A DNA stretch of 63,089 bases, the filler included. It is 5 parts of 5 records of this genome, joined end to end, with 100 filler letters (N's around TTAATTAATTAA, not from the genome) between each part and the next. Parts side by side here need not be neighbours in the genome. Positions count along the whole stretch, not along the records: positions 18,575 to 37,543 come from SRR31156797_2576; 4 more parts are not named here. One strand, given 5' to 3'. The position numbers and the translations under genes were made by a program. Positions 1-63,089 of this stretch are shown in pieces. Under the pieces are notes generated by a model. The model was not told where the DNA came from. It was given only the letters and a program-made list of their open reading frames with translations, and made no database searches. How positions within the stretch are numbered: position 1 is the stretch's first letter; each line of letters starts with the position of its first letter.

Positions 1-22
1 GGGGATGTTTCATCATCTATTA

Positions 23-796
23 TTAGTCTCCGATAAGTTTACACAGTTGCAAAATATAACGCGTCAGGTCTTCCCGCACATGATTTGCGGTTTCATTGAC
101 CTCTTCGTGTGTCAAGGGTTGTTGCGAGATCCCTGCAGCCCAGTTTGTAGCGCAGGAAAAAGGAAAAACATTCATTCCATGCTCTCTGGCCCACATGATC
201 TCCGGCATAGTGGACATACCTACCAGATCACCGCCAAGAGAGCGAAAATAATCGATCTCGGCCGGTGTTTCATAGGATGGACCGGTAGTCCAGACGTATA
301 CGCCTTCGCCCAATTCAACATTTGACAATTCCGCAGCTTTAAATGCAATGTCCCTTTCACTTTCATTAAGAACAGCGGTACCGGCTTTCAAAGCCTGTGC
401 CTGCTTTGTCATGTCGATACAGTCTTTGATCAGTAGAATATCTCCGGGTTCATGATCTTTATTCATCAAGCCAGCGGCATTGGTGACGATCACTTTTTCA
501 ATACCGACAGCATGAAAACTTTTCATGATGGACAGAATGGTATCCAGATCGTAACCTTCATAAAAATGAAAACGGCCTTTTGCCGCCAGGATATTAACAC
601 CATCCGAGCTGCCCAGCACAAACGCACCTTCATGGCCGGAAACGGTGGACCTTGGAAATCCGGGGATGTCCGCATAGGACAAAGTTTTCTCGATCTTCAA
701 GGAATCGAGCAGATTATTCAATCCCGATCCGAGTACGATCCCGATCTTTGGTTTTGCATCGGAAAACTGTTCTTTAATAAAATCAAAATGGGTCAT
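23..796 (-). CDS. punA: Purine-nucleoside phosphorylase (trimeric PNP/MTAP family)
   Basis: Motifs IVLGSGL, GRFHFYEG, TNAAG, GPSYETPAE, VGMSTMPE, TN. Confidence 0.9.
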   Translation of the reverse strand: MTHFDFIKEQFSDAKPKIGIVLGSGLNNLLDSLKIEKTLSYADIPGFPRSTVSGHEGAFVLGSSDGVNILAAKGRFHFYEGYDLDTILSIMKSFHAVGIEKVIVTNAAGLMNKDHEPGDILLIKDCIDMTKQAQALKAGTAVLNESERDIAFKAAELSNVELGEGVYVWTTGPSYETPAEIDYFRSLGGDLVGMSTMPEIMWAREHGMNVFPFSCATNWAAGISQQPLTHEEVNETANHVREDLTRYILQLCKLIGD

Positions 797-801
797 ATGA
801 T

Positions 802-2064
802 CTATTTCTTGTTTAGAATATTTTCAATTTCATCCAGACCGGCTTCGATCTGGGCGTTTTCTTTCATGTTCTTCATACGGAGCGTTCCGCTTTCAAGTTC
901 CTGTTCACCAATAACGGTCACCCAACGTGCATTCTGCCTGTTAGCATCACGCATCATGGCTTTTACGGAACGGCGCATCAGTTCAACATGTACTTTAAAA
1001 CCTTTATCTCTCAGTTCATGGACTTTTGCTGAGATACCTTCAAGACAGGCAATATCCATGGGAGCAACAAACAGATCAACACTGCTTTGATCTTCATCGA
1101 AAAGATTCTCGGCATCCATGGCCAGTACAAGCCTTTCAACTCCAGCGGCAAATCCTACGGCAGGAGTTTGCGGACCATCCAGATCCGAAATAAGATTATC
1201 GTACCTGCCTCCCCCGCAAAGCGCGTCTTGAGCACCCAAAGCAGTGCCTTTGATCTCGAACGTGGTACGTGTATAATAATCCAGTCCACGTACAAGAGCA
1301 GGATTGATCACATAATCTATACCTGCCGCATCCAACAGTTTCTTCACCATATCAAAATGTTCTTTATCTTCATCAGACAGGTGGTCAAGAATAGATGGCG
1401 CATGCTTTTTCATGATCTCCTGACAACCAGGATTCTTGCAATCAAAAAGGCGCAAAACATTGCCGTCGAAACGTCCCTGACAGGTTTCGCACAGACCAGC
1501 TTTATGAGCTTCCAGATCTTTACGGAGCACATCCATATAAACTTTACGGGCTTCAATACTGCCGATCGAATTGATATGTAGTTCCCAATTCTTTAGACCA
1601 AGTTTTTTATATACAGATTGTGCAATATCGATCACTTCGGCATCCGCTTCAGGATGAGGTGAACCGATCAATTCAATACCGTACTGGTGAAATTGGCGCT
1701 GTCGTCCGGCCTGAGGTCTTTCCTGACGGAATAAAGGGCCAAAGTACCAGAGCTTGTGCAAAGATGATTCCTGCTGGTAGTTATGTTGAATATATGAACG
1801 GGCGACCGAAGCCGTCAATTCGGGACGTAAGGTCAGATTATCTCCACCCTTATCTTGAAAGGTGTACATTTCCTTACTCACAATATCGGAGAATTCACCG
1901 ACACCGCGGGCAAACAATTGTGTTTTTTCAAAAACGGGAGTTCTGACCTCTTTGCAGGCAAATGAAGAAAATACATCCCTGAGAACGTCTTCTATCTTTT
2001 GCCATTTATGAACATCCCAGGGTAAAATGTCATGGGTACCTTTAATGGTCCGTATCTTTTGCAT
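802..2064 (-). CDS. hisS: Histidine--tRNA ligase
   Basis: KGTHD, LRPELTAS, FRQERPQAGRQRQFHQ, LVRGLDYY, GGGRYD, GFAAGVER; C-terminal anticodon-binding domain. Confidence 0.98.
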   Translation of the reverse strand: MQKIRTIKGTHDILPWDVHKWQKIEDVLRDVFSSFACKEVRTPVFEKTQLFARGVGEFSDIVSKEMYTFQDKGGDNLTLRPELTASVARSYIQHNYQQESSLHKLWYFGPLFRQERPQAGRQRQFHQYGIELIGSPHPEADAEVIDIAQSVYKKLGLKNWELHINSIGSIEARKVYMDVLRKDLEAHKAGLCETCQGRFDGNVLRLFDCKNPGCQEIMKKHAPSILDHLSDEDKEHFDMVKKLLDAAGIDYVINPALVRGLDYYTRTTFEIKGTALGAQDALCGGGRYDNLISDLDGPQTPAVGFAAGVERLVLAMDAENLFDEDQSSVDLFVAPMDIACLEGISAKVHELRDKGFKVHVELMRRSVKAMMRDANRQNARWVTVIGEQELESGTLRMKNMKENAQIEAGLDEIENILNKK

Positions 2065-2076
2065 ATGTTTTCCTGT

Positions 2077-2301
2077 CTATACCATTCCCGCAATGGCATC
2101 CTGTGCCGTCTGCAGGTCTTTTTCTTTAACATATATGATCGTAAATGCGCCGGACGCGGCGTTCCCTTCCACGATCAGAGCAGATTGCATGATATCGCTT
2201 TTTGCACGGAAATGAATTCCCTTGTCTACTAAGACGGTTTTGACCATTTCAGCCAGCATATCATTTTGAAATTCAACCAGTTTTACTTCTTTTTCTTTCA
2301 T
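2077..2301 (-). CDS. Small hypothetical protein, DUF2007/PII-like signal-transducing type
   Basis: About 74 aa from ATG at 2301; pattern AEMVKTVLVDKGI...IYVKEKDLQTAQDAI resembles DUF2007; co-directional with hisS. Confidence 0.55.
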   Translation of the reverse strand: MKEKEVKLVEFQNDMLAEMVKTVLVDKGIHFRAKSDIMQSALIVEGNAASGAFTIIYVKEKDLQTAQDAIAGMV

Positions 2302-2425
2302 AAGCACTCACTTTTGCTATAAAATAAGTAAAAACACCCTAAAAATTCCCATAAAATATAAAATAAATTTTGTTAACAGCGAAATTTTTTAATATTTTTG
2401 AAAATAAAACTAAGCGAGGCTTAAA

Positions 2426-3310
2426 ATGAAAAGAATACTTTTTCCCATAATGATAGTGATACTTATTGCCAGCGTCTTTTCAGGCTGTGCCAGTACAACA
2501 CCACAACCGGCTGTTTCAAGTGAACCCATTGTCATTTCCAGCGACAATTCTAATATCACGCTTCTTGATCGCAAGATCGAGAATCTGCGCGATACCATGA
2601 CACTTGCATTTGCGTCCATGGACGAATATTATATCGCACGTACAACGAAGTTACGTGCCCAGCTTGACAGAATGGAAGCTGAGAATGATATTATGGAAGC
2701 CCAGAACGATACACTGGCCGGACTTCTATATGAGATGAACGGATATTTACAGAACTTGAATGATATGCCTATCTTCTTTGGATCCAAACCTGTTATCGCT
2801 GAACAGACAGTTGAGACCCCTGAGGAACTTGCCGAAGTTCTGCCCGAAGATGAAATGGAAGAAGTCATTGTAAAGCCGACCGTTATCGTCCCTCCTGTAA
2901 AGGTTAAAGAAGTTGTTAAAAAAGATGAATTCATGGAAGCTTATAAAGATGCTTTGAATAAATTCTATTATCAACGCTATAACGATGCTGTTGAGATTTT
3001 CGAAGGACTTATATCGGAAAAACCTAAACATTACCTTGCCGGGAACATTCAATACTGGATAGGTGAAAGTTATTACGCTCTACGTCAATACAAAAAAGCT
3101 TTCAACGCCTTTAACATGGTATTCAACACTAATGCTTTCGATAAATACGACGATACGCAGTTGAAACTTGGTTTCTGTTATTTCAAGATGGGCAAGATGC
3201 GCTCTGCTGTCGGCGAATTCCAGAATCTCCTCACATACTACCCGAACTCTGAACATGTAAGCATTGCGATCCGCCAGATCGGTATTATTGAGCAATACAC
3301 AGTGAAGTAA
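2426..3310 (+). CDS. Lipoprotein with coiled coil and C-terminal TPRs (CpoB/YbgF-like)
   Basis: Lipobox FSGC; coiled-coil segment; TPR motifs NIQYWIGESYY, QLKLGFCY, LLTYYPNS. Confidence 0.75.
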   Translation: MKRILFPIMIVILIASVFSGCASTTPQPAVSSEPIVISSDNSNITLLDRKIENLRDTMTLAFASMDEYYIARTTKLRAQLDRMEAENDIMEAQNDTLAGLLYEMNGYLQNLNDMPIFFGSKPVIAEQTVETPEELAEVLPEDEMEEVIVKPTVIVPPVKVKEVVKKDEFMEAYKDALNKFYYQRYNDAVEIFEGLISEKPKHYLAGNIQYWIGESYYALRQYKKAFNAFNMVFNTNAFDKYDDTQLKLGFCYFKMGKMRSAVGEFQNLLTYYPNSEHVSIAIRQIGIIEQYTVK

Positions 3311-3429
3311 GAGATCCTCTTTCGCTAAAGTACAGCCTTCGTAGCCAAAGCTACTTTGGCGTAGCAAGCCTATGGAGGACAGGCAAACTCCAAGAAACAA
3401 ATAAAAATACAAGTTCCAAGATATAAAAT

Positions 3430-3457
3430 GCCCTGTCGTAAGACGGGGCTCTTTTTA
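3430..3457 (+). terminator. Intrinsic terminator
   Basis: GCCCTGTC-GTAA-GACGGGGC followed by a T-tract. Confidence 0.6.
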
Positions 3458-3460
3458 TAT

Positions 3461-3495
3461 CGTGAAACGTAAGATGTAAAACGTAAAACGTGGTG
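3461..3495. repeat. Degenerate heptamer tandem repeat (CGTRARA-like)
   Basis: cgtgaaa cgtaaga tgtaaaa cgtaaaa cgtggtg; the reverse-complement form recurs near 4386-4407 and 13911-13942. Confidence 0.6.
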
Positions 3496-3580
3496 ATTCG
3501 TGTTTTCGTGAACAAAATTGAAAACAACAGTCATCTCTTGCTTGGTTCGATATTTTATTTAATTAGGTCTGGAAATTTAT

Positions 3581-4249
3581 TTAAGATCGCGTTTTAATAA
3601 TAAATCCAAGTCCGATGTTATAACCATTATAATATCCATACGGGTAAAAATTAAAATCAACACCGGCAAATACGTAAACTGAACGAAAAATAAGATCAGC
3701 CTGTAATGTGCAAATGCCTAATAATGGTATAGGAGATTGAGAGTAAGAATGGGCTACAGTACTATTTATGATCCTCTTCATGATACTTGTAGACACCGAA
3801 GGCACTATAGCTATTTTCTCATTCAAATTAAATTTATGATATAAATTAATTATAAAATTTGCTTCATGGATTTTTACCGTATCAATAGCACTTTCGGATA
3901 CTTCCACATTATTTGAATACATATATGATGTTCCTAAGGATACTGCTATAGGAAATTTATTTTGTTTTAGTAATAAGTAATTTAAACCACCACCAATAAA
4001 ATGGATATTATCCGTTGTATTAGTATATCTTAATCTCCATTGGAAGTAGTTGGCTGTGATGGTAAAACGCCCATTAAAGGTATAAGCGATCTCAGCGTCA
4101 TATTGATCGATAGGTAACGGCATATCCGTATATTTTCCCTGAAAATGGAAACCACTTTGATCATCCTGAAATAGATAATTCTGTGACATCACCGGAGTCA
4201 CACTCAATGTTAAAACCACTGCAATCAATAGAATAATTCGTTTATTCAT
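3581..4249 (-). CDS. Hypothetical exported protein, possible small outer-membrane beta-barrel
   Basis: Signal peptide, alternating hydrophobic/aromatic strands, C-terminal YNIGLGFII; visibly more AT-rich than neighbours. Confidence 0.6.
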   Translation of the reverse strand: MNKRIILLIAVVLTLSVTPVMSQNYLFQDDQSGFHFQGKYTDMPLPIDQYDAEIAYTFNGRFTITANYFQWRLRYTNTTDNIHFIGGGLNYLLLKQNKFPIAVSLGTSYMYSNNVEVSESAIDTVKIHEANFIINLYHKFNLNEKIAIVPSVSTSIMKRIINSTVAHSYSQSPIPLLGICTLQADLIFRSVYVFAGVDFNFYPYGYYNGYNIGLGFIIKTRS

Positions 4250-4336
4250 TAGAGATCCTTTTTACAATATCTTTAATTTAGTACTTTTAAGTTGAAATAA
4301 TAATAACTTATACAAAAATATTCATACACAAACAAA

Positions 4337-4366
4337 AGAGACGCCCCTTAGCTTCAGGGCGTCTCT
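4337..4366 (-). terminator. Intrinsic terminator after the PorV/PorQ-family gene
   Basis: AGAGACGCCC...GGGCGTCTCT stem, followed by a T-rich tract on the minus strand. Confidence 0.65.
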
Positions 4367-4408
4367 ATATTTTACATATATTCGTCTTACGACGTTTTAC
4401 ATCTTAGG

Positions 4409-5419
4409 TTAAAAGTCCAATCCGATCGTGAACATGTTCACATAACCGAGGTCGCCGTAGGAAACAAAGGCATAATCAAATTGAATGCCTGTTGAGGATG
4501 TCAGCATATATTTCATGCCCAAGCCGGCTGTCAAACCGCCAGCTCGTTCATCCATGAACAAGGTCCGGAATCCGGTACGAAGGTACAGCATTTTCCATAA
4601 AGCCAATTCAGTACCTACATTGACGTATTCGGTATTATCGCTGGGATGCAGGGCATCAATAGCCCATGTCCACTTGAGATAGCCACGGTCAATGAAATCG
4701 CCTGAGAGGCCGACTCTGAAGGTCAGAGGCAATGCCCAGCTGTCCAATTCGTAGTTAGCCGGGATATGATCGTTATTTCCATACATTTCTTCGTCGGGAT
4801 CTTCGTAGAACCTTACATCGCGGCCGTTAAGCTGCATGTATCCGCCGAAGTTGGAAATTGACATACCCAATCTGATATCTTTGAAAGGTGTAGTGAACAA
4901 AGCACCGATATCAAAAGCAACCGTAGATGCACTCATATGCCAAATAGACTGTTGGATAAATTTCACCTGGCCACCGATGGAAAATCGATCGGTAAGATTA
5001 TTTGCATATGCAACAGCCAAATTAAAATCCTGAGCAACAAAGAATTCACCTGTTCCATCGGGTTCATATTCTGTCCGAACGGGCATTTCACCGTAATTCA
5101 GCATGGTCAGCTGAACTCCAACTGCTCCCATACGGCCAAGATCAACCGCTGCAGCTGCGTTAAAGAATTCAGTATCTACCAACCAATTAGATTGGGAGAA
5201 AGCTGCAGTTTGAGTTCCATATTTTGACAAACCGGCCGGATTCCACTGCAAAGCAGAAAGTCCTTCAGGATTTGCAACGACCGCCTCACCCATTCCCATG
5301 GTTCGGGCCTGAGTACCGATCTTCAGGAACTGAGCTGCAGATGTTCCGGATTTCGTTGTTGCGAACGCTTGCCCAAAAGCAAGGATCAAACTTAGAGTGA
5401 TTATTATGTATTTTCTCAT
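4409..5419 (-). CDS. PorV/PorQ-family outer-membrane beta-barrel (FadL-like)
   Basis: Signal peptide; FLKIGTQARTMGMG, WNPAGL, LPLTFRVG, FDYAF; terminal Phe. Confidence 0.85.
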   Translation of the reverse strand: MRKYIIITLSLILAFGQAFATTKSGTSAAQFLKIGTQARTMGMGEAVVANPEGLSALQWNPAGLSKYGTQTAAFSQSNWLVDTEFFNAAAAVDLGRMGAVGVQLTMLNYGEMPVRTEYEPDGTGEFFVAQDFNLAVAYANNLTDRFSIGGQVKFIQQSIWHMSASTVAFDIGALFTTPFKDIRLGMSISNFGGYMQLNGRDVRFYEDPDEEMYGNNDHIPANYELDSWALPLTFRVGLSGDFIDRGYLKWTWAIDALHPSDNTEYVNVGTELALWKMLYLRTGFRTLFMDERAGGLTAGLGMKYMLTSSTGIQFDYAFVSYGDLGYVNMFTIGLDF

Positions 5420-8400
5420 TTTATCACCGCGAATTTACCAGTTTTAGTTCCCAATCCCGATTCACCGGCGTCGACCTGCCATAGGTAAACACCGAATGCA
5501 ATATCCGAATTGTCTTTATTCAGAAGATTATAAGCTTCCGAACCGTCGAACATAGCCTGATTCAAGCTTTCGCCGGAGTTATGTTCAATGGTTTTGACAT
5601 GTTCACCGCTGATCGTATAGATCTTAATGGTACAGACCGGTGGCAGATTGGTAAAATATACCCTGCGTTCACCACGTCCGGAAACATATCCGTTTGACGG
5701 TTCCCAGATCGCTTGTGCGCAATAGGGATTCGGTACGACCGTAATGGCAGACAGAGGATCATCAAGTTCAGTCGGATCATAACTTGCTTCTTGAGTTGCA
5801 AAATTGATCGTATCAGCTTCACTGAAGGGACGATTCAAGCTGATCTTGTAAATGTCACCATCCTGAGGCATGATCGTATCGCCGCTTGTCGGATAACTGA
5901 ACCAGATACGCCATACGGCATAATCCATGGACGCAACTGCTTCACTTAAAATAAAGATATCTGAATCTATTGTATAATTACCACCATCATGGGGTGATAT
6001 ATAGATCGGAGCTTCCGTTGTATCCAACATATCGTAGATCTTGAAAGGCGCATGTTGATTGAAAGCTGTATTTTCACTTGAGTATGATTCATTCCAAACC
6101 AACTTATAATCATGATCGTATATATCATCGGATTCTTGAGTAATACTGGGTGAAAGTGTTGATTCACTGCCAATCCAGCCACTTTTTTGTGTATTTCTTT
6201 CAAGATCATCATTCTGTATATACAATTTCATACCGTCAAATACCGGCATACCGTCTTCTTTATTCATGTATGCGCTTCTGTAGATCGGTTTATAATTAAA
6301 TGTCAGAAAAACCGTATCATTTAAGAGGCTGGCATCGAATTGAATTCGTCCGATACCTGCATCAACATTATAAAGAGAAGCTGATATTTCAGTACCGAAT
6401 TCATCATATGCTTTCACATTTGATACCTGGGTCTTGTTCATCTGGATCCAGAGAGTTGAAATAACTTCCACTGTATCACGGAATACCGTTGTCAAGTCAG
6501 TAACGGACATTTCAATCTCACCCGCGACTCCGGTATTTTCAAAGGTCATTTCATACTCCATGCCTTCTTTAACCGATACCATATCAACGAATTCAATATC
6601 AACATCACCTGTACCAAAGGAGCATTTTGAACGGTCGAATGATCCATTGAACAATGTCGGAGCTTGTAAACCGGGAGATACTCTTTGAGGAGTAGCCATA
6701 CCGGTGTTATCATCAAGTCTGATCTCTTTCGTATAGGGGTCCTGATCAATGATCTTGGTACATTCTGTCGGTGTTAAATTATGTATACCACTTGTATCAC
6801 CGATATCATATGAACAGACTGCATAGTAATATGTAACACCGTTCACCAAGCCGGAATCAACATATTCATGGACCAATCCGTTATCCGTACCCAGATCATA
6901 GTGAACTCCACCATTCCCGACTGCTGCGGGACCTGCTATACCATCATCAAGATCGAATTTTGCGATCGGTTTATGTAAAGTCGGTACACCGTAGGCATTC
7001 GTGATAGTCAGGCATTCATTGAAACCCGGATCAGTTGAACGATAAATAGCGTATCCTTCAAAGTCGTAACCGAACAATGGATCGTATGATAATTCTGCAT
7101 TGTCATCCCAGTATAAGGAAACTTTACCGTCTCCCGGAACAACCGTTAATTTAGGTTTGTATGGTGAAACGGCAAATTGATAGCCGTTATCATAGATAGT
7201 TTGAACAGTGGTTGCCGTTTCATAAAGATCTCGTTTATCAACACCCATCAGCAATGCGATGGAGAAACGCTGTGTATCCCCTGCCTTTAAAGGAAAATAA
7301 CCGGTTCCATAAAGGAAAATATTATCAGCTCTTTGAGTGATCTCCGTGTTATCATCTGTCAAAGGTACTTCCGGGGTCATTTTTGCCCACATGGCATTGT
7401 CATATCGAATACCGCTTGCACCATATTCAAAAGCATCAAAACTTGTCAATCCGATCTGATCGGCTTCATCAAGGTCAGTTTCATCAAAATTGGGTTCACC
7501 GGGTTTGGTAGGATCTTCAGGATCACCTGCTGTAGGCATGCCGTCTCCCTCACCCAAGTCCGGACCCGGATAACCCGGATCAAGAGGACCCAAGCCATCC
7601 TGGCCAACGTCATCGCTGTCGATATTCCAGTCACCATCATTATCAATGCCATCTTGCATAGATTCATCAACAAGGCCGTCACCGTCATTATCGATACCGT
7701 CATAAGGGTTACCGGGAGATTCAAGGAAAGTATAACCCAAATAACCTGTTACACCGTTCCAATCACCTCTGTTATCACCATCATAACCGTAAACCATATT
7801 TAATTGGTTATCAAAGTAGGCCATATCGTCGGAATAGTCATTGCTACCACCAATATGCGGATCACCGAACATACCGAAAACAACTTTTTCATAATCGTTT
7901 TTACTTTCGTTCGTCACTTCGTAAACGAAGAATACCACATCACTGGCTTCGGGATTTGACCATTGGTATGCACGTACAACAACACTTAAGCCGGTACCGC
8001 CATAGGTCAATTTGATAGAATCACCGGGATCAACATCTTCGGGACGGAAGGGTTTGAAACCGGGATAAAATTCAAGATTGTATCTGTCATCCATTTCATA
8101 GTACATGGATTGATCTGCAGACGAAACACCTGCTTTATATGTACCCGGCCAGTTGTTGCCCCAAAGAGGATTCCATGTTTCGGATTTATGGGACATCGGA
8201 ATGCTTTCACTTTCCGGATTTCCGTAATCGTCCAGCGGTTCCCATCCCCAGCGCTTATTTGTGGGACTAACTTCATTCATCAGCACCCCACCACCTGATA
8301 ACAATCCATCGGTGACGATATAATATGTCTTGTCATAACCCGGGAGCGTATCAATCAGTTCTTTCATGCCTTCATCGCCGATATAGGCTTCATGCATGTA

Positions 8401-8745
8401 GTAACCATTCGTATCAACCGGTACTTCGACACCTACAAGTGGTCCGAATTCATAGGCATAACCATGAGCTGAATAGATCGGCCATTCCATTGATGGTTCT
8501 CTTGAAGGGTGACCGATAGAACCATAGTCAAAGACCAGGGTACGGATCTGGTTACCCGAAATGATCGCTTCGCGTGGAACGGGCCTGTCCTCATCTGTGA
8601 TCAGAGGTTGTTGCATGGCCTGCTGTTTTTTAAAATACATTTCTTTTTCGGTTCCTGAGGTGACCTTTACCGAAGGATCAAGTGCAAAAAGCACTGATGT
8701 CAGGAGCAATAAAGAAATGATGAGATATTTATTTATTAATTTCAT
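5416..8745 (-). CDS. Large secreted protein with Asp/Gly Ca-binding (TSP3-like) repeats, an FN3-like segment and a CTD-like C-terminus
   Basis: Signal peptide; DGIDNDGD twice; PGDGKVSLYW...DFEGYAIYRS...YYYAVCSYD; ends VVPNPY...FTNLP...TIKIYTISGE...GKFAVIK. Confidence 0.8.
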   Translation of the reverse strand: MKLINKYLIISLLLLTSVLFALDPSVKVTSGTEKEMYFKKQQAMQQPLITDEDRPVPREAIISGNQIRTLVFDYGSIGHPSREPSMEWPIYSAHGYAYEFGPLVGVEVPVDTNGYYMHEAYIGDEGMKELIDTLPGYDKTYYIVTDGLLSGGGVLMNEVSPTNKRWGWEPLDDYGNPESESIPMSHKSETWNPLWGNNWPGTYKAGVSSADQSMYYEMDDRYNLEFYPGFKPFRPEDVDPGDSIKLTYGGTGLSVVVRAYQWSNPEASDVVFFVYEVTNESKNDYEKVVFGMFGDPHIGGSNDYSDDMAYFDNQLNMVYGYDGDNRGDWNGVTGYLGYTFLESPGNPYDGIDNDGDGLVDESMQDGIDNDGDWNIDSDDVGQDGLGPLDPGYPGPDLGEGDGMPTAGDPEDPTKPGEPNFDETDLDEADQIGLTSFDAFEYGASGIRYDNAMWAKMTPEVPLTDDNTEITQRADNIFLYGTGYFPLKAGDTQRFSIALLMGVDKRDLYETATTVQTIYDNGYQFAVSPYKPKLTVVPGDGKVSLYWDDNAELSYDPLFGYDFEGYAIYRSTDPGFNECLTITNAYGVPTLHKPIAKFDLDDGIAGPAAVGNGGVHYDLGTDNGLVHEYVDSGLVNGVTYYYAVCSYDIGDTSGIHNLTPTECTKIIDQDPYTKEIRLDDNTGMATPQRVSPGLQAPTLFNGSFDRSKCSFGTGDVDIEFVDMVSVKEGMEYEMTFENTGVAGEIEMSVTDLTTVFRDTVEVISTLWIQMNKTQVSNVKAYDEFGTEISASLYNVDAGIGRIQFDASLLNDTVFLTFNYKPIYRSAYMNKEDGMPVFDGMKLYIQNDDLERNTQKSGWIGSESTLSPSITQESDDIYDHDYKLVWNESYSSENTAFNQHAPFKIYDMLDTTEAPIYISPHDGGNYTIDSDIFILSEAVASMDYAVWRIWFSYPTSGDTIMPQDGDIYKISLNRPFSEADTINFATQEASYDPTELDDPLSAITVVPNPYCAQAIWEPSNGYVSGRGERRVYFTNLPPVCTIKIYTISGEHVKTIEHNSGESLNQAMFDGSEAYNLLNKDNSDIAFGVYLWQVDAGESGLGTKTGKFAVIK

Positions 8746-8765
8746 TCTATATCCTCATTACCTGC

Positions 8766-11579
8766 TTAACTGTTAATATCCCAGCCAATACTCAAGAGTA
8801 TTTGACGCGGTGTTGAATAATTTGTCGGAGCATAAAGATAATCCTCAAGTGAATGCACACCTGAATCAGGATATTTAACCGCAGGATCACCTACATATGT
8901 AGGTGTTAGAGTATATCCTGAACGACCCGTATCGGTAAATACGTATCTTTCATTAGCAGTATCCAACAGATTGTATATTTTCAAGTTAACACTTACGCGT
9001 TGCTTGCCGATATTGAAGTATTTATATGCTTTAAAATCAATGGTAAATTCAGATAATTTTCTATCTGAGTTCTCTTCCGCATCTCGTTGTCCCTGTACTG
9101 TCGGAGTATAGGGTTTACCTGTTGAGAATCTACCGAGAATACCAATTCCCATATCAGCCATGGGTGTGATCGTCAGGTTACCGTTGATGGTATGACGAAC
9201 ATCCCAGTCAAGCGGAACAACCTTGGTTTCACTTTCGACATTGTTCAATGCATCATAGTACTTGGCATCAGGAGAAGATGCGTTACCTTCAGCTATCTGA
9301 TAAGTATAATCGGCATTGAATGTTAACATCTGGCCGCCGCGTTGCGTAAGGGCAAATGTAATTCCCCGGACATTACCGTAATCTTCCGTGATATAGCGTG
9401 TATATTTGTAAGTATTGTCAACAAAGTTATATTCTGTAGACAGCCAGTTCAAAATATCGCGATAGAAGATCGTCAGATCAATAGCTGTTGAATTGGATAG
9501 CTGTTGCTGAAGTCCCAATTCATACATAACCGTTTTCTGCGGTTCGATATCGGGGTTTCCAAAACGTGATACGCTTGCGCCCTGTTTCAACAGAGGGTTC
9601 GTATACAGATAATGGAATGAAGGCATCTGGAAAAAGTGTCCGTATGAGAAGTGAATAAATCCCTGATCCGTGATCGGGAAAGAAACACCCAAACGGGGAC
9701 TAAGCTGATGCTTGGCTGTAGCATCCGTCGTATCTCTTGTAAGAGGATCAATACAGACGGTATTTGCATTGAAGTAGTCGTAACGCAAACCGGCTTGAAT
9801 AATAATATCTTTTACCTCGATCTTATCCTGTACATATGCTGAGAAATCGATAGGATTATGTGTATAATAATCATGGTTTGCTACACGGGCATTCTGAATA
9901 AAAGGCGGAATGCTTTCATCCTGTTCACTCATTTGCAGAATAGAACTGTTGCGATGGCGTTCGTAAGCATTAAACTCAAATCCTGTCCGGATCTGATTTT
10001 CACGGTTGACCTGTGAAGTAAAATCAAATTTTACTGTGTGGGAATTATCTTCAGATATATAATAACCCATGCTTTGGCCACCATAATAGAAATGGTAAGC
10101 AGGTACATCGGTTCTGCCGTTATCCTGTACATAGTAAGGAACGTCAACGGTTGAATCACCGACATTTACACTGTACCAGGTATCATTGGGAATAAATGAA
10201 CCGTATTCATTAATAAAGTCCCAATCAACCGAAAGGTCTGTATCAAGAACGCCGTTTCCATTAAGATCTTCCGAAACGTTCAATCCGGGAATGATATCAA
10301 TTTCACCGTTCCCGTTAATATCTTCATTCAGTGAGAATGGGATATCGATCTTGTTAACATATTGTTCGGAATGACTTGATTTATAAGAATATTTCAAAGT
10401 GAAATACGTTTTTTCATTTACTGTTTGGGTTAAATGCAGAGCATGCATCATATCATTTGAATGATATTGATACCTGCCGTCAGGTGCATACTTCCACCTG
10501 TGCACGTAATTCTGCCAATCGCTGAAATCACCGATAAATTGATACATTATTTTGGTGTTTTGCAGCGGTTTAAAAGCGAATTTAGCCATGATCTTTTCTG
10601 AATTGCTGGTATTCATCGGAACATACGAACTATCACCTGTCATGAGAATATCGGCAGTGTTACTGCCCAAAGTAGCATAATCGTATGTTGTGTGTTCTTG
10701 AATTCCATATCGCCATCCCAGATTGTTCCGGAATGTACCTGTAATAAAAAATGAGCCTTCAGGCAAGAAAGATATCGGACCGCTTAAATCGAGATCATAA
10801 CGCTGGAAAGTGAAAGGATTAAATTCGCTCCCCTTAGTATATGTCTCGTTCCAGGTCAACATATCTCCCAGCTGAGCTGTTACCTTTGCTTTGAATTTTT
10901 TTGCACCTTCTTTTGTGGCAATATTTACGATACCGCTCATAGCTTTACCGTATTCCGCGTTGAAGGTACCAGAGATCAAAGTCAACTCTGAAATAACATT
11001 CGTAGATAGCGAAAGGCCCAGATCGGCGGAAACGGGAATACCGTCCACCATGTAGGTTACTTCGCTTGAGCGTCCACCCCTGACGTGAAGTTTACCATCG
11101 GAACCCTGTGTAACTCCCGCCTGTGTTGCCAAGAGCCCGGTAAATGATTCCACCGGCATGGCTTCGAGTTCATCTTCAGAAATACTCGATTCAGATGAGG
11201 TCAGTCCTTTTTGGATCAGCTCTTTTTGAGCGACAACAACGACTTCTTCACCTTCGATCACCGAGGATTCCATGTTGATATCAATATTTGTCGTATGGTC
11301 GACCGACACCCTAATATCCTTGATCCTGAAGGTTTTATAACCCATCGATGTTGCAACGACTTCATATAATCCGGGGGAGACGTTCAGGATCGTGAAATAT
11401 CCCTCAACATCAGTCGCTGCACCCATGGAGGTTCCTGCCAGCATAACATTGACACCGATCAAAGGATCGCCTGTGTCATTATCCATGACAAGACCTGAGA
11501 TTTTACCGGCGGTACCGGCAAAAGCCACGGATATCATGGTTAAGATCGCAAATATTAATACAAACAACTTCCTTTGCAT
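8766..11579 (-). CDS. TonB-dependent receptor with N-terminal carboxypeptidase-regulatory-like domain
   Basis: Likely start MQRKLF at 11579; GKISGLVMD..GDPLIGVNV; plug HVRGGRSSEVTYMVDG, GTFNAEYG; barrel GLRYDY, SPRLG, GNPDIEP, NLLD, PRQILL. Confidence 0.93.
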   Translation of the reverse strand: MQRKLFVLIFAILTMISVAFAGTAGKISGLVMDNDTGDPLIGVNVMLAGTSMGAATDVEGYFTILNVSPGLYEVVATSMGYKTFRIKDIRVSVDHTTNIDINMESSVIEGEEVVVVAQKELIQKGLTSSESSISEDELEAMPVESFTGLLATQAGVTQGSDGKLHVRGGRSSEVTYMVDGIPVSADLGLSLSTNVISELTLISGTFNAEYGKAMSGIVNIATKEGAKKFKAKVTAQLGDMLTWNETYTKGSEFNPFTFQRYDLDLSGPISFLPEGSFFITGTFRNNLGWRYGIQEHTTYDYATLGSNTADILMTGDSSYVPMNTSNSEKIMAKFAFKPLQNTKIMYQFIGDFSDWQNYVHRWKYAPDGRYQYHSNDMMHALHLTQTVNEKTYFTLKYSYKSSHSEQYVNKIDIPFSLNEDINGNGEIDIIPGLNVSEDLNGNGVLDTDLSVDWDFINEYGSFIPNDTWYSVNVGDSTVDVPYYVQDNGRTDVPAYHFYYGGQSMGYYISEDNSHTVKFDFTSQVNRENQIRTGFEFNAYERHRNSSILQMSEQDESIPPFIQNARVANHDYYTHNPIDFSAYVQDKIEVKDIIIQAGLRYDYFNANTVCIDPLTRDTTDATAKHQLSPRLGVSFPITDQGFIHFSYGHFFQMPSFHYLYTNPLLKQGASVSRFGNPDIEPQKTVMYELGLQQQLSNSTAIDLTIFYRDILNWLSTEYNFVDNTYKYTRYITEDYGNVRGITFALTQRGGQMLTFNADYTYQIAEGNASSPDAKYYDALNNVESETKVVPLDWDVRHTINGNLTITPMADMGIGILGRFSTGKPYTPTVQGQRDAEENSDRKLSEFTIDFKAYKYFNIGKQRVSVNLKIYNLLDTANERYVFTDTGRSGYTLTPTYVGDPAVKYPDSGVHSLEDYLYAPTNYSTPRQILLSIGWDINS

Positions 11580-11616
11580 TACTATTCCTTTTTCTAACAA
11601 GTGAATCATAAGGCAA

Positions 11617-11647
11617 AAAAAAGGGAGAGGAAAACCTCTCCCCTTTT
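11617..11647 (-). terminator. Intrinsic terminator/attenuator between the FG-GAP gene and the TonB-dependent receptor gene
   Basis: AAAAGGGAGAGG-AAAA-CCTCTCCCTTTT hairpin, T-tract on the minus strand. Confidence 0.75.
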
Positions 11648-11659
11648 AAATACTTATAA

Positions 11660-13486
11660 TTATTTCAGCAAGGTCACTTTATGTGATTTTGTGAAATTAC
11701 CATATTCCAGTGTATAAACATAAACACCGGTTGACAGAGGTGCACCACTCATATCGCTTGCATTCCAAACGATATTATGTGTACCTGCTTCCATTCTTTG
11801 ATTATCTACAAGAATGCTGACGAGTTCACCGCGAAGGTTGTATACCTTAAGTGAGATCTCTTTAGCAATTGGTAGAGAATAAGAAATAGATGTGGTCGGG
11901 TTGAAAGGATTCGGATATGCTGCATTCAATTTGAAGTCATTAGGTGTAATGACAACAGGATCGATAGCTACAACTGCACCCAATTCATCATCACCAAATT
12001 CGATGATACGAATAGGTGACCAATAAGGATTAGCTACATAATTTGTATCTGTACCAACAACCTGATAAACGGAATCTTTTTCGCTCTGGTAACATGCGAT
12101 TACTTCCATATAACCATCATTGTCAATATCAGTTAAATGATCTACGAATTTTGTTGCAGTTCCGGCAACAGAAGTATAATACATGTTAGTATCTTGTTCA
12201 ATTGATTTATATACTTCCCAGGATGTACCATCCCAAATATTAATATCACCAACAGAAGCGCTACCGCCCATGATCAATTCGTTATTACCATCACCATCGA
12301 TATCACCTACAACACCACCTGACCATGAACCTGGATCGCCTTCACCATCATTGATAATAGTATATTCGGTTGTATCAAAGTTTGTTGCATCACCATTCAG
12401 ATCTTGGATCTGAAAACATTCCATTGCTCCATATGACATGTAATAAACTTCATCTTTGTCATCACCAACAACATCACCGACGACAGGTTGTAATAGACAA
12501 ACACCATCAGGAGAAGTTAGATATTGGTAAGTTGTATCACCAAATGAATATGAATCTGCTCCGGTAGCTTCTACAAAGAATAAATTGTTATAATTCCATG
12601 CGAAACAAGCAATTTCCTTAAGGCCATCACCATCAATGTCACATACTTCAACTGCGACTGCTGAACCACCACCTAATACTCTACCACCGGTGGAGTAAAG
12701 ATCTCTACCAAAAGCAGGATCATCTTTGTCCAGACCTAAAACACCCATGTCGATATCACGTGCTGATGTAATAAATTCACAGTTTAAGCGACCAAATCCT
12801 TGAAGATCATCTGTAGCTGAAAGAACTGCGAAATAATCTTCTGAGTGACCGTAAGCTGTGGTATCAGTTGCTGTAGTATCAATATAATCAGTGTAGTATG
12901 AACCACCATTACTTGCGTAAATGATCTCATCAAAACCATCAGCATCAACATCTCTTACTACAAAGTGTTCAACTTTGGTCTGTACTAAATTAGTACCAAC
13001 ACCATTAAAGTTGAAAAGTGCACTCAAATCATCCAGATGATAGAATTTTACAGGTTTGAAGGTATTGTCAGTATCGATTTCATAAATATACAGACCAGCT
13101 CCAGCTGTTGAAGCATCACGACCTCTAAAGAAAATAACTTCGCCTGCACCGTCACCATCAATGTCACCGGTTTGTACAAAACGGGTACCTGATGAGTATA
13201 AATCACCACCATCGGCTGTGTCTGAACGCCAGAAATACTCTAAGGTATCACCACCGATAGCTTCAAAACCAACTACACAGTTTCCGTGATCATAATTTGT
13301 TGCATAAAACTCAAGGTATCCATCACCATCAAGGTCAACACCTCCAGCTATACCACGAGATGAACTCGAGGCATCACTCCATATTTTTGCCGGATCATTT
13401 ACACCAGATACCGCCGTAGCGTCATCCTGAGCAAATGCTACAACAAAAAGAGAGAGTGCAAGTACAATAACAAGTACTTTTTTCAT
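11660..13486 (-). CDS. Secreted FG-GAP/VCBS-like repeat protein with T9SS type-A/FlgD-like C-terminal sorting domain
   Basis: Signal peptide; about seven DxDGDG.xE repeats; C-terminus AYPNPFNPTTSISY...LKVYNLRGE...GVYVY...KVTLLK. Confidence 0.85.
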   Translation of the reverse strand: MKKVLVIVLALSLFVVAFAQDDATAVSGVNDPAKIWSDASSSSRGIAGGVDLDGDGYLEFYATNYDHGNCVVGFEAIGGDTLEYFWRSDTADGGDLYSSGTRFVQTGDIDGDGAGEVIFFRGRDASTAGAGLYIYEIDTDNTFKPVKFYHLDDLSALFNFNGVGTNLVQTKVEHFVVRDVDADGFDEIIYASNGGSYYTDYIDTTATDTTAYGHSEDYFAVLSATDDLQGFGRLNCEFITSARDIDMGVLGLDKDDPAFGRDLYSTGGRVLGGGSAVAVEVCDIDGDGLKEIACFAWNYNNLFFVEATGADSYSFGDTTYQYLTSPDGVCLLQPVVGDVVGDDKDEVYYMSYGAMECFQIQDLNGDATNFDTTEYTIINDGEGDPGSWSGGVVGDIDGDGNNELIMGGSASVGDINIWDGTSWEVYKSIEQDTNMYYTSVAGTATKFVDHLTDIDNDGYMEVIACYQSEKDSVYQVVGTDTNYVANPYWSPIRIIEFGDDELGAVVAIDPVVITPNDFKLNAAYPNPFNPTTSISYSLPIAKEISLKVYNLRGELVSILVDNQRMEAGTHNIVWNASDMSGAPLSTGVYVYTLEYGNFTKSHKVTLLK

Positions 13487-13654
13487 TTTAAATCTCCTTT
13501 TTAATTAGCTCGAAACTTTTTTCGATTAAACAAGGCAAAAAGTTACCAAAAGAATTTTCGTTGTGCAAATGTTTTTAATCAAATAAAATTATTATTGAGT
13601 TAAGTTGAGATTTAGGTTTAGGATGCATGGAAGAAGTTGATTTATTGATAACCA

Positions 13655-13682
13655 GGAGTCGGGAGTCTGGAGTCGGGAGTCA
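13655..13682. repeat. Heptamer tandem repeat GGAGTCN x4
   Basis: ggagtcg ggagtct ggagtcg ggagtca. Confidence 0.75.
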
Positions 13683-13736
13683 GTTAGTAGCGGGTGACGA
13701 AATTACACAGATCAATCCTTAAACAAAGACACATAT

Positions 13737-13859
13737 GTCATCCCGGACCGGACGAAGCTATCAGCGAAGTCTGGATCCGGGATCTAAATTATTGCATCAC
13801 ACGTAATTCTTATCGTTAATAAATAAGATTCCGGAAACCCCAAGGGGTTCCGGGATGAC
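13737..13859. repeat. REPIN-like element (two inverted REP units)
   Basis: Terminal inverted repeat GTCATCCCGGA (13737-13747) / TCCGGGATGAC (13849-13859); each half has an internal hairpin. Confidence 0.7.
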
Positions 13860-13885
13860 TTGCATTTTTTGGTATTAAAGAAAGA

Positions 13886-13909
13886 GGGCTCGACATGTCG
13901 AGCCCCTAC
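13886..13909. repeat. GTAG-family REP palindrome
   Basis: Perfect 20-bp palindrome GGGCTCGACATGTCGAGCCC followed by CTAC. Confidence 0.65.
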
Positions 13910-13933
13910 GTTTTACATTTTACGTCTTACGTC

Positions 13934-16900
13934 TCACGTCTTATATTCATCCCAGCTTTTGATCTTCAGGGAATCTATATCCGTTTTTGACAAAGCTTCA
14001 AACAGGCGCATAGCGACCTGGCGGTTTGTGATCAGCGGAACGGCATAATCTACAGCTGCACGACGAATGGTATAATCGTTGGTCAGTTCGTCTTCATTGT
14101 AGTTCTTGGGAATGTTCACAACCAGATCGATCTTACCTTCTTTAAGGTATTCGACCACATCGGGCTTCTCTTCATCCAAGGGCCAGTTCAGCTTTAAACT
14201 AGGGACATCATGTTTGACCAGGAATTCCTGGGTTCCACCGGTAGCAAAAATAATGATTCCCATATCGGATAACATTTTAATACTGGGTAACATTTCCGCT
14301 TTTGATTCTGTGGGACCCGAGGAGATCAGCACAGAGGTGACCGGAAATTTAAATCCGACCGAAATAAGCGCTTTGATATATGCTTCATGGAAATTATCTC
14401 CCAAACATGCCACTTCCCCGGTTGAGGACATTTCCACACCCGTTGCAGGGTCCGCGCCTCTGAGGCGTGTAAATGAAAATTGCGGAGCTTTTACGGATAC
14501 ATATTCATAATCGTAAAGCGGTATCCTCACTTTTTCTTGTTTCTCACCCAGAATGACTTTGGTAGCAACTTCGATGAAGTTCTTATTCAAGGTCTTTGAG
14601 ACAAAGGGGAAAGATCGTGAAGCACGCAGGTTACATTCGATCACACGGACTTCATTATTCTTGGCGATATACTGAATATTCAAAGGACCGTTAATATTGA
14701 GTTCTTTTGCGATCTTGGCAGATGTCTTACGGATCTGGCGTTCCGTCTCGAAATAGGTACGCTGTGGAGGTAATACTAAGGTAGCATCACCCGAGTGCGT
14801 ACCGGCATTTTCAACGTGCTCGGAGATGGCATAGCAAATGATCTCTCCATCCTGAGCCACCGCATCGAACTCAAGCTCTTTTGCGTTTTCATAAAATTTA
14901 GAAATGACAACCGGATATTCTTTTGACACATCAGCGGCAGCAAGCAAGAAACCTTTCAATTCAAGATCACCGGTAGCAACTGCCATGGCAGCACCGGAAA
15001 GCACATAAGAAGGTCTTACAAGCACCGGATATCCGACATCATTGGCAAATTTCAAAGCCGATTTGGTATCGGTCAGGGCTTTCCATTCAGGCTGCATAAC
15101 CTCAAGATCATCCAGCATAGCGGAAAATTTGGAACGGTTTTCTGCCCGATCAATATTTTCCGTGGTCGTGCCCAGGATCCGCAATCCATTCTCATTCAAT
15201 CTCACAGCAAGATTGTTCGGGATCTGGCCACCCATGGAAAGGATGAATCCTTCCGGATCGACCTTATTATAGATCTCACGGACCGTTTCAAATGTCAGTT
15301 CTTCAAAGAACAAGGCATCAAATTCATCATAATCTGTAGATACCGTTTCTGGATTGCAATTGATCATGATGGAGGTTTTGCCGCTTTCACGCACGGTCTT
15401 GCCTGCGATCACACAGCACCAATCGAATTCCACCGACGAGCCGATTCTATATGGACCACCGCCCAGAATGATGGCAGCGTCCGGATGCTTTTCATTGTAA
15501 TCGTCTTCGATACCTTCATAGGTAAGGTATAAATAATTCGTTTTTGCTGGGTATTCCGCAGCAACCGTATCAATGCGTTTGATATGCGGATGAATGTCCG
15601 CTTTTAAACGTTGTTCATATATATCTTCTTCCGGCTTGTTTGCTACGATGGAAAGTTGCTCATCGGAGTAACCTTTCTTCTTGGCTTCAAGCAGGAGTGT
15701 ATCGTCAAGTTCTTCACCTTTGCGCAAGCGCAGGGCAATATCAACCACGTTCTTGATCTTGTGCAGGAACCATCTGTCGATCTTGGTCAGCTCATACACT
15801 CTTTCAATGCTATATCCTTGTTTAAAGGCATCAACGACGGCAAAAAGACGCTCATCGGATGGCTTGGTCAAAGAATCATCCATTGAAGAGGTCGTAAATT
15901 TCTCATTTGCGACAAGTCCTTTGGCACCCGTTCCCAGCATTCTGATAGCTTTTTGAAGCGTTTCTTCGAAGTTACGGCCTATAGCCATGACCTCGCCCAC
16001 CGATTTCATGGCAGAGCCGATGCGACGGGAAACATTCCTGAATTTCTTCAGATCCCAGCGCGGCATCTTGACCACAATATAATCCAGCGCCGGTTCAAAG
16101 AAAGCGGATGTATCGGTGATGGCATTGGACAGTTCATGCAGTCCGTAACCCATACCCAGTTTAGCGGCAATAAAGGCCAGCGGATAACCTGTGGCTTTTG
16201 ATGCCAAGGCAGATGAGCGGGACAAACGCGCATTCACTTCGATCACACGGTATTCTTCAGAAAAAGGATCCAGAGCGTACTGAATATTACATTCACCAAC
16301 GACGCCAAGGTGACGGATCACACGGATACCGATCTCGCGCAGTTTGTGATATTCGCTATTTGATAAAGTTTGCGATGGAGCCACCACGATACTTTCACCG
16401 GTATGAATACCCAGCGGATCGACGTTCTCCATGTTACAGACGGTAATACAGTTGTCATATTTATCGCGGACGACCTCGTACTCCACTTCTTTCCAGCCAC
16501 CCAGCCATTCTTCGATAAGGATCTGGGATGTGTAGGTAAAAGCTTTTGTAGCACGATCGACCAATTGTTTTTCATCTTTACAAACACCGCTGCCAAGTCC
16601 ACCCAATGCATACGCGATACGCATCATAACCGGATATCCGATCTCTTCAGCAAAAGCCTTTGCTTCTTCAACCGAATTCACTGCCTGGCTTTTGGGATAA
16701 TGAACGTCAATTTCATCCAGGGCTTCGTTGAATTTTTCACGATCTTCCGTGTTTCTGATCGTTTCCACCGGCGTACCAAGTACTTTGACACCGTGTTTTT
16801 TTAAAATGCCGTTGTCATAGAGTTCAAGTCCGCAGTTCAAGGCCGTCTGGCCGCCGAAACTCAGCAAAATGCCATCCGGTTTTTCTTTTTTAAGGATCTT

Positions 16901-17119
16901 CTCAACAAAATCCACCGTGACCGGCAGTAAATAAACTTTATCCGCAAGATAATCGGAAGTTTGGATGGTCGCGATGTTAGGATTGATCAGGATGGTTTTA
17001 ACGCCCTCTTCCTTGAGAGCCTTAATGGCCTGAGATCCGGAATAATCAAATTCACCCGCTTCACCGATCTTGATGGCTGCGGAGCCAAGAATAACAACTT
17101 TTTTGATGCTTTTATTCAT
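13934..17119 (-). CDS. carB: Carbamoyl-phosphate synthase large subunit
   Basis: IGEAGEFDYSG, two ATP-grasp domains (IEVNARLSRSS; IECNLRASRS), IGSSVEFDW, C-terminal MGS domain. Confidence 0.98.
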   Translation of the reverse strand: MNKSIKKVVILGSAAIKIGEAGEFDYSGSQAIKALKEEGVKTILINPNIATIQTSDYLADKVYLLPVTVDFVEKILKKEKPDGILLSFGGQTALNCGLELYDNGILKKHGVKVLGTPVETIRNTEDREKFNEALDEIDVHYPKSQAVNSVEEAKAFAEEIGYPVMMRIAYALGGLGSGVCKDEKQLVDRATKAFTYTSQILIEEWLGGWKEVEYEVVRDKYDNCITVCNMENVDPLGIHTGESIVVAPSQTLSNSEYHKLREIGIRVIRHLGVVGECNIQYALDPFSEEYRVIEVNARLSRSSALASKATGYPLAFIAAKLGMGYGLHELSNAITDTSAFFEPALDYIVVKMPRWDLKKFRNVSRRIGSAMKSVGEVMAIGRNFEETLQKAIRMLGTGAKGLVANEKFTTSSMDDSLTKPSDERLFAVVDAFKQGYSIERVYELTKIDRWFLHKIKNVVDIALRLRKGEELDDTLLLEAKKKGYSDEQLSIVANKPEEDIYEQRLKADIHPHIKRIDTVAAEYPAKTNYLYLTYEGIEDDYNEKHPDAAIILGGGPYRIGSSVEFDWCCVIAGKTVRESGKTSIMINCNPETVSTDYDEFDALFFEELTFETVREIYNKVDPEGFILSMGGQIPNNLAVRLNENGLRILGTTTENIDRAENRSKFSAMLDDLEVMQPEWKALTDTKSALKFANDVGYPVLVRPSYVLSGAAMAVATGDLELKGFLLAAADVSKEYPVVISKFYENAKELEFDAVAQDGEIICYAISEHVENAGTHSGDATLVLPPQRTYFETERQIRKTSAKIAKELNINGPLNIQYIAKNNEVRVIECNLRASRSFPFVSKTLNKNFIEVATKVILGEKQEKVRIPLYDYEYVSVKAPQFSFTRLRGADPATGVEMSSTGEVACLGDNFHEAYIKALISVGFKFPVTSVLISSGPTESKAEMLPSIKMLSDMGIIIFATGGTQEFLVKHDVPSLKLNWPLDEEKPDVVEYLKEGKIDLVVNIPKNYNEDELTNDYTIRRAAVDYAVPLITNRQVAMRLFEALSKTDIDSLKIKSWDEYKT

Positions 17120-17131
17120 GTTCTTCCCTGT

Positions 17132-18187
17132 TTAGAAACAGCGTTTAAATTCGTCAAAGATAAAACCCGTATCGACCGGACCCGGCATGGCTTCCGGATG
17201 GAACTGAGTAGATAAAATGGGCAGGTTTTTGTGCCAGAGGCCTTCATTCGTTCCGTCGTTCAGGTTCTCAAACCAGGAAATGAAGCCGGTTGGGATAGTC
17301 TTCATATCCACTGCATAACCGTGGTTCTGTGTGGTTACGTATGCTCTGGATGTCAGGCGGTCAATGACCGGCTGGTTCTGAGAACGGTGACCGTAGCCCA
17401 GTTTATAGGTTTTGGCGCCTGCAGTGAGGGCAAGCAGCTGATGACCCAGACAAATACCCAGCATGGGTTTTTTCTCATCCATGAAAGCTTTGATCTTATC
17501 GGACATAAAGGTGTATTGCGCCGGATCGCCCGGTCCACTGGACAGCACGATGCCATCGTATTTAATATTTGAATAATCGTAATTGTAAGGTACTTGAATG
17601 ACCTTGAATCCGCGTTTGACCACATTAGAGATAATGCTGTTTTTGCAACCGAAATCCACGAGCAGGACCGTCTTGTCCCCTTCTCCGTGTTCCACTGGTT
17701 CTTTAACGCAAACTTTTTCGATCAGCAGGTCTTTATTGGGATCATAAAAGTCCACATCTTCGTCGTTGACCACGATCTTGCCCAGCATGGTACCGCTTTC
17801 GCGAAGAACCTTGGTCAGAGCGCGGGTATCAATGCCGGCGATCCCGGGAATACCTTGTTTTTTCAGCCATTCATCCAGACTCATGTCCGCATCCCAATGG
17901 GAGTGAATGTCAGAAAGGTTTGCAATGATAAATCCAAAGGCTTGGATCTTATCGGATTCCCAATGACGTTTGCAGATATCGTCTTCTTTTTCATCCGGCA
18001 CACCATAGTTGCCGATCAGGGGATATGTGGAGGTCAGGATCTGTCCGTAATAGGACGGATCGGTCAGTGCTTCGGGATAACCAACCATCCCTGTATTAAA
18101 AACCACCTCGCCGGAGGTGGAAACAGGGGCACCGAAGGCTTTACCTTCGAAGCATAAACCATTCTCTAAGATCAGTTTTGCATTCAT
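17132..18187 (-). CDS. carA: Carbamoyl-phosphate synthase small subunit
   Basis: Real start MNAKLILENG (ATG 18187); GEVVFNTGMVGYPE, TDPSY, GICLGHQ, QNHGY, QFHPE. Confidence 0.97.
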   Translation of the reverse strand: MNAKLILENGLCFEGKAFGAPVSTSGEVVFNTGMVGYPEALTDPSYYGQILTSTYPLIGNYGVPDEKEDDICKRHWESDKIQAFGFIIANLSDIHSHWDADMSLDEWLKKQGIPGIAGIDTRALTKVLRESGTMLGKIVVNDEDVDFYDPNKDLLIEKVCVKEPVEHGEGDKTVLLVDFGCKNSIISNVVKRGFKVIQVPYNYDYSNIKYDGIVLSSGPGDPAQYTFMSDKIKAFMDEKKPMLGICLGHQLLALTAGAKTYKLGYGHRSQNQPVIDRLTSRAYVTTQNHGYAVDMKTIPTGFISWFENLNDGTNEGLWHKNLPILSTQFHPEAMPGPVDTGFIFDEFKRCF

Positions 18188-18361
18188 ATAATAACAGTCA
18201 CTTCTCTTTGATTTTGTTGATATTCCGGAATCAATACCCTCTGGTCCGGAACTTTCGATAATGTAATAAATGATTATCCTGTTTAACAGAAAAAAATCAA
18301 GAGAATAACTCAATATTTGGTTAATTTGTTGATGAAATGGAATAATTGTGAACAAAAAACA

Positions 18362-18469
18362 AGAGACGCAAGATCTTGCGTCTCTACACAACCTTCATAA
18401 TATTGAAGCAACTGTACGGGCGGGTCTTGACCCGCGCTTGCAAACGGGCGACTCGAGAGTCGCCCCTAC
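18362..18469. repeat. Cluster of GTAG-family REP palindromes at the contig end
   Basis: 24-bp palindrome AGAGACGCAAGATCTTGCGTCTCT+AC; GCGGGTC..GACCCGC; GGGCGACTC-GA-GAGTCGCCC+CTAC. Confidence 0.7.
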
Positions 18470-18474
18470 ATCAA

Positions 18475-18574
18475 NNNNNNNNNNNNNNNNNNNNNNNNNN
18501 NNNNNNNNNNNNNNNNNNTTAATTAATTAANNNNNNNNNNNNNNNNNNNNNNNNNNNNNNNNNNNNNNNNNNNN
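18475..18574. other. Artificial contig linker
   Basis: 44 N + TTAATTAATTAA + 44 N. Confidence 0.99.
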
Positions 18575-18944
18575 AAGAATTATTTAATTAAAGAATGCAA
18601 ATATAATTGCGTCTAAATTCATATTAAAGACGATTATTCGTTTCCGGCACTCCTGGCCAAAGCAATTTTAGAATTATCTTCAGCGCACAAAAAAAAGCCC
18701 GCTGCAAGCGTATAGTGCAGCGGAGCGGAACGGAGGCCGTAGCGTTAGCGAAGGTGTCTTTAGCGCGGCCTATGAAGCTATCAGAGGGGTTTAACGCGAT
18801 ACGAGGAGCGACAAGCTTTGACAGAAAGGCAATTCGCGCCCTCAAGGAATGCTTTTAAAAAGGAGAAGCCCGACACAAGGACGGGCTTCAGGGTACGGAG
18901 GGATTAGCTTGCCTTCCGGCACAATCCAGAAGGGATCTAAATTT

Positions 18945-21074
18945 TTAGCTGAAGTCAAAGATAACTTTATGACTATCATCAAGTTTAAGCTTTGTTTCAA
19001 AAGCTTTCTTTGCCTTACTTTTCATTTTAAGTTTCTTTTTGGTAATTCCGTCTTTCAGGAGCTGCTTAACGGCAGTGACAGAAACTTTAGCACCGGCTGT
19101 TGTTTTCCAGATTGTAAACTGACAACCTTTTTCTTTCCACTGGTCGCAACCGTAAGCCTTTCCTTTATCGTAGATTTTACCACCGCAAGCAGGACAAACA
19201 CCGAGTGATTCAACTTCTTTTTTTTCCGGCTTCTGGGCGGTGTATGCAAACTCGGCTTCCTTCATTTCACCGATTCCAGCTTTTAGCTGCTCGTGGATCT
19301 CGTTCATAAAAGATTCATAATCATATTCACCGGATTCAATTTGCTTAAGTTTAAATTCCCATTCTCCGGTGAGTTCAGGCGAGGCGAGTACAGGCAAAAG
19401 ACTTTCAACGTTCTGGATCACGCCGCACCCTTTAGGGGTAGCGATAATGTGCTTACCTTTTCTTTCAATGTATCCACGATTCAAAAGTGTATCGATTATA
19501 CCGGAGCGTGTAGCGGGAGTTCCAAGGCCTTTTTCTTTTATGGCCTCGGCCACCTCTTCGTCTTCGACTTCTTTCCCGGCTGTCTCCATTGCACCCAGTA
19601 GAGATCTATCATTATAATTAGGTGGTGGGGTAGTCTTACCATCTTTCACGGTAATTTCAGTTACTGCTACGGTCTGCCCTTCCTCAAGATCCGGGAGAAT
19701 TGTATCATTGCCGATTTGATCCGGCTCGGCCTCCATCCATCCAGTTTCTTCAAAAATAGTCCCGTTGGTTTTGAAGCGGTTGATTTCAATTTCAATCCAT
19801 ACAGTTGTTTTCTTAAGCAGCGCGGGAGGCAAGAAAGCAGCTATAAACCGTCTAACGACCATTCCATAAATTTTCCATTCATCAGCTGACAGCTCGGCTT
19901 TGTCTGCGATTTGCGAGGTTGGAATAATGGCGTGGTGATCGGTTACTTTCTTTGAATTAACGCAAGTAAATTTTTTACCGCGTCCTTTTTCTTCTGTAAT
20001 CCGTGAAATGGCCTTTTCAGCTAAAGATTCAAAGTGAGCTGCTGCCGACTCCATATGAATTTCAACTTGGTTGTAAAGCTCATCAGAAAGATAACAGCTA
20101 TCAGTTCTAGGATACGTTAGAACTTTTTTACCACTGTAAAGTTCTTGAGCAAGTTTCAATGTCTTATCGGCGGTGAAACCGTATTTCTTGTTTGCTTCTT
20201 TCTGTAAAAGTATGAGGTCAAATAATTTTGGTGGGTTCACCTTGGAATCTTTTTTATCTACGACAATAACCGTTCCTAATTGCTTTTCACAAGCAAGCCT
20301 TACTGCTTCAGCTTCAGCTTTTTCTTTTAATCTGTCGTCACCTTTTCCATAAGGATCTCCATACCAATGGCATGTGAAAGGTTCATCACCGCCGGAAAGA
20401 AAAAGGCTATCTATAGTATAGAATTTTTCAGATTTGAAATTTTGAATTTCATTAAACCGATGAACTATAAACGCGAGAACCGGAGTCTGCACACGTCCAA
20501 TTGATGTTGTTTCACCTGTTTTGATGGAACAACAACGTGTGTAACTGATGCCATGAACATAATCTGCTTCAGAACGTGCGTTAGCGGCCCTTGCTACATT
20601 AATTTTGTCTTCCGCAGGAAGCAGATTTTTAAATGCTTTCTTAAGACTTGCTTCTGTAAGATCTTCAGGCCAAAGATGAGAGTAAGGTATATTTAGCTTT
20701 AAATAATCGTAGATTCTTTTAAAAATTAAAATTCCCTCGCGCCCTGCATCAGTGGCGCAAATAATCTCGCCAATATCATTCCTTTGAGTCAGTTTTTCAA
20801 TAATTTTGAATTGCCATTCACTTGTTTTTAAGACTTCCAATTTTAATTTTTTTGGGAAAATTGGAAGCTCTTCCATTATCCATTTCTTGGAATAATCACC
20901 TTGTTTTTCAACAGGTGCAATGTTTAACAAATGCCCCTGCGCCCATGTCACAATATCGTCATTACCTTCTAAATAACCTTTTTTTTCATCAGACTCTTTA
21001 AAGTCAATGTTTAAAGCATTAGCCATATCAAGCGCGGCTGATTTTTTTTCAGCAATAACTAAATTTTTAGTCAT
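18945..21074 (-). CDS. topB: DNA topoisomerase III, mobile-element type
   Basis: IAEKKS, WAQGHL, ATDAGREG, GRVQTP, LTYPRTDS, DHHAIIPT, GLGTPATR; C-terminal Zn ribbon CPACGG...YGC...CQFTIWK. Confidence 0.95.
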   Translation of the reverse strand: MTKNLVIAEKKSAALDMANALNIDFKESDEKKGYLEGNDDIVTWAQGHLLNIAPVEKQGDYSKKWIMEELPIFPKKLKLEVLKTSEWQFKIIEKLTQRNDIGEIICATDAGREGILIFKRIYDYLKLNIPYSHLWPEDLTEASLKKAFKNLLPAEDKINVARAANARSEADYVHGISYTRCCSIKTGETTSIGRVQTPVLAFIVHRFNEIQNFKSEKFYTIDSLFLSGGDEPFTCHWYGDPYGKGDDRLKEKAEAEAVRLACEKQLGTVIVVDKKDSKVNPPKLFDLILLQKEANKKYGFTADKTLKLAQELYSGKKVLTYPRTDSCYLSDELYNQVEIHMESAAAHFESLAEKAISRITEEKGRGKKFTCVNSKKVTDHHAIIPTSQIADKAELSADEWKIYGMVVRRFIAAFLPPALLKKTTVWIEIEINRFKTNGTIFEETGWMEAEPDQIGNDTILPDLEEGQTVAVTEITVKDGKTTPPPNYNDRSLLGAMETAGKEVEDEEVAEAIKEKGLGTPATRSGIIDTLLNRGYIERKGKHIIATPKGCGVIQNVESLLPVLASPELTGEWEFKLKQIESGEYDYESFMNEIHEQLKAGIGEMKEAEFAYTAQKPEKKEVESLGVCPACGGKIYDKGKAYGCDQWKEKGCQFTIWKTTAGAKVSVTAVKQLLKDGITKKKLKMKSKAKKAFETKLKLDDSHKVIFDFS

Positions 21075-21177
21075 AATTAATAAATCCTCCTTAATTATTT
21101 TTTTAAAATTACCTACTTTTTTATTTGAAAAATATAAAGATAAATCTTATACAAAAATCACTTTTAAGGGGAGTCTA

Positions 21178-21480
21178 ATGAACAAAAACAAAAAAAACAA
21201 AGAAAAAACGTTACTTGTGCAAATTCCTGAAAACTTGGCTGACGATGAAACAATTGAGTATTTAGGGTTTGGCTTGAGAGAGTTGTTTTTGAATTCAATA
21301 TCAAAAGAAACTCCACCGCCTGAAAAAAATAATCTTAAACAAGTTCGCTTGAAATTGGAGGGTAAAAATTTAGAATATTATCAAGAATTAGAATCTGAAT
21401 TTTCGTCAAAGAGGGCTTTAATTCGTACAGCTTTACGAATTGCAAAAGCATGTCCTAACACTCGTTATAAAATCCATTAG
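21178..21480 (+). CDS. Small putative DNA-binding protein (ribbon-helix-helix-like), first gene of the tra operon
   Basis: ATG at 21178 with GGGGAG RBS; 100 aa; strand-helix-helix pattern QVRLKL...SKRALIRTALR; 12 bp upstream of virB2. Confidence 0.55.
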   Translation: MNKNKKNKEKTLLVQIPENLADDETIEYLGFGLRELFLNSISKETPPPEKNNLKQVRLKLEGKNLEYYQELESEFSSKRALIRTALRIAKACPNTRYKIH

Positions 21481-21492
21481 GAGGGATTAAAA

Positions 21493-21780
21493 ATGAAAAA
21501 ACTTTTTGCAAAAATAAATCTGGCAATGTTGGCTGTAATGGCTTGGTCTGCAACCGCTTTCGGTGCTGATGACCCTTTTTCAAAAATGACTGATAAGGGA
21601 ACATCAATTCTCGAACAAGCCGAAGGGCCGATGGTTATCATTTGTGCAATTGCTATTGTCGCGGCAATGGTTGGCGGCTTGCTGGGGAAATTATCGCGCG
21701 GCTGGTGCATATCAATTATTGCATGTTCAATTATTGCCGGATCAGCAACAAGCATTGCTCAATTCCTCATTGGTAATTAA
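21493..21780 (+). CDS. virB2: VirB2/TrbC pilin
   Basis: Signal peptide, two hydrophobic helices, IIAGSATSIAQFL ending, position before virB3. Confidence 0.85.
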   Translation: MKKLFAKINLAMLAVMAWSATAFGADDPFSKMTDKGTSILEQAEGPMVIICAIAIVAAMVGGLLGKLSRGWCISIIACSIIAGSATSIAQFLIGN

Positions 21781-22073
21781 TGTCTGAAGAAAGCACTAAA
21801 AAACACACAGCGGTGATTTTTCCCGCATTATGGAAGCCCAACATGATTGTTGGGCTTCCTCAAGATTATTTAATGCTTGTTGTCATTTGCAGCTTAATCC
21901 CGTGTGTTATTAAAAAAAGTTTTTTGTACTTGTTTCTTGTAGCTCCTTTGATGTGGCTGCTTGGTTACATCTGGGCTAAAAGTGACCCTGAATTTTTGAC
22001 TGTTTGGCTTGTTAAGCTTTTTAAAGTCCAAACAACAAAAAGAAATAGCGAAGGAAATGATTACTATCCGTAG
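21780..22073 (+). CDS. virB3: VirB3
   Basis: ALWKPNMIVGLP, two TM segments, KSDPEF, terminal YYP. Confidence 0.85.
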   Translation: MSEESTKKHTAVIFPALWKPNMIVGLPQDYLMLVVICSLIPCVIKKSFLYLFLVAPLMWLLGYIWAKSDPEFLTVWLVKLFKVQTTKRNSEGNDYYP

Positions 22074-22082
22074 GGTTAAATT

Positions 22083-24428
22083 ATGAGTTTTTTAAGTCCA
22101 ATTTCAAATTTTATTTTACACTTAGCGGGTAGGAATTCAACAGGTTTGACCGTCCGTGATTTTACGCCAGTTGAAACAAAATGTCCGCTACTTGTAATTA
22201 ATGATAATTATTTGACCCGTTGTAAAGATGGGTCTGAATCAATTGTAATTGAATTAACAGGTAGAGATTACACTGGTTTAGATAAAGATGATTTGCATAA
22301 TTTTTTTATAGCGCGAAAAGCTTTTTTTGATCAGCTTCCTAGTGATATTTCTTGTTTAAGTCAGTCTCACCGTTCACAAATAAAAATCAATCTTTTTAAT
22401 GCTACTTATTCGAATAAATTTAGTTCTATTATCGCTGATAAATGGGCAAATAATTTCACAAAAAGTTTTCGAACTAAACATTATTTAGTGCTTACTCCTT
22501 CTTCTGCAAAAGGAGCACTTGCCGTGCTTCAATCCAGCGCGGATAAATTAACAGGATCACACAAAAAAAAGATAAAAGAAAAGCTTGAGAATGCTAAAAT
22601 AGATGCTCTTAACAGATTGAGTGCATACGGTCCCAGAGTTCTTGAAGGTGACGAGCTGGCTAGTTATTGGGCGAGGCTGCTAAATGGTAGAATTGTCAAA
22701 CATAAACTTGCTGAGAATGGCAAAATTGATGGATTACTTTCTGATACTAGAATTTTTTTTCCGAAAAATTCTAACCATGTTGTTTATGATGGACTGATTA
22801 GAAAATTCTCCTCTTTTGTATCTTTAAAACTTCCTCCTGAAGAATCTGGATATGAACTTTTAAATGCTTTGTTTTCTGTTCGCCGTGACATAAGCCTTTA
22901 TCAAACATTCTCTACATATGATAAAGATGTTGCACTTGCTATTGCTGAACATAGATTGGTTAACGAGGAACGTTTTCAAAAATCTTCAGAGCTATCAGTA
23001 AACCAGTTACAGGGGCTTTTAAAGCGCCTTCAGGCTGATGAGATTGATTTATTAGAGCATAGATTTGCTATTGAAATTTTTGGTAGATCTGAAGAAGAAT
23101 TAAAAGAAGCTATTCTTGATGTTCGTAGTGTTTTGGAGTCTCAACAGTACCGTATTTTTTTAGAAACAACGAATACCGAGGCTCTTTACTGGTCCCGTTT
23201 TCCCGGTATGCAGCAATTTAACAGCCGCAGCAGAAATATTACTTCTGAAAATTCTTCTCATTTCTGTACTTTCCCTACTGTTGGTGAAGGGTCGTCTAAA
23301 TGTTCATTTGGACCGTATCCCGTACAAGTTTTTAAGACTGACCAAGGGTCAGATTATTCTTTTATTTTTCACGAAAGCGAAGCACCACAAGCTTTAGGAC
23401 ATACTTTGATCATTGGGCAACCGGGATCAGGTAAAACGGTTCTATCTTCATTTCTGCAAAGTTCTTGCACAAAATTTTCTAACTTTCAAAATATGGCTTT
23501 TGACCGCCTGAATGGTCTTGAAATTGTAACTTTAGCACATGATGGTGAAGTTATTACCGCGAAAGATCTTGAAGGATTGGACATTAACCCATTCCAACTC
23601 CCAGACACACCAGAAAACAGAATGTTTTTAAGTGGCTGGGTAGCTGATCTTTTAAATGTAAATGATGAAAATGAAAAAGATATTATTTCAATTTCTATTT
23701 CAGAATTATTTGAACTACCCAAAGATCAAAGAAATTTGTCAAATTTGGCTCCTTCTTTTGGCCTCATGGAAAAGGGATCTCTTGGTCAACGATTAAAGAA
23801 ATGGCTTCCCGGTGGATCTAATGGTGCTTTCTTTTGTTCTGAAAAGGATGCTTTGAATTTTACAAATCCTTTTTTAACTTTTGATATGACAAGCATGCTA
23901 GATCGTCCTGACGTTTTAGCTCCACTATCTTCTTACATTTTTCACAGGATCAAAATTACAGATTTTCCCGGTGGTTTTCTGTTCTTTCTGGATGAGGCAC
24001 CTAACTATTTTAATCATCCAATTTTAGCCCCTCACATCCAAGTTGCCTTACTGGAGTGGCGAAAAAAGAACGGTGTTTTTCTTTTCGCCACCCAGACGGC
24101 AACAAGCATTTATAATTCTGATTTACGCGAAGCAGTTAAATCAGGTGTTGCTACCTATATTTTATTTCCTGACTCAAAAGCTGAGTTTAAAATTTATAAT
24201 GAATGTTTTGGCCTGACACATCAGGAATTTGAGTGGATTAAAGGCGTTCACCCTCGGCAATGCATGGTGAAACGTAAAACCGGAAACTCAGTAATTCTTA
24301 ATGTGGATCTGGCTTGTCTAAATAACTATCTCGGCTTTTTCGACTCCTCGGAAAAGTCGGTCAAAAAAGTCCGCGCACTACGCAAGGAGTACGGCAATGA
24401 ATGGAAAGAAGTTTATCGCAATTCTTAA
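22083..24428 (+). CDS. virB4: VirB4 ATPase
   Basis: GHTLIIGQPGSGKT (Walker A), INPFQL, FFLDEA (Walker B), WRKKNG, FATQ. Confidence 0.95.
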   Translation: MSFLSPISNFILHLAGRNSTGLTVRDFTPVETKCPLLVINDNYLTRCKDGSESIVIELTGRDYTGLDKDDLHNFFIARKAFFDQLPSDISCLSQSHRSQIKINLFNATYSNKFSSIIADKWANNFTKSFRTKHYLVLTPSSAKGALAVLQSSADKLTGSHKKKIKEKLENAKIDALNRLSAYGPRVLEGDELASYWARLLNGRIVKHKLAENGKIDGLLSDTRIFFPKNSNHVVYDGLIRKFSSFVSLKLPPEESGYELLNALFSVRRDISLYQTFSTYDKDVALAIAEHRLVNEERFQKSSELSVNQLQGLLKRLQADEIDLLEHRFAIEIFGRSEEELKEAILDVRSVLESQQYRIFLETTNTEALYWSRFPGMQQFNSRSRNITSENSSHFCTFPTVGEGSSKCSFGPYPVQVFKTDQGSDYSFIFHESEAPQALGHTLIIGQPGSGKTVLSSFLQSSCTKFSNFQNMAFDRLNGLEIVTLAHDGEVITAKDLEGLDINPFQLPDTPENRMFLSGWVADLLNVNDENEKDIISISISELFELPKDQRNLSNLAPSFGLMEKGSLGQRLKKWLPGGSNGAFFCSEKDALNFTNPFLTFDMTSMLDRPDVLAPLSSYIFHRIKITDFPGGFLFFLDEAPNYFNHPILAPHIQVALLEWRKKNGVFLFATQTATSIYNSDLREAVKSGVATYILFPDSKAEFKIYNECFGLTHQEFEWIKGVHPRQCMVKRKTGNSVILNVDLACLNNYLGFFDSSEKSVKKVRALRKEYGNEWKEVYRNS

Positions 24429-25254
24429 TTTAGTATTTTTTTTGTTTTCTTCTTCAGCGCAGGCCATGACCGTTAGTGACCCCGGTTCCTATGGCTATTT
24501 TGTACAACAGCTTTCAGAAGCAAAGCTTCAGTTAGCAGCAGCAAAAGAACAAATTGCTAACCAGATGCAAGAAATCAAAGTTCTGAATGACACGTACAAA
24601 ATGGCAACGGAACAGCTGAAGGAGCTGAACGATATTAAGGATCAGGTCAAAGGCTACTACGACCAAGGAAAAGCTTTTGTCGGCAAGATTAGAAGCATTA
24701 AAGCGGGCATTGAAGCAATCCCTTCAACCGTTATGGGCCGAGGCAAAGAAATGATGAGTCTGTTAGATGATATTGGCAATTTTACCGAGGCCGCTGATAT
24801 GCTGGATGGTATTTTTGGTGATCCACGCTCACCAAATTATGACCCGTGGCAGACATTAGGCCCTAAATACCAGCTACGCCAAAAAGGTTTAAAAGATTGT
24901 ATTGAACATTCTGAAAAACTTCTTGCCGGAATGAAAGATAAATTTGCAGGGCTTGAAGAGTTGATGAGTAAAATTGATGAAACCGAGAATATCAAGGAAG
25001 CGCAGGACTTAACAAACGTATTTCTCGCTTTAATTGCAAGTATTCTTAATGAGCAATTAGCTCTTGCGGCTCAAATTGGAGAATCGCAAGCCCTGCTTAA
25101 TTTCTCCGGTGTAAAAGATGGTGAATTAAAAGCCCAACAGGACCGAAGAGCGGAAAAGGTAAGTAAATATAATGAAGCCATTGAAGCCTATAAGAGTAAG
25201 GCCGGGGACACAGACAGTTCAGTAAAATCATTTATTGATATTGTTAACCAGTAG
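24397..25254 (+). CDS. virB5: VirB5/TrbJ-like minor pilin
   Basis: Signal peptide, MTVSDP, long Gln-rich helices, KIDETENIKEAQDL; between virB4 and virB6. Confidence 0.75.
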   Translation: MNGKKFIAILNLVFFLFSSSAQAMTVSDPGSYGYFVQQLSEAKLQLAAAKEQIANQMQEIKVLNDTYKMATEQLKELNDIKDQVKGYYDQGKAFVGKIRSIKAGIEAIPSTVMGRGKEMMSLLDDIGNFTEAADMLDGIFGDPRSPNYDPWQTLGPKYQLRQKGLKDCIEHSEKLLAGMKDKFAGLEELMSKIDETENIKEAQDLTNVFLALIASILNEQLALAAQIGESQALLNFSGVKDGELKAQQDRRAEKVSKYNEAIEAYKSKAGDTDSSVKSFIDIVNQ

Positions 25255-25262
25255 GTGAAATT

Positions 25263-26288
25263 ATGGAAATGGAAGCACTTTCACCTTTTGCCTTGATGGT
25301 TGTCAAAATCATGTTTCAATCTTTAAATCAATATTTAAATGAGATTGTTGTAATGATTCAAGCTAATTTTAAAGGTGCGGCAGTAGTTCTCACAACTATT
25401 TATATTATTTTTGTTTGCTATAAAGCTTTCTTTGGCAAAGCTTCAAAAGAAACTGTTATTGAATTTGCTGTTTCTGCTGCTGTTCTAGTCAGTATTGTTA
25501 GTTCTGTTATAGAAGGTGATTTTTATTTAGCGTGTGTAAAAGGATATGTTTCTTCTGTTTTGGAAACATGCAGTTGGTTTGCTTCGATAGGATCAGTTTC
25601 TAATTTTTTTGATATTTTTAGCAAGTTAGATGATGGTTTTGTTCTTATATATAAAACACTTTGGAATCAGGTCCCTAGTGGGTCTTTCTCCATGCTTACT
25701 GATCCAGAAGATTTTTTGGCTTATGGTTTTGCTATTCTTATTTTAATTTTTTCATACGGAATTATGTATTTTGCCTTTCTTTTACTGATCATAATCAGTG
25801 TCTTTACTTTATACATTCTTTTTACCCTTGGTATTCCTTGTGTTTTTTTAGCTTCATTTAAAGAAACAAGACATGTTTTCTGGGCTTGGTTCAAAGAAGT
25901 AATTAAATTCTCTATGGTGATGGTTTTTGCTTCTATAACCATGTCAATTTCTTACACGGGAATAGATTCAGCTTTAAAAATTTACGCAAATACAACAGTT
26001 GGCGTTGAAATTTTTAATTCTGGTTTTGCTGCTGTGGTTGCATGGTCAATCATCTGTTGGGGTTTGCTTTTAAAAAGCCCCGATTTGGCAGCAGCTTTAA
26101 CAGGTGGAACGCCCGGAGCTACCACAGGGATCGCGGCGGCAATGAGTATCGCCGGGGGTGGTAGTTTAATGGCTATGAAAATGGGTTTAGGTAAAACAGG
26201 GGGTGCGGCTGGAGCTGGGCTTAAAAAAGCTGGCGGGGCTGCGTATGGCTACGCAAAAGATAAATGGCTTAGAAGAGCAGGCGAATAA
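25263..26288 (+). CDS. virB6: VirB6/TrbL polytopic membrane protein
   Basis: Multiple TM segments, FKETRHVFWAW, PDLAAALTGG, Gly/Ala-rich tail. Confidence 0.88.
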   Translation: MEMEALSPFALMVVKIMFQSLNQYLNEIVVMIQANFKGAAVVLTTIYIIFVCYKAFFGKASKETVIEFAVSAAVLVSIVSSVIEGDFYLACVKGYVSSVLETCSWFASIGSVSNFFDIFSKLDDGFVLIYKTLWNQVPSGSFSMLTDPEDFLAYGFAILILIFSYGIMYFAFLLLIIISVFTLYILFTLGIPCVFLASFKETRHVFWAWFKEVIKFSMVMVFASITMSISYTGIDSALKIYANTTVGVEIFNSGFAAVVAWSIICWGLLLKSPDLAAALTGGTPGATTGIAAAMSIAGGGSLMAMKMGLGKTGGAAGAGLKKAGGAAYGYAKDKWLRRAGE

Positions 26289-26300
26289 GGAGTTTTTTTT

Positions 26301-26909
26301 ATGCCAGAACAATCATGGTTAAATACAAATACAGTTAATAGACGGCTATGCTGGGTAATCATTTTTCTCGTTTTTATCATTGGTGCTATGGCCTTTAGCT
26401 ATACTTTAATTCTTCCATTGAAAGAAATAGAAGTGCGATATGTTGAATTTTCATCTGATGGAAATCATTTTGTTCAAGTAATTTCTGCAAATGATGTACT
26501 AACAACAAATGATACATTGTTGAGCGTCACAGTTAGAGATTATGTTGTTTCTCGTGAGACTGTAGATAAAATTACAAGTGATGAAAGGCTTAATAAAGTT
26601 CTCCATATGAGTAGTAGTGAAGTTTTTGAACGTTTCAAGCTTTCTAATAGAAAAATTATTATGGAAGGTGAGAACGGTTTCAAAAGATCCATTGAGGTTA
26701 TCCGAGATAACCGACTTGGAAAAGGAATTCATGAAGTTGCTTTTAAAACTCATGATAGAGCACCAATGTCAATAGATGCGACAACTACTAAATGGAAAGC
26801 AATTTTACATTATCGGGTTCTTCCTAAAAAAACTGTCAAATTTGAAGATAGTTTTAAAAACCCGACGAATATTGAAATTGTAAACTATACAATTTCAAAG
26901 GAGAAATAA
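26301..26909 (+). CDS. virB8: VirB8
   Basis: One TM then LPLKE, YVVSRE, NPTNIEIVNY. Confidence 0.85.
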   Translation: MPEQSWLNTNTVNRRLCWVIIFLVFIIGAMAFSYTLILPLKEIEVRYVEFSSDGNHFVQVISANDVLTTNDTLLSVTVRDYVVSRETVDKITSDERLNKVLHMSSSEVFERFKLSNRKIIMEGENGFKRSIEVIRDNRLGKGIHEVAFKTHDRAPMSIDATTTKWKAILHYRVLPKKTVKFEDSFKNPTNIEIVNYTISKEK

Positions 26910-26910
26910 A

Positions 26911-27552
26911 ATGAAGAACCTTTGTAGATTCTTTGTCTTCATTCTTTTTTCTGCGGCTTTAATTCTTTTGGCTGTTCCGGCTTTCTCGGCTGTTCAGGAT
27001 CTGAATAGCCAAGGCCAGCAGTTCAATTATGAAGGTGATGCGCCGCTTGATAACAAGGTGAGTTTAAATGTTGTTCAAAATGCTTGGAATGAATCTAAAC
27101 CATCACAGGGCATTAAAAAATTTACATATAAGCAAAGCAATGTCCTTAAAATATCCACTAGAGTTTATATGAAAACTTCGCTCGTTCTTCCTGAAGGTGA
27201 AATTATTGAAGGTTGGACAACTGGAGATAATTTTAATTTTAAGTTTGAACAAATTCCTACTCGTTCAAATATTTTACAAGCATGGCCTATTTACCCTGAA
27301 GCAGACACCAATCTGCAAATTTTCGGGAAGTCCGGCAATATCTATGTTTTTTACATTCGCGCTTACAAGGTCAAATCAAACCATATTCCTGACTTAGTTG
27401 TTTATCTGAATGATCCATATTTCCCCGGTATTATAAAAGATGAACCGAAAAAGGTGGAAGTGATTTCGGAAACTTCCACACTTGCCGGGGAATACCTTCG
27501 TAAATTGAACCTTCCTTCACCTGAAAAGCTGAATTTTGACTACGTTTTTTAA
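26911..27552 (+). CDS. virB9: VirB9/TrbG N-terminal domain only
   Basis: Signal peptide; TSLVLPEGE, GD, TNLQIFGKSGNIYVF; stops right after LNFDYVF, where the C-terminal domain normally begins. Confidence 0.85.
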   Translation: MKNLCRFFVFILFSAALILLAVPAFSAVQDLNSQGQQFNYEGDAPLDNKVSLNVVQNAWNESKPSQGIKKFTYKQSNVLKISTRVYMKTSLVLPEGEIIEGWTTGDNFNFKFEQIPTRSNILQAWPIYPEADTNLQIFGKSGNIYVFYIRAYKVKSNHIPDLVVYLNDPYFPGIIKDEPKKVEVISETSTLAGEYLRKLNLPSPEKLNFDYVF

Positions 27553-27563
27553 GGATAAGCATC

Positions 27564-27959
27564 ATGAAAAAAACATCCATTTTATTACTGATTCTATTTT
27601 GTCTTTGTTCCGGTTGTGTGGCCCGTAAAACGGGAGGAGTTAGAACAAATAGTAATGACCTTGTTCCCTCTCCCTGTGCTGATCTCGAAATACAAGGTGA
27701 TGTTTCATTGAAGCCTATTATGGTTTTTGATGATGGAAACTGGACCTATTTTCAAATGAACAAGCAGGACAATTTTGACGGTAAAAAGGTTCCTGCCATT
27801 TATGAAATACAAGACAAATTTGAAACTCCGGCAAATGTTCGCGTTGTCGGTTCTACTCTCATAGCTGAAAGTATCGGCACGAGCTGGGCCTTGCGTAGTG
27901 GTGATAAATTTTTTTGTGTCCGCAAGAAAAGTCTTGTTCAAAGTCAGAGGAATAACTAA
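27564..27959 (+). CDS. VirB7-like lipoprotein fused to the VirB9 C-terminal domain
   Basis: Own RBS (AAGGA) and ATG; lipobox CSGC; SPCA motif; then GDVSLKPIMVFDDGNWTYF...PAIY...NVRVVG...LRSGDKFFC. Confidence 0.8.
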   Translation: MKKTSILLLILFCLCSGCVARKTGGVRTNSNDLVPSPCADLEIQGDVSLKPIMVFDDGNWTYFQMNKQDNFDGKKVPAIYEIQDKFETPANVRVVGSTLIAESIGTSWALRSGDKFFCVRKKSLVQSQRNN

Positions 27960-29054
27960 ATGACTGGTCCTCCTAAAATAGGTGCTGCCAGCTCAGGTAT
28001 GGGCAAAGGGGCAATCATAGCAATTGTGGTTGTAATGACTCTTTTTATTGGTGGTCTTGCTTTTATGGTTATCTCTGCTCGTTCCAATAGGAACGATGTG
28101 GAAGAAATCAGTTATCAAGGTCCTGTCCATGATAACAGCGAAGCATTTTTTGAAATTCCTGAAGAGCCGAAACTAGTTGAGGAACTAAAAATAGAAACAC
28201 CTCCACCACCGCCTCCGGTGGAAGTAAAAGAAACGCCTCCACCACCGCCTCCACCGCCTGTAAAAATGGTTGAATTACCTTCTCTTAATAGGCTGCTTAA
28301 GACTGTGCCGGATAAAAAAGAATCCGTAGCGGATAGAATTAATAATCAAAGACGTATGGCGGCAAGCTCCAGCTTCAATAATAAACGCAAGAAATCAGAT
28401 CCGGGATGGATCAACAAACAGGATAACTGGAATGAGTCTAAAACAGAGTCAAGTTATCCGGTTGATATGAGCCGTGTAATTCCAATGAATAAGTATATTC
28501 CGGCTATTTTGGTCAATGATGTTGTTAGTGAGCTTGGTTCAAAAGTTACCGCAGTTATTCAACAAAATGTCTATGGTGGTCATGGTCGTTTTGTTTTGAT
28601 TCCCGCAGGTTCTTCAGCGATTGGTTTTTTTGCTCCATTGAAGAAAGCCGGGGATACAAGATTACGGATTATATGGCACCGGATTATTACCCCTGAGGGA
28701 ATTAACATTCATTGCGGTAATGCTGAAATGGCTGACGCAATGGGTAGATCCGGCATTACTGGTGAGATTGACAGCAAGGTCTTTGACCGAATCGGCTTAC
28801 CTTTAATGATTTCAGGAATTCAAAGTATCATGGCGTATGCAATGCCTGTCGGAAACCGTAACCAGCAAGTTGTCATTGAAAATTTTGGTCAAGGTGTTTC
28901 GACACTGAGCCAAAAAGTTTTCGATGCAAATATAAACATGAAACCTATTGTAAAAATTCCTGCGGCTTCAAGGATTTTGATTAGTCCGATGAAAGATATT
29001 TGGTTTCCAAAGCCAAAACGAGGACAAATTCAATTATCTGCGGTTGTCTCTTAA
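27960..29054 (+). CDS. virB10: VirB10/TrbI
   Basis: N-terminal TM, Pro-rich linker, IPAILVND, VLIPAGS, IIWHRIITPEG, DAMGRSG, IPAASRI. Confidence 0.93.
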   Translation: MTGPPKIGAASSGMGKGAIIAIVVVMTLFIGGLAFMVISARSNRNDVEEISYQGPVHDNSEAFFEIPEEPKLVEELKIETPPPPPPVEVKETPPPPPPPPVKMVELPSLNRLLKTVPDKKESVADRINNQRRMAASSSFNNKRKKSDPGWINKQDNWNESKTESSYPVDMSRVIPMNKYIPAILVNDVVSELGSKVTAVIQQNVYGGHGRFVLIPAGSSAIGFFAPLKKAGDTRLRIIWHRIITPEGINIHCGNAEMADAMGRSGITGEIDSKVFDRIGLPLMISGIQSIMAYAMPVGNRNQQVVIENFGQGVSTLSQKVFDANINMKPIVKIPAASRILISPMKDIWFPKPKRGQIQLSAVVS

Positions 29055-29277
29055 AACGAATTTTGTTCGTGCCGATCGCAAAAATAAGCCGGCTAATAGT
29101 GCTTATTGAGGGTTGGCCATAGCCGATCTGATCAAGCTTCAGGAGAATTTTTAATTTCCTGCCGAATAAAATTCAAAATCGGGCTTTGCCCGACACATTG
29201 AAACGTAGCCTTAAGCGGAGTGACCCGGCCCCGGTTCTTTTACCCAGAAGGGGCCATAATTATAAAGGAGTGAAATT

Positions 29278-31239
29278 ATGAAAGCAGTCAAAAATTATTT
29301 AATTTATGCCCTTTTTGTTTCTGCCATTGTGCTTGCTTTGTTTTCTGCCTTTGTATGCCTTGATTGCCCCTCGGCGCATGCTAACGAGGAGGATGGAGTT
29401 TTGCTTGAACTGACAAAACCCATCATTGTTAAACCTCCTGAAGATCAGTCGCGGAACAGTCAAGCCGTTTTTGCTGACCTTCAGGAGGATGCGGTTAAGC
29501 TCGGCTTGGATCGTATTTCTATTATGGGGTCAATTTCTTATAAAAAGAAGGGTACCAAGAAAATCAACAGCAAGGATGTTGATTTCTATGTTGTGAATAT
29601 CACATGGCATTCACTCGCCAGTGATTCAAAAACTGAATCCATATCACCTCCGCTTAAATCTGCATTGCAGACAGGCGATAAACGAATAGAAGTAGGGCAA
29701 GAGGTTTGGGCGCGCGGACACCTTCAGGCCCTGAAAAGTGCGCTTCAGCGACTTAAAACCGAAAAGAAAAAGCAGGACTCACCACAGATTAAAGAGGAAG
29801 ACACAGACACCAGCTCAACCGGATCAACTGTTTCTGATCTTGGCAGCGGCAATTCTGGTTCATGGTGGGATTCTTCTGATTCTGGGTCTTCCTCTTCTGA
29901 TAGCAAAGAAGCCACAACAACGGCTGCTGTTAATACCCTTGTTGAACCTTGTCCCGACTTTGTAGACGAAAACGTTTTAAAAGTTTTTGAACAGACTAAA
30001 AAAACAGTCGGTACAACAGCTGGTGTCTGCACTAATACCGGGACGGAATATAAAATTCAAAAGGAAACCGGGATTTGTGGTATCCAGTTCGATTTTGAAA
30101 CAGGCAAAGCCTACAAAATGGAACAATGGTATTATCTCCGTGGAACCGGAGGGAATCAGACTGAAGGAGGCCAGACCCAAAAAATCAATATTGGTGGATG
30201 CCGTAAATCTGAGACAGATTACAGTCTGTATGAAACTGAGAATAGTTGCACCCCGACCATTACCGAGGATCAGGTTATTCCTTTGTACCGTATGGCCTAC
30301 AAGAACAGTGAAGGCAATGAAAAATTTGCTTCAGAGTGTGCCGCTAAAGACGGGGAGCCTATCGCTCTTCAGGTTGAGTATTGTGGATACGATCACGATA
30401 AAATCAACAATGTTTCCTATGCAACTGGACGTAAATATTACGTCAAAAATGATGAAAAAATTTATGTCGGTGAATGCCTCCGGTTGACCGACAAAAGTTT
30501 TCCTCATGAGTTTGAAGAAACTGGCTGGGCCATGAATGACGATGAAAAATATGGTCAAATAATGGCAAAACGTTTTTTCTTTCTTAATGCGACAAAAAAA
30601 CAATTTGTTTCAAATGATTCTGAACCCCACGGTGTCCCGATTGCATATCTTGTTAATGCAACGTTTGAAAAAAAGTTTCAGACTGCAAAAAATGCTAACT
30701 TTACCGCTCCTGCATCAGGCACGTATAATTTAACTTTAATCGGTAGTGGTGATGCTACGGGCTATTCTTCTAATGGTTTTTTTAAAAACACATTCGTTTA
30801 TCTGTCAGCAGACACAGACTATTTAATTGAGATTGGGCGGAATAGTACCAACACTAAAATTTTCCAAGATTCTCAATTAATAGCTAGTTCAGAAGGTGGA
30901 CACAATGACTCAGGCCCCCCATATATTGTAAATAACACACCTAATGGTTTTCAAGGTGCAACAGGTTATACGAACTATCCAACCCTTGATGGATACGAAA
31001 CCGCAAAATCTCCATATTATGAATTGTTGTCTGGTAGTTGGGGTTGGTATTCTTGTTCGGCTCGTCCTAACGGTGCAGGTTATGGTGGTGGTTTTGGTAG
31101 TCTTGTTTGTAATACTGCGGAAATCAGTCGCAGTGATAAATTTAAATATCACCCCGGTATTGGTGGTTCTGGTTTTTTTGAAGCTCTTTGGATGGCTATT
31201 AAATATGTCCGCCCTGATGGATCTATTTATTCTGAATAA
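29278..31239 (+). CDS. Exported Cys-repeat protein with C-terminal Gly-rich domain (adhesin-like), function unknown
   Basis: AAGGAG RBS; signal peptide; Ser-rich linker; 4-5 repeats of about 45 aa with Cys pairs; FTAPASGTYNLTLIGSG...GAGYGGG...GIGGSG. Confidence 0.75.
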   Translation: MKAVKNYLIYALFVSAIVLALFSAFVCLDCPSAHANEEDGVLLELTKPIIVKPPEDQSRNSQAVFADLQEDAVKLGLDRISIMGSISYKKKGTKKINSKDVDFYVVNITWHSLASDSKTESISPPLKSALQTGDKRIEVGQEVWARGHLQALKSALQRLKTEKKKQDSPQIKEEDTDTSSTGSTVSDLGSGNSGSWWDSSDSGSSSSDSKEATTTAAVNTLVEPCPDFVDENVLKVFEQTKKTVGTTAGVCTNTGTEYKIQKETGICGIQFDFETGKAYKMEQWYYLRGTGGNQTEGGQTQKINIGGCRKSETDYSLYETENSCTPTITEDQVIPLYRMAYKNSEGNEKFASECAAKDGEPIALQVEYCGYDHDKINNVSYATGRKYYVKNDEKIYVGECLRLTDKSFPHEFEETGWAMNDDEKYGQIMAKRFFFLNATKKQFVSNDSEPHGVPIAYLVNATFEKKFQTAKNANFTAPASGTYNLTLIGSGDATGYSSNGFFKNTFVYLSADTDYLIEIGRNSTNTKIFQDSQLIASSEGGHNDSGPPYIVNNTPNGFQGATGYTNYPTLDGYETAKSPYYELLSGSWGWYSCSARPNGAGYGGGFGSLVCNTAEISRSDKFKYHPGIGGSGFFEALWMAIKYVRPDGSIYSE

Positions 31240-31244
31240 TTATA

Positions 31245-31284
31245 AGCCGAGTTGGAGCAATGCGCCCCAGCTCGGCTATTTTTT
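31245..31284 (+). terminator. Terminator-like hairpin between the adhesin-like gene and virB11
   Basis: AGCCGAGTTGG...CCAGCTCGGCT followed by ATTTTTT; the virB11 RBS follows immediately. Confidence 0.65.
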
Positions 31285-31295
31285 GGAGTTTATAT

Positions 31296-32201
31296 ATGGC
31301 TATTTCTGCACTCTTAAAAAATTCACTTAAGCCCTTTGAAAAGTATTTCAAAATCAAAGGAGCTAAAGAAATTTCTATCAATAAGCCGGGAGAGGTTTGG
31401 ATAGAAACCTATGACGGGTGGACTGTAAAGAAAGAACCTGAATTTACGCTGGAATTTTTGCAAAGATTTGCAAAACATTTAGCAACTGAAGTGGGCAAAA
31501 CATATAATTTAGAGAATCCAATTATATCAACTTCTATTCCTCCTTATGGATACAGAATTATGATTATTGGATTCGACAATTGTATATCACAATTTGGTTG
31601 CTCAATAAGAATAGGAAAAGCTGAAAGGTATCCTATTAAATCTTATTTTGGTGGAGATAAGAAAAAAGCTGATAAATTCATAGAACATTTAGCTGGTAAT
31701 ACTTCTATGCTTATTTCGGGTGGTACAGGATCAGGTAAGACAACCTTTATGAATAGTCTTCTTGTTCACATTCCTCACGATCAACGAGTTATTACAATTG
31801 AGGATTCAGCTGAATTAATTGTTGATCAACCTAATTGTCTAGGTCTGCTGAAACATAAATTTGGAACAAATATTTCTTACAGCATGATTCTTGATTGCGT
31901 CCGGCGCTTACGTCCAGACAAAATACTTTTAGGTGAAATGGATAGCGATAATGCTTTTTCATTTTTAGATGCTGCAAACTCTGGGCACGGTGGATCTCTT
32001 ACAACCATTCATGCATCTAGTCCTGTTCTTGCCGCTCATGCACTGGCTTCAAAGGTAAGCGAAAGCAAAGACGGTTTAGACGAAAAAGGGGCTTTAAAAA
32101 AGGTTGTACAAACAATTGATGTGATTGCTCAAATTTATAATGACCGGAAAAAAAATACTTATTCAATTGAATATGAATTTGTTAATGAAATGGGGTTATA
32201 A
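31296..32201 (+). CDS. virB11: VirB11 ATPase
   Basis: Likely start MAISALL (31296); EISINKPGEVW, SGGTGSGKTT, ITIEDSAEL, LRPDKILLGE, SGHGGSLTTIHA. Confidence 0.95.
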   Translation: MAISALLKNSLKPFEKYFKIKGAKEISINKPGEVWIETYDGWTVKKEPEFTLEFLQRFAKHLATEVGKTYNLENPIISTSIPPYGYRIMIIGFDNCISQFGCSIRIGKAERYPIKSYFGGDKKKADKFIEHLAGNTSMLISGGTGSGKTTFMNSLLVHIPHDQRVITIEDSAELIVDQPNCLGLLKHKFGTNISYSMILDCVRRLRPDKILLGEMDSDNAFSFLDAANSGHGGSLTTIHASSPVLAAHALASKVSESKDGLDEKGALKKVVQTIDVIAQIYNDRKKNTYSIEYEFVNEMGL

Positions 32202-33790
32202 TGAAAGCTTTAGTTCTTGATTTAATATTTGTCCTTCTGGTCTTGTTTGGCCTGATCTGTGGCTTGTATTTCGGTGGTGTTAATTTTCATCTGGGCATGA
32301 CCTTAAATGATTTTCCCGTATGGACATATAAGGCCGCCCTTTTCGCGCTGACACTATTAGCGGTTATGGTTTTGTTTAATCCTCTTCGTAAAGACAAAGA
32401 CCTTTACGGCGGGGCGCACTGGGCCACTGAAAGCGAAATCAAAAAAATGAAATTACGCACCGAGGATAATGGAATGATCCTCGGTGTACATAAAAATAAG
32501 TATCTGCGCATGGAAGAGCCTTTAAGCGTTCTTGTTTATGCGCCTCCCGGCTCCGGTAAGACAGCGGCTATTATCATCCCCTCACTAATTGCATCGGGCA
32601 ATAGTGTTATTGTCCATGATCCCAAAGGTGAGCTTTACGATAAGACCGGAGCGCACCGGGGAGAATTTAGCAATGTAATCAAATTTGCCCCGGCTGAAAG
32701 TGGCTCTTGTCAGTGGAACCCACTTTCAAGAAAGGAACTGCCGGAAAAATGGTCTGACCCTGAAGCAACCGAAGCAGAGAAAGAAAAAAGTTGGTCACAA
32801 ATTGAAGTTCATGTTTCCCGACTTGCAGCGGCACAGCTCCCTTTGCCCAAATCAGGCCCAGAACATTGGATGCGTAACGCTAGAACACTTTTTGAATTTT
32901 GGACTTTGTACCTGATACATAAGAACGGAGAAACTTCTATACCTGAAATGCTGAAAACGTCACTTGATGGTGATACCCGTGAATTGATTGAAGCTGTTCT
33001 TGATGAAGGTGACGAGCTGCCGGAAAAAGTTCGGTTATACGCTAATGGTCTTATGTCTAAAGCTGATCAGGAATTTGGTTCTATATTTTCGACTTTTCAG
33101 AGTTCATTAGAGGTTTTTTTAGATCCTTATGTATCTGAAAATTTGTCTTCCTCTGATTTTTGTTTTTCGGATCTCCGGAAGGAATGCACATCTATCTATC
33201 TCATGGTTGCAAACCATGATCAGGGACGACTTAGAACGCTGTTAGCGACCTTCTTTGAAGTTGCTACGGTGTGCCTGATTTCCAAGGAACCAGAGGAAAA
33301 GGATTGTTCTGTTACTCTTTATCTTGATGAGTTTGTAAGACTCGGCAAAATGGAGGAAGTTATCAACCTTCCGGCTATTTCCCGTTCATATCGGGCTAAC
33401 ACTGTATATGTAGTTCAGAGCGTAAACCAGCTTGACGATATATACACGCCTTCAGGAGCTGAGAAGCTACGCCAAGCATGCGCGTATCTTTGTGTGTTCG
33501 CCCAGAACGAACCCAAGTTCGCTAAAAATATTAGCGAGTCCATAGGAAACAAGACCCGCAAGAAGCGTTCTAAATCACAGCAGGATGTAAAAATATTTGG
33601 TTCTGAATCCGTTAGTGATGAGGGTGTACCGCTGATTCTTCCGCAGCAAATACAATCATTGCAGTTCGGCAAGCTGCTTGTGCTTGCCCAGAACAACTTT
33701 GAAAATCCCGTGCTTGCTGACGCTGCTTTTTGGTTTAAAGATCCTGTTGTTAAACCCTATGTAGAGAAATGCTTAAATTCTCATGCTTAA
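32201..33790 (+). CDS. virD4: VirD4/TraG type IV coupling protein
   Basis: Two N-terminal TMs, YGGAHWA, APPGSGKT, HDPKGEL, WNPL, LDEF, VQSVNQL. Confidence 0.95.
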   Translation: MKALVLDLIFVLLVLFGLICGLYFGGVNFHLGMTLNDFPVWTYKAALFALTLLAVMVLFNPLRKDKDLYGGAHWATESEIKKMKLRTEDNGMILGVHKNKYLRMEEPLSVLVYAPPGSGKTAAIIIPSLIASGNSVIVHDPKGELYDKTGAHRGEFSNVIKFAPAESGSCQWNPLSRKELPEKWSDPEATEAEKEKSWSQIEVHVSRLAAAQLPLPKSGPEHWMRNARTLFEFWTLYLIHKNGETSIPEMLKTSLDGDTRELIEAVLDEGDELPEKVRLYANGLMSKADQEFGSIFSTFQSSLEVFLDPYVSENLSSSDFCFSDLRKECTSIYLMVANHDQGRLRTLLATFFEVATVCLISKEPEEKDCSVTLYLDEFVRLGKMEEVINLPAISRSYRANTVYVVQSVNQLDDIYTPSGAEKLRQACAYLCVFAQNEPKFAKNISESIGNKTRKKRSKSQQDVKIFGSESVSDEGVPLILPQQIQSLQFGKLLVLAQNNFENPVLADAAFWFKDPVVKPYVEKCLNSHA

Positions 33791-34266
33791 CGCTGTTGTT
33801 AGTCCTATGCTCTTCAGTATGCTTTGCTGACGAGCTGGGCTTTCAGGCAGCCGCTAAAATGTACCGTGTTGATTCGTTCAAACTCCGTGCTATTTCTTAT
33901 GTCGAATCAAGGCATAATCCTAAAGCTGTGAACCGGAATAAAAATGGCTCCAAGGATCTCGGACACATGCAAATCAATAATAAGGTGTGGTCTAAATCCC
34001 TTGATGGTCACTATGAGCAACTAGACGATTTTCCGAAGTACTGCACACAAGTCGGCGCGTGGATCTTCCGGCAGTGCGCGGATAGATACCCTGCTAGTGT
34101 TTGGGACCAGTTTGCATGTTATCATGCCGGAATTGGATACACTGACGCTAAACGCCTAGTCGTTACCGACCCCGGCAACCGGGAAAAGTGGAAGAAGAAA
34201 GAAAGGCTCGGCTTGATCTATGCCAACAAGATTTATAGAGCTATGAAGATTTTGAATGGTCAATAA
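33769..34266 (+). CDS. Lytic transglycosylase (VirB1/TrbN-like)
   Basis: AISYVES (catalytic Glu), AVNRNKNGSKDLGHMQIN, ACYHAG. Confidence 0.9.
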   Translation: MLKFSCLTLLLVLCSSVCFADELGFQAAAKMYRVDSFKLRAISYVESRHNPKAVNRNKNGSKDLGHMQINNKVWSKSLDGHYEQLDDFPKYCTQVGAWIFRQCADRYPASVWDQFACYHAGIGYTDAKRLVVTDPGNREKWKKKERLGLIYANKIYRAMKILNGQ

Positions 34267-34435
34267 AATGTTCGGACTATGGAATCTGAATAAAGTTCTA
34301 AAAAGGCGTTGCCGGTCGATATGGTTTTATGAACTTTATTCGGTACAAGTTCAATTTTCATGCTTCAGCTCGTGCGGATCTGATCAGGCCGGGAGTCCAT
34401 GCCCCCCTCATCGAGGAGTTACCGAGACTCATAAC

Positions 34436-34491
34436 AGAAGAAAGTTCGTAAAAAGGTGGTGCCAGGGCAACCCTTTTACGAACTTTCTTCT
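34436..34491. terminator. Long hairpin, probable bidirectional terminator between convergent units
   Basis: Perfect 18-bp inverted repeat AGAAGAAAGTTCGTAAAA (34436-34453) / TTTTACGAACTTTCTTCT (34474-34491). Confidence 0.75.
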
Positions 34492-34508
34492 TTCTTAAAT
34501 TTAACAAT

Positions 34509-34829
34509 CTACTGGACTAAAGCGCATTCTATTTTTGTTTTTCCAGCTTTCCGATTAGCATAAGACTTTTGAGCATCCCGTTTAAGTTGAACTTGATAAA
34601 GTTTGTTCGCAAATTTTTCTATCTCAATTTTAGTTATCTTTTCATCTGATAAAATTTCTTTGTATAATTCCAGAAGTTCAAAGTATACTTTGTACTCTTT
34701 TTTATATTCTTTGATTTTTTGGTTTAGCTCGGCATTCGTTACGACTTTGGAATCATCACAGTGTGCAAGCATTGGATTGCTAAAGCCAGCGAGAACAATC
34801 AAACTGAGCGTGAGTATTAATTTTTTCAT
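34509..34829 (-). CDS. Small secreted helical hypothetical protein
   Basis: Start MKKLILTL (ATG 34829) with AAGGA RBS; signal peptide. Confidence 0.7.
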   Translation of the reverse strand: MKKLILTLSLIVLAGFSNPMLAHCDDSKVVTNAELNQKIKEYKKEYKVYFELLELYKEILSDEKITKIEIEKFANKLYQVQLKRDAQKSYANRKAGKTKIECALVQ

Positions 34830-34998
34830 TTTTCCTTTCTTTTGTTTATTCCCCGTTCCCACATGAATTTTGATTTTTTATTTGTATTAAAGCGAGGGTA
34901 GAAATTTAGTTCTTCACCCTCCCCCGCTAATCCTTAAATATTTGACATATCCGCTAAGAGGTTTTGTCTAATCTGTTGCTGCATGGCTTCATTGTCGT

Positions 34999-35027
34999 CC
35001 TCTCCCATCCAGCGCACCGCGGCAGCT
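34999..35027. repeat. 29-bp direct repeat, copy 1
   Basis: CCTCTCCCATCCAGCGCACCGCGGCAGCT; one mismatch to 35465-35493. Confidence 0.9.
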
Positions 35028-35337
35028 AGTCAGCAACCGATTTACGCATTTGATTAAGCTGTTTTGACTTGTCGATTTGCTTAATACGCTCGAAAAAGGG
35101 CCTTACATCGTCAAGTCTAACTTCATCGTTGGCGATAGCTTTTTTATACAATGCTTTCAGTTCTGGGTGTTCAGGGCTGTAATCAGCATACAATTTATCA
35201 ATTTCCTGCAAGACTTCTGTAGCCATTACGGGATTCCTTGAGTCATCGAATTGTTTTTCCAATTCGTAGTAACCTTTAAAGGTAGTCGGAATAGCTACGA
35301 TGATGAAAACAAGGAGAAGTGCTATTTTAATGTTCAT
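35026..35337 (-). CDS. Small N-terminally anchored hypothetical protein
   Basis: Start MNIKIALL (ATG 35337) with GGAG RBS; one TM/signal segment, helical body. Confidence 0.7.
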   Translation of the reverse strand: MNIKIALLLVFIIVAIPTTFKGYYELEKQFDDSRNPVMATEVLQEIDKLYADYSPEHPELKALYKKAIANDEVRLDDVRPFFERIKQIDKSKQLNQMRKSVAD

Positions 35338-35464
35338 TTTTAGCTCCATTTTTATTTGTGTCACAAACGGCACCTATTCCGGTGTCGTACCTGATTTGTT
35401 TCTAAATCCCCCCTTTGAGGCTTCAGCCGAAAAGGGGGGATAAAATTTTCACTCGCTTCGTGTC

Positions 35465-35493
35465 CCTCTCCCATCCAGCGCACCGCGCCAGCT
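35465..35493. repeat. 29-bp direct repeat, copy 2
   Basis: CCTCTCCCATCCAGCGCACCGCGCCAGCT. Confidence 0.9.
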
Positions 35494-35505
35494 CCGGCAA
35501 CATTC

Positions 35506-35778
35506 TTAGTGAGTTGAAATGTAATCTGCGAAGTGAAACATAAAGCCCAGCATCATTGCTGCAACCACGAATGCAAGAGACAAAGCAATGTCTTGACGAA
35601 GTCTTCGTTTAAATCCCATCAGCACCCCAGCCGGAAGGGGACATATGAATAAAAACCAAGCATACGGATAGCCGCTTGATTTGATAGATGGGTAGCATAG
35701 TGTAAATGCTGCTAAAAACATGGAAGAGGCAAAACCAGCTATCACTAGTTCCCTGCTATATTTCTTTAAAGTTTTCAT
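35506..35778 (-). CDS. Small three-TM hypothetical membrane protein
   Basis: Start MKTLKKYS (ATG 35778) with GAGG RBS; three hydrophobic segments. Confidence 0.7.
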   Translation of the reverse strand: MKTLKKYSRELVIAGFASSMFLAAFTLCYPSIKSSGYPYAWFLFICPLPAGVLMGFKRRLRQDIALSLAFVVAAMMLGFMFHFADYISTH

Positions 35779-36258
35779 TTTAAGCCTCATTTTCATTTGT
35801 GCCACGTTCCGCACCTGTTGGTGATGATTCGTGTGTTGGCTGTATAATTCCCCCCTGCTTTAGCAGGGGTCTTGCCTCTGATAATGTTTTTGCCATTGAA
35901 TAGACCGGAGTAATTTCCGCCATTTAGACGAAAAATTAAGGTTGAAGTTTACTTAACACCCGCTTTGTGTCCCATCTTGCGTGTTACGCGCCTTCCCGGT
36001 AGCATAACTATGCTATTTTAGGGAATATTTTTTGAAACTTTCTTCCCTTTTTTTGATGAAAATCAAAAATCAGCCCAGAAGCTCGATACCGTGCGCGACC
36101 TTTAAGTATGGATGAAATACATGTTCAGCTATCAGGGTCACTTATATTAAGAGCCGGATTTGCCCGTGTCGAGAATCGCCGTAGATGCGTTTTTGAGTGC
36201 TGCGGCAACCTCGGCCTTCAGAAAATCGTCTTAATCGCTTCTGAAGGCCGCTACGAAG

Positions 36259-36540
36259 TTATTCGCCTCTCATCAGCCCTTCATCGTCTTCATCGCAGGC
36301 CCCACACCCTCCATCAAAAAATCCACCGGAAATCACAGCGAGAATAAGATTTCTACTTCTGGGGTTATCCACATCGTCATTGAAACGCAGGGTTCCGGTC
36401 CCTGATCCTCCAAAAATTTCAATCCCCATAACCTCGGCCTCTTTCGCGGCCTTGGATATCCTACGCGCTATGGATTCAATCTTCTTGATTTGCTCGTCAT
36501 TGAATCCGGCGGCGCGACATTCATCTATATTGATTGACAT
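36259..36540 (-). CDS. Hypothetical protein (mobile-element type)
   Basis: Likely start MSINIDEC (ATG 36540) with GAGGTG RBS; follows the upstream ORF by 13 bp. Confidence 0.65.
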   Translation of the reverse strand: MSINIDECRAAGFNDEQIKKIESIARRISKAAKEAEVMGIEIFGGSGTGTLRFNDDVDNPRSRNLILAVISGGFFDGGCGACDEDDEGLMRGE

Positions 36541-36553
36541 ACGTGCACCTCTT

Positions 36554-36811
36554 TTAACCAGAGGTTGATTCAACGGCATTTGGAAAAATAAGATCCTCTC
36601 CAAAGTCGGCTCCTACTGCGTCCGCTGCTGGCCCGAAGTCCGCACTACGATGATTCATCATGTAATCATGAATCTCGTCAAACTTCTCCACGTTGAACAA
36701 GGAAACCGTAGGATCTCCAATTGTATAAAAGCCAATGCGCTTGCTGGGGCATTCCTTCAGAAGCTTGTTGACCTTGTTCACCCATGCCTTTTCTGCTTTA
36801 GTTAATTCCAT
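36554..36811 (-). CDS. Hypothetical protein (phage/plasmid type)
   Basis: 85 aa, AGGAG RBS, protein-like composition (MELTKAEKAWV...CPSKRIGFYTIGD). Confidence 0.7.
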   Translation of the reverse strand: MELTKAEKAWVNKVNKLLKECPSKRIGFYTIGDPTVSLFNVEKFDEIHDYMMNHRSADFGPAADAVGADFGEDLIFPNAVESTSG

Positions 36812-36894
36812 TATCTTCTCCTAACTCTGAAGTTTACTTATTGCCCGATCTGAGCGGTACAGGGGCGTGCTACTCGGAACCGCCCATATCATGA

Positions 36895-37131
36895 TTATTT
36901 GGATTCAGGCTTAATATTTTTTCCCGGCTCTACTTCACCATCAATAACCTTTTTATAAAAATGAGCTTGAGAAGTATTAGAGACACACTTGTAAAGGTCT
37001 TTTGCTTGTTTCAAATAAAGTTTTGCCTTGAGAAAAAATATGAATGAAATAAGAAGGCAAATTATTGAAATAACTCCTATAACCATAATGTGTATGGCGT
37101 AAGGATTTTTCTCTACTATTAAAACATCCAT
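36895..37131 (-). CDS. Small single-TM hypothetical protein
   Basis: AGGAGG RBS, one hydrophobic helix. Confidence 0.6.
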   Translation of the reverse strand: MDVLIVEKNPYAIHIMVIGVISIICLLISFIFFLKAKLYLKQAKDLYKCVSNTSQAHFYKKVIDGEVEPGKNIKPESK

Positions 37132-37212
37132 TTTGGCACCTCCTGCCGGAACCCGCGGTGACGGGGTGGTTGATTTTGGTTCAAGCTTCCATGCGCCGGG
37201 GGGTTATTCTCT

Positions 37213-37543
37213 CTAAAAATGATCTCTTCTTACATCTGCATCTTGAGGAGCATTAAAGCCAACCTCACGGAGAGCCTTAAAGATCCCGGAACCCTTATTT
37301 TCAAAACTCTTGTGGAGCTGCGCGTACCGTTGCTTTGTTCCCCACGCATGAGGGCAATAGTCATTAAAGTAGGTGGAGCCGTCAAAACAATCTGTAAGGA
37401 TATCTGCTTCAGCCTGTGTCGAGATTCCAATTTCTTCAGCACTGTCAATTTGCTGAATCCATTTTTCACAAACAGACTCAACAAAAGATTTGTCGAGTTC
37501 ATTTGCTTCAGCAATACAATCCGGCACCTCAAGACGATGCCTA
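37213..37543 (-). CDS. Hypothetical protein, probably 5'-truncated by the contig end
   Basis: Frame stays open to the contig edge (RHRLEVPDCIAE...). Confidence 0.5.
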
Positions 37544-37643
37544 NNNNNNNNNNNNNNNNNNNNNNNNNNNNNNNNNNNNNNNNNNNNTTAATTAATTAAN
37601 NNNNNNNNNNNNNNNNNNNNNNNNNNNNNNNNNNNNNNNNNNN
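37544..37643. other. Artificial contig linker
   Basis: 44 N + TTAATTAATTAA + 44 N. Confidence 0.99.
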
Positions 37644-38272
37644 TCACAATCAACATTACTGATGTAGCTGAAAGTAATAATCCTGACATTGCAGATGGAA
37701 GCGCATATATTGACGAAGATGCTGATAATGAAACCTTTGTTTATGACGTCAATGACGAAAACACAAACGACGATATTGATGCTGACGGACAAGTATTGAC
37801 TTATCAAATTGTAGAAGGGAACAATGACGGAATTTTCACCATAAATGCTAATAATGGAGAAATATCTATTATCGACAATACAAATCTTAACTTTGATAAC
37901 ACAGATAGATATAATCTCTCAATTCAAGCAAGCGACCCTGACAATAATACTGATGAAGCTATCATTACTATTTACATCATTGACAAAATAGAATCAATTA
38001 CGGTACCTGAGGGATTTTCACCAAATAGCGATGGATACAATGATTTCTTCGAAATAAATGGAGTAACAGCTTCTGATAAAGTTGACATCAAAATCTATAA
38101 CCGATGGGGAACTCTTGTATATGAAAATAACAATTATAAAAATGACTGGGATGGAAAAGCAAACGCAAATCTATCTTTAGGAAATGAGCTGCCCTCCGGA
38201 ACTTATTTCTATATCATTCATATAAATGGTAATTCAAAAGAGTTAAGTGGAAACGTGTACATGAAACGATAA
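37644..38272 (+). CDS. C-terminal part of a cadherin-domain surface protein with a T9SS type-B (gliding-motility-associated) CTD; 5'-truncated
   Basis: Frame open from the contig edge; cadherin-like LTYQIVEGN.DGIFTI...GEI; VPEGFSPNSDGYND...IYNRWG...WDG...GTYFY. Confidence 0.88.
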
Positions 38273-38283
38273 GACTAATTAAC

Positions 38284-39216
38284 ATGATAATACATCAAAA
38301 ATCAATTTTAAAAACGCTAGCCTTAATTGTACTGATCATCGTCAGTACAATTACAAATGCTCAGCAGGAGCCAATGTTTACTCAATATACATTCAATCCA
38401 ATATCAGTAAACCCGGCATACGCAGGCACCACAAACGCATTAAATATCAACACATTAACAAGATTGCAGTGGGTTGGTCTCGATGGAGCACCTACAACTT
38501 ACAGTATTGCTGCCCATACACCTTACAATAAGAAAAAAGTTGGATTAGGCGTTACCCTGATTACAGATGAAGTAGGTCCCATTAGAAACACTTACTTTAC
38601 TGTAAATTATGCTTACAGAATTAAACTTTCAGAAAAAATCATGCTCTCCATGGGGCTTAAAGGTGGAATAGTAAGCTATAAAGCTTCTATCAGCGATCTG
38701 GAATTAAACGATTTTGGCGATCCTGTTTTTGCGAGTAACGACAGAAGAGTTAATCCAAATCTGGGAGCAGGTTTGTACATGTACACAGACAAATATTACG
38801 CAGGATTCTCTGCCCCGAAGTTATTTGAAACTACACTAGATGAAGAAAATGCCCAAGGTAATGCAATGAAAAGACATTATTACATTATCGGTGGGTATAT
38901 TGTACCAATTAATGAAAATGTAATATTCAAACCAACAGTCCTCTTTAAAGCTGTACAAGGCTCTCCACTTTCCACTGATCTAACAGCACAATTTCTATTG
39001 AGAGAAAAACTTTGGTTAGGCGCGATGTATCGGATTGGAGATGCTGCCGGACTATTTGTGGACGTTAAAGTGACAGAGCAGCTTACAATTGGATATGGTT
39101 ATGATTATAGCTTAAACGGCCTCACCGGATTTAATAGAGGAACACACGAATTCGTTTTAAGTTACGATTTCTATAAATTCCACGGAAGTAAAGTAAAATC
39201 ACCACGTTATTTCTAA
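38284..39216 (+). CDS. PorP/SprF-family T9SS outer-membrane protein
   Basis: QQEPMFTQY, NPAYAG, RLQWVGLDGAP, GYGYD, GTHE, SPRYF. Confidence 0.93.
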   Translation: MIIHQKSILKTLALIVLIIVSTITNAQQEPMFTQYTFNPISVNPAYAGTTNALNINTLTRLQWVGLDGAPTTYSIAAHTPYNKKKVGLGVTLITDEVGPIRNTYFTVNYAYRIKLSEKIMLSMGLKGGIVSYKASISDLELNDFGDPVFASNDRRVNPNLGAGLYMYTDKYYAGFSAPKLFETTLDEENAQGNAMKRHYYIIGGYIVPINENVIFKPTVLFKAVQGSPLSTDLTAQFLLREKLWLGAMYRIGDAAGLFVDVKVTEQLTIGYGYDYSLNGLTGFNRGTHEFVLSYDFYKFHGSKVKSPRYF

Positions 39217-39233
39217 TCTTAAAGTTTATAATT

Positions 39234-41432
39234 TTGAAAAAATATATACCAATACTAATAATCATAACAGCCTTTTTTACAGTAAATGAGAAAACACTGG
39301 CTCAAAAAGGTAAAATTGACTCTTTACTTAACACATTCATATACAAATCGGCAGATAATAACTACAACAAACTTGCCTACATGGATGCAATAAAGAAGTA
39401 TGAAAAAATGATAAAGAAAGGTGTTAAAAATCAAGATATTTATCGAAAGCTTGGAACAGCATACTTCAAAACCGGACAATCAAAATTGGCAGAAACATAC
39501 TTGAAAAAAGTTGTAAACTATGGTGAATATGAGCCAGAAGACGCATATCTTTTAGCTCAGGTACTGCGCTACAATCAACAGTATAAAGAGTCAGACAATT
39601 GGATTAAAAAATTCGCCGCAAAAAATCCTAATGACACCAGAGGAGAAAGACAAGACAACGCATTTGAGAAAGTGGAAGAAATGAAAGCTTTTCCTAAATA
39701 CGAAATCGAAGAAGTAAATTTTAACACACCCTATTCTGAATTTGGTCCTGCCAAATATGGAGACAAGCTCTTTTTCACATCTGAAAGAAAATTAGATGAA
39801 ATCATCAACTATGAATATGCTTGGAAAGACGCACCTTATCTTGATCTTTATCAGGTAGATCTGGAAGGTTTGGTTACACGCCCACGAATGCTTGAGGGAA
39901 AGGTAAACTCAAAATTTCATGATGGCCCGGCATGTTTTAGTTCCGATGGTACTGAGATTTTCTTTACCAGAAACAATACATTATTCCGCGTCATCTCAAA
40001 AAAAGGAAAAGATCGAACCAATCATTTGAGAATATACCATGCTAAAATCAAAAATAATACTGTAAGTGAACCCGTAGAAATGCCATTTAACAGCACCGAT
40101 TATTCTTGTGGGCATCCGTCATTGTCTAAAGATGGATTAACACTTTATTTTGCTTCCGACATGCCAGGCGGAAATGGCGGTACAGATATTTATAAGGTTA
40201 CAAAAAACGACTCAGGATGGAGTGAGCCGGTAAATCTTGGAAAAAAGGTCAATACAGAGGGTGATGAAATGTTTCCATTTATACATGAATCGGGTGATTT
40301 ATATTTCAGCTCAAACGGACACTGGAATATGGGTGGTCTTGATTTATTCAAGGCTGTAAAAAATGGAGATACATACAAAGTGGAAAACATGGGATACCCA
40401 CTCAATAGCTCATTCGACGATTTTAGCATTTATATAGATTCTGAAGGTAAAACCGGCTATTTTGCGTCAAATCGTGAAGGAGGAACCGGTGACGATGACT
40501 TATACAGTTTTAAAGTACTCGATATCGACTTGATTGTGCAAGGTAAAGTACTGGATAAAGATTCAAAAGAGCGACTCTCAAATGTTGAAGTTCTGGGAAA
40601 TGGAAAAAAATTAAACGTTACAGAAGATGAAATTGATTATAGAATTAAAATCAAACCTGATCAGAAATTAAGTCTTGAGGCTAGCCTTACTAAATACATT
40701 CCATTCCTGGAAGAAATCAATCCCATGGAAATAGAAAAAGAAGAAAATATTATTACTTACGATATTTTAATGAAAAAAGTACCAGAGTGGGGAATTTATG
40801 GTAAAGTCTATTATAAACATAACAATGAACCTATTCCGGATGTACAAATTACAATCACAGATTTAAATCTGCAAAAGGTTGAAGATTACTTTACAGACGA
40901 AAATGGAGAGTTTCGGATAAAACTTGAAAAAGAAACTGACTACGATGTACTATTCGCAAAAAAAGGAATCTTTGCCAAACGTGTAGAATATACCACTAAA
41001 AATCGTGAGCCCGGTTGGATAAACCTCAACGAATTTATTGACCTTACATTTGAAAAAGTTGAGGTAAATAAAACAATCGAGATTCCGAATATCTATTATG
41101 ATTTGGGTAAATGGGCTATTCGGGATGATGCCGCTGTAGAGCTTGATAAAGTTGTTCAATTCTTAACCGACAATAGTGATATTAACATTGAACTAGGTTC
41201 ACATACAGATGCTCGAGGAAGTAAAAAATCTAACCAATGGCTATCACAGAAAAGAGCTGAATCAGCCGTAAATTATATTGTTACACACGGAATTGAGAAG
41301 AGTAGAATTACTGCGAAAGGATATGGCGAGTCAAAAATTAAAAATCGTTGTAAAGATGGAGTAAGATGTTCCGAAAAAGAACATCAAGAGAATAGAAGAA
41401 CTGAGATTCGGGTTACCGGAATCGAGGATTAA
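39234..41432 (+). CDS. OmpA-family protein with TPR, PD40 beta-propeller and carboxypeptidase-regulatory-like domains (PorE-like)
   Basis: LYFASDMPGGNGGTDIY, GYFASNREGG; OmpA domain NIYYD, GSHTDARG, LSQKRA, NRRTE. Confidence 0.92.
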   Translation: MKKYIPILIIITAFFTVNEKTLAQKGKIDSLLNTFIYKSADNNYNKLAYMDAIKKYEKMIKKGVKNQDIYRKLGTAYFKTGQSKLAETYLKKVVNYGEYEPEDAYLLAQVLRYNQQYKESDNWIKKFAAKNPNDTRGERQDNAFEKVEEMKAFPKYEIEEVNFNTPYSEFGPAKYGDKLFFTSERKLDEIINYEYAWKDAPYLDLYQVDLEGLVTRPRMLEGKVNSKFHDGPACFSSDGTEIFFTRNNTLFRVISKKGKDRTNHLRIYHAKIKNNTVSEPVEMPFNSTDYSCGHPSLSKDGLTLYFASDMPGGNGGTDIYKVTKNDSGWSEPVNLGKKVNTEGDEMFPFIHESGDLYFSSNGHWNMGGLDLFKAVKNGDTYKVENMGYPLNSSFDDFSIYIDSEGKTGYFASNREGGTGDDDLYSFKVLDIDLIVQGKVLDKDSKERLSNVEVLGNGKKLNVTEDEIDYRIKIKPDQKLSLEASLTKYIPFLEEINPMEIEKEENIITYDILMKKVPEWGIYGKVYYKHNNEPIPDVQITITDLNLQKVEDYFTDENGEFRIKLEKETDYDVLFAKKGIFAKRVEYTTKNREPGWINLNEFIDLTFEKVEVNKTIEIPNIYYDLGKWAIRDDAAVELDKVVQFLTDNSDINIELGSHTDARGSKKSNQWLSQKRAESAVNYIVTHGIEKSRITAKGYGESKIKNRCKDGVRCSEKEHQENRRTEIRVTGIED

Positions 41433-41610
41433 CCATGTATATAGCTATTCTATGGTTAGGCCCTGCCCTCATGGTGGGGCTTTTTCATTATTCATATTAT
41501 AATTCTTCACAAACAAACATAATGCTTTGAAAATTAGATTTAAATATCATAAATTTGATTTGGTCAAAAAGAAGTATCATTCCATTTGAATTACTGTAAA
41601 ACTTAGTATC

Positions 41611-44307
41611 ATGAAAATAATCAATCTGCTTATCACTTGCTTGATAATCTTATTATCAGCCTCCGCCCTTGTTGCTCAAAATGAAGAACTTGCAAAAATT
41701 AATAAGTTTATTGAAAAAGGAAAAGTTGAAAAAGCTAAAGAATTTTGTTTTGAAAGCACAAAGCATCTTACGGAAGAAAAAAGAACAGAATGCTTCATTA
41801 TTACAGGTAAAGGTTATGTATCTACAAGCAATGGCAAGAGCTTACCTTCATTTTTAAAAGAAATTTTAAAAAATGAAAATATCAATATTGCTACTTCTTT
41901 TACTAATGCCATGTTTGAAAGAGAGAGTTACTATGGCAAAAAACTTTTTCCCATTTTAGGCGATGCGCTTATCAAAAAAGATATGATAAATGAAGCAGCT
42001 GAGTTTATATCCAAAATTAACAAGGAGGAGTATACTTCAACAATTGCTGAGAAGTTTGCTTCAAAAGACAAACCTTATTATAATCCTCAAAAAGCTATTG
42101 AGCTTTATCAAAAACTTAATAACACAGAGCCACTGTCAGAACTACTTTTTGAAACGGGTGACTATAAAAATGCTATAACATATATATCTCCTTCTGAGTG
42201 TTTAAAGTATGGCGACAAACTTATTTTAGCCAATAAAAAACTGGAAGCGATTCCTTTTTTCATCAAACATCTTAACGCAAACATGACTGTAAATAAGTTT
42301 GATTTTTTTACTGATAAAAGCATTATTAATACACTAAAAGCTGAGAATAATTACAAAACTTTTTATACACAATTGAAAGAATCATATATTGAAAATCTTG
42401 GACCTAAGTTTCCACCTTTCCCCCGGACTCCTGAGAGTATTACTGCATATGCTATGCTCAATAATGGCAAAACCGTAAATGAAACAAAAGAGCTATTAAA
42501 GGAACTGAAAATAATGGATCATGTGGCCAATCTCATCATTATTGAATCTTTGATAAATCTGAATAAAATGTCTGAGGTTACGAATCGCATAGCAGGATTC
42601 AAAGGGGAGAAAAAACTTTCATACTATGTTTTCTCAGAATTGATGCTGGATAATTCAAACTCAAACCACAATACATACAAAGCGTCACTCTCAAAAAAAA
42701 TAGGCAAGCCAACATCTTCTATCACATCTAATTACATTGGAAGTGCCGCAGTAATATATGCACTTATTAATTTAACTGAGACGGAAGACAACTATATGGA
42801 TTATTGGAAATTTCACGATTTAGGCGATACTTACAATTCACTAAATAGACTAGCAAAGGAAAAAGATGGAGAAAAATATAAATCCAGATTTGAAAAAATT
42901 GTCAATGATTATAAAGAAAATTACAACTCTCATATTCAAATTGGTAAAATAATTAGTCAGAAAATAACGGCAGATGTAATGCCATTAATTTACAAACTAC
43001 TCGATGGAATTAAGAAAACCGAAGATAGGCAATTAGCACAATTGCTCGCTATGCGTATGTATTTATCAATGAGTGACTATCATATATTCAAATCCCTCAC
43101 TTATGATACTAAAGTTGCGCAAAAAGCAATAGTTAATCGAAAAAAATGGGACGAGGCAATGAATGTCCTTGATCTTGGGTTAATTCTTTCAGATAGAGTA
43201 GCAGAGTTAATTAAACTTCGCAGTCTCAAAGCTGAATACCATAACAATATTATCAAATACCTTGATATAATCACAAAAAGTATTGAAGAAGCACAAGCAA
43301 AAGGAGAAATATCTTATAGCAACCTGGCTGAACTATCTAAAGCAAAAAATAGTATTTATTTCAATTATATCGAATCTGGTCTAGAGTTCTGTAAGGCACA
43401 AGTTATTGAAATGCATAAAGAGTCTGAAAGTTTGAAAAGCAAAGGAAATAATCTTACAGAAAGTGAGCAAAAACACCTTAAATATTTGGACGAACTTATT
43501 AAATATGTTGGCCCATTACCAGAAAAGTATCATATCGAATATGCAAATGCCAATGCATCATACAATCGTGGCTTAACTGAAAAGGCAGAGCCAATCATCA
43601 CTAACACAGCTTTAAAAGTCAAGGCTTTAATAAAAGATATTGCAAGGCTTAGTACTTTAAAAAAGCTATACAAAAACCCAAATCCAGTTTATGGGAAAAT
43701 GAAAGATATTGATGGAAATGAATATAAAACCGTCAAAATAGGCAACCAAATTTGGATGGCTGAAAACTTAAAAACTTCCCGCTACAGCAATGGTGAAAAA
43801 ATTCCTTTTGTTGGTAAAGCAAGTGATTGGGCAAAACTAAAACAAACTGCTAAAGCCAGAGTGCAACTTAAGAAAAGTGCAACCAAAGATATTGATGTGG
43901 GAGCATTATATACTTATGCTGCTGCCACAAATGGCATAAATAACATCAACGAACAAATACAAGGGGTATGCCCTGATGGTTGGCATCTACCAACTGATGA
44001 AGAGTGGAAAGAACTCTCAATTCTTGCTTACTATACTGATAGTAAAAATGCCAGTTTGATTCTGTTGGATAAAAAGAGTGGTGGCTTTGATACCTATGGT
44101 TTCTCTGCAAATTTGGGAGGATATACAAGTTCAAGAACAGGAAGTATTATAAAAGAAAATGAAGTGGGTTTCTATTGGACCAGTACATCTTTTAAGAAGA
44201 ATGATGCTTATTATAGATCAGTAGGTTTGCTTGGAAATACCGGTCGATATACTGAACAAAAAGCAAGTGGGTTTTCAGTTCGCTGCGTTAAAAACACAGA
44301 CAAATAA
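41611..44307 (+). CDS. Secreted helical-repeat protein with C-terminal FISUMP (Fibrobacter major paralogous) domain
   Basis: Signal peptide; KDIDGNEYKTVKIGNQIWMAENL, CPDGWHLPTDEEW, GFYWTS, GFSVRCVK. Confidence 0.85.
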   Translation: MKIINLLITCLIILLSASALVAQNEELAKINKFIEKGKVEKAKEFCFESTKHLTEEKRTECFIITGKGYVSTSNGKSLPSFLKEILKNENINIATSFTNAMFERESYYGKKLFPILGDALIKKDMINEAAEFISKINKEEYTSTIAEKFASKDKPYYNPQKAIELYQKLNNTEPLSELLFETGDYKNAITYISPSECLKYGDKLILANKKLEAIPFFIKHLNANMTVNKFDFFTDKSIINTLKAENNYKTFYTQLKESYIENLGPKFPPFPRTPESITAYAMLNNGKTVNETKELLKELKIMDHVANLIIIESLINLNKMSEVTNRIAGFKGEKKLSYYVFSELMLDNSNSNHNTYKASLSKKIGKPTSSITSNYIGSAAVIYALINLTETEDNYMDYWKFHDLGDTYNSLNRLAKEKDGEKYKSRFEKIVNDYKENYNSHIQIGKIISQKITADVMPLIYKLLDGIKKTEDRQLAQLLAMRMYLSMSDYHIFKSLTYDTKVAQKAIVNRKKWDEAMNVLDLGLILSDRVAELIKLRSLKAEYHNNIIKYLDIITKSIEEAQAKGEISYSNLAELSKAKNSIYFNYIESGLEFCKAQVIEMHKESESLKSKGNNLTESEQKHLKYLDELIKYVGPLPEKYHIEYANANASYNRGLTEKAEPIITNTALKVKALIKDIARLSTLKKLYKNPNPVYGKMKDIDGNEYKTVKIGNQIWMAENLKTSRYSNGEKIPFVGKASDWAKLKQTAKARVQLKKSATKDIDVGALYTYAAATNGINNINEQIQGVCPDGWHLPTDEEWKELSILAYYTDSKNASLILLDKKSGGFDTYGFSANLGGYTSSRTGSIIKENEVGFYWTSTSFKKNDAYYRSVGLLGNTGRYTEQKASGFSVRCVKNTDK

Positions 44308-44410
44308 ATTGATGGTTAACGCTGAAGCTTCTGTTTAAAAATCCACCCTTTCATAAAAGAAAAATTGTAAATTGCAGACCGCTTTTAAGCACTAACTAAA
44401 TCTTGAAATC

Positions 44411-44917
44411 ATGAAAAAAATTGCAGTTCTGGCTATCGTGGCTATAGCTTTAATAGGTTGTAACCAAAAAAAACAGCCTACTAGACAAGAAATGACTGAC
44501 AAGCAACAAACCGAGCAAAAACAAGAAAGTAAAAGTGACCCTCAATTACCCACAACAAATGACAGCACGTTAGTGGTTGATAACGAACATGCTATCATGT
44601 TCATGCCTGACTCACTGGAGCTAAATGAAATAGCAAATAAATATGGACCTGAAGGATTAGCTGAAGCAGCATCAGATATGTCATTCTACGCCATGACAGC
44701 AAGTGATATAATTGATACAATTGGCATAGAAACAACTATTTCAGATAAAAAATATCTTATACTAATAAATCCGGATAATAGTCAAATTAAACTTGAACGA
44801 AAAAAAATCCAGGAAGGAGATGTTGTACTTTTTAAGCCTGGTAAAGATCCTTTATTTACCTATGCAGCCGGATTCGAGAAACAAACAGCACTTGAATATT
44901 TTGAAATTGAAAAGTAA
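44411..44917 (+). CDS. Hypothetical lipoprotein
   Basis: Lipobox LIGC, Gln/Lys-rich linker. Confidence 0.75.
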   Translation: MKKIAVLAIVAIALIGCNQKKQPTRQEMTDKQQTEQKQESKSDPQLPTTNDSTLVVDNEHAIMFMPDSLELNEIANKYGPEGLAEAASDMSFYAMTASDIIDTIGIETTISDKKYLILINPDNSQIKLERKKIQEGDVVLFKPGKDPLFTYAAGFEKQTALEYFEIEK

Positions 44918-44922
44918 AAGTC

Positions 44923-45438
44923 ATGAGCAAACAAACTAAAAAAGGGGTTAAAAAGATAGCACTTACAGACGAAGACAAAACCCTAATAAACAGACAAATG
45001 CGAGCAGGGATTGTAGTGTCATTTTTAATATTATTTATTGGAATAGGAACAGCATTAATCATATTCTTTTTAGACAAATCTGAACCCAAAATCATTGAAT
45101 CGGGTGAACTATGGATGCCTCTAGTTGGAACTGCAGTACTAGCTAATGGTATTTTCATGCTCATGAATCGCAAGAATTTAGGGGACTTAAAAGACGGATC
45201 TAAAATTATTGAAACCAAAAAGATCCAGAAAAAAGAACTTAAAAAAGACTTTGAAGCAGGTAGCGCCAACCTTCACCCTGGCCAGAAAATGAAGGAACTA
45301 CAATCTACCAACCTCATTATTGACAACACCAGATATGAAGTAGATAAAACAGATTTTGAAAGAGCCGAGGAAGGTGGCGAGGTGTTTTTCCATTATACAG
45401 CGAAAAACAATCAACTTATTAAGATTGAAGTAAAATAG
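44923..45438 (+). CDS. Hypothetical two-TM membrane protein
   Basis: Two hydrophobic helices followed by a soluble domain; operon spacing. Confidence 0.7.
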   Translation: MSKQTKKGVKKIALTDEDKTLINRQMRAGIVVSFLILFIGIGTALIIFFLDKSEPKIIESGELWMPLVGTAVLANGIFMLMNRKNLGDLKDGSKIIETKKIQKKELKKDFEAGSANLHPGQKMKELQSTNLIIDNTRYEVDKTDFERAEEGGEVFFHYTAKNNQLIKIEVK

Positions 45439-45445
45439 TCACACA

Positions 45446-46318
45446 ATGAAAAACCGAATAAGTTGGGTGGTCTTGATCACCCTTTTATTATTTATAGTTA
45501 GCTGTAAGAAAACGGACAAAGCATCGGGTGGTGATTTTAATTTCAATGATCCAACCTATGTCAATTTAGAAAAAAAGGTTCAATCTATTCCATTCCTTTT
45601 TCAATCTGACACAAATAAACTTTATGCTCGTATATTGCAATCTAAAAATAAACATCCCAAACCGACCGTGATATTTCTCCATGGAAACCCGGGCTTTGAG
45701 AAAAATGAAGATATTTGTCAGGCACTCAGGCGGAATGGCTACAATGCAGTTTTCTTCTCTTACACCGGCACATGGGGTAATCCTGGGATTTTTTCATTTA
45801 ACCAATCCATTAGTGACACGAAAAATCTGGTTGCTTATTTAAAAGCAAACTCTAATAAATTAAGAATTGACGTTTCACAACTATATTTATGCGGCTTTAG
45901 TATGGGAGCAGATATAGCACTATTATCCAGTGTTGAACTCCAGAGTCAAATTAAAGGTGTCATAGCAATTGATCCATGGGGAGGATTTCAATGGTTAAAT
46001 GCAAAAAATGAAAATGCTTTGCAACAATACCAAAAAGCATTAGAACATAGACCGGGTATTAACATACCCAATGGTGAAGATTTTACAAATGATATTACAC
46101 AAAACGAAAAGAGCAACCTCAAAAAGCTAAATCTTAACAACAGTAATGCATTATTCATTTTCAGCAATACTAGAAATAAGAAAGATTTTTTTGCTTCGGT
46201 AATAGAAAATAAATTTAAGACAATTGTTATTGAATCAGTAGATCATAGCTTTTCTGACAAAAGAGTAGAGCTATCAATTAAAATCTATAACTGGATTTCA
46301 GACCAAAGAAAACAATGA
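45446..46318 (+). CDS. Alpha/beta-hydrolase lipoprotein
   Basis: Lipobox IVSC; FLHGNPG, GFSMG nucleophile elbow, DHSF. Confidence 0.85.
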   Translation: MKNRISWVVLITLLLFIVSCKKTDKASGGDFNFNDPTYVNLEKKVQSIPFLFQSDTNKLYARILQSKNKHPKPTVIFLHGNPGFEKNEDICQALRRNGYNAVFFSYTGTWGNPGIFSFNQSISDTKNLVAYLKANSNKLRIDVSQLYLCGFSMGADIALLSSVELQSQIKGVIAIDPWGGFQWLNAKNENALQQYQKALEHRPGINIPNGEDFTNDITQNEKSNLKKLNLNNSNALFIFSNTRNKKDFFASVIENKFKTIVIESVDHSFSDKRVELSIKIYNWISDQRKQ

Positions 46319-47253
46319 AGCAATTCCTCAACTATTTCAAAGATTTTCATAAAAACTACTTCGAGATTAAACTATACGTCGTTGTTTTATTATTCATCTC
46401 TAGTCTCATCACTGTCAATTATATGTTTGACATTGAAGACAGCTATATTGATAGTTTTAGGGGAAGCTTTTGGAGAATTCCGCTTTTTTTTCTTTATCAT
46501 GGATTTGCATATTTTGGAGTACTATTAATTATATATCTATTTACCAGAAACAACACCTGGCTTTCAAAAAAATTTCTTTTAAAAAGTCTTATTGGCCTGG
46601 GAATTATGTCCATTGATCGTTCTATTTTCCCCTTTATATCAGACCCTATTCTTGAAGTCGTTCCAAAATTTACCGTCACCTTCATCCGCAAAATTCTAAA
46701 TAATGCCTACGGCTGGTTTACCATTGCTTTGGTACTGGTATTTATTAAAATGATATTTGACCGTAAAGAGAAATTCGGTTTATATGGCTTAACATTAAAA
46801 AATGTAAATTTTAAAGCTTACCTGATATTAATGGCAGCCATGAGCGTTATCATTTTTATAGCTGCGCAATTTCCACACTTTACCGACTATTACCCACTTT
46901 ACAAAACAACTGGAGGACAATTCGTTTCAAAAATTTACGGTATTCCTGAATCATATCTGCAAATTATATATGAGTTCTTCTATGTAACTGATTTTTTTAA
47001 TACCGAGCTTATATTCAGAGGATTTTTCATTATTGGTTTATCAAAACTGATTGGAAAAGATGCCGTATTACCCATGGTAGCCACCTATGCGGTGCTGCAC
47101 TTTGGCAAACCACTTGGAGAGACAATCAGCTCTGTATTTGGAGGATACATTCTTGGAATTCTGGCCTTGTACAGCAAAAACATCTGGGGTGGAATTTTTC
47201 TACATGGTGGTTCTGCATTTTTAATGGAAGTTTTCGCTTTCATGAAAAAATAA
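46315..47253 (+). CDS. CPBP/Abi-family intramembrane glutamic protease
   Basis: Many TMs; TELIFRG, YAVLHFGKP, SKNIWGGIFLH. Confidence 0.8.
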   Translation: MKQFLNYFKDFHKNYFEIKLYVVVLLFISSLITVNYMFDIEDSYIDSFRGSFWRIPLFFLYHGFAYFGVLLIIYLFTRNNTWLSKKFLLKSLIGLGIMSIDRSIFPFISDPILEVVPKFTVTFIRKILNNAYGWFTIALVLVFIKMIFDRKEKFGLYGLTLKNVNFKAYLILMAAMSVIIFIAAQFPHFTDYYPLYKTTGGQFVSKIYGIPESYLQIIYEFFYVTDFFNTELIFRGFFIIGLSKLIGKDAVLPMVATYAVLHFGKPLGETISSVFGGYILGILALYSKNIWGGIFLHGGSAFLMEVFAFMKK

Positions 47254-47445
47254 TAATTGTAAATCCTGTCACTTTTTGCACGTTTTAGCGTCTTATATAT
47301 GGATGTTGGAACGGTCGGTATTCGTTTTATTGGTTTCTGGATTTTCATCAATGGGTTAAACCGGCCGTTCTTTTTTATCTGCCCATTAATCAAGCATTTG
47401 TATATTATTAAAAAATGCGTAATTTTAAGGTTAAAGCTATAAAAA

Positions 47446-49377
47446 TTGCGTTACTTTTTAATCATATTATTTATAATATTGCTGACACAACAAGCTACTA
47501 TTGCCAGGAGCAATGATAGCCTAAAAAACAATCTTGCTGATACAACATCTATTTACCAACTAGCCAAAAAACAACTTGACACTGCTGAGTTTTATTCCTT
47601 ATCAAATATTAAAAAATCCATTAATCTAGCAGAAAATGGTCTTGATAAAGCACTATTAATAAAGCATGACAGCCTAATTGCAGCATTTAGAACTTTATTG
47701 GGGCGAAATTATACCAAAATTGGCTCTTATGGAGATGCACTTTTATATTTAGACTTAGCCCTTTCTCATTTTGATTCTACAAACAATAAACAAGGTCAAA
47801 TAGCTACACTTAAGATAATTGGTGATCTTTCATGGTATACAGGAAAATTTAACGAAGCACTAGTTTATTATGAACAATATGGCAAATATGCTGATAGTGT
47901 AAATGACACAAAAAGTCTCATTCGATCATTTATTTCTAAAGGAGCTGTCTATGGAAACATAAACAAACTTGACACAGCAATTATCATTTTTAAAAAAGCA
48001 AATCAATTAGCCAAAATAAATAATGACAAATATCTTGAGAACCTCAGTAAATTCAATATTGGAGATGCATTACTTTTTTCTGGTAACCCTAAAGAAGCCA
48101 TCAGCGTATTTTCTGAACTTTTGAATGAAGTTAATAAAGACAAAAGTAAGTTCTTCAATATCGCCGGTTTATATAGTTCAATGGCAAATGCCTATTTAGA
48201 AATAGATGATATTGAAAAAGCGCAGCATAATAATAAGATAGCACTCAAATTTGCTCAAGAAAATGGAATACTTCGTGAAGAATCCGAATACTATGCTCTA
48301 CAATTTAAAATCGACTCAACCCTTCACAATTATAAACAAGCACTGTATGATCATTTAAAATTCAAAGAATTAACTGATAGGCTGAACAGTAGTCAATACA
48401 AAGAAAATTTAGCGAATTTTGAGATAGTATATGATCTGAAAAAACGTAAAATCGAGATCGAGAAACTCAGAATTAAAAACGAAATTTCCCAAAATCAATT
48501 AAGAAGAAACAGGTATTATTTTGTGAGTATTGCCATCGTGATCATTTTATTATTGACTTTAATTAGAAATATTTTCTTGTCGAGGAAAAGATTGAATGTC
48601 AAAAACAAAAAACTTGATGAGCAAAAAGAAGAACTTGAAAGCACATTAAAGCAGCTTAAGCAAACTCAGGCTCAGCTTGTACAGTCAGAGAAAATGGCCT
48701 CTCTTGGAACACTAACTTCGGGAGTAGCCCATGAGATAAATAACCCACTAAACTTTATTAATGGAGGTATTCATATTTTAGAAACCGCAAAACAGGAGCT
48801 TGAGAACGAAAATCTGGAAGAAGCTAAAAGGAAATATGAACTTGCTTTAAAAATGATATCAGATGGATTGAAAAAGTCAAGTTCCATAGTCAAATCGCTA
48901 ATGACATTTGCCACAAGGGAAAACAGTGTTTTAGAAGAACATGCCATTAATACAATGATTAAACACACATTACAATTCTTAAATCCCTATTTAGAAGGCA
49001 TTACCGTGGTAAGGGATTTTTCTGAAGAAGATAAAATAAATGTATACCCTGATAAACTACATCAAGTATTTCTCAATATACTTGACAATGCCATTAAAGC
49101 AGTAAAAGCTAACCAGAATGTGGATAAAATAATCAAAATCAGAACTCAAAAAGACAATACGCACTTTAAAATCACCATTGAAAACCATGGCAAAAAAATC
49201 CCAAAAAATAGCTTGAATAAAGTATTTGATCCCTTCTATACCACCCGATCTCCCGGAGAAGGTGTAGGAATGGGTTTAACAATCTCCTATAACCTCATCA
49301 AAGAGCATAACGGAATGCTCAAAGCTCAAAACACTGAATATGGTGTAGCATTTATCATTGAACTTCCACTTCAATAA
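47446..49377 (+). CDS. TPR-sensor histidine kinase
   Basis: TPR-like periplasmic region, TM, LVQSEKMASLG, AHEINNPL (H box), NILDNA, FDPFYTT, GVGMGL. Confidence 0.92.
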   Translation: MRYFLIILFIILLTQQATIARSNDSLKNNLADTTSIYQLAKKQLDTAEFYSLSNIKKSINLAENGLDKALLIKHDSLIAAFRTLLGRNYTKIGSYGDALLYLDLALSHFDSTNNKQGQIATLKIIGDLSWYTGKFNEALVYYEQYGKYADSVNDTKSLIRSFISKGAVYGNINKLDTAIIIFKKANQLAKINNDKYLENLSKFNIGDALLFSGNPKEAISVFSELLNEVNKDKSKFFNIAGLYSSMANAYLEIDDIEKAQHNNKIALKFAQENGILREESEYYALQFKIDSTLHNYKQALYDHLKFKELTDRLNSSQYKENLANFEIVYDLKKRKIEIEKLRIKNEISQNQLRRNRYYFVSIAIVIILLLTLIRNIFLSRKRLNVKNKKLDEQKEELESTLKQLKQTQAQLVQSEKMASLGTLTSGVAHEINNPLNFINGGIHILETAKQELENENLEEAKRKYELALKMISDGLKKSSSIVKSLMTFATRENSVLEEHAINTMIKHTLQFLNPYLEGITVVRDFSEEDKINVYPDKLHQVFLNILDNAIKAVKANQNVDKIIKIRTQKDNTHFKITIENHGKKIPKNSLNKVFDPFYTTRSPGEGVGMGLTISYNLIKEHNGMLKAQNTEYGVAFIIELPLQ

Positions 49378-49665
49378 TAGAAAATATGAATAGTCGTTTT
49401 ATACAACTAAGTTGCTAAGTATTCTGAAAATCAATTTATTTACCCCAATCCGCCATCTGGCGGAAGCAAATTGATTTTCTTCACTCCCTTTAGGGATGGG
49501 GTAAATGAAGAAAATTGGCTTGCGATTGTGATATAAAAACGACGAATCATATAGAATAATTATTTTCCAAATTATTACAAATCAATCACCAAGAACTTTG
49601 GTTTACTGAAAAATATATCTATCTTTGCAGCCCGAATTATAGTATTAACTACAAAAGGAACAAAA

Positions 49666-49977
49666 ATGTACGCGATTGTAGAAATTGCCGGTCAACAGTT
49701 CAAAGTTGAGAAAGACCAAAAAATCTTTGTTCACCGTTTAGACGGTAACGAAGGTGATGTGGTTGATTTCGACAAAGTACTTTTAGTTGACGAAGACGGC
49801 CAGGTTAAAGTTGGAACACCTGCAGTAAAAGGCGCAAAAGTTTCCGGCAAAATCCTTGAGCATATAAAAGGCGACAAGGTAAAAGTATTTAAAAAGAAAC
49901 GTCGTAAAGGTTACCAGAAAATGAATGGTCACCGTCAACAATTTACGCGTCTTCAAATTGAAAGTATTAACCAATAA
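49666..49977 (+). CDS. rplU: 50S ribosomal protein L21
   Basis: [14 protein letters not shown]...KKKRRKGY...GHRQ. Confidence 0.98.
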
Positions 49978-49989
49978 AAACTTTTCTCC

Positions 49990-50247
49990 ATGGCACACAA
50001 AAAAGGAATGGGTAGTACCCGAAACGGCCGCGAGAGCGAAAGTAAGCGGTTAGGGGTAAAGATTTACGGCGGTCAAGCTGCCAAAGCTGGTAACATTTTA
50101 GTACGCCAGCGCGGAACGCAACACAAACCTGGCGACAATGTTGGTATGGGAAAAGACCATACGCTTTTCGCATTGGTTGATGGAACAGTAGAATTCAGAA
50201 AGAAACGCGATAATAAATCATACGTTTCAGTAAATCCTGCTGAATAA
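49990..50247 (+). CDS. rpmA: 50S ribosomal protein L27
   Basis: [22 protein letters not shown]...GKDHTLFA. Confidence 0.98.
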
Positions 50248-50267
50248 GTTTCTAAAAGATTTTCACT

Positions 50268-50317
50268 AAAATCTCCTGCTAATTACTTTGTAAAAAGTAA
50301 ATTTGCAGGAGATTTTT
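50268..50317 (+). terminator. Hairpin/terminator after rpmA
   Basis: AAAATCTCCTGC...GCAGGAGATTTT. Confidence 0.65.
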
Positions 50318-50346
50318 GTTTTTACTAATCACAAACAAACAACTTT

Positions 50347-51621
50347 ATGCTTTCAGTACAATTTATCAACGAAAACAAAGAAGCCGTAATTGAGGCGTTA
50401 AAAATTAAAAACTTTAATGCTGAATCTATCATAAACGAAATCGTCTCAATTGATCAATACAGAAGAGACACACAAAAAAATGTAGATGACAATAAAGCTC
50501 AAATGAATAATATCTCAAAAGAAATTGGGATACTATTCAAAGAAGGCAAGAGAGATGAAGCTGAAGCAGCTAAAAGAAAAACAGCTGATATTAAAGAAGA
50601 TATTAAAACTTACGAAGCCAAACTTCGTGAAGTTGAAGAACATCTTCAAAAATTATTAACTGAAGTACCCAATGTACCTCATGTTAGCGTTCCAAAAGGA
50701 AATAGCGAAGAGGACAATGAAATAATAAAAGAGGGTGGTGATAAAGTTCAACTTGATGGAAAACCACTTCCCCATTGGGATTTAGCTGAACGTTATGATA
50801 TTATCGACTTCAAATTAGGAAATAAAATTACAGGTGCCGGATTTCCTGTATACAAAGGACAAGGATCAAGATTGCAGCGCTCTTTAATTAATTTCTTTCT
50901 TGATGAAGCACAAAAAGCTGGATTTAACGAAGTATTGCCTCCATTTATGGTGAATGAAGCTTCTGGATTTGGAACAGGCCAACTACCTGACAAAGAAGGT
51001 CAGATGTATCACGTTACTGAAGATAATTTTTATTTGATCCCAACAGCAGAAGTACCTGTAACCAATATATTCCGCGACGAAATTGTGAATGCAGAAGATT
51101 TTCCGATTAAGTACACCGCCTACACACCTTGCTTCCGACGCGAAGCCGGAAGTTATGGGAAAGATGTACGTGGTTTGAACCGTTTACACCAATTTGACAA
51201 AGTAGAAATTGTATGTGTTGAGCATCCGGAGCGTAGCTACAAAATGCTGGATGAAATGGTAGCTTATGTGGAAAGTTTAATTCAAAAATTAGGTTTACAA
51301 TACAGAATTCTACGTCTTTGCGGTGGCGATTTGAGTTTCACCTCTGCCCTCACATATGACTTTGAAGTATGGTCAGCAGCTCAGGAAAAGTGGCTTGAGG
51401 TTAGTTCAGTTTCAAATTTTGAATCATACCAGGCTAATAGAATGAAACTACGCTTCCGTGAAAAAGGTGAAAAGAAAACACAAATAGCGCATACTCTTAA
51501 CGGAAGTGCATTAGCTTTGCCACGCATTTTAGCAGCACTATTGGAAAACAATCAAACTACTGAAGGCATTAAAATACCAGAAGTATTGCAACCATATACG
51601 GGTTTTGATATGATAAAGTAA
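50347..51621 (+). CDS. serS: Serine--tRNA ligase
   Basis: GTGQLP, LIPTAEVP, CFRREAGS, RLHQFDKVE, EVSSVSN, HTLNGSALA. Confidence 0.98.
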   Translation: MLSVQFINENKEAVIEALKIKNFNAESIINEIVSIDQYRRDTQKNVDDNKAQMNNISKEIGILFKEGKRDEAEAAKRKTADIKEDIKTYEAKLREVEEHLQKLLTEVPNVPHVSVPKGNSEEDNEIIKEGGDKVQLDGKPLPHWDLAERYDIIDFKLGNKITGAGFPVYKGQGSRLQRSLINFFLDEAQKAGFNEVLPPFMVNEASGFGTGQLPDKEGQMYHVTEDNFYLIPTAEVPVTNIFRDEIVNAEDFPIKYTAYTPCFRREAGSYGKDVRGLNRLHQFDKVEIVCVEHPERSYKMLDEMVAYVESLIQKLGLQYRILRLCGGDLSFTSALTYDFEVWSAAQEKWLEVSSVSNFESYQANRMKLRFREKGEKKTQIAHTLNGSALALPRILAALLENNQTTEGIKIPEVLQPYTGFDMIK

Positions 51622-51646
51622 AAAATCACATTACTAAATAAATGTC

Positions 51647-51750
51647 CGTCATTGCGAGGAGCCTGGCCTCCATAGCGAAGCGAAGGAGGCGGCGAAGAAG
51701 CAATCTGGTTGTGCAAAACGGAAAGAGATTGCTTCTCCGCCAGCTGGCGG
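51647..51750. repeat. REP/REPIN-like element at the contig end
   Basis: CGTCATTGCGAGG...GAAGCAATCT / AGATTGCTTC inverted pair; CCGCCAGCTGGCGG palindrome, also seen as TCCGCCATCTGGCGGA near 49449. Confidence 0.6.
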
Positions 51751-51850
51751 NNNNNNNNNNNNNNNNNNNNNNNNNNNNNNNNNNNNNNNNNNNNTTAATT
51801 AATTAANNNNNNNNNNNNNNNNNNNNNNNNNNNNNNNNNNNNNNNNNNNN
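51751..51850. other. Artificial contig linker
   Basis: 44 N + TTAATTAATTAA + 44 N. Confidence 0.99.
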
Positions 51851-52318
51851 GGCGCGGGCGATGGCGACGCGCTGTTGCTGCCCACCGGAAAGCTGTCCAG
51901 GATACTTTTGGGCTTGCTCGGCAATGCGGACACGGCCGAGATAATGCATGGCAATTTTTTCTGCTTCCTTTTTAGGCATTTTACGTACCCAGACCGGAGC
52001 AAGTGTTAGATTCTCCAGAACTGTCATGTGGGGGAATAGATTGAAGTTCTGGAAGACCATGCCGACTTCCTTGCGGATTTTTTCGAGCCCTTTGAGGTTG
52101 CCGGTTAGTTCTGTGCCATCCACAATGATGGTCCCTTCCTGATGATGTTCCAGACGGTTCATACATCGGATGAGGGTGGATTTGCCTGAGCCTGACGGGC
52201 CGCAAATGACGATACGTTCACCTTCTCGGACCTGAAGATCAATATTTTTGAGAACGTGAAAGTCGCCGTACCATTTGTTCAGTCCTTTGACGTCGATCAC
52301 AACTTTCTGAGATTCCAT
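51851..52318 (-). CDS. Amino-acid ABC transporter ATP-binding protein (AapP/BztD-like), 3'-truncated
   Basis: GPSGSGKST, VFQNFNLFPH, LSGGQQQRVAIAR at the contig edge. Confidence 0.93.
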
Positions 52319-52330
52319 AATTCAGCCTTA

Positions 52331-53434
52331 TCAGTTGTTTTTCTTGGGGCCGCGTTTTTCAAGAGAACGGCCATAACGGCTCATGCCGAAACAGATACAC
52401 CAGTATACGATGGCGCAGAAGGCATACCCTTCGGCATCGTGGCCAAGCCAAACTTGATCCTGTGAAGCGGCTTTTGCCATACCCAAGAAGTCAAGTAGGC
52501 CGACAATGATGACCAGTGATGTATCTTTGAATAAAGCAATACACCGACCGATCAAGGCCGGGAGAACATGCCTGAGAGCTTGTGGCAGTACAATGAACAG
52601 AGTGACCATCCATTTACTTAGCCCCAGAGCCTTGGCTGCGTCGGTTTGGCCTGATGAGATGGCTTGTAAGCCGCCTCGTACCACTTCCGCAATATATGCG
52701 GAGGAGAACAGGATGATACCGATTTGAACCCGGAGCAGATTATTAATCTGCATATCTTCGGGGAGAAACAACGGCATCATGACTGAAGCCATGAACAGGA
52801 TGGTGATGAGCGGAACACCGCGAATGAGTTCAATGAATCCGATGCACGGAGTGCTGATGCCTACCATTTTTGACTGCCTGCCGAGAGCCAACAGGATGCC
52901 GAATGGAATAGAGAGTAGAATGCCTACCGCAGCCAGGCCGAGGCTGAGCATGAGCCCGCCCCACATGGACTGATCGACTTCTGCCAATCCGGCACCGCCG
53001 CCGATGAGCCAGAGCGCGACGACGAAGAGCAGGGGCCATAATCCGATGAGATACCGGTTTTTGCAACATCCTGAGACTGTAGCCGCGATCACGCCGACAA
53101 AAAGTAGGCATGCGGCAATGGGACGCCAGATCAATTCTGGCGGATAGGTTCCGACGAGCAATATTCTGTATTTTGAGCCAATAAAGGCCCAACAGGCTCC
53201 GCCATCATTGGTGCACATTTCGGGACCGCCAGTCCAGACCGCATCAATAAATGCCCATGAAATGAGGGGCGGGATTCCCTTTGCAAGGAGAGCCATGCAG
53301 AAGATGGTCAGGATGGAGTTGGTCCAGCTGGAAAAGAGGTTCTTGCGCAGCCAATGAATTACACCCGTGGCCGCAATAGGTGCAGGTGCGGCTGGGGTGG
53401 GGGTGAAGACCAGTGTTTTGTGTTCTTGGTTCAT
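52331..53434 (-). CDS. Amino-acid ABC transporter permease (AapM/BztC-like)
   Basis: Likely start MNQEHK (53434, ATGA overlap); WLRKNLFSS, RGVPLIT, AEVVRGGLQ, FKDTSL. Confidence 0.92.
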   Translation of the reverse strand: MNQEHKTLVFTPTPAAPAPIAATGVIHWLRKNLFSSWTNSILTIFCMALLAKGIPPLISWAFIDAVWTGGPEMCTNDGGACWAFIGSKYRILLVGTYPPELIWRPIAACLLFVGVIAATVSGCCKNRYLIGLWPLLFVVALWLIGGGAGLAEVDQSMWGGLMLSLGLAAVGILLSIPFGILLALGRQSKMVGISTPCIGFIELIRGVPLITILFMASVMMPLFLPEDMQINNLLRVQIGIILFSSAYIAEVVRGGLQAISSGQTDAAKALGLSKWMVTLFIVLPQALRHVLPALIGRCIALFKDTSLVIIVGLLDFLGMAKAASQDQVWLGHDAEGYAFCAIVYWCICFGMSRYGRSLEKRGPKKNN

Positions 53435-54585
53435 CGTTCCACCATTTGTACCTTGGAGTTGAACCAGTTCATCCCTAGCGAAATAATCAGGTTGATGGTC
53501 AGATAGACTGCCATCCACAGTCCGATGATTTCGATGGCCTGATCATTCTGGCCGATAATGGTGCCACCAACCGAAACCATATCCGGGTAACCGATGGCGA
53601 CAGCCAGTGAACTGTTTTTGACCAGACTGGCGTAATCGTTGGTGGTGGCCGGGATACAAACTCGCAAGGTTTGCGGCAGGATTACCTTTCGCATGACTAG
53701 ACTGGGCTTGAGGCCAAGTGCTTTGGCTGCATCAAGTTGTCCTTTGTCCACGGACTGGATACCACTGCGCACGTTTTCGCCGATGAAGGCCGCAGTGTAC
53801 ATGATCAACCCAAGGAGCAGGGCGGAAAATTCTGGTCGCAGGACCATGCCTCCCTTGAAGTTGAAGCCTTTGAGTACTGGTGCATCAAAGGCTACGGGTT
53901 GGCCGGTCAGGAGAAACGCCAGTCCTGGTAGGCCTATGCAAAGAGCGAGTGAAATCCAGCCAGTGTGTAGGCCTTTACCTGTGGTGTCCCGTAATTGTTT
54001 TGATTTACGGAAAAGGTAGATTGAACCAGCAATAGCAATAGCCAGAGCAATAAAGACCCACATCATGCCATCCTGAAATTCTGGACGAGGAAGGAAAATA
54101 CCACGATTATTGATGAAGATGTCCTTGAAGGGAACCAAACTTTTTCGTGGATGTGGGAATGAGGCCAACATGAGAGAATAACAGAAAAAGAGTGTGAGTA
54201 ACAACGGTATGTTGCGGAGGATTTCGACATATACGGCGCCAATTTTGGCCACAAGCCAATTGTTTGATACGCGGGCACAACCCACGATAACGCCGAGAAT
54301 GGTGGACAGGACAATGGCGATAATCGAGACGAAAATCGTGTTCAAGGCTCCCATGAGAAACGCGTAACCGTATGTGTCGGCTGGCTCATAGGGGAGAAGT
54401 GTGTCGTTGATAGGCAGCCCACCTTCTACTGACAGGAAACCGAAACCTGAGGCGATGTTTCGCGCTTCAAGATTGGCCTGTGTATTGTAGAAGAGCTGCA
54501 ACGCGACATAAATGACCACCCCGATCACGAGTGTTTGCATCAGGATGGCGGGGAGCTGATTTTTTAGGTCGGAAGTCAGTGACAT
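53431..54585 (-). CDS. Amino-acid ABC transporter permease (AapQ/BztB-like)
   Basis: SGFGFL, RNIPLLL, GFNFKGG, PEFSAL, KNSSLAVAIGYPD. Confidence 0.92.
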   Translation of the reverse strand: MSLTSDLKNQLPAILMQTLVIGVVIYVALQLFYNTQANLEARNIASGFGFLSVEGGLPINDTLLPYEPADTYGYAFLMGALNTIFVSIIAIVLSTILGVIVGCARVSNNWLVAKIGAVYVEILRNIPLLLTLFFCYSLMLASFPHPRKSLVPFKDIFINNRGIFLPRPEFQDGMMWVFIALAIAIAGSIYLFRKSKQLRDTTGKGLHTGWISLALCIGLPGLAFLLTGQPVAFDAPVLKGFNFKGGMVLRPEFSALLLGLIMYTAAFIGENVRSGIQSVDKGQLDAAKALGLKPSLVMRKVILPQTLRVCIPATTNDYASLVKNSSLAVAIGYPDMVSVGGTIIGQNDQAIEIIGLWMAVYLTINLIISLGMNWFNSKVQMVER

Positions 54586-54618
54586 TGCACGCTACTAAAG
54601 TTGGATGTGAACGATGGA

Positions 54619-54653
54619 ACCGCACCAGATGGGAATTCCCGTCCGGTGCGGTT
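54619..54653. terminator. Stem-loop after the binding-protein gene (mRNA stabiliser or partial terminator)
   Basis: AACCGCACC-AGATGGGAATTCCCGTC-CGGTGCGGTT. Confidence 0.55.
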
Positions 54654-54678
54654 GTTTATTTGTGGGTCGGTGTGAGGA

Positions 54679-55695
54679 TTAGCGAATGGGCATAGCGTAA
54701 AGCATGCCGCCGCGAGTCCACAGGTCGTTACGGCCACGGGGGATATTCATGGCGGTGTCGGGTCCGAAGTGGCGGTCATAAATTTCGCCGTAGTTGCCGA
54801 CAGCCTGAATGGCGCGAACGAGCCAGTCGTTGTCCAGATTGATGAAGGAGCCGATGTCGCCGGAAGCGCCGAGCATACGTTTGACAACAGGGTCGTTGGA
54901 ATTTTTCTTCATTTCAAGAACGTTAGCCTGAGTGATGCCCTTTTCTTCAGCTTCGATCAAACCGTTGAGAACCCAAGTGACAAGGTCTTTCCACTGGTTG
55001 TCACCGTGGCGAACGTAAGGAGCCAAGGGTTCCTTGGAGAATGTCTCGGACAGGATAACGTGATCAGCAGGATTGGGAGCGCTGGTGCGCAATGAGGCGA
55101 GCTGGCTGACATCGGTGGTAAAAGCATCGGTACGACCTGCAACATAGGCGTTGAAGGCCTCTTTTTTGCTGTCGAAAACGACTGTTTCCAACTTGATGTT
55201 GTTCATGCGGGCAAAGTCGGCCACGTTCAGTTCGCTGGTGGTACCGGAAACAACGGCAACAGATGCGCCGTCAAGTTCTGCACCCTTGGTGACGCCCAAT
55301 TCCTTTTTCACCATGAAGCCCTGACCGTCATAGAACACGACGACTGTGAAATCGACGCCCTGTTTGCCGTCACGTTTCATAGTCCATGTGGTGGTACGGG
55401 ATACGAGATCAACCTGACCGGAAGAAACGGCCACGATCTTCTGCTTGGAAGCCAGAGGGACAAACTTGATGGCATCCTGATCCTTAAGAACCGCAGCGGC
55501 TACTGCGCGGCCCATGTCGACATCGAAGCCGGTCCAGCGGCCATTGGAATCAGGGGCGGAAAAACCGGCGACGCCTTCACTGACGCCCAGTGTCAGAATG
55601 CCGTTTTCCTGAATGCGCTCCAAGGAGCCGGCCATAGCGGTTGAGGCCATGGTGAGCAGCAGAGCCGTCAGCAGCAATTTGCCAAAAAGTTTCAT
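54679..55695 (-). CDS. Amino-acid ABC transporter substrate-binding protein (AapJ/BztA-like)
   Basis: GFDVD, RTTTWT, FYDGQGF, SKEPLAP, VGNYGEIY, LWTRGGMLYA. Confidence 0.95.
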   Translation of the reverse strand: MKLFGKLLLTALLLTMASTAMAGSLERIQENGILTLGVSEGVAGFSAPDSNGRWTGFDVDMGRAVAAAVLKDQDAIKFVPLASKQKIVAVSSGQVDLVSRTTTWTMKRDGKQGVDFTVVVFYDGQGFMVKKELGVTKGAELDGASVAVVSGTTSELNVADFARMNNIKLETVVFDSKKEAFNAYVAGRTDAFTTDVSQLASLRTSAPNPADHVILSETFSKEPLAPYVRHGDNQWKDLVTWVLNGLIEAEEKGITQANVLEMKKNSNDPVVKRMLGASGDIGSFINLDNDWLVRAIQAVGNYGEIYDRHFGPDTAMNIPRGRNDLWTRGGMLYAMPIR

Positions 55696-55815
55696 CCTTT
55701 CTCTCCTTTGAAAAATGATAATGTGATTGATGCACGAATTTTGTGTATTCGCCTAGGCGAATGTTACGGATGTGTTACAAACAGGCGGTAACAGTGTCAA
55801 CGAAAGGGGAAAAAA

Positions 55816-55852
55816 ATAATGCCCGCACATGAAGCTTCATGGCGGGCATTAT
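55816..55852 (-). terminator. Intrinsic terminator after the SIMPL gene
   Basis: ATAATGCCCGC-ACATGAAGCTTCATG-GCGGGCATTAT with a T-tract on the minus strand. Confidence 0.7.
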
Positions 55853-55865
55853 GTGGCTTGTGAGA

Positions 55866-56576
55866 TTAATCTTCGAGAAAATAGTCGACTGTTGTCACAA
55901 CACGGATTCGTTTGATTTCCGGTGTGTATCTGTCGCGATCCTGAAGACTGAAATAGCCTTGTGTGGCGCGTCGGATGGTTCCTACATGGGAACCGGAGTC
56001 TTCGGCAAATTGTTTGGCTGCTTTTCGGGCGTCCCGTGTGGCTTCAGCGATCATATCAGGTTTGATACCGTTGAGACCTGTATAAGTAAAAGTTGGTCGA
56101 AATTCATAATTTTGGATCAGCATGACGCCACGAGATACGAGTTCTCCAGCAGCAGCCATACCTTTTTTAACGGTCGGAATATCTTTTGTTCGGACTGTTA
56201 AGACCGCTTCTGCCCGATATCTTTGTGCTGGCTGGCGATCGCCCATCATTGATTGATTGTCCTGAATGCGCGGGGCGGCAGTCATGACTTCGGCATCGCC
56301 AAGACCCTGTTCTTTGAGAAATATCATGATGGCTGAGCGGGACCGGTCAAGTTCGGCATCAAGTTGGGGTAAGGTATTGGCCCCGGCGCTGTAGCTGATA
56401 GGCCACATGGCGAGATCTGCAGCGACTTCTCGTTCTGCCAGTCCTTTGACCGTGACGTAGCGGTCCATGGCTTTGAAATCGACCAGAGCACTTCCGAGCA
56501 CCCAGCAACCGGCCACGATGCCAAGAGCAAGGACGATACCTGCGAAAATCGTATGAAATGTATGTTTTTGTTCCAT
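55866..56576 (-). CDS. SIMPL (DUF541) domain protein
   Basis: VTVKGLAEREVAADLAMW, KPDMIAEATRDAR, IRRATQG, RVVTTVDY. Confidence 0.88.
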   Translation of the reverse strand: MEQKHTFHTIFAGIVLALGIVAGCWVLGSALVDFKAMDRYVTVKGLAEREVAADLAMWPISYSAGANTLPQLDAELDRSRSAIMIFLKEQGLGDAEVMTAAPRIQDNQSMMGDRQPAQRYRAEAVLTVRTKDIPTVKKGMAAAGELVSRGVMLIQNYEFRPTFTYTGLNGIKPDMIAEATRDARKAAKQFAEDSGSHVGTIRRATQGYFSLQDRDRYTPEIKRIRVVTTVDYFLED

Positions 56577-56612
56577 GAAGTACCTCTACTTCGAGTGAAT
56601 GTTCGTCTTATA

Positions 56613-57500
56613 TTACTTGATACGAACGTAGCGTGACGAGCTAGAGTAAAAGACATTGTAGACAAGGGTTAACAAGCAGGCAAAGACTGCCGAACCAATT
56701 CCTATCAACACATTGTAATAGGGTGGAGCAGTCAAGGCAAGACGTATGAGCAATGTGGCCAAGGCAAATCCCGAGTTGCGGAAGACAGCCCGGAATTCTG
56801 GCAAAAATCGCTGAGCAATCAGTACCAGCATAATATCGCTGAATATCAGGACAGTGTAAAAACTTTGGAAAAAGTGAAACGTTTCATGTCCATAGATAAA
56901 AAGGAGTCCATTTTTGATGCCCATGCCAATGAATATGGCGAGCATGACGAGCGCAACAATTTTTTTTGCAGCAACGAATTTGAACAGCCGTTCCCCACCT
57001 TTGATGGTTTCATCCAGTTGGCGTTGCAACAGAGTATAGACCCCAAGGAGTGCGAAAATGGCGATTGCACCGCCGCCATCGGAAAGAAGAATCCACAATT
57101 CTTTTTCGTGACCAGTGATAGTAATCGGTTCAGGGAAATCCGCCAGAGCTTTGAACGCACTTCTGAGTAAAATAAGTGCCAGGATTTCAAATTGTTTGCC
57201 TACCGCCTTCGAGATGGAGCAGGGCAGCGTAAAAATAAGGCTGACGACTTCCAGAATAAGGACCAGAGTGAAGGCGAGGTTGATGGCCATATAATGGCTT
57301 GCAGGAATCAGATCGGCTACATGCCCGGTAATGATGCCCTGACGCTTTAATTCAATAGTCCCCAGCCCCACTATAAAAACGACAACAAGTATACCGGCAA
57401 CCGCTCGCTGTGTGCTATCCTTTTCCCAGAAGTGATGAAGCGGGTCAAAGATATATGTCGCCCAGGAATATATCGTGTTCATGGGGTTTTTCATGATCAA
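56613..57500 (-). CDS. Hypothetical polytopic membrane protein
   Basis: About eight TM segments; GKQFEILALILLRSAFK, FRNSGF. Confidence 0.75.
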   Translation of the reverse strand: MIMKNPMNTIYSWATYIFDPLHHFWEKDSTQRAVAGILVVVFIVGLGTIELKRQGIITGHVADLIPASHYMAINLAFTLVLILEVVSLIFTLPCSISKAVGKQFEILALILLRSAFKALADFPEPITITGHEKELWILLSDGGGAIAIFALLGVYTLLQRQLDETIKGGERLFKFVAAKKIVALVMLAIFIGMGIKNGLLFIYGHETFHFFQSFYTVLIFSDIMLVLIAQRFLPEFRAVFRNSGFALATLLIRLALTAPPYYNVLIGIGSAVFACLLTLVYNVFYSSSSRYVRIK

Positions 57501-57579
57501 CCTGTATGCGATTTCAGCAGTTTATGTCGTTACGAACCGGCAACAATGAAAGACCTGTGAGAAACTTTTTTACAGCGTA

Positions 57580-57916
57580 TTATATTTCAAACAGCATTTC
57601 CAGGTCGTCACGGGTCAGGCTCTTGAGTGCAGACTGGCCGGGGATAATCGCTTCAGCAACGCTCTTCTTTTGTTCCTGCAACTTGAGGATACGCTCTTCC
57701 ACTGTGTTCTGGCAGATCATCTTGTATGCAAAGACCTGACGTTTTTGGCCGATACGGTGTGTGCGGTCAGTGGCCTGATTCTCCACAGCCGGGTTCCACC
57801 ACGGGTCATAGTGAATGACATAGTCTGCACTGGTCAGGTTCAGACCTGTACCGCCTGCCTTGAGGGAAATGAGGAAGATCGGAATATCCGGGCTGTCGTT
57901 GAATTTGTCCACCTGC
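57580..57916 (-). CDS. SNF2-family helicase C-terminus, 5'-truncated
   Basis: [49 protein letters not shown]. Confidence 0.93.
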
Positions 57917-58016
57917 NNNNNNNNNNNNNNNNNNNNNNNNNNNNNNNNNNNNNNNNNNNNTTAATTAATTAANNNNNNNNNNNNNNNNNNNNNNNNNNNN
58001 NNNNNNNNNNNNNNNN
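57917..58016. other. Artificial contig linker
   Basis: 44 N + TTAATTAATTAA + 44 N. Confidence 0.99.
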
Positions 58017-58147
58017 GAAACAAGACTGAAACAAGTTCAGCCTGACGTTGTTCGGGATGACAGGTTTAATATTTTAGATATTTTATTCGTTCAGGATGAC
58101 AGCTTTTGTTGTTTTATCAGGATTATCTAGTCGCGAGTCACCAAACA

Positions 58148-58858
58148 CTAGTTACCGGCCACAGCGCGTAGCGCTTCGATCTCATTCTTCGTCAATTTCT
58201 TCCATTTGCCGGGTGCGATCTCGTTGGCGGATATTCCGGCAAAGGTATTGCGATGCAGACGATGAACACGTGCGCCGTAATGTTTAAAAATGCGTTTGAC
58301 TTCGCGTTTTTTACCTTCTTTAAGAGTGATGGTGAAATGAGTACGTTTGCGATTCAAGGATTCGGCTTTACCACGAACACGATCGCCATTGTCTTCCAGA
58401 AGGATACCCTTGGGAAGTTCTTCTTCAAGTCCGGGAAGGGGAGGCTGTTTTACAAGCACTTCATATACTTTTTCAACGCCGTGCTTGGGGTGGGTCAGCT
58501 TGTAATTAAGATCGCCGTCATCTGTAAAAAGCAAGACGCCTGTGGTATCTTTATCCAGTCTGCCTACCGGCACAACGCTCAGAACATTCGGTAAAAGGTT
58601 CATCACGGTTTGTGGATTGTGCGGGTCTTTCTTGGATGTTACAAAACCCTGCGGTTTGTGCATTTTAATATAAGTGTAATCGCGTTTGAGTTTGATGAGT
58701 TCGCCGTCAACCAGAACTACGGAATTATTCTCGTCGATCTGAGCGCCGGGATTCATGAAGACCTCACCGTCCACTTGGACGCGGCCTTCAAAGATCAGTT
58801 CATCACAGTTACGTCTTGAGTCAACCCCGCTGTGGGCGAGGAATTTATTTAGTCGCAT
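58148..58858 (-). CDS. rluB: RsuA/RluB-family pseudouridine synthase
   Basis: S4 domain MRLNKFLAHSGVDSRR; HKPQG; VGRLDKDTTG; EGKKREVKR. Confidence 0.9.
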   Translation of the reverse strand: MRLNKFLAHSGVDSRRNCDELIFEGRVQVDGEVFMNPGAQIDENNSVVLVDGELIKLKRDYTYIKMHKPQGFVTSKKDPHNPQTVMNLLPNVLSVVPVGRLDKDTTGVLLFTDDGDLNYKLTHPKHGVEKVYEVLVKQPPLPGLEEELPKGILLEDNGDRVRGKAESLNRKRTHFTITLKEGKKREVKRIFKHYGARVHRLHRNTFAGISANEIAPGKWKKLTKNEIEALRAVAGN

Positions 58859-60017
58859 TGGGTACCTTTCTGGACTCGAGCAAAGTGGTCCGGAGTTCTA
58901 AGAACAGTTCAGCCAAGAGGGCGGGCATGTACATGTTCAAGTTGGAATCCCTTAAAACCTTCTCGATCTTTCGGGTCATTTCAAAATAAGGGAATCCGGG
59001 ATAATATTTTACAAAACCATTCAACTCAGTGATAAGATGTGTGTTGATCAGTTTATCTTTTGCATTGGGAGAGGACGCCAAAAGCTGAGCGTCGCGTAGC
59101 CAGAAGACCATAAAACGCAGCATGTTCCTGAATCCTGTCGGATCGGATTTTGCCATTGCCGTGTATTGTTCGATCAGCTGGGAATAATCAGCCATGGTAA
59201 CCCAGCGGTCACCGATCTTGCCGGCCATCATAACACGCCAGAAATCAAGGATCTGAGAATCTACTTCAGAGAAGTCCGCTTCCATTAGAGCTTTTGCCTG
59301 CTGGACATTGCCTCCGCTGAGTCGGGCAATGCGTTGAGCATTGGAATCATCCTGGCCTTCTTTAACCAGATATTCTTCCAGCTGTTTGTCCGGCACCGGA
59401 TTAAATTTTACGATCTGGCAGCGTGAACGGATGGTGGATGGCAATACTTCCAATGCTGAGGTCGTCAGGATGAAGGTCGTTCGCAGGGGGGGCTCTTCCA
59501 GAATTTTCAACAAGGAGTTCAGTGCCTGAATATTTGCTTTCTCGGCATTGAAGACCAAGACGACCTGACGTCCGCCTTCGGCCGGTTTCATAGCCAGCTC
59601 TTTCTTGATATGTCGAATAGCAGAAATAAGTATCTGGTTTGCACCGGGAATATTAATGCCGCGGTAAGGATCGCGGGTAAGTGCATCACGTTCATCCTGC
59701 ATGGCTGTAAAATCTGCTTCGGTCAATCCGACATATGGATCGTTATCGTTCGGATTTTTTCCTCTGGGCATGGCATGAATAAGATGCAGGTTCGGATGGT
59801 TCAGATGCTGCATTTTTATGCAAGAGGCACAACTGCCACATGCAATGCCGTTTTTGGGATCTTCGCAAAGAAGTCGGGCTGCAAGATTCAAGGCCATGGA
59901 TATTTTACCCGCACCATCCGGCCCGGAAAATAAATAAGCGGAACCCACGCGCTGAGTGGTGATCAGTTTCTGAAATCTATCTGTTATGGTTTGCTGTCCG
60001 ATAAGTTCGTAGATCAT
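58845..60017 (-). CDS. holB: DNA polymerase III subunit delta'
   Basis: AYLFSGPDGAGK, Zn motif C...CGSCASC, HPNL, NSLLKILEEPP, TIRSRC. Confidence 0.88.
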   Translation of the reverse strand: MIYELIGQQTITDRFQKLITTQRVGSAYLFSGPDGAGKISMALNLAARLLCEDPKNGIACGSCASCIKMQHLNHPNLHLIHAMPRGKNPNDNDPYVGLTEADFTAMQDERDALTRDPYRGINIPGANQILISAIRHIKKELAMKPAEGGRQVVLVFNAEKANIQALNSLLKILEEPPLRTTFILTTSALEVLPSTIRSRCQIVKFNPVPDKQLEEYLVKEGQDDSNAQRIARLSGGNVQQAKALMEADFSEVDSQILDFWRVMMAGKIGDRWVTMADYSQLIEQYTAMAKSDPTGFRNMLRFMVFWLRDAQLLASSPNAKDKLINTHLITELNGFVKYYPGFPYFEMTRKIEKVLRDSNLNMYMPALLAELFLELRTTLLESRKVPNATK

Positions 60018-61720
60018 GCGGGATTCAATAGCTCCTCTGCCGTGCGCAGGCTGGCATCACTGAGATTTTCACCACCCACTAGTGCGGCGATCTCCTTAAC
60101 GCGTTCGTTGGATCCAAGCTCATTGATCTGAGCAAAGGTCTCGTTGCCCTTGCTGTATTTGCCCACTTTGTAATGCCGTTCGCCCATAGAAGCGATCTGA
60201 GGCAGGTGAGTAATACATAATATTTGATGATGTTTGGCAAGTTCTTTGATCTGTTCGCCAACTACGTGCGCAATGCGCCCGCTGATACCGGAATCGATCT
60301 CATCGAAGATCAGAGTGGGCATTTCATCGTGCTCTGCCAGCACGGATTTAATGGCCAGCATGATACGTGAGATCTCACCGCCGGATGCGATCTTGATCAG
60401 GGGTTTAAAATTGTCACCGGGGTTGGTGATGATCAGAAATTCAACTTCGTCGATCCCATTGATACCGGGTTCAACCTTCTTGCCTTTAAAATTAATATAG
60501 GAGGGTCCGTCCGTCTCTTTTTGACGAAGATCGACCTGGAATTTTGCGTTGGGCATACCCAAAAGATGCAGACGCTTCTCAATATCACGAGAGAAAGCCT
60601 TGCCGGTATCTTCCAGAATATTATGAAATGCCAGTGCTTTTTTTGCCAGGACGCTTCGAGCACTTTCCAGGGTTTTGGCAAGAGCTTCAAGGCGTGTGTC
60701 GTAATCGGCCTCGGAGCCCATTTCGTCCTTTAGTTGTTCGTAATAGTCGCAGAGCTTATCGAAGTCCATGTTATGTTTGCGCATCTGATAATTGATGGCA
60801 CCCATGCGTTCCTGAAGATGTGAAAGCTTTTCCGGATCATGCTCCATGGTATCGCGATATTCGGCCATGCTTCGGCCGACCTCGGTCAGAGAGATCAATG
60901 CCGATTGCAATTCTTTGGAGGTGTCCTGCTGGGCTTCGTCCACACGCATGATCTCCTGCATGCTCTGCTTGAGGACCTCGATCTGGTGGATGATGGCATT
61001 GTCATCTTCGTAGAGAGCTTGCGCCATCTGATCGGCAGCACCGGCCAGTTTGGAGCTATTCTCCAGCATTTGCAGTTCGTGCTGTATGCTTTCCAGCTCA
61101 CCGCTTTGCGGTTTGATCTCGTCCAATTCTTTGAAATGGAATTCTCTCAACTCGCGTTCACGCAAATAAGTATCTCGCGATTCCAATAGTTCTTTGTATC
61201 TGCGCAGCTGTTGCTTAAAAAGTTGATAAGCTTCACGGTAGTCGCTAATGCTTTGCCTGTCCGCCACGCATTTTCCAAGATACAGTAAATGATTTTTAGG
61301 TTTGAATAATTTCTGGTTCTCATGCTGGCCGTGCATTTCTACCAGATTGGCGCCGATGATCTTCAGGGCGGCAAGCGGAATAAGCTCGTCGTTGAAAAAG
61401 GCACGTGACTTGCCTTTAGCGCTGACCTCACGACGAATTATAATATCGCCGCCGGCATAATCCAATTGAGCATCTTCAAGGGTTCGCTTGACTTCCGGCG
61501 TCAAATTCAATAGATCAAAATGTGCTTCAACCACCGCTTTTTGCGTACCGTGACGGACCATAGAAATATCTGCGCGGTTGCCAAGAGCCAGTCCAAGTGC
61601 ATCAATGATAATAGATTTACCTGCGCCGGTTTCACCGGTTAGCATGGAAAGACCGCGACCCAGTCCAACCTCGACACTTTCGATAATGGCTATGTTATTG
61701 ACGCTGAGTTTTTGAAGCAT
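60014..61720 (-). CDS. recN: DNA repair protein RecN
   Basis: LTGETGAGKS, HGQHE, coiled coil, ASGGEISR, IFDEIDSG, ITHLPQIA. Confidence 0.97.
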   Translation of the reverse strand: MLQKLSVNNIAIIESVEVGLGRGLSMLTGETGAGKSIIIDALGLALGNRADISMVRHGTQKAVVEAHFDLLNLTPEVKRTLEDAQLDYAGGDIIIRREVSAKGKSRAFFNDELIPLAALKIIGANLVEMHGQHENQKLFKPKNHLLYLGKCVADRQSISDYREAYQLFKQQLRRYKELLESRDTYLRERELREFHFKELDEIKPQSGELESIQHELQMLENSSKLAGAADQMAQALYEDDNAIIHQIEVLKQSMQEIMRVDEAQQDTSKELQSALISLTEVGRSMAEYRDTMEHDPEKLSHLQERMGAINYQMRKHNMDFDKLCDYYEQLKDEMGSEADYDTRLEALAKTLESARSVLAKKALAFHNILEDTGKAFSRDIEKRLHLLGMPNAKFQVDLRQKETDGPSYINFKGKKVEPGINGIDEVEFLIITNPGDNFKPLIKIASGGEISRIMLAIKSVLAEHDEMPTLIFDEIDSGISGRIAHVVGEQIKELAKHHQILCITHLPQIASMGERHYKVGKYSKGNETFAQINELGSNERVKEIAALVGGENLSDASLRTAEELLNPA

Positions 61721-61794
61721 GGTTCTTTAAATAGTAATTTATCGTTTTATTGTATTCGTGCAGAACAGACATGTCTGTTCCGTACATCACGTTA

Positions 61795-62421
61795 TTAATT
61801 TTTAATTTCTTCCTGATCTTTATCTCGATTTTCGACTTGTTCCTGAACTAGATCTTCCAGCGTTTGCGGTTGGCTTTCGCCATGGGCGAACAATTCATCC
61901 AGTTCGCGGGTCCTGGGCAGATCGGCCGGTGTAGCCAGTCCAAAATAACGAAGAAATTCTTCGGTTGTAGCATAGAGAAGTGGACGGCCCGGAGCATCCG
62001 AGCGACCGGAAACGGTAACGAGTTCGCGTTCCAGCAGCGTAGAAATAACAGCTGAACAGTTCACACCGCGCACACGTTCGATCTCGGGTTTACTGATGGG
62101 TTGCTTGTACGCGATCACCGCGAGTGTTTCCAAGGCGGCGTATGTTAATCTTGCGCGGACGTTGCGGTTGATATAATTCCGGACGACATTTTCGTATTTA
62201 TTCAAGGTTACGATCTGATAACCTTTGCCGACCGGCATGATATGAAAACCATTCTGGTTGACCTTATATCGGTCGTTGAGTTCTTCAACTGTCGCGGGAA
62301 GGTCGATCTTATGGCCGTCGTCAATGCATTCTTTCAGTCGTTCGGGTGTCAGCGGCACATCGCTGGCGATGAGAAGAGCTTCCACCAGTTGCATATCGAG
62401 TATGGTCGTATTATTGTTCAC
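61795..62421 (-). CDS. scpB: SMC-Scp complex subunit ScpB
   Basis: VEALL, LETLAVIAYKQP, ERVRGV, PGRPLLYATTEEFLRYFGL. Confidence 0.96.
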   Translation of the reverse strand: MNNNTTILDMQLVEALLIASDVPLTPERLKECIDDGHKIDLPATVEELNDRYKVNQNGFHIMPVGKGYQIVTLNKYENVVRNYINRNVRARLTYAALETLAVIAYKQPISKPEIERVRGVNCSAVISTLLERELVTVSGRSDAPGRPLLYATTEEFLRYFGLATPADLPRTRELDELFAHGESQPQTLEDLVQEQVENRDKDQEEIKN

Positions 62422-62422
62422 A

Positions 62423-63089
62423 TCATTCTCCGGGTTCTCTGTGTTCGATCACAAAATCATCAAAGGTCTTTGCCTGTTTCACGCGGATCTGGTGATTTTT
62501 CATCATATCAAGAATAGCCATAACCGTGACCACCAGCACCAATTTGCTTTTGATCTCCTTGATCAGCGTAGAAAAATTCACCTTGGGGCTTTTGTGCAGA
62601 TGTTTGTAAATAAAATCCACCTGCTCACCGATACTGGAGGACTCGATCTCCACTTCGTGATCTTTGGGATCTGTCGGCATACGGTCAAGAGCCTGTTTGT
62701 AGGCGTTCAGGATATCAAAAAGCGAGATATGGTTCAAGGCGTCTTCCGGCACCAGGTCATGATCGATGTAATCCCAATTCGGTTTACGCGGAAATTCACC
62801 GGCATGCTCCGATTCCAGTTTTTGCAGCTCCCCGCCGATCTCTTTGAAATATTGGTATTCGAGCAAACGCTGGACCAACTCATTGCGTGGATCCTCGATC
62901 TCCTCGTTATCAATGCCTTCCTGAACGCGGGGAATGAGCATTTTTGCCTTGATACGCATGAGCATGGCCGCCATGGCGACGAACTCGCCGGCGACTTGTA
63001 AATTCAGGGTGGTCATCATATCTAAATATTCAAGATAATCCTTCGTTACCTTCGTGATCGGAATATCATAAATATTGATCTCATCCCGC
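62423..63089 (-). CDS. scpA: Segregation/condensation protein ScpA, 5'-truncated by the window edge
   Basis: Frame open to the edge (DEINIYDIPI...), AGEFVAMAA, KAKMLIP, DPRNELVQRLLEY. Confidence 0.95.
   Translation of the reverse strand, partial: RDEINIYDIPITKVTKDYLEYLDMMTTLNLQVAGEFVAMAAMLMRIKAKMLIPRVQEGIDNEEIEDPRNELVQRLLEYQYFKEIGGELQKLESEHAGEFPRKPNWDYIDHDLVPEDALNHISLFDILNAYKQALDRMPTDPKDHEVEIESSSIGEQVDFIYKHLHKSPKVNFSTLIKEIKSKLVLVVTVMAILDMMKNHQIRVKQAKTFDDFVIEHREPGE

What the first reader, a model, noticed from the sequence alone, without database searches (positions are those of the whole stretch)
26911..27959. virB9 split at its domain boundary, with a VirB7-like lipoprotein fused to the VirB9 C-terminal domain
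Seen: ORF 26911-27552 carries only the VirB9 N-terminal domain and stops at LNFDYVF. The next ORF has its own RBS, signal peptide, lipobox (CSGC) and SPCA motif, then continues LEIQGDVSLKPIMVFDDGNWTYF...FFC. Joining LNFDY to EIQGD...VFDDG rebuilds a normal-looking VirB9. The usual virB7 position (between virB6 and virB8) is only 12 bp wide. Known: VirB7 wraps the VirB9 C-terminal domain in the T4SS outer-membrane cap and is disulfide-linked to it in Agrobacterium; SPC-type motifs occur in Helicobacter ComB7-like proteins. Inference: virB7 has been placed inside virB9, giving a lipid-anchored VirB7::VirB9-CTD chain (SPC and FFC cysteines could pair within one chain) and a free VirB9-NTD, which would uncouple the O- and I-layers. 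The -1 frame is also open across the T6 run at 27545-27550, so slippage could produce a full-length fusion.
Basis: partly seen in the sequence, partly recalled or inferred. Interest (0 to 1): 0.85.

Follow-up and report, generated by a model that had tools for sequence, protein, structure and literature searches.

The report
Split VirB9 with fused VirB7 lipoprotein
In this type IV secretion gene cluster the outer-membrane protein VirB9 is encoded as two genes, and its outer half has absorbed the small VirB7 lipoprotein that normally clasps it, a rare but conserved rearrangement of a well-known machine.

Summary
ORF1 (26911-27552) matches only the first half of the VirB9/CagX profile. ORF2 (27564-27959) matches only the second half, behind its own ribosome-binding site, signal peptide, lipobox and SPC motif.

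This is not a frameshift artefact.
- An independent assembly at about 385x depth gives the same T6 run.
- Three other loci, at 40-43% identity, have the same two-gene layout with different junctions and frame offsets.
- Five clusters of such 116-155-aa lipoprotein-CTD proteins exist in public data.

Related systems with an intact virB9 carry a 40-90-aa stand-alone lipoprotein with a K-SPC motif at the virB7 position. A profile built from nine of these ranks ORF2 first of 663 ORFs. The window has no virB7 of its own. The ORF2 C-terminal cysteine aligns with Agrobacterium VirB9 Cys262, the known disulfide partner of VirB7.

New here: ORF1 keeps the linker and the first CTD strand (LNFDYVF), and a complex model docks that tail onto ORF2. 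The two layers are therefore probably still coupled, non-covalently.

Conserved frameshifting is not supported. I found no published description. I rate it a new variant of a known kind.

The parts
25263..26288 (+). virB6 (TrbL/VirB6 family)
   Evidence: Pfam PF04610, E 2.6e-14
26289..26300 (+). 12-bp gap at the usual virB7 position; no gene fits
   Evidence: ORF coordinates. A lipobox scan of 18-38 kb finds only ORF2.
26301..26909 (+). virB8
   Evidence: Pfam PF04335, E 2.5e-18
26911..27552 (+). ORF1: VirB9 N-terminal protein, 213 aa. It has a Sec signal peptide (my reading: cleavage after AFS, residue 26), an NTD core at residues ~52-170, and a linker plus first CTD strand.
   Evidence: CagX profile 2-121/198. 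AF2 core pLDDT 96-98 and tail 53-73. Foldseek 7o3t_B, TrwF/VirB9 NTD of the I-layer, E 1.4e-9, rmsd 2.3 over 108 columns.
27487..27549 (+). ORF1 tail, residues 193-213 (GEYLRKLNLPSPEKLNFDYVF): conserved linker motif plus the B1 strand of the canonical VirB9 CTD
   Evidence: Y195 and Y211 are nearly invariant in 31 sequences. The [LI]NxxY motif is kept in 4 of 4 split loci. Solved CTD constructs begin at this segment. It is the predicted interface with ORF2.
27545..27550 (+). T6 run overlapping the ORF1 stop codon
   Evidence: It is unchanged in an independent assembly of the likely source run. It is not present at the junctions of L002, L022 or L029.
27551..27555 (+). SD-like AAGGA, 8 nt before the ORF2 ATG
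   Evidence: SD-like motifs also precede the ORF2 start in L002, L022 and L029.
27564..27959 (+). ORF2: VirB7::VirB9-CTD lipoprotein, 131 aa
   Evidence: CagX profile 121-197/198. AF2 pLDDT 87.3. Foldseek 7o3j_B, TrwF/VirB9 CTD of the O-layer, E 6.4e-5, rmsd 1.8 over 82 columns.
27564..27680 (+). VirB7-like part of ORF2: signal peptide, lipobox CSG|C (Cys18), a 19-residue tether, and S36-P37-C38-A39
   Evidence: A profile of 9 stand-alone VirB7-position lipoproteins aligns to residues 1-43 at 27.9 bits, rank 1 of 663 ORFs. C18, S36 and C38 are invariant in 6 of 6 family members.
27687..27929 (+). VirB9 CTD beta-sandwich, strands B2-B9 (residues 42-122), with Cys118 at nt 27915-27917
   Evidence: The AF2 model has 8 strands between residues 53 and 120. 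Cys118 is invariant in 34 sequences and aligns with Cys262 of A. vitis VirB9.
27960..29054 (+). virB10 (TrbI family); its start abuts the ORF2 stop
   Evidence: Pfam PF03743, E 6.4e-36

Best explanation
This is a real, conserved repartition of the T4SS outer-membrane core genes. The usual set is VirB7 plus one VirB9. This P-type system instead encodes (i) a periplasmic VirB9 N-terminal protein that keeps the interdomain linker and the first CTD strand, and (ii) a lipoprotein in which a ComB7/Rickettsia-type VirB7 is fused in frame to VirB9 CTD strands B2-B9. That VirB7 part comprises a signal peptide, a lipobox, a tether and an SPC cysteine.

Shown:
- the two-gene layout and its conservation;
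- the similarity of the ORF2 N-terminus to stand-alone VirB7-position lipoproteins;
- the VirB9 NTD fold of ORF1 and CTD fold of ORF2;
- the absence of another virB7.

Inferred:
- ORF2 is lipidated at Cys18 and sent to the outer membrane, where it builds the O-layer with the VirB10 CTD.
- Cys38 pairs with Cys118 within one chain. This would replace the inter-chain VirB7 Cys24-VirB9 Cys262 bond of Agrobacterium.
- ORF1 builds the I-layer ring, and its tail (L201-F213) adds to the ORF2 sandwich as the missing first strand. The two layers would then be held together non-covalently, and their copy numbers would be free to differ.
For: Split confirmed:
- Pfam and NCBIfam profiles divide at the ORF boundary.

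Not an error:
- Logan's contig of the likely source run is identical over 26800-28100 at word depth 385, with no indel.

Conserved:
- Of 80 related loci, 3 (L002, L022, L029) have a closed short CTD frame with its own start. 66 have closed frames of 211 codons or more, and 11 run off a contig end.
- In all 4 split loci with readable upstream DNA (window, L002, L022, L029), an ORF ending just after [LI]NxxY lies directly upstream. In L029 only its last 45 codons are on the contig.
- L002 has Pfam CagX 2-125 and 123-197 in two ORFs, and the same virB8-...-virB10-large unknown-virB11 order.
- Five 50%-identity clusters of 116-155-aa proteins carry lipobox, S[PE]C and CTD.

VirB7 identity:
- Nine stand-alone 40-90-aa lipoproteins with (K)SPC lie just upstream of virB8. 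In 7 of the 9 they lie directly after virB6.
- Their profile scores ORF2 at 27.9 bits (E 4e-8, rank 1 of 663). The ORF2 homologues of L029, L002 and L022 rank 2, 3 and 5. Generic lipoproteins score 13.8 and 10.9 bits.

Cysteine logic:
- 23 of 43 full-length loci with the Cys118-column Cys have an SPC lipoprotein within 1.7 kb upstream. None of the 10 loci without that Cys has one.
- Cys118 aligns with A. vitis VirB9 Cys262.
- The C262-VirB7 disulfide and the [KI]KSP-Cys motif are described in PMC2653234.

Folds.

Tail docking:
- ipSAE is 0.62 (three runs: 0.61-0.64) against a best control of 0.00. That mark was reached by 51 of 78 solved complexes and 2 of 108 mismatched pairs.
- The runs agree in at least 62% of their contacts, and partner pLDDT is at least 71.
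- The interface is ORF1 201-202 and 206-213 with ORF2 50-58 and 117-125.
Against: - No raw reads were available, only contigs of what is probably the source run.
- No lipidation or signal-peptide predictor was run. The -3 lipobox residue is Cys, which is unusual.
- Curated VirB7 models do not recognise the ORF2 N-terminus. They give only sub-threshold hits to the stand-alone lipoproteins: LvhB7 NF041529 at 14-17 bits against a cut-off of 70, in 5 of 9.
- The P[ILV]NK VirB7 motif is absent.
- The locus set was partly retrieved with a pattern that requires the C-terminal Cys. Many rows are near-copies. The Cys/SPC co-occurrence count is therefore biased.
- The complex pass concerns halves of a split gene. 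It may only replay the known intramolecular VirB9 CTD fold. The tool also did not use my alignments.
- ORF2 has a weak B1-like stretch of its own (DLEIQ) that could fill the same place.
- The Cys38-Cys118 distance could not be measured, because no coordinates are returned.
Confidence: 0.75

Rival explanations
1. The layers are fully uncoupled. ORF1 and ORF2 do not bind each other, and only VirB10 bridges the I-layer and O-layer. The ORF1 tail is a leftover, or it binds something else.
For: - In solved OMCCs the NTD and CTD of VirB9 make separate rings joined by a linker.
- R388 has 16 NTDs but 14 CTDs, with two CTDs left out (PMC9259494, passages read).
- The ORF1 tail is low-confidence when folded alone.
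- The docking model may come from memory of the intact fold (caveat stated).
Against: - The tail motif [LI]NxxY, with nearly invariant Tyr, and the EYLR-type linker are kept in 4 of 4 split loci at about 33-36% overall identity.
- The complex score is 0.62 against 0.00 for the controls, and the interface is exactly that tail.
Confidence: 0.3
2. The ORF2 N-terminus is not VirB7-derived. On this view VirB7 was simply lost, and the orphaned CTD gene picked up a generic lipoprotein signal peptide. The SPC motif would be convergent.
For: - No curated VirB7 model hits it.
- VirB7 proteins are too short and too variable for firm homology.
- The P[ILV]NK motif is absent.
Against: - The profile of stand-alone VirB7-position lipoproteins aligns through the SPCA motif at 27.9 bits. 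Lipoprotein signals alone score 10.9-13.8 bits.
- S36 and C38 are invariant in 6 of 6 members.
- The spacing from the lipid Cys to the SPC Cys (12-19 residues in the split forms) falls within the 11-21 seen in stand-alone forms.
- The partner Cys is conserved.
Confidence: 0.12
3. Programmed -1 frameshifting or transcriptional slippage on the T6 run makes a full-length VirB9 as a functional product.
For: The ORF2 frame is open from 27540, so a slip within T6 would fuse the two frames.
Against: - The T run is absent at the L002, L022 and L029 junctions.
- ORF2 is at +2 relative to ORF1 in the window and L029, but at +1 in L002 and L022.
- All four loci have an SD-like motif and an ATG for ORF2.
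- A fusion product would bury a signal peptide and lipobox in the middle of the chain.
Confidence: 0.03
4. The split is an assembly or sequencing error, or a recent pseudogene.
For: A homopolymer sits at the junction, and only contigs, not reads, could be checked.
Against: - A second assembler gives the identical sequence at depth 385.
- Roughly 40 codons of signal peptide, lipobox and tether have no counterpart in intact VirB9.
- An 82%-identical 131-aa homologue and more distant relatives have the same start.
- The split is conserved with different junctions.
Confidence: 0.02

Closest known systems
Canonical VirB7 / VirB9 / VirB10 outer-membrane core complex (pKM101 TraN/TraO/TraF, R388 TrwH/TrwF/TrwE, A. 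tumefaciens VirB7/9/10)
   Same: - P-type operon order.
- ORF1 has the I-layer VirB9 NTD fold and ORF2 the O-layer VirB9 CTD fold.
- A lipid anchor and a Cys pair equivalent to VirB7 Cys24-VirB9 Cys262 are present (PMC2653234).
   Different: - VirB9 is two polypeptides.
- VirB7 is not a free 30-45-residue lipoprotein. It forms the N-terminus of the CTD chain.
- No gene lies between virB6 and virB8.
- The disulfide, if formed, would be intramolecular.
- There is no P[ILV]NK motif.
Rickettsia VirB9b (RvhB9b), described in PMC2653234 (passages read)
   Same: It is a VirB9 with a complete NTD and signal peptide, whose CTD is cut down to the first strand B1. That is the same module as ORF1.
   Different: In Rickettsia it is a paralogue beside a full-length VirB9a and a separate VirB7. 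Here no full-length VirB9 is in the cluster, and the rest of the CTD is supplied by a VirB7-fused lipoprotein. The window's whole genome could not be searched.
ComB7 (H. pylori, C. jejuni) and Rickettsia VirB7 with the '[KI]KSP'-Cys motif (PMC2653234)
   Same: They share a lipobox, a tether, and SP-Cys as the proposed disulfide cysteine. The partner VirB9/ComB9 keeps the C-terminal Cys.
   Different: Those are stand-alone proteins. I did not align their sequences here, so the motif comparison rests on the paper's text.
F-type TraV / TraK / TraB core (PMC8770708: only the start of the abstract was seen, in a search listing)
   Same: It is another system in which the VirB9-like and VirB7-like parts are apportioned differently and the rings have mismatched symmetry. 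The ORF1 model also hits an F-plasmid OMCC chain (7spb_C1, E 2e-6).
   Different: These are different gene families (MPF-F). No VirB9 CTD is fused to the lipoprotein. This cluster is VirB-like by Pfam.

Membership tests
VirB9 / CagX (PF03524, TIGR02781) | N-terminal domain matching the first half of the profile, with the I-layer fold | tested here: met
   ORF1 matches profile 2-121/198 at E 6.2e-11. Foldseek 7o3t_B, E 1.4e-9.
VirB9 / CagX (PF03524, TIGR02781) | C-terminal beta-sandwich domain with the O-layer fold | tested here: met
   ORF2 matches profile 121-197/198 at E 1e-13. Foldseek 7o3j_B, 6gyb_B, 2ofq and 3jqo.
VirB9 / CagX (PF03524, TIGR02781) | Both domains in one polypeptide | tested here: not met
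   A stop at 27550-27552 is followed by a separate start at 27564. The TIGR02781 whole-protein scores of 35.9 and 47.3 bits are far below the cut-off of 217.7.
VirB7 lipoprotein | Sec/SPII signal with a lipobox Cys | tested here: inconclusive
   Evidence comes from the pattern MKK-hydrophobic-CSG|C, the invariant Cys18 and the profile match. No SignalP or LipoP was available, and Cys at -3 is unusual.
VirB7 lipoprotein | Small stand-alone protein encoded between virB6 and virB8 | tested here: not met
   There is only a 12-bp gap there. The VirB7-like part is the N-terminus of ORF2.
VirB7 lipoprotein | Second Cys (the disulfide partner of VirB9) flanked by SP, as in ComB7/Rickettsia types | tested here: met
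   S36-P37-C38 is invariant in 6 of 6 members. The same motif occurs in stand-alone lipoproteins at the virB7 position. The motif is described in PMC2653234.
VirB7 lipoprotein | P[ILV]NK motif that inserts into the VirB9 CTD pocket | tested here: not met
   It is absent from ORF2 residues 19-45. It is also absent from the SPC-type stand-alone forms. It is present in the candidates of L017 and L077, whose VirB9 lacks the Cys.
VirB7 lipoprotein | Match to a curated VirB7, LvhB7 or ComB7 model | tested here: not met
   ORF2 residues 1-45 hit no VirB7-type model at E up to 10 in NCBIfam or Pfam.
Rickettsiales VirB9b-type (NTD plus B1 only) | Complete NTD with the CTD truncated after strand B1 | tested here: met
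   ORF1 ends at LNFDYVF. This aligns with the first segment of the solved CTD constructs 2n01_B and 2ofq_A.
Rickettsiales VirB9b-type (NTD plus B1 only) | Paralogue coexisting with a full-length VirB9 | not testable with these tools
   No whole genome is held for the window. There is no second CagX-type ORF in the operon.

The most novel reading that the evidence does not exclude
The [NTD + linker + B1] unit and the [VirB7 + B2-B9] unit would be natural, separable assembly modules of the T4SS outer-membrane core, joined only by one donated beta-strand. On this reading the same repartition arose more than once. In the VirB8-9-10 tree the window is sister to an intact-VirB9 system rather than to the other split locus. 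Rickettsia VirB9b would be the same NTD+B1 plug. Such a system would let the I-layer and O-layer take different copy numbers by design. It would also give a ready-made minimal O-layer subunit, one chain instead of two, for structural and assembly studies.
Probability: 0.25. Interest if true: 0.75.

Novelty: new variant of a known kind. Interest (0 to 1): 0.62.

Why it matters
VirB7, VirB9 and VirB10 are treated as the invariant outer-membrane core of Gram-negative T4SSs.

A conserved natural variant cuts VirB9 one strand into its C-terminal domain and welds VirB7 onto the rest. It shows three things:
- the covalent NTD-CTD link is dispensable;
- the VirB7-VirB9 CTD pair works as one unit;
- the first CTD strand may act as the connector between layers.

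This bears directly on an open point from the R388 structure. How can a 16-mer I-layer and a 14-mer O-layer be built from the same protein? A split system removes the constraint, and it could be tested by purifying this core complex and counting subunits.

It also matters for annotation. Whole-protein VirB9 models score both halves far below cut-off, and curated VirB7 models miss the fused part. Such systems will therefore be called incomplete.

Tried and rejected
- **Own-genome search.** No genome is held for the window.
- **Close relatives in reference genomes.** Using ORF2 alone found none.
- **Viral contigs.** None.
- **Plasmid collection (tblastn).** 448 records matched, all below 60% identity. 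In the 30 rows listed, the features under the match are full-length VirB9/TrbG genes where annotated. No split form was seen in those rows, and I did not inspect the other 418.
- **Word-index search with ORF1.** It found only 3 proteins, all full-length (307-337 aa). It did not find the expected NTD partner of P0001.
- **Rfam.** No hits in the window.
- **Single or multiple origin.** The CTD-only tree (71 rows, 86 columns) is unresolved. The split label needs 5 changes, but starred branches force only 1. In the concatenated VirB8+VirB9+VirB10 tree (17 rows, 833 columns) the window groups with L004, an intact-VirB9 locus, at 92/92 support. None of 200 bootstrap trees unites the window with L002. 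The AU test does not reject their union (p 0.145, delta lnL 5.76). The question stays open.
- **Rows chosen for the trees.** For the CTD tree I used proteins numbered up to P0060 with 230-480 aa, plus 15 loci. For the concatenated tree I used 17 loci holding all three genes, with near-copies L040-L050 represented by L044.
- **Short hits not inspected.** P0029, P0033, P0041, P0069, P0092, P0124, P0131, P0135 and P0148 begin inside the CTD and were not looked at. P0061, P0065, P0106 and P0146 were looked at, and they are fragments without a lipoprotein start.
- **Earlier findings of this scan.** None.
Full report
**Observation.** The window carries a P-type virB operon on the + strand:
- virB2 21493
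- virB3 21780
- virB4 22083
- virB5 24397
- virB6 25263-26288
- virB8 26301-26909
- ORF1 26911-27552
- ORF2 27564-27959
- virB10 27960-29054
- a 653-aa protein with no Pfam match, 29278-31239
- virB11 31260
- virD4 32201
- a lytic transglycosylase, 33769

ORF1 (213 aa) matches only positions 2-121 of the 198-position CagX/VirB9 profile. ORF2 (131 aa) matches only positions 121-197. NCBIfam VirB9 is divided the same way. The ORF2 frame is open from 27540, so one extra T would fuse the frames.

**Host and setting.** The flanks encode carAB, tRNA synthetases, and T9SS parts (PorV, PorP/SprF, CHU_C and Por_Secre_tail cargo). The seryl-tRNA synthetase is 95-97% identical to metagenomic proteins. 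The named one among these (95%) is called Salinivirgaceae, order Bacteroidales. The T4SS stretch has 35-38% G+C against 41-47% in the left flank. This looks like an acquired VirB-type island in a Bacteroidota chromosome. No whole genome is held for it.

**Is the split real?** Logan's contigs of the one run that holds this DNA cover 26800-28100 in one piece, with no difference or indel, at word depth 385. That run is probably its source. This is a second assembler on what are probably the same reads, not independent data, and raw reads were not available.

The stronger argument is comparative.
- A word-index search found one 131-aa protein, 82% identical, with the same start, lipobox and SPC.
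- An exhaustive HMMER search of 1.84 billion cluster representatives gave 239 hits at E up to 0.001. Among the 150 listed, five short proteins (116-155 aa; 82, 49, 43, 41 and 35% identity) align from about residue 5 of ORF2. All five have a signal peptide, a lipobox Cys, an S[PE]C motif and the C-terminal Cys.
- Scans of genome and metagenome contigs with their alignment returned 80 loci. In 3 loci the CTD frame is short and closed upstream (L002, L022, L029). In 66 it is a closed frame of 211 codons or more, and 11 run off a contig end.
- In all three split loci, as in the window, an ORF that ends just after the motif [LI]NxxY lies directly upstream. The tails are ...INYNYSIKGGEKYVQE* (L002)...INYNYKIKGGKKYEQK* (L022) and ...INSDYSFNFQGN* (L029, where only the last 45 codons are on the contig).
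- L002 comes from a Desulfobacteraceae MAG. It has CagX 2-125 and CagX 123-197 in two ORFs, and the same order: virB8, virB9N, lipoprotein-CTD, virB10, a large unknown protein, virB11, virD4.

The junctions differ between loci.
- Window: an 11-nt spacer, with ORF2 at +2.
- L029: a 2-nt spacer, at +2.
- L002 and L022: a 14-nt overlap, at +1.

Each ORF2 start is preceded by an SD-like motif, and the T run exists only in the window. An error, a recent pseudogene and a conserved programmed frameshift are therefore all very unlikely.

**Is the ORF2 N-terminus a VirB7?** In the window, a lipobox scan of 18-38 kb finds only ORF2. I then looked at loci whose virB9 is intact and close to ORF2.
- I found small lipoprotein ORFs (40-90 aa) with the pattern lipobox-Cys, 11-21 residues, (K)SPC. 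Examples are ...LSGCAFLPEKSPTKLEKSPCACN... and ...LAGCSSTAQNMKKSPCW....
- Pfam on their neighbours shows that in 7 of 9 (L004, L021, L023, L027, L028, L032, L034) the gene before is TrbL/VirB6 and the gene after is VirB8. That is the canonical virB7 slot.
- In L033 the gene before is a VirB4 fragment. In L025 it is an ORF without a Pfam match.
- A profile of these nine was searched without filters against all 663 ORFs of 30 aa or more from the window, L002, L022 and L029. It ranks window ORF2 first (27.9 bits, E 4e-8, aligned over residues 1-43 including SPCA). The ORF2 homologues of L029, L002 and L022 rank 2, 3 and 5. Two ordinary lipoproteins of the window score 13.8 and 10.9 bits through their signal peptides only.

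Curated models do not help. ORF2 residues 1-45 hit no VirB7-type model. The stand-alone forms give only sub-threshold LvhB7 or VirB7 hits. This fits the literature remark that VirB7 proteins are barely alignable (PMC2653234, passages). [quoted passage not shown] It homologises that Cys with the one in A. tumefaciens VirB7 that forms the disulfide to VirB9 Cys262.

**The cysteine pair.**
- ORF2 Cys118 (FFCVR) is invariant in 34 aligned sequences.
- It aligns with the Cys of A. vitis Ti-plasmid VirB9 that lies 30 residues from the end of the 292-residue protein, that is Cys262.
- There are 53 loci with an intact frame and at least 1.5 kb upstream. Of these, 43 have Cys in that column, and 23 of the 43 have an SPC-type lipoprotein ORF within 1.7 kb upstream.
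- None of the 10 loci without the Cys has one. Two of those 10 (L017, L077) instead have a lipoprotein with a P[VI]N motif and no second Cys.
- L032 and L034 have their SPC lipoprotein further upstream, so they count among the 20 'none within 1.7 kb'.

This count is biased. One retrieval pattern required the Cys, and many rows are near-copies. It is still what a disulfide pair predicts. In ORF2 both cysteines sit in one chain, so an intrachain bond is the natural inference. It could not be measured, because no coordinates are returned.

**Folds.**
- AlphaFold2 on ORF2 with 34 aligned sequences gives pLDDT 87.3. The model has eight strands between residues 53 and 120, a flexible tether (residues 21-30, pLDDT 58), and a confident SPC region (residues 31-40, pLDDT 88).
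- Its best PDB matches are VirB9 CTDs of the O-layer: R388 7o3j_B (E 6.4e-5, rmsd 1.8 over 82 columns), X. citri 6gyb_B and 2n01, and pKM101 2ofq and 3jqo.
- ORF1 folds with a core of pLDDT 96-98 (residues ~52-170) and a low-confidence tail (residues 171-213, pLDDT 53-73).
- ORF1 best matches the R388 I-layer VirB9 NTD, 7o3t_B (E 1.4e-9).

**Where exactly is the cut?** A profile search of PDB sequences shows that the solved CTD constructs begin at the segment 'lnfeYki' of the family profile (2n01_B from its residue 16; 2ofq_A from residue 5). In the window that segment is the end of ORF1 (LNFDYVF). ORF2 has eight strands, whereas TraO CT has nine, B1-B9 (PMC2653234). The cut is therefore one strand inside the structural CTD. 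ORF1 is NTD + linker + B1, and ORF2 is VirB7 + B2-B9.

ORF1 Tyr195 (in EYLR) and Tyr211 (in B1) are nearly invariant across 31 split and intact sequences. By contrast, the stretch between SPC and GD in the ORF2 family is short and variable. Some members do look faintly B1-like there (DLEIQGD in the window; RFDWLKGD in P0005). That would fit an origin from two virB9 copies with overlapping deletions. This is speculation.

**Do the halves still bind?** I spent the one complex job on this question. The inputs were mature ORF1 (27-213) and mature ORF2 (18-131).
- ipSAE was 0.62 (runs 0.61-0.64), against 0.00 for all three controls.
- That mark was reached by 51 of 78 solved complexes and 2 of 108 mismatched pairs.
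- The runs agree in at least 62% of their contacts, and partner pLDDT is at least 71.
- The confident interface is ORF1 201-202 and 206-213 (the KLNFDYVF tail) against ORF2 50-58 (strand B2) and 117-125 (the last strand, around Cys118).

The tool folded without my alignments. Because these are halves of a split gene, the pass may simply replay the known intact fold. It shows likeness, not binding. Taken together with the conservation of the tail, I put about 45-50% on strand donation in trans. Rickettsia VirB9b is described as an NTD with only strand B1 of the CTD (PMC2653234). That is the same module as ORF1.

**Mechanism proposed** (all steps inferred).
1. ORF2 is exported, lipidated at Cys18 and sorted to the outer membrane.
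2. Its VirB7-like arm folds back on its own sandwich, pinned by Cys38-Cys118. With the VirB10 CTD it forms the O-layer.
3. ORF1 forms the I-layer ring and hooks onto ORF2 through its B1 tail.

Because the two rings are made from different gene products, their copy numbers need not match. In R388 the O-layer is a 14-mer and the I-layer a 16-mer, with two VirB9 CTDs left out of the O-layer (PMC9259494, passages).

**Origin.** Whether the split arose once is open (details under Tried and rejected).

**Literature.** Three full-text searches found no description of a split VirB9 or a VirB7-VirB9 fusion. The closest was the Rickettsia VirB9b paper.
- VirB7 + VirB9 + fusion + lipoprotein + C-terminal domain, giving 89 papers, of which 25 were listed.
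- six phrases such as 'split VirB9', 'VirB7-VirB9 fusion' and 'VirB9 lipoprotein', giving 5 papers, none on point.
- 'fused to VirB9', 'VirB9 is split', 'lipidated VirB9' and similar, giving 3 papers, none on point.

The 2025 nomenclature review (PMC12857230, passages) still presents VirB7, VirB9 and VirB10 as three subunits. Subscription journals are not covered by these searches.

**Verdict.** The main interpretation is supported and refined. The slippage idea is rejected, and the uncoupling idea is weakened. This is a rare, conserved, apparently undescribed variant of the T4SS outer-membrane core.

Noticed in passing
window 29278-31239 (+): A 653-aa protein with an N-terminal hydrophobic segment and no Pfam match sits between virB10 and virB11. 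By phmmer it has relatives at the same place in L001, L002, L004, L027, L028, L060 and L061. Large Pfam-negative ORFs follow virB10 in L025 and L033 too. It looks like a conserved accessory component of this T4SS subfamily, of unknown role.
   Followed up: partly
window 18945-34266: This is a VirB-type (P-type) T4SS island in what looks like a Bacteroidales (Salinivirgaceae-like) chromosome. G+C is 35-38% against 41-47% in the left flank. A topoisomerase gene (18945-21074, minus strand) lies at its left edge. No relaxase or integrase was recognised among the ORFs I scanned. Bacteroidota usually carry a different conjugation type; that statement is recalled, not tested here.
   Followed up: partly
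window 34300-37800: About 3.5 kb right of the island holds only short ORFs (100-126 aa) on both strands with no convincing Pfam match. It is followed at 37796-38272 by a 158-aa ORF that is just the C-terminal end (cadherin + CHU_C T9SS signal) of what is normally a much larger adhesin. This may be a disrupted gene at the island's right border.
   Followed up: no
L002 3889-4531: In the Desulfobacteraceae split locus, the virB6-virB8 interval is not empty. It holds a 76-aa membrane-protein ORF without Cys, and a 115-aa ORF that I did not identify; neither was run against any family library. Neither has a lipobox.
   Followed up: partly
L032 3756-5230 and L034 3703-5255: Two consecutive VirB8-like genes lie between the SPC lipoprotein gene and virB9 in these metagenomic loci. 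Their VirB7-type lipoproteins are longer (78-90 aa) and carry a further Cys.
   Followed up: no
L081 1064-1231 (A. vitis pTi virB7): The annotated A. vitis VirB7 has no second cysteine after the lipobox, although its VirB9 keeps Cys262. The Cys pair is therefore not obligatory even within Agrobacterium-type systems.
   Followed up: no

Follow-up and report, generated by a model that had tools for sequence, protein, structure and literature searches.

Beside the conjugation (type IV secretion; T4SS) operon of a plasmid-like metagenome contig, three small genes stand in a row, and some of the DNA between them is repeated. The question raised by this locus is whether it is a gene-capture array, as a sequence-only reading had proposed, or a more ordinary arrangement. 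It was studied in a window of 63,089 nt, the whole stretch of DNA that was analyzed. No positive evidence for gene capture was obtained, and only two modules, those of ORF3 and ORF2, had flanks in common; for these two, the layout of conserved flanks around variable genes is real. The preferred explanation, to which we assign a probability of roughly 0.45, is an ordinary three-gene operon for envelope proteins in which a module of ~450 bp would have been duplicated in tandem, the coding part of one copy being replaced. The coordinates of all features are given in Table 1.

Table 1. Features of the array and its immediate surroundings, with positions counted along the window
Feature	Positions	Strand	Description	Basis
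Intergenic region upstream of array	35870..36258	-	Presumed promoter region of the operon	Promoter scan, RNA fold
Stem-loop 1	35848..35869	-	C-run/G-run, before ORF3 leader	7-bp stem in RNA fold; self-BLAST palindrome
Leader copy B	35774..35819	-	46-nt repeat with GAGG Shine-Dalgarno and ORF3 ATG	
ORF3	35506..35778	-	90 aa, three hydrophobic spans, orphan	ORF calling, hydropathy
Trailer copy B	35465..35493	-	29-nt repeat	Purine-rich on mRNA strand (GGAUGGGAGAGG)
Stem-loop 2	35406..35441	-	C6...G6 with inner stem, before ORF2 leader	Palindrome search, RNA fold
Leader copy A	35333..35378	-	46-nt repeat with GGAG Shine-Dalgarno and ORF2 ATG	
ORF2	35026..35337	-	103 aa, N-terminal membrane span plus helical bundle, orphan	ORF calling, hydropathy
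Trailer copy A	34999..35027	-	29-nt repeat	Repeat family search
Stem-loop 3	34890..34921	-	GAGGGU...ACCCUC, before ORF1	RNA fold
ORF1	34509..34829	-	106 aa, signal-like N-terminal span plus helical K/E-rich domain, orphan	
Long perfect-stem hairpin between T4SS operon and ORF1	34436..34491	.	22-nt arms, 95% complementary	

The contig is 18,969 nt long and incomplete, ending 1.7 kb upstream of the array; a second, independent assembly of the run yielded the same 18,969-nt contig with 0 differences. In scans against Pfam and NCBIfam, its gene content comprised topoisomerase III, VirB2-B11, VirD4, and SLT, plus small unknowns. The array occupies the minus strand and the SLT gene ends at 34266; the array and the T4SS operon are convergent, as had been proposed. 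The sequence-only reading had also seen no recombinase, and Pfam and NCBIfam scans of the ORFs in the 18,969 nt found no recombinase domain. No regulator gene, including any ArdK-like protein, was recognized on the contig by family scans. The nearest VirD4 was that of the Nitrosospira plasmid pNRS527-2 (45.5% identity), and no similar array of small genes was found downstream of VirD4 in that plasmid. With VirD4 as the query, genome contigs gave one distant Rickettsiales locus (33% identity), which was set aside. The array DNA (34200-37543) had no match in plasmid or phage collections, and the protein and DNA libraries searched yielded nothing related to the array.

ORF calling returned the three minus-strand ORFs of 90-106 aa that had been described; they share a strand, do not overlap, and each has a Shine-Dalgarno sequence 5-6 nt ahead of its ATG. 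The envelope-type character ascribed to their products was supported by hydropathy analysis (ORF3 has three spans; ORF2 and ORF1 each have a single one at the N-terminus). No family match for ORF1-3 was found in Pfam, NCBIfam, or PHROGs, nor was any match obtained in a word-indexed search of 5.8 billion proteins, in which proteins of near length were searched, or by tblastn against plasmids. A phmmer search with ORF2 (1.84 billion representatives) gave a lone 28-residue match in a 1023-aa protein, which was taken as spurious. The best protein-atlas scores were 0.89 for ORF3 and 0.79 for ORF1, under the lead level. For ORF1, residues 1-47 gave a sub-threshold match to DUF6488 (E = 0.0037; 17.6 bits vs. 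a cut-off of 27), a canonical lipobox was absent (LAHC is found in the sequence), and the predicted model was poor (pLDDT of 54). The AlphaFold2 single-sequence model of ORF2 had a mean pLDDT of 75, with values of 85-92 over approximately residues 41-100; Foldseek returned nothing for this model at E ≤ 0.001, and VIA-align (best Z of 6.9) returned generic helical bundles only.

It is scarcely credible that nothing functional is present, i.e. that no real genes underlie the ORFs and that the repeats arose by chance or through assembly artifacts. The absence of homologues for all three ORFs and the low protein-atlas recognition values (1992 and 1878) would be in keeping with that notion, but against it stand the arrangement of the ORFs on one strand without overlap, their well-spaced Shine-Dalgarno sequences, their clear membrane or signal segments, and the confident predicted model of ORF2. 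The identity of the independent assembly and the repeat statistics detailed below, which speak against chance, also argue against it.

The leaders of ORF3 and ORF2, which had been reported to align, match without gaps at 36 of 46 positions (78%) at a distance of 441 nt (BLASTN E = 3.4e-4 vs. the window), and both copies terminate at the ATGAA of the ORF start. The leader core pattern had 2 exact matches in the window, both in the array, and two further matches with 3 mismatches in other contigs (0.88 expected by chance); a degenerate leader pattern had 0 matches in viral contigs. From hairpin to ATG, homology of the flanks extends over ~100 nt with indels, which is longer than had been noticed earlier. 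The loose likeness ascribed to the third leader, that of ORF1, is present, with likeness beyond chance not demonstrable. The GTG located 36 nt ahead of the ATG of ORF2 and of ORF3 is real; the reading frames opened by it start at 35373 and 35814 (ATGs at 35337 and 35778, respectively). A translated N-terminal extension from the GTG was considered and rejected, because the substitutions are mostly non-synonymous and no Shine-Dalgarno sequence lies ahead of the GTG.

The 29-nt downstream repeat was likewise found where it had been reported: its two copies are 28/29 identical, 466 nt apart, and in direct orientation, and the stop codon of ORF2 falls within copy A. When ≤3 mismatches were allowed, there were 2 matches to the 29-mer in the 63,089-nt window, and any match was found in 0/100 shuffles. 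The homology around the 29-mer spans ~55 nt with indels (copy B, ~35445-35502). Other copies of the repeat and the leader, a search for which had been suggested, were absent elsewhere in the window (pattern scans, BLASTN). Among the matches listed for the 18-nt core of the 29-mer (at least 119 metagenome stretches plus 1 viral), 0/120 exceeded 25/29, and all were situated in unrelated G+C-rich DNA. A mini-ORF following the Shine-Dalgarno-like trailer was also considered; it is not conserved, as the AUG of copy A is ACG at the equivalent site in copy B.

By our own arithmetic, 28/29 identity would be unlikely (~0.007) if the trailer had drifted neutrally to the extent seen in the leader, which argues that the trailer has some function. 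This excess, and the centering of conservation on the translation-initiation region and the 29-mer, would be accounted for if the leader (its small palindrome and Shine-Dalgarno region) and the trailer were bound by a single factor, be it a regulator, a small RNA, or an RNA-binding protein, such that ORF3 and ORF2 were co-regulated and the flanks were retained for this role irrespective of how they arose. A precedent is offered by the conserved upstream repeats (CUPs) of the IncN plasmids pKM101/R46, which are ArdK-binding regulator sites at the ardB, ardK, and repA promoters (PMC6289460). The CUPs are similar to the present leaders in that non-coding DNA is repeated immediately ahead of accessory genes that differ from one another on a conjugative plasmid; they differ in that the repeat here is a 5' leader that continues up to the start codon, no usable promoter was found, and a 3' repeat is also present. 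Shared control is nevertheless a decidedly doubtful explanation of the locus. No regulator gene was recognized on the contig, the leader palindrome (TGTGACACA/CGTGGCACA) has arms of just 3-4 bp, which in copy B are imperfect, and there was no Rfam match of weight. Moreover, shared control leaves the common flanks of unrelated ORFs unexplained and thus complements the other readings.

A G/C hairpin had been noted before each leader, and all three fold (RNA folding, palindrome search). Stem-loop 2, whose 17-nt arms have 88% complementarity, was present in both the minimum-energy and the centroid folds. Stem-loop 3 has a sequence unlike that of stem-loops 1 and 2, and a pattern scan of the window found C-run/G-run hairpins only at the sites of the latter two. 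The stem-loops are not accompanied by U-runs. A strong terminator-like hairpin is present after ORF1 only: the hairpin between ORF1 and the T4SS operon (-35.6 kcal/mol; z of -6.0; value reached by 0/200 shuffles) is likely a bidirectional terminator common to the array and the operon. Rfam returned nothing but sub-threshold look-alikes of eukaryotic miRNAs and snoRNAs, on this hairpin. Intercistronic stem-loops are stable hairpins that lie between cistrons, lack U-tracts, and are followed by the next Shine-Dalgarno sequence. By analogy, those described here would fit differential mRNA stability or partial termination; alone, they leave the 29-nt trailer and the near-identical leaders unexplained.

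The ORFs had been called unrelated. This description holds for ORF3 and ORF2, the interiors of which had a DNA alignment score of 10, compared to 9.9 +/- 1.3 for codon shuffles (165/300 reached the score). The similarity that BLASTP detected in this pair was confined to 16 hydrophobic residues (E = 0.062), and their topologies differ (three spans vs. one). The description is less certain for ORF2 and ORF1. Composition-adjusted BLASTP gave E = 1.9 for this pair; the BLOSUM62 local score was 53, vs. 28.6 +/- 5.5 for shuffles (2/500 reached the score). Aligned globally, they were 25% identical, and an EL.ALYK stretch was collinear. The two are also alike in architecture and length. ORF1 may be a remote paralogue of ORF2, the statistics being weak. 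The idea that the ORFs are diverged paralogues of a simple tandem duplication, which would have spoken against a capture array, thus applies possibly to ORF2/ORF1; ORF3/ORF2 show no coding similarity and lack the homology that a simple tandem duplication entails.

Both repeat families keep the same collinear order and have nearly equal spacings (441 and 466 nt), as expected of a tandem copy of one unit. Confinement of the repeats and of the C-run hairpins to the array within the window also favors this origin. Flank identity is graded, from ~60-65% around the hairpin through 78% in the leader to 97% in the 29-mer, with indels; such homology fits an old duplication under unequal constraint. In the preferred explanation, the units of ORF3 and ORF2 would therefore be tandem copies of one expression module of ~450 bp, made up of a G/C stem-loop, a leader that carries the start codon and a Shine-Dalgarno sequence, the ORF itself, and a trailer rich in purines. 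The local duplication would have come first, followed by replacement of the coding part of one copy exactly from start to stop, and ORF1 would perhaps belong to a copy of the ORF2 unit that is older and has diverged much further. Flank sequences would have been kept as expression signals: the leader as a translation-initiation region, the stem-loops as intercistronic structures that stabilize transcripts or terminate them partly, and the 29-nt trailer under tighter constraint for some partner. Dedicated capture machinery would play no part. One feature counts against plain duplication. Since the coding parts of ORF3 and ORF2 lack similarity although their flanks are 78-97% alike, an extra replacement event must be assumed, and this event is what a cassette model supplies. 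The excess identity of the trailer, the lack of U-runs at the stem-loops, the weakness of the ORF2/ORF1 relationship, and the mosaic sibling contigs described below likewise weigh against the preferred explanation.

Transcription of the putative operon would proceed in the order ORF3, ORF2, ORF1 on the minus strand, from 35778 down to 34509. The sole promoter-like sites in the array (35805-35777 and 35364-35336) overlap the start codons; as they end at the ATG, they could not serve their ORFs. The presumed promoter region ahead of the array contained no ORF (≥40 aa) with a family match; the promoter scan returned a single weak sigma-70-like site (36172-36144), and the region folded as a cluster of short hairpins. 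A search of 35845-36260 for an Frpo-like single-strand promoter found no long hairpin on either strand.

The replacement could instead be the work of site-specific cassette capture, with the hairpins and/or the 29-mer as sites for a recombinase encoded elsewhere. Candidates for such an enzyme are an integron integrase, the host Xer system (pdif modules), and a hairpin-recognizing HUH enzyme, the unit being a mobile one-gene cassette. Each unit does consist of one ORF and one hairpin, the 29-mer is far better conserved than its surroundings, and on an incomplete contig of 19 kb the recombinase could be encoded off it. Integron cassettes are each bounded by attC core sites, RYYYAAC (R'') and GTTRRRY (R'), and attC-like palindromes are imperfect and 57-141 nt long; the array is accompanied by an IntI tyrosine recombinase gene with attI and Pc. 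The array has features of an integron array, namely short, unrelated, promoterless-looking ORFs on one strand, a hairpin element after each, and a single upstream region. However, a regular-expression search of both strands of 34400-36300 found no core-site pair at ORF junctions or repeats, the sole RYYYAAC...GTTRRRY pair (34592/34505) being inside ORF1. The hairpins, unlike attC, are short, perfect G/C stems of unequal loop and length, and family scans of the incomplete contig found no integrase. Each unit also has its own 5' leader with a Shine-Dalgarno sequence, and only two units share flanks.

The pdif sites of Acinetobacter plasmids are 28-nt XerC-spacer-XerD sequences that occur as inverted pairs around each module. 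These modules resemble the present units in that they contain one or two plasmid genes, lack a recombinase of their own, and have bounding repeats of ~28 nt, but the 29-mers are direct repeats and no XerD-arm-like word occurs in or beside them. In the window, words matching the XerD arm with ≤2 mismatches were rarer than chance (37 vs. 50 expected), and the sole such match within the array (34940-34950) is without a neighboring XerC-like arm. The one resemblance of this kind is a 7-nt likeness, GGTGCGC, to a XerC arm. No contig joint within 34509-35870 was listed in the source run (contigs cannot show rare excision products), and the repeat was not found in plasmid or phage collections. Site-specific capture is accordingly given very little weight. 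A related long shot is that the units are one-gene mini-cassettes of an undescribed plasmid gene-exchange system that uses an off-contig or host recombinase. Its joints would be the Shine-Dalgarno leader and the 29-nt trailer beside a G/C hairpin, and the genes swapped among a swarm of sibling conjugative plasmids would be envelope genes of exclusion or immunity type.

Contigs of the source run bear on exchange of another kind. At least 3 other contigs, with depths of 400-486 vs. 385 for the present one, share 85-90% identical pieces of the upstream region, which fall within 35961-36243, 36452-36522, and 37200-37543. Two high-depth contigs besides this one carry 35961-36068 and 36142-36243 at 85-90% likeness, and the siblings jump from 36068 to 37141 and from 36243 to 37143, with different content between the conserved pieces. 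From 35961 towards the array they are unlike this contig; their likeness to it is a mosaic confined to the upstream region. These mosaic siblings hint at recombinational exchange in the neighborhood. It is thus conceivable, though on the whole unlikely, that homologous recombination among co-resident sibling plasmids, acting through the flanks and needing no dedicated recombinase, swaps or stacks single small envelope genes. Something comparable has reportedly been put forward for the CUPs of IncN plasmids. Such a process would be in accord with the exchange of two unrelated ORFs exactly from start codon to stop inside conserved flanks and with sibling contigs of similar depth whose content is mosaic around conserved upstream pieces. 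On the other hand, there are only two modules, and for homologous recombination to be efficient, the flanks, at 46 and 29 nt, are on the short side. At ≥85%, none of the run's other contigs matched leader A, stem-loop 2, or trailer B (matches below ~40 nt may go unreported). The depth of the bin 35033-35665, which includes these three elements, was the contig's own only (385.4), a result that also favors the preferred explanation.

As for the products, entry-exclusion proteins such as TrbK and Eex are likewise small membrane-anchored or exported proteins beside a VirB/D4-type T4SS. ORF1-3 gave no sequence or family match, an absence that says little, since conservation is poor among proteins of this type. 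Most known exclusion genes are located within the transfer operon. If the ordinary reading of a duplicated expression module is true, the locus would be a further T4SS-adjacent accessory operon for orphan envelope proteins. It would be of value mainly as a source of three proteins that may act in exclusion, in immunity, or in association with the pilus; the coupling protein of this plasmid lineage is only 45% identical to its nearest deposited counterpart. If the flanks are instead exchange joints, they would show that conjugative plasmids have a cassette mechanism on a small scale, different from both integrons and pdif modules, and would offer a handle on how plasmids diversify their surface and exclusion genes.

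All of the elements listed by the sequence-only reading were found at the array (see the table). The 29-nt trailers were identical at 28 of 29 positions; allowing up to 3 mismatches, these two copies were the only matches in the window, and shuffled sequences yielded 0. The leaders were identical at 36 of 46 positions, ungapped, with both copies ending at the ATGAA of the start and both having the in-frame GTG 36 nt upstream that had been reported. The C-run/G-run type of stem-loop occurred in the whole window only in the ORF2 and ORF3 units. In alignments, the flank homology ran from the stem-loop to the ATG (~100 nt, with indels) and covered ~55 nt around the 29-mer; the actual unit is thus ~450 bp, composed of stem-loop, leader, ORF, and trailer. 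It is present in two tandem copies, with the leaders 441 nt and the trailers 466 nt apart. In the ORF1 unit, the stem-loop was unlike the other two, and the resemblance of the leader was inseparable from chance.

Features of the array and of the contig on which it is located
Feature	Position	Strand	Description
ORF3	35506-35778	minus	90 aa; three hydrophobic spans
ORF2	35026-35337	minus	103 aa; single N-terminal span, then soluble domain
ORF1	34509-34829	minus	106 aa; signal-like N-terminus, then K/E-rich helical domain
Leader copy A	35333-35378	minus	precedes ORF2
Leader copy B	35774-35819	minus	precedes ORF3
Trailer copy A	34999-35027	minus	follows ORF2
Trailer copy B	35465-35493	minus	follows ORF3
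Stem-loop, ORF3 unit	35848-35869		one per unit
Stem-loop, ORF2 unit	35406-35441		one per unit
Stem-loop, ORF1 unit	~34890-34921		one per unit
Hairpin	34288-34341		between SLT gene and ORF1
Hairpin	34436-34491		22-nt arms; between SLT gene and ORF1
Small gene	36554-36811	minus	phrog_1714, 5.5e-31
Small gene	36259-36603	minus	phrog_19257, 6.8e-26
Topoisomerase III gene		minus	array contig
VirB/D4-type T4SS operon		plus	VirB2, B3, B4, VirB5-like, B6, B8, B9 (two ORFs), B10
VirB9/CagX, first ORF	26911-27552	plus	profile positions 2-121
VirB9/CagX, second ORF	27564-27959	plus	profile positions 121-197
653-aa protein gene	29278-31239	plus	between VirB10 and VirB11; no family match
VirB11, VirD4			T4SS operon
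SLT lytic transglycosylase	ends 34266		T4SS operon

On the mRNA, the trailer is purine-rich and resembles a Shine-Dalgarno sequence (GGAUGGGAGAGG). If it had drifted as the leader did (78% identity), the probability of 28/29 identity would be ~0.007 by our arithmetic, and the trailer is therefore under some constraint. A strong Shine-Dalgarno-like purine tract (GGGAGAGG) lies on the mRNA strand of both copies; 6 nt beyond the tract, copy A has an AUG and a 12-codon mini-ORF, and the codon at that place in copy B is ACG. A small hairpin available to copy B is lost in copy A through the single mismatch between them.

Each ORF has a Shine-Dalgarno sequence 5-6 nt before its ATG (GAGG, GGAG, and AGGA). 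The extension to the GTG is devoid of one, and the differences between the leader copies in this extension are mostly non-synonymous, which points to the ATGs as the likely starts. The ORFs had been noted as unrelated; for ORF3 and ORF2 this held, in both sequence and topology. ORF2 and ORF1, which have a shared architecture and similar lengths, may be old paralogues: their global alignment featured 25% identity, and their local score was attained by just 2 of 500 shuffles. The composition-adjusted BLASTP E value of 1.9 counts against paralogy. No family match was obtained for the three ORFs in Pfam, NCBIfam, or PHROGs, no homologue in an index of 5.8 billion proteins or in a protein atlas, and no match by tblastn against plasmids; a full phmmer scan with ORF2 also returned no homologue. 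For the soluble domain of ORF2, single-sequence AlphaFold2 modeling predicted a helical bundle (pLDDT 85-92), a generic fold whose best match in a structure search had a Z of 6.9. A role in entry exclusion or immunity is a guess from size, envelope location, and neighborhood.

The window comprises five separate contigs split by four N-run junctions (18475-18574, 37544-37643, 51751-51850, and 57917-58016), each of two 44-N blocks with 12 bases between them. Because of these junctions and the differing G+C contents (~0.33-0.52), neighbors across the N blocks are unlinked. The array is located on the second contig (18575-37543). An identical 18,969-nt contig (0 differences, word depth 385) was present in a separate assembly of the sole public run containing the stretch; this run is probably the source, and the identity is therefore not independent support. 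From 34509 to the contig end, all genes are on the minus strand and converge on the T4SS operon. Two hairpins are located in the 240 nt that separate the SLT gene from ORF1, of which that with the 22-nt arms is probably a bidirectional terminator. The closest deposited coupling protein (45.5% identity) is from Nitrosospira plasmid pNRS527-2, which has an identical gene order and on which no comparable array was found downstream of VirD4. The 653-aa protein has a homologue at the matching position on this plasmid (28% identity over 484 columns, E 1e-36), which suggests a lineage-specific T4SS component. VirB9/CagX is divided between two ORFs in differing frames, which could reflect a frameshift or be its natural state.

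In layout, the array is similar to integron arrays, IncN CUP repeats, and pdif modules. CUPs, however, are ArdK-binding promoter elements (PMC6289460), and the array differs from them. The sole pair of integron-type core sites sat within ORF1, with none at a junction. XerD-arm-like words were rarer than chance and absent from the repeats, and the 29-mers are oriented as direct repeats; the array thus fails the site tests run for pdif modules as well as the core-site test for integrons. No recombinase domain was found on the array contig, which is short, in agreement with the earlier observation. Site-specific capture is very improbable. The gene-capture proposal was supported in part: the conserved flanks around different genes stood, whereas the integron and Xer site tests went against it. 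The repeats were not found in plasmid or phage collections, and among the matches listed for the 18-nt core of the 29-mer (at least 120), none reached beyond 25/29. No contig joint inside the array was listed among the source-run contigs, in which the bin with leader copy A, the ORF2-unit stem-loop, and trailer copy B had only the contig's own depth. Together, these results make the flanks look local to the array.

Upstream of the array, the two adjoining small genes match function-unknown PHROG families. Homologues of the first (36554-36811) occur on 143 enterobacterial and other plasmids (45-59% identity) and on two viral contigs; in the two records examined, an IncI2 plasmid and a Citrobacter plasmid, a similar-sized hypothetical gene comes after it. 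By these matches, the two look like a conserved plasmid/phage gene pair. Other source-run contigs (depth 400-486) share pieces of 85-90% identity at 35961-36068, 36142-36243, 36452-36522, and 37200-37543, with skips between them; on the array side of 35961 they run on unlike the array contig. The sample therefore contains coexisting sibling elements that are mosaic in this region. The array contig itself terminates within one of these shared repeats. The mosaic siblings keep alive the main rival, flank-mediated shuffling, in which recombination between flanks would have brought in an allele of a sibling plasmid; we consider it unlikely. Shared regulation is less probable still, and the notion that the arrangement has no function is hardly credible.

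A scan revealed no usable promoter inside the units, the promoter-like matches ending at start codons. A strong terminator (z -6.0) follows ORF1 only, and the stem-loops of the units are without U-tracts. These features point to one three-gene operon, which would be transcribed from the 35870-36258 region, with the stem-loops as intercistronic RNA structures and the leaders as translation-initiation regions. Because the flank homology is collinear and graded, it may be proposed that a single expression module was duplicated in tandem; because ORF3 and ORF2 share no coding similarity, it would also be required that one of the coding parts was afterwards exchanged precisely, or that a sibling-plasmid allele was imported by recombination in the flanks. 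The structure of the array is real and tidy, yet there are only two copies, no relatives were found, and there is no positive sign of a mechanism. The most likely reading, at a probability of roughly 0.45, is that of an ordinary accessory operon in which an expression module has been duplicated.
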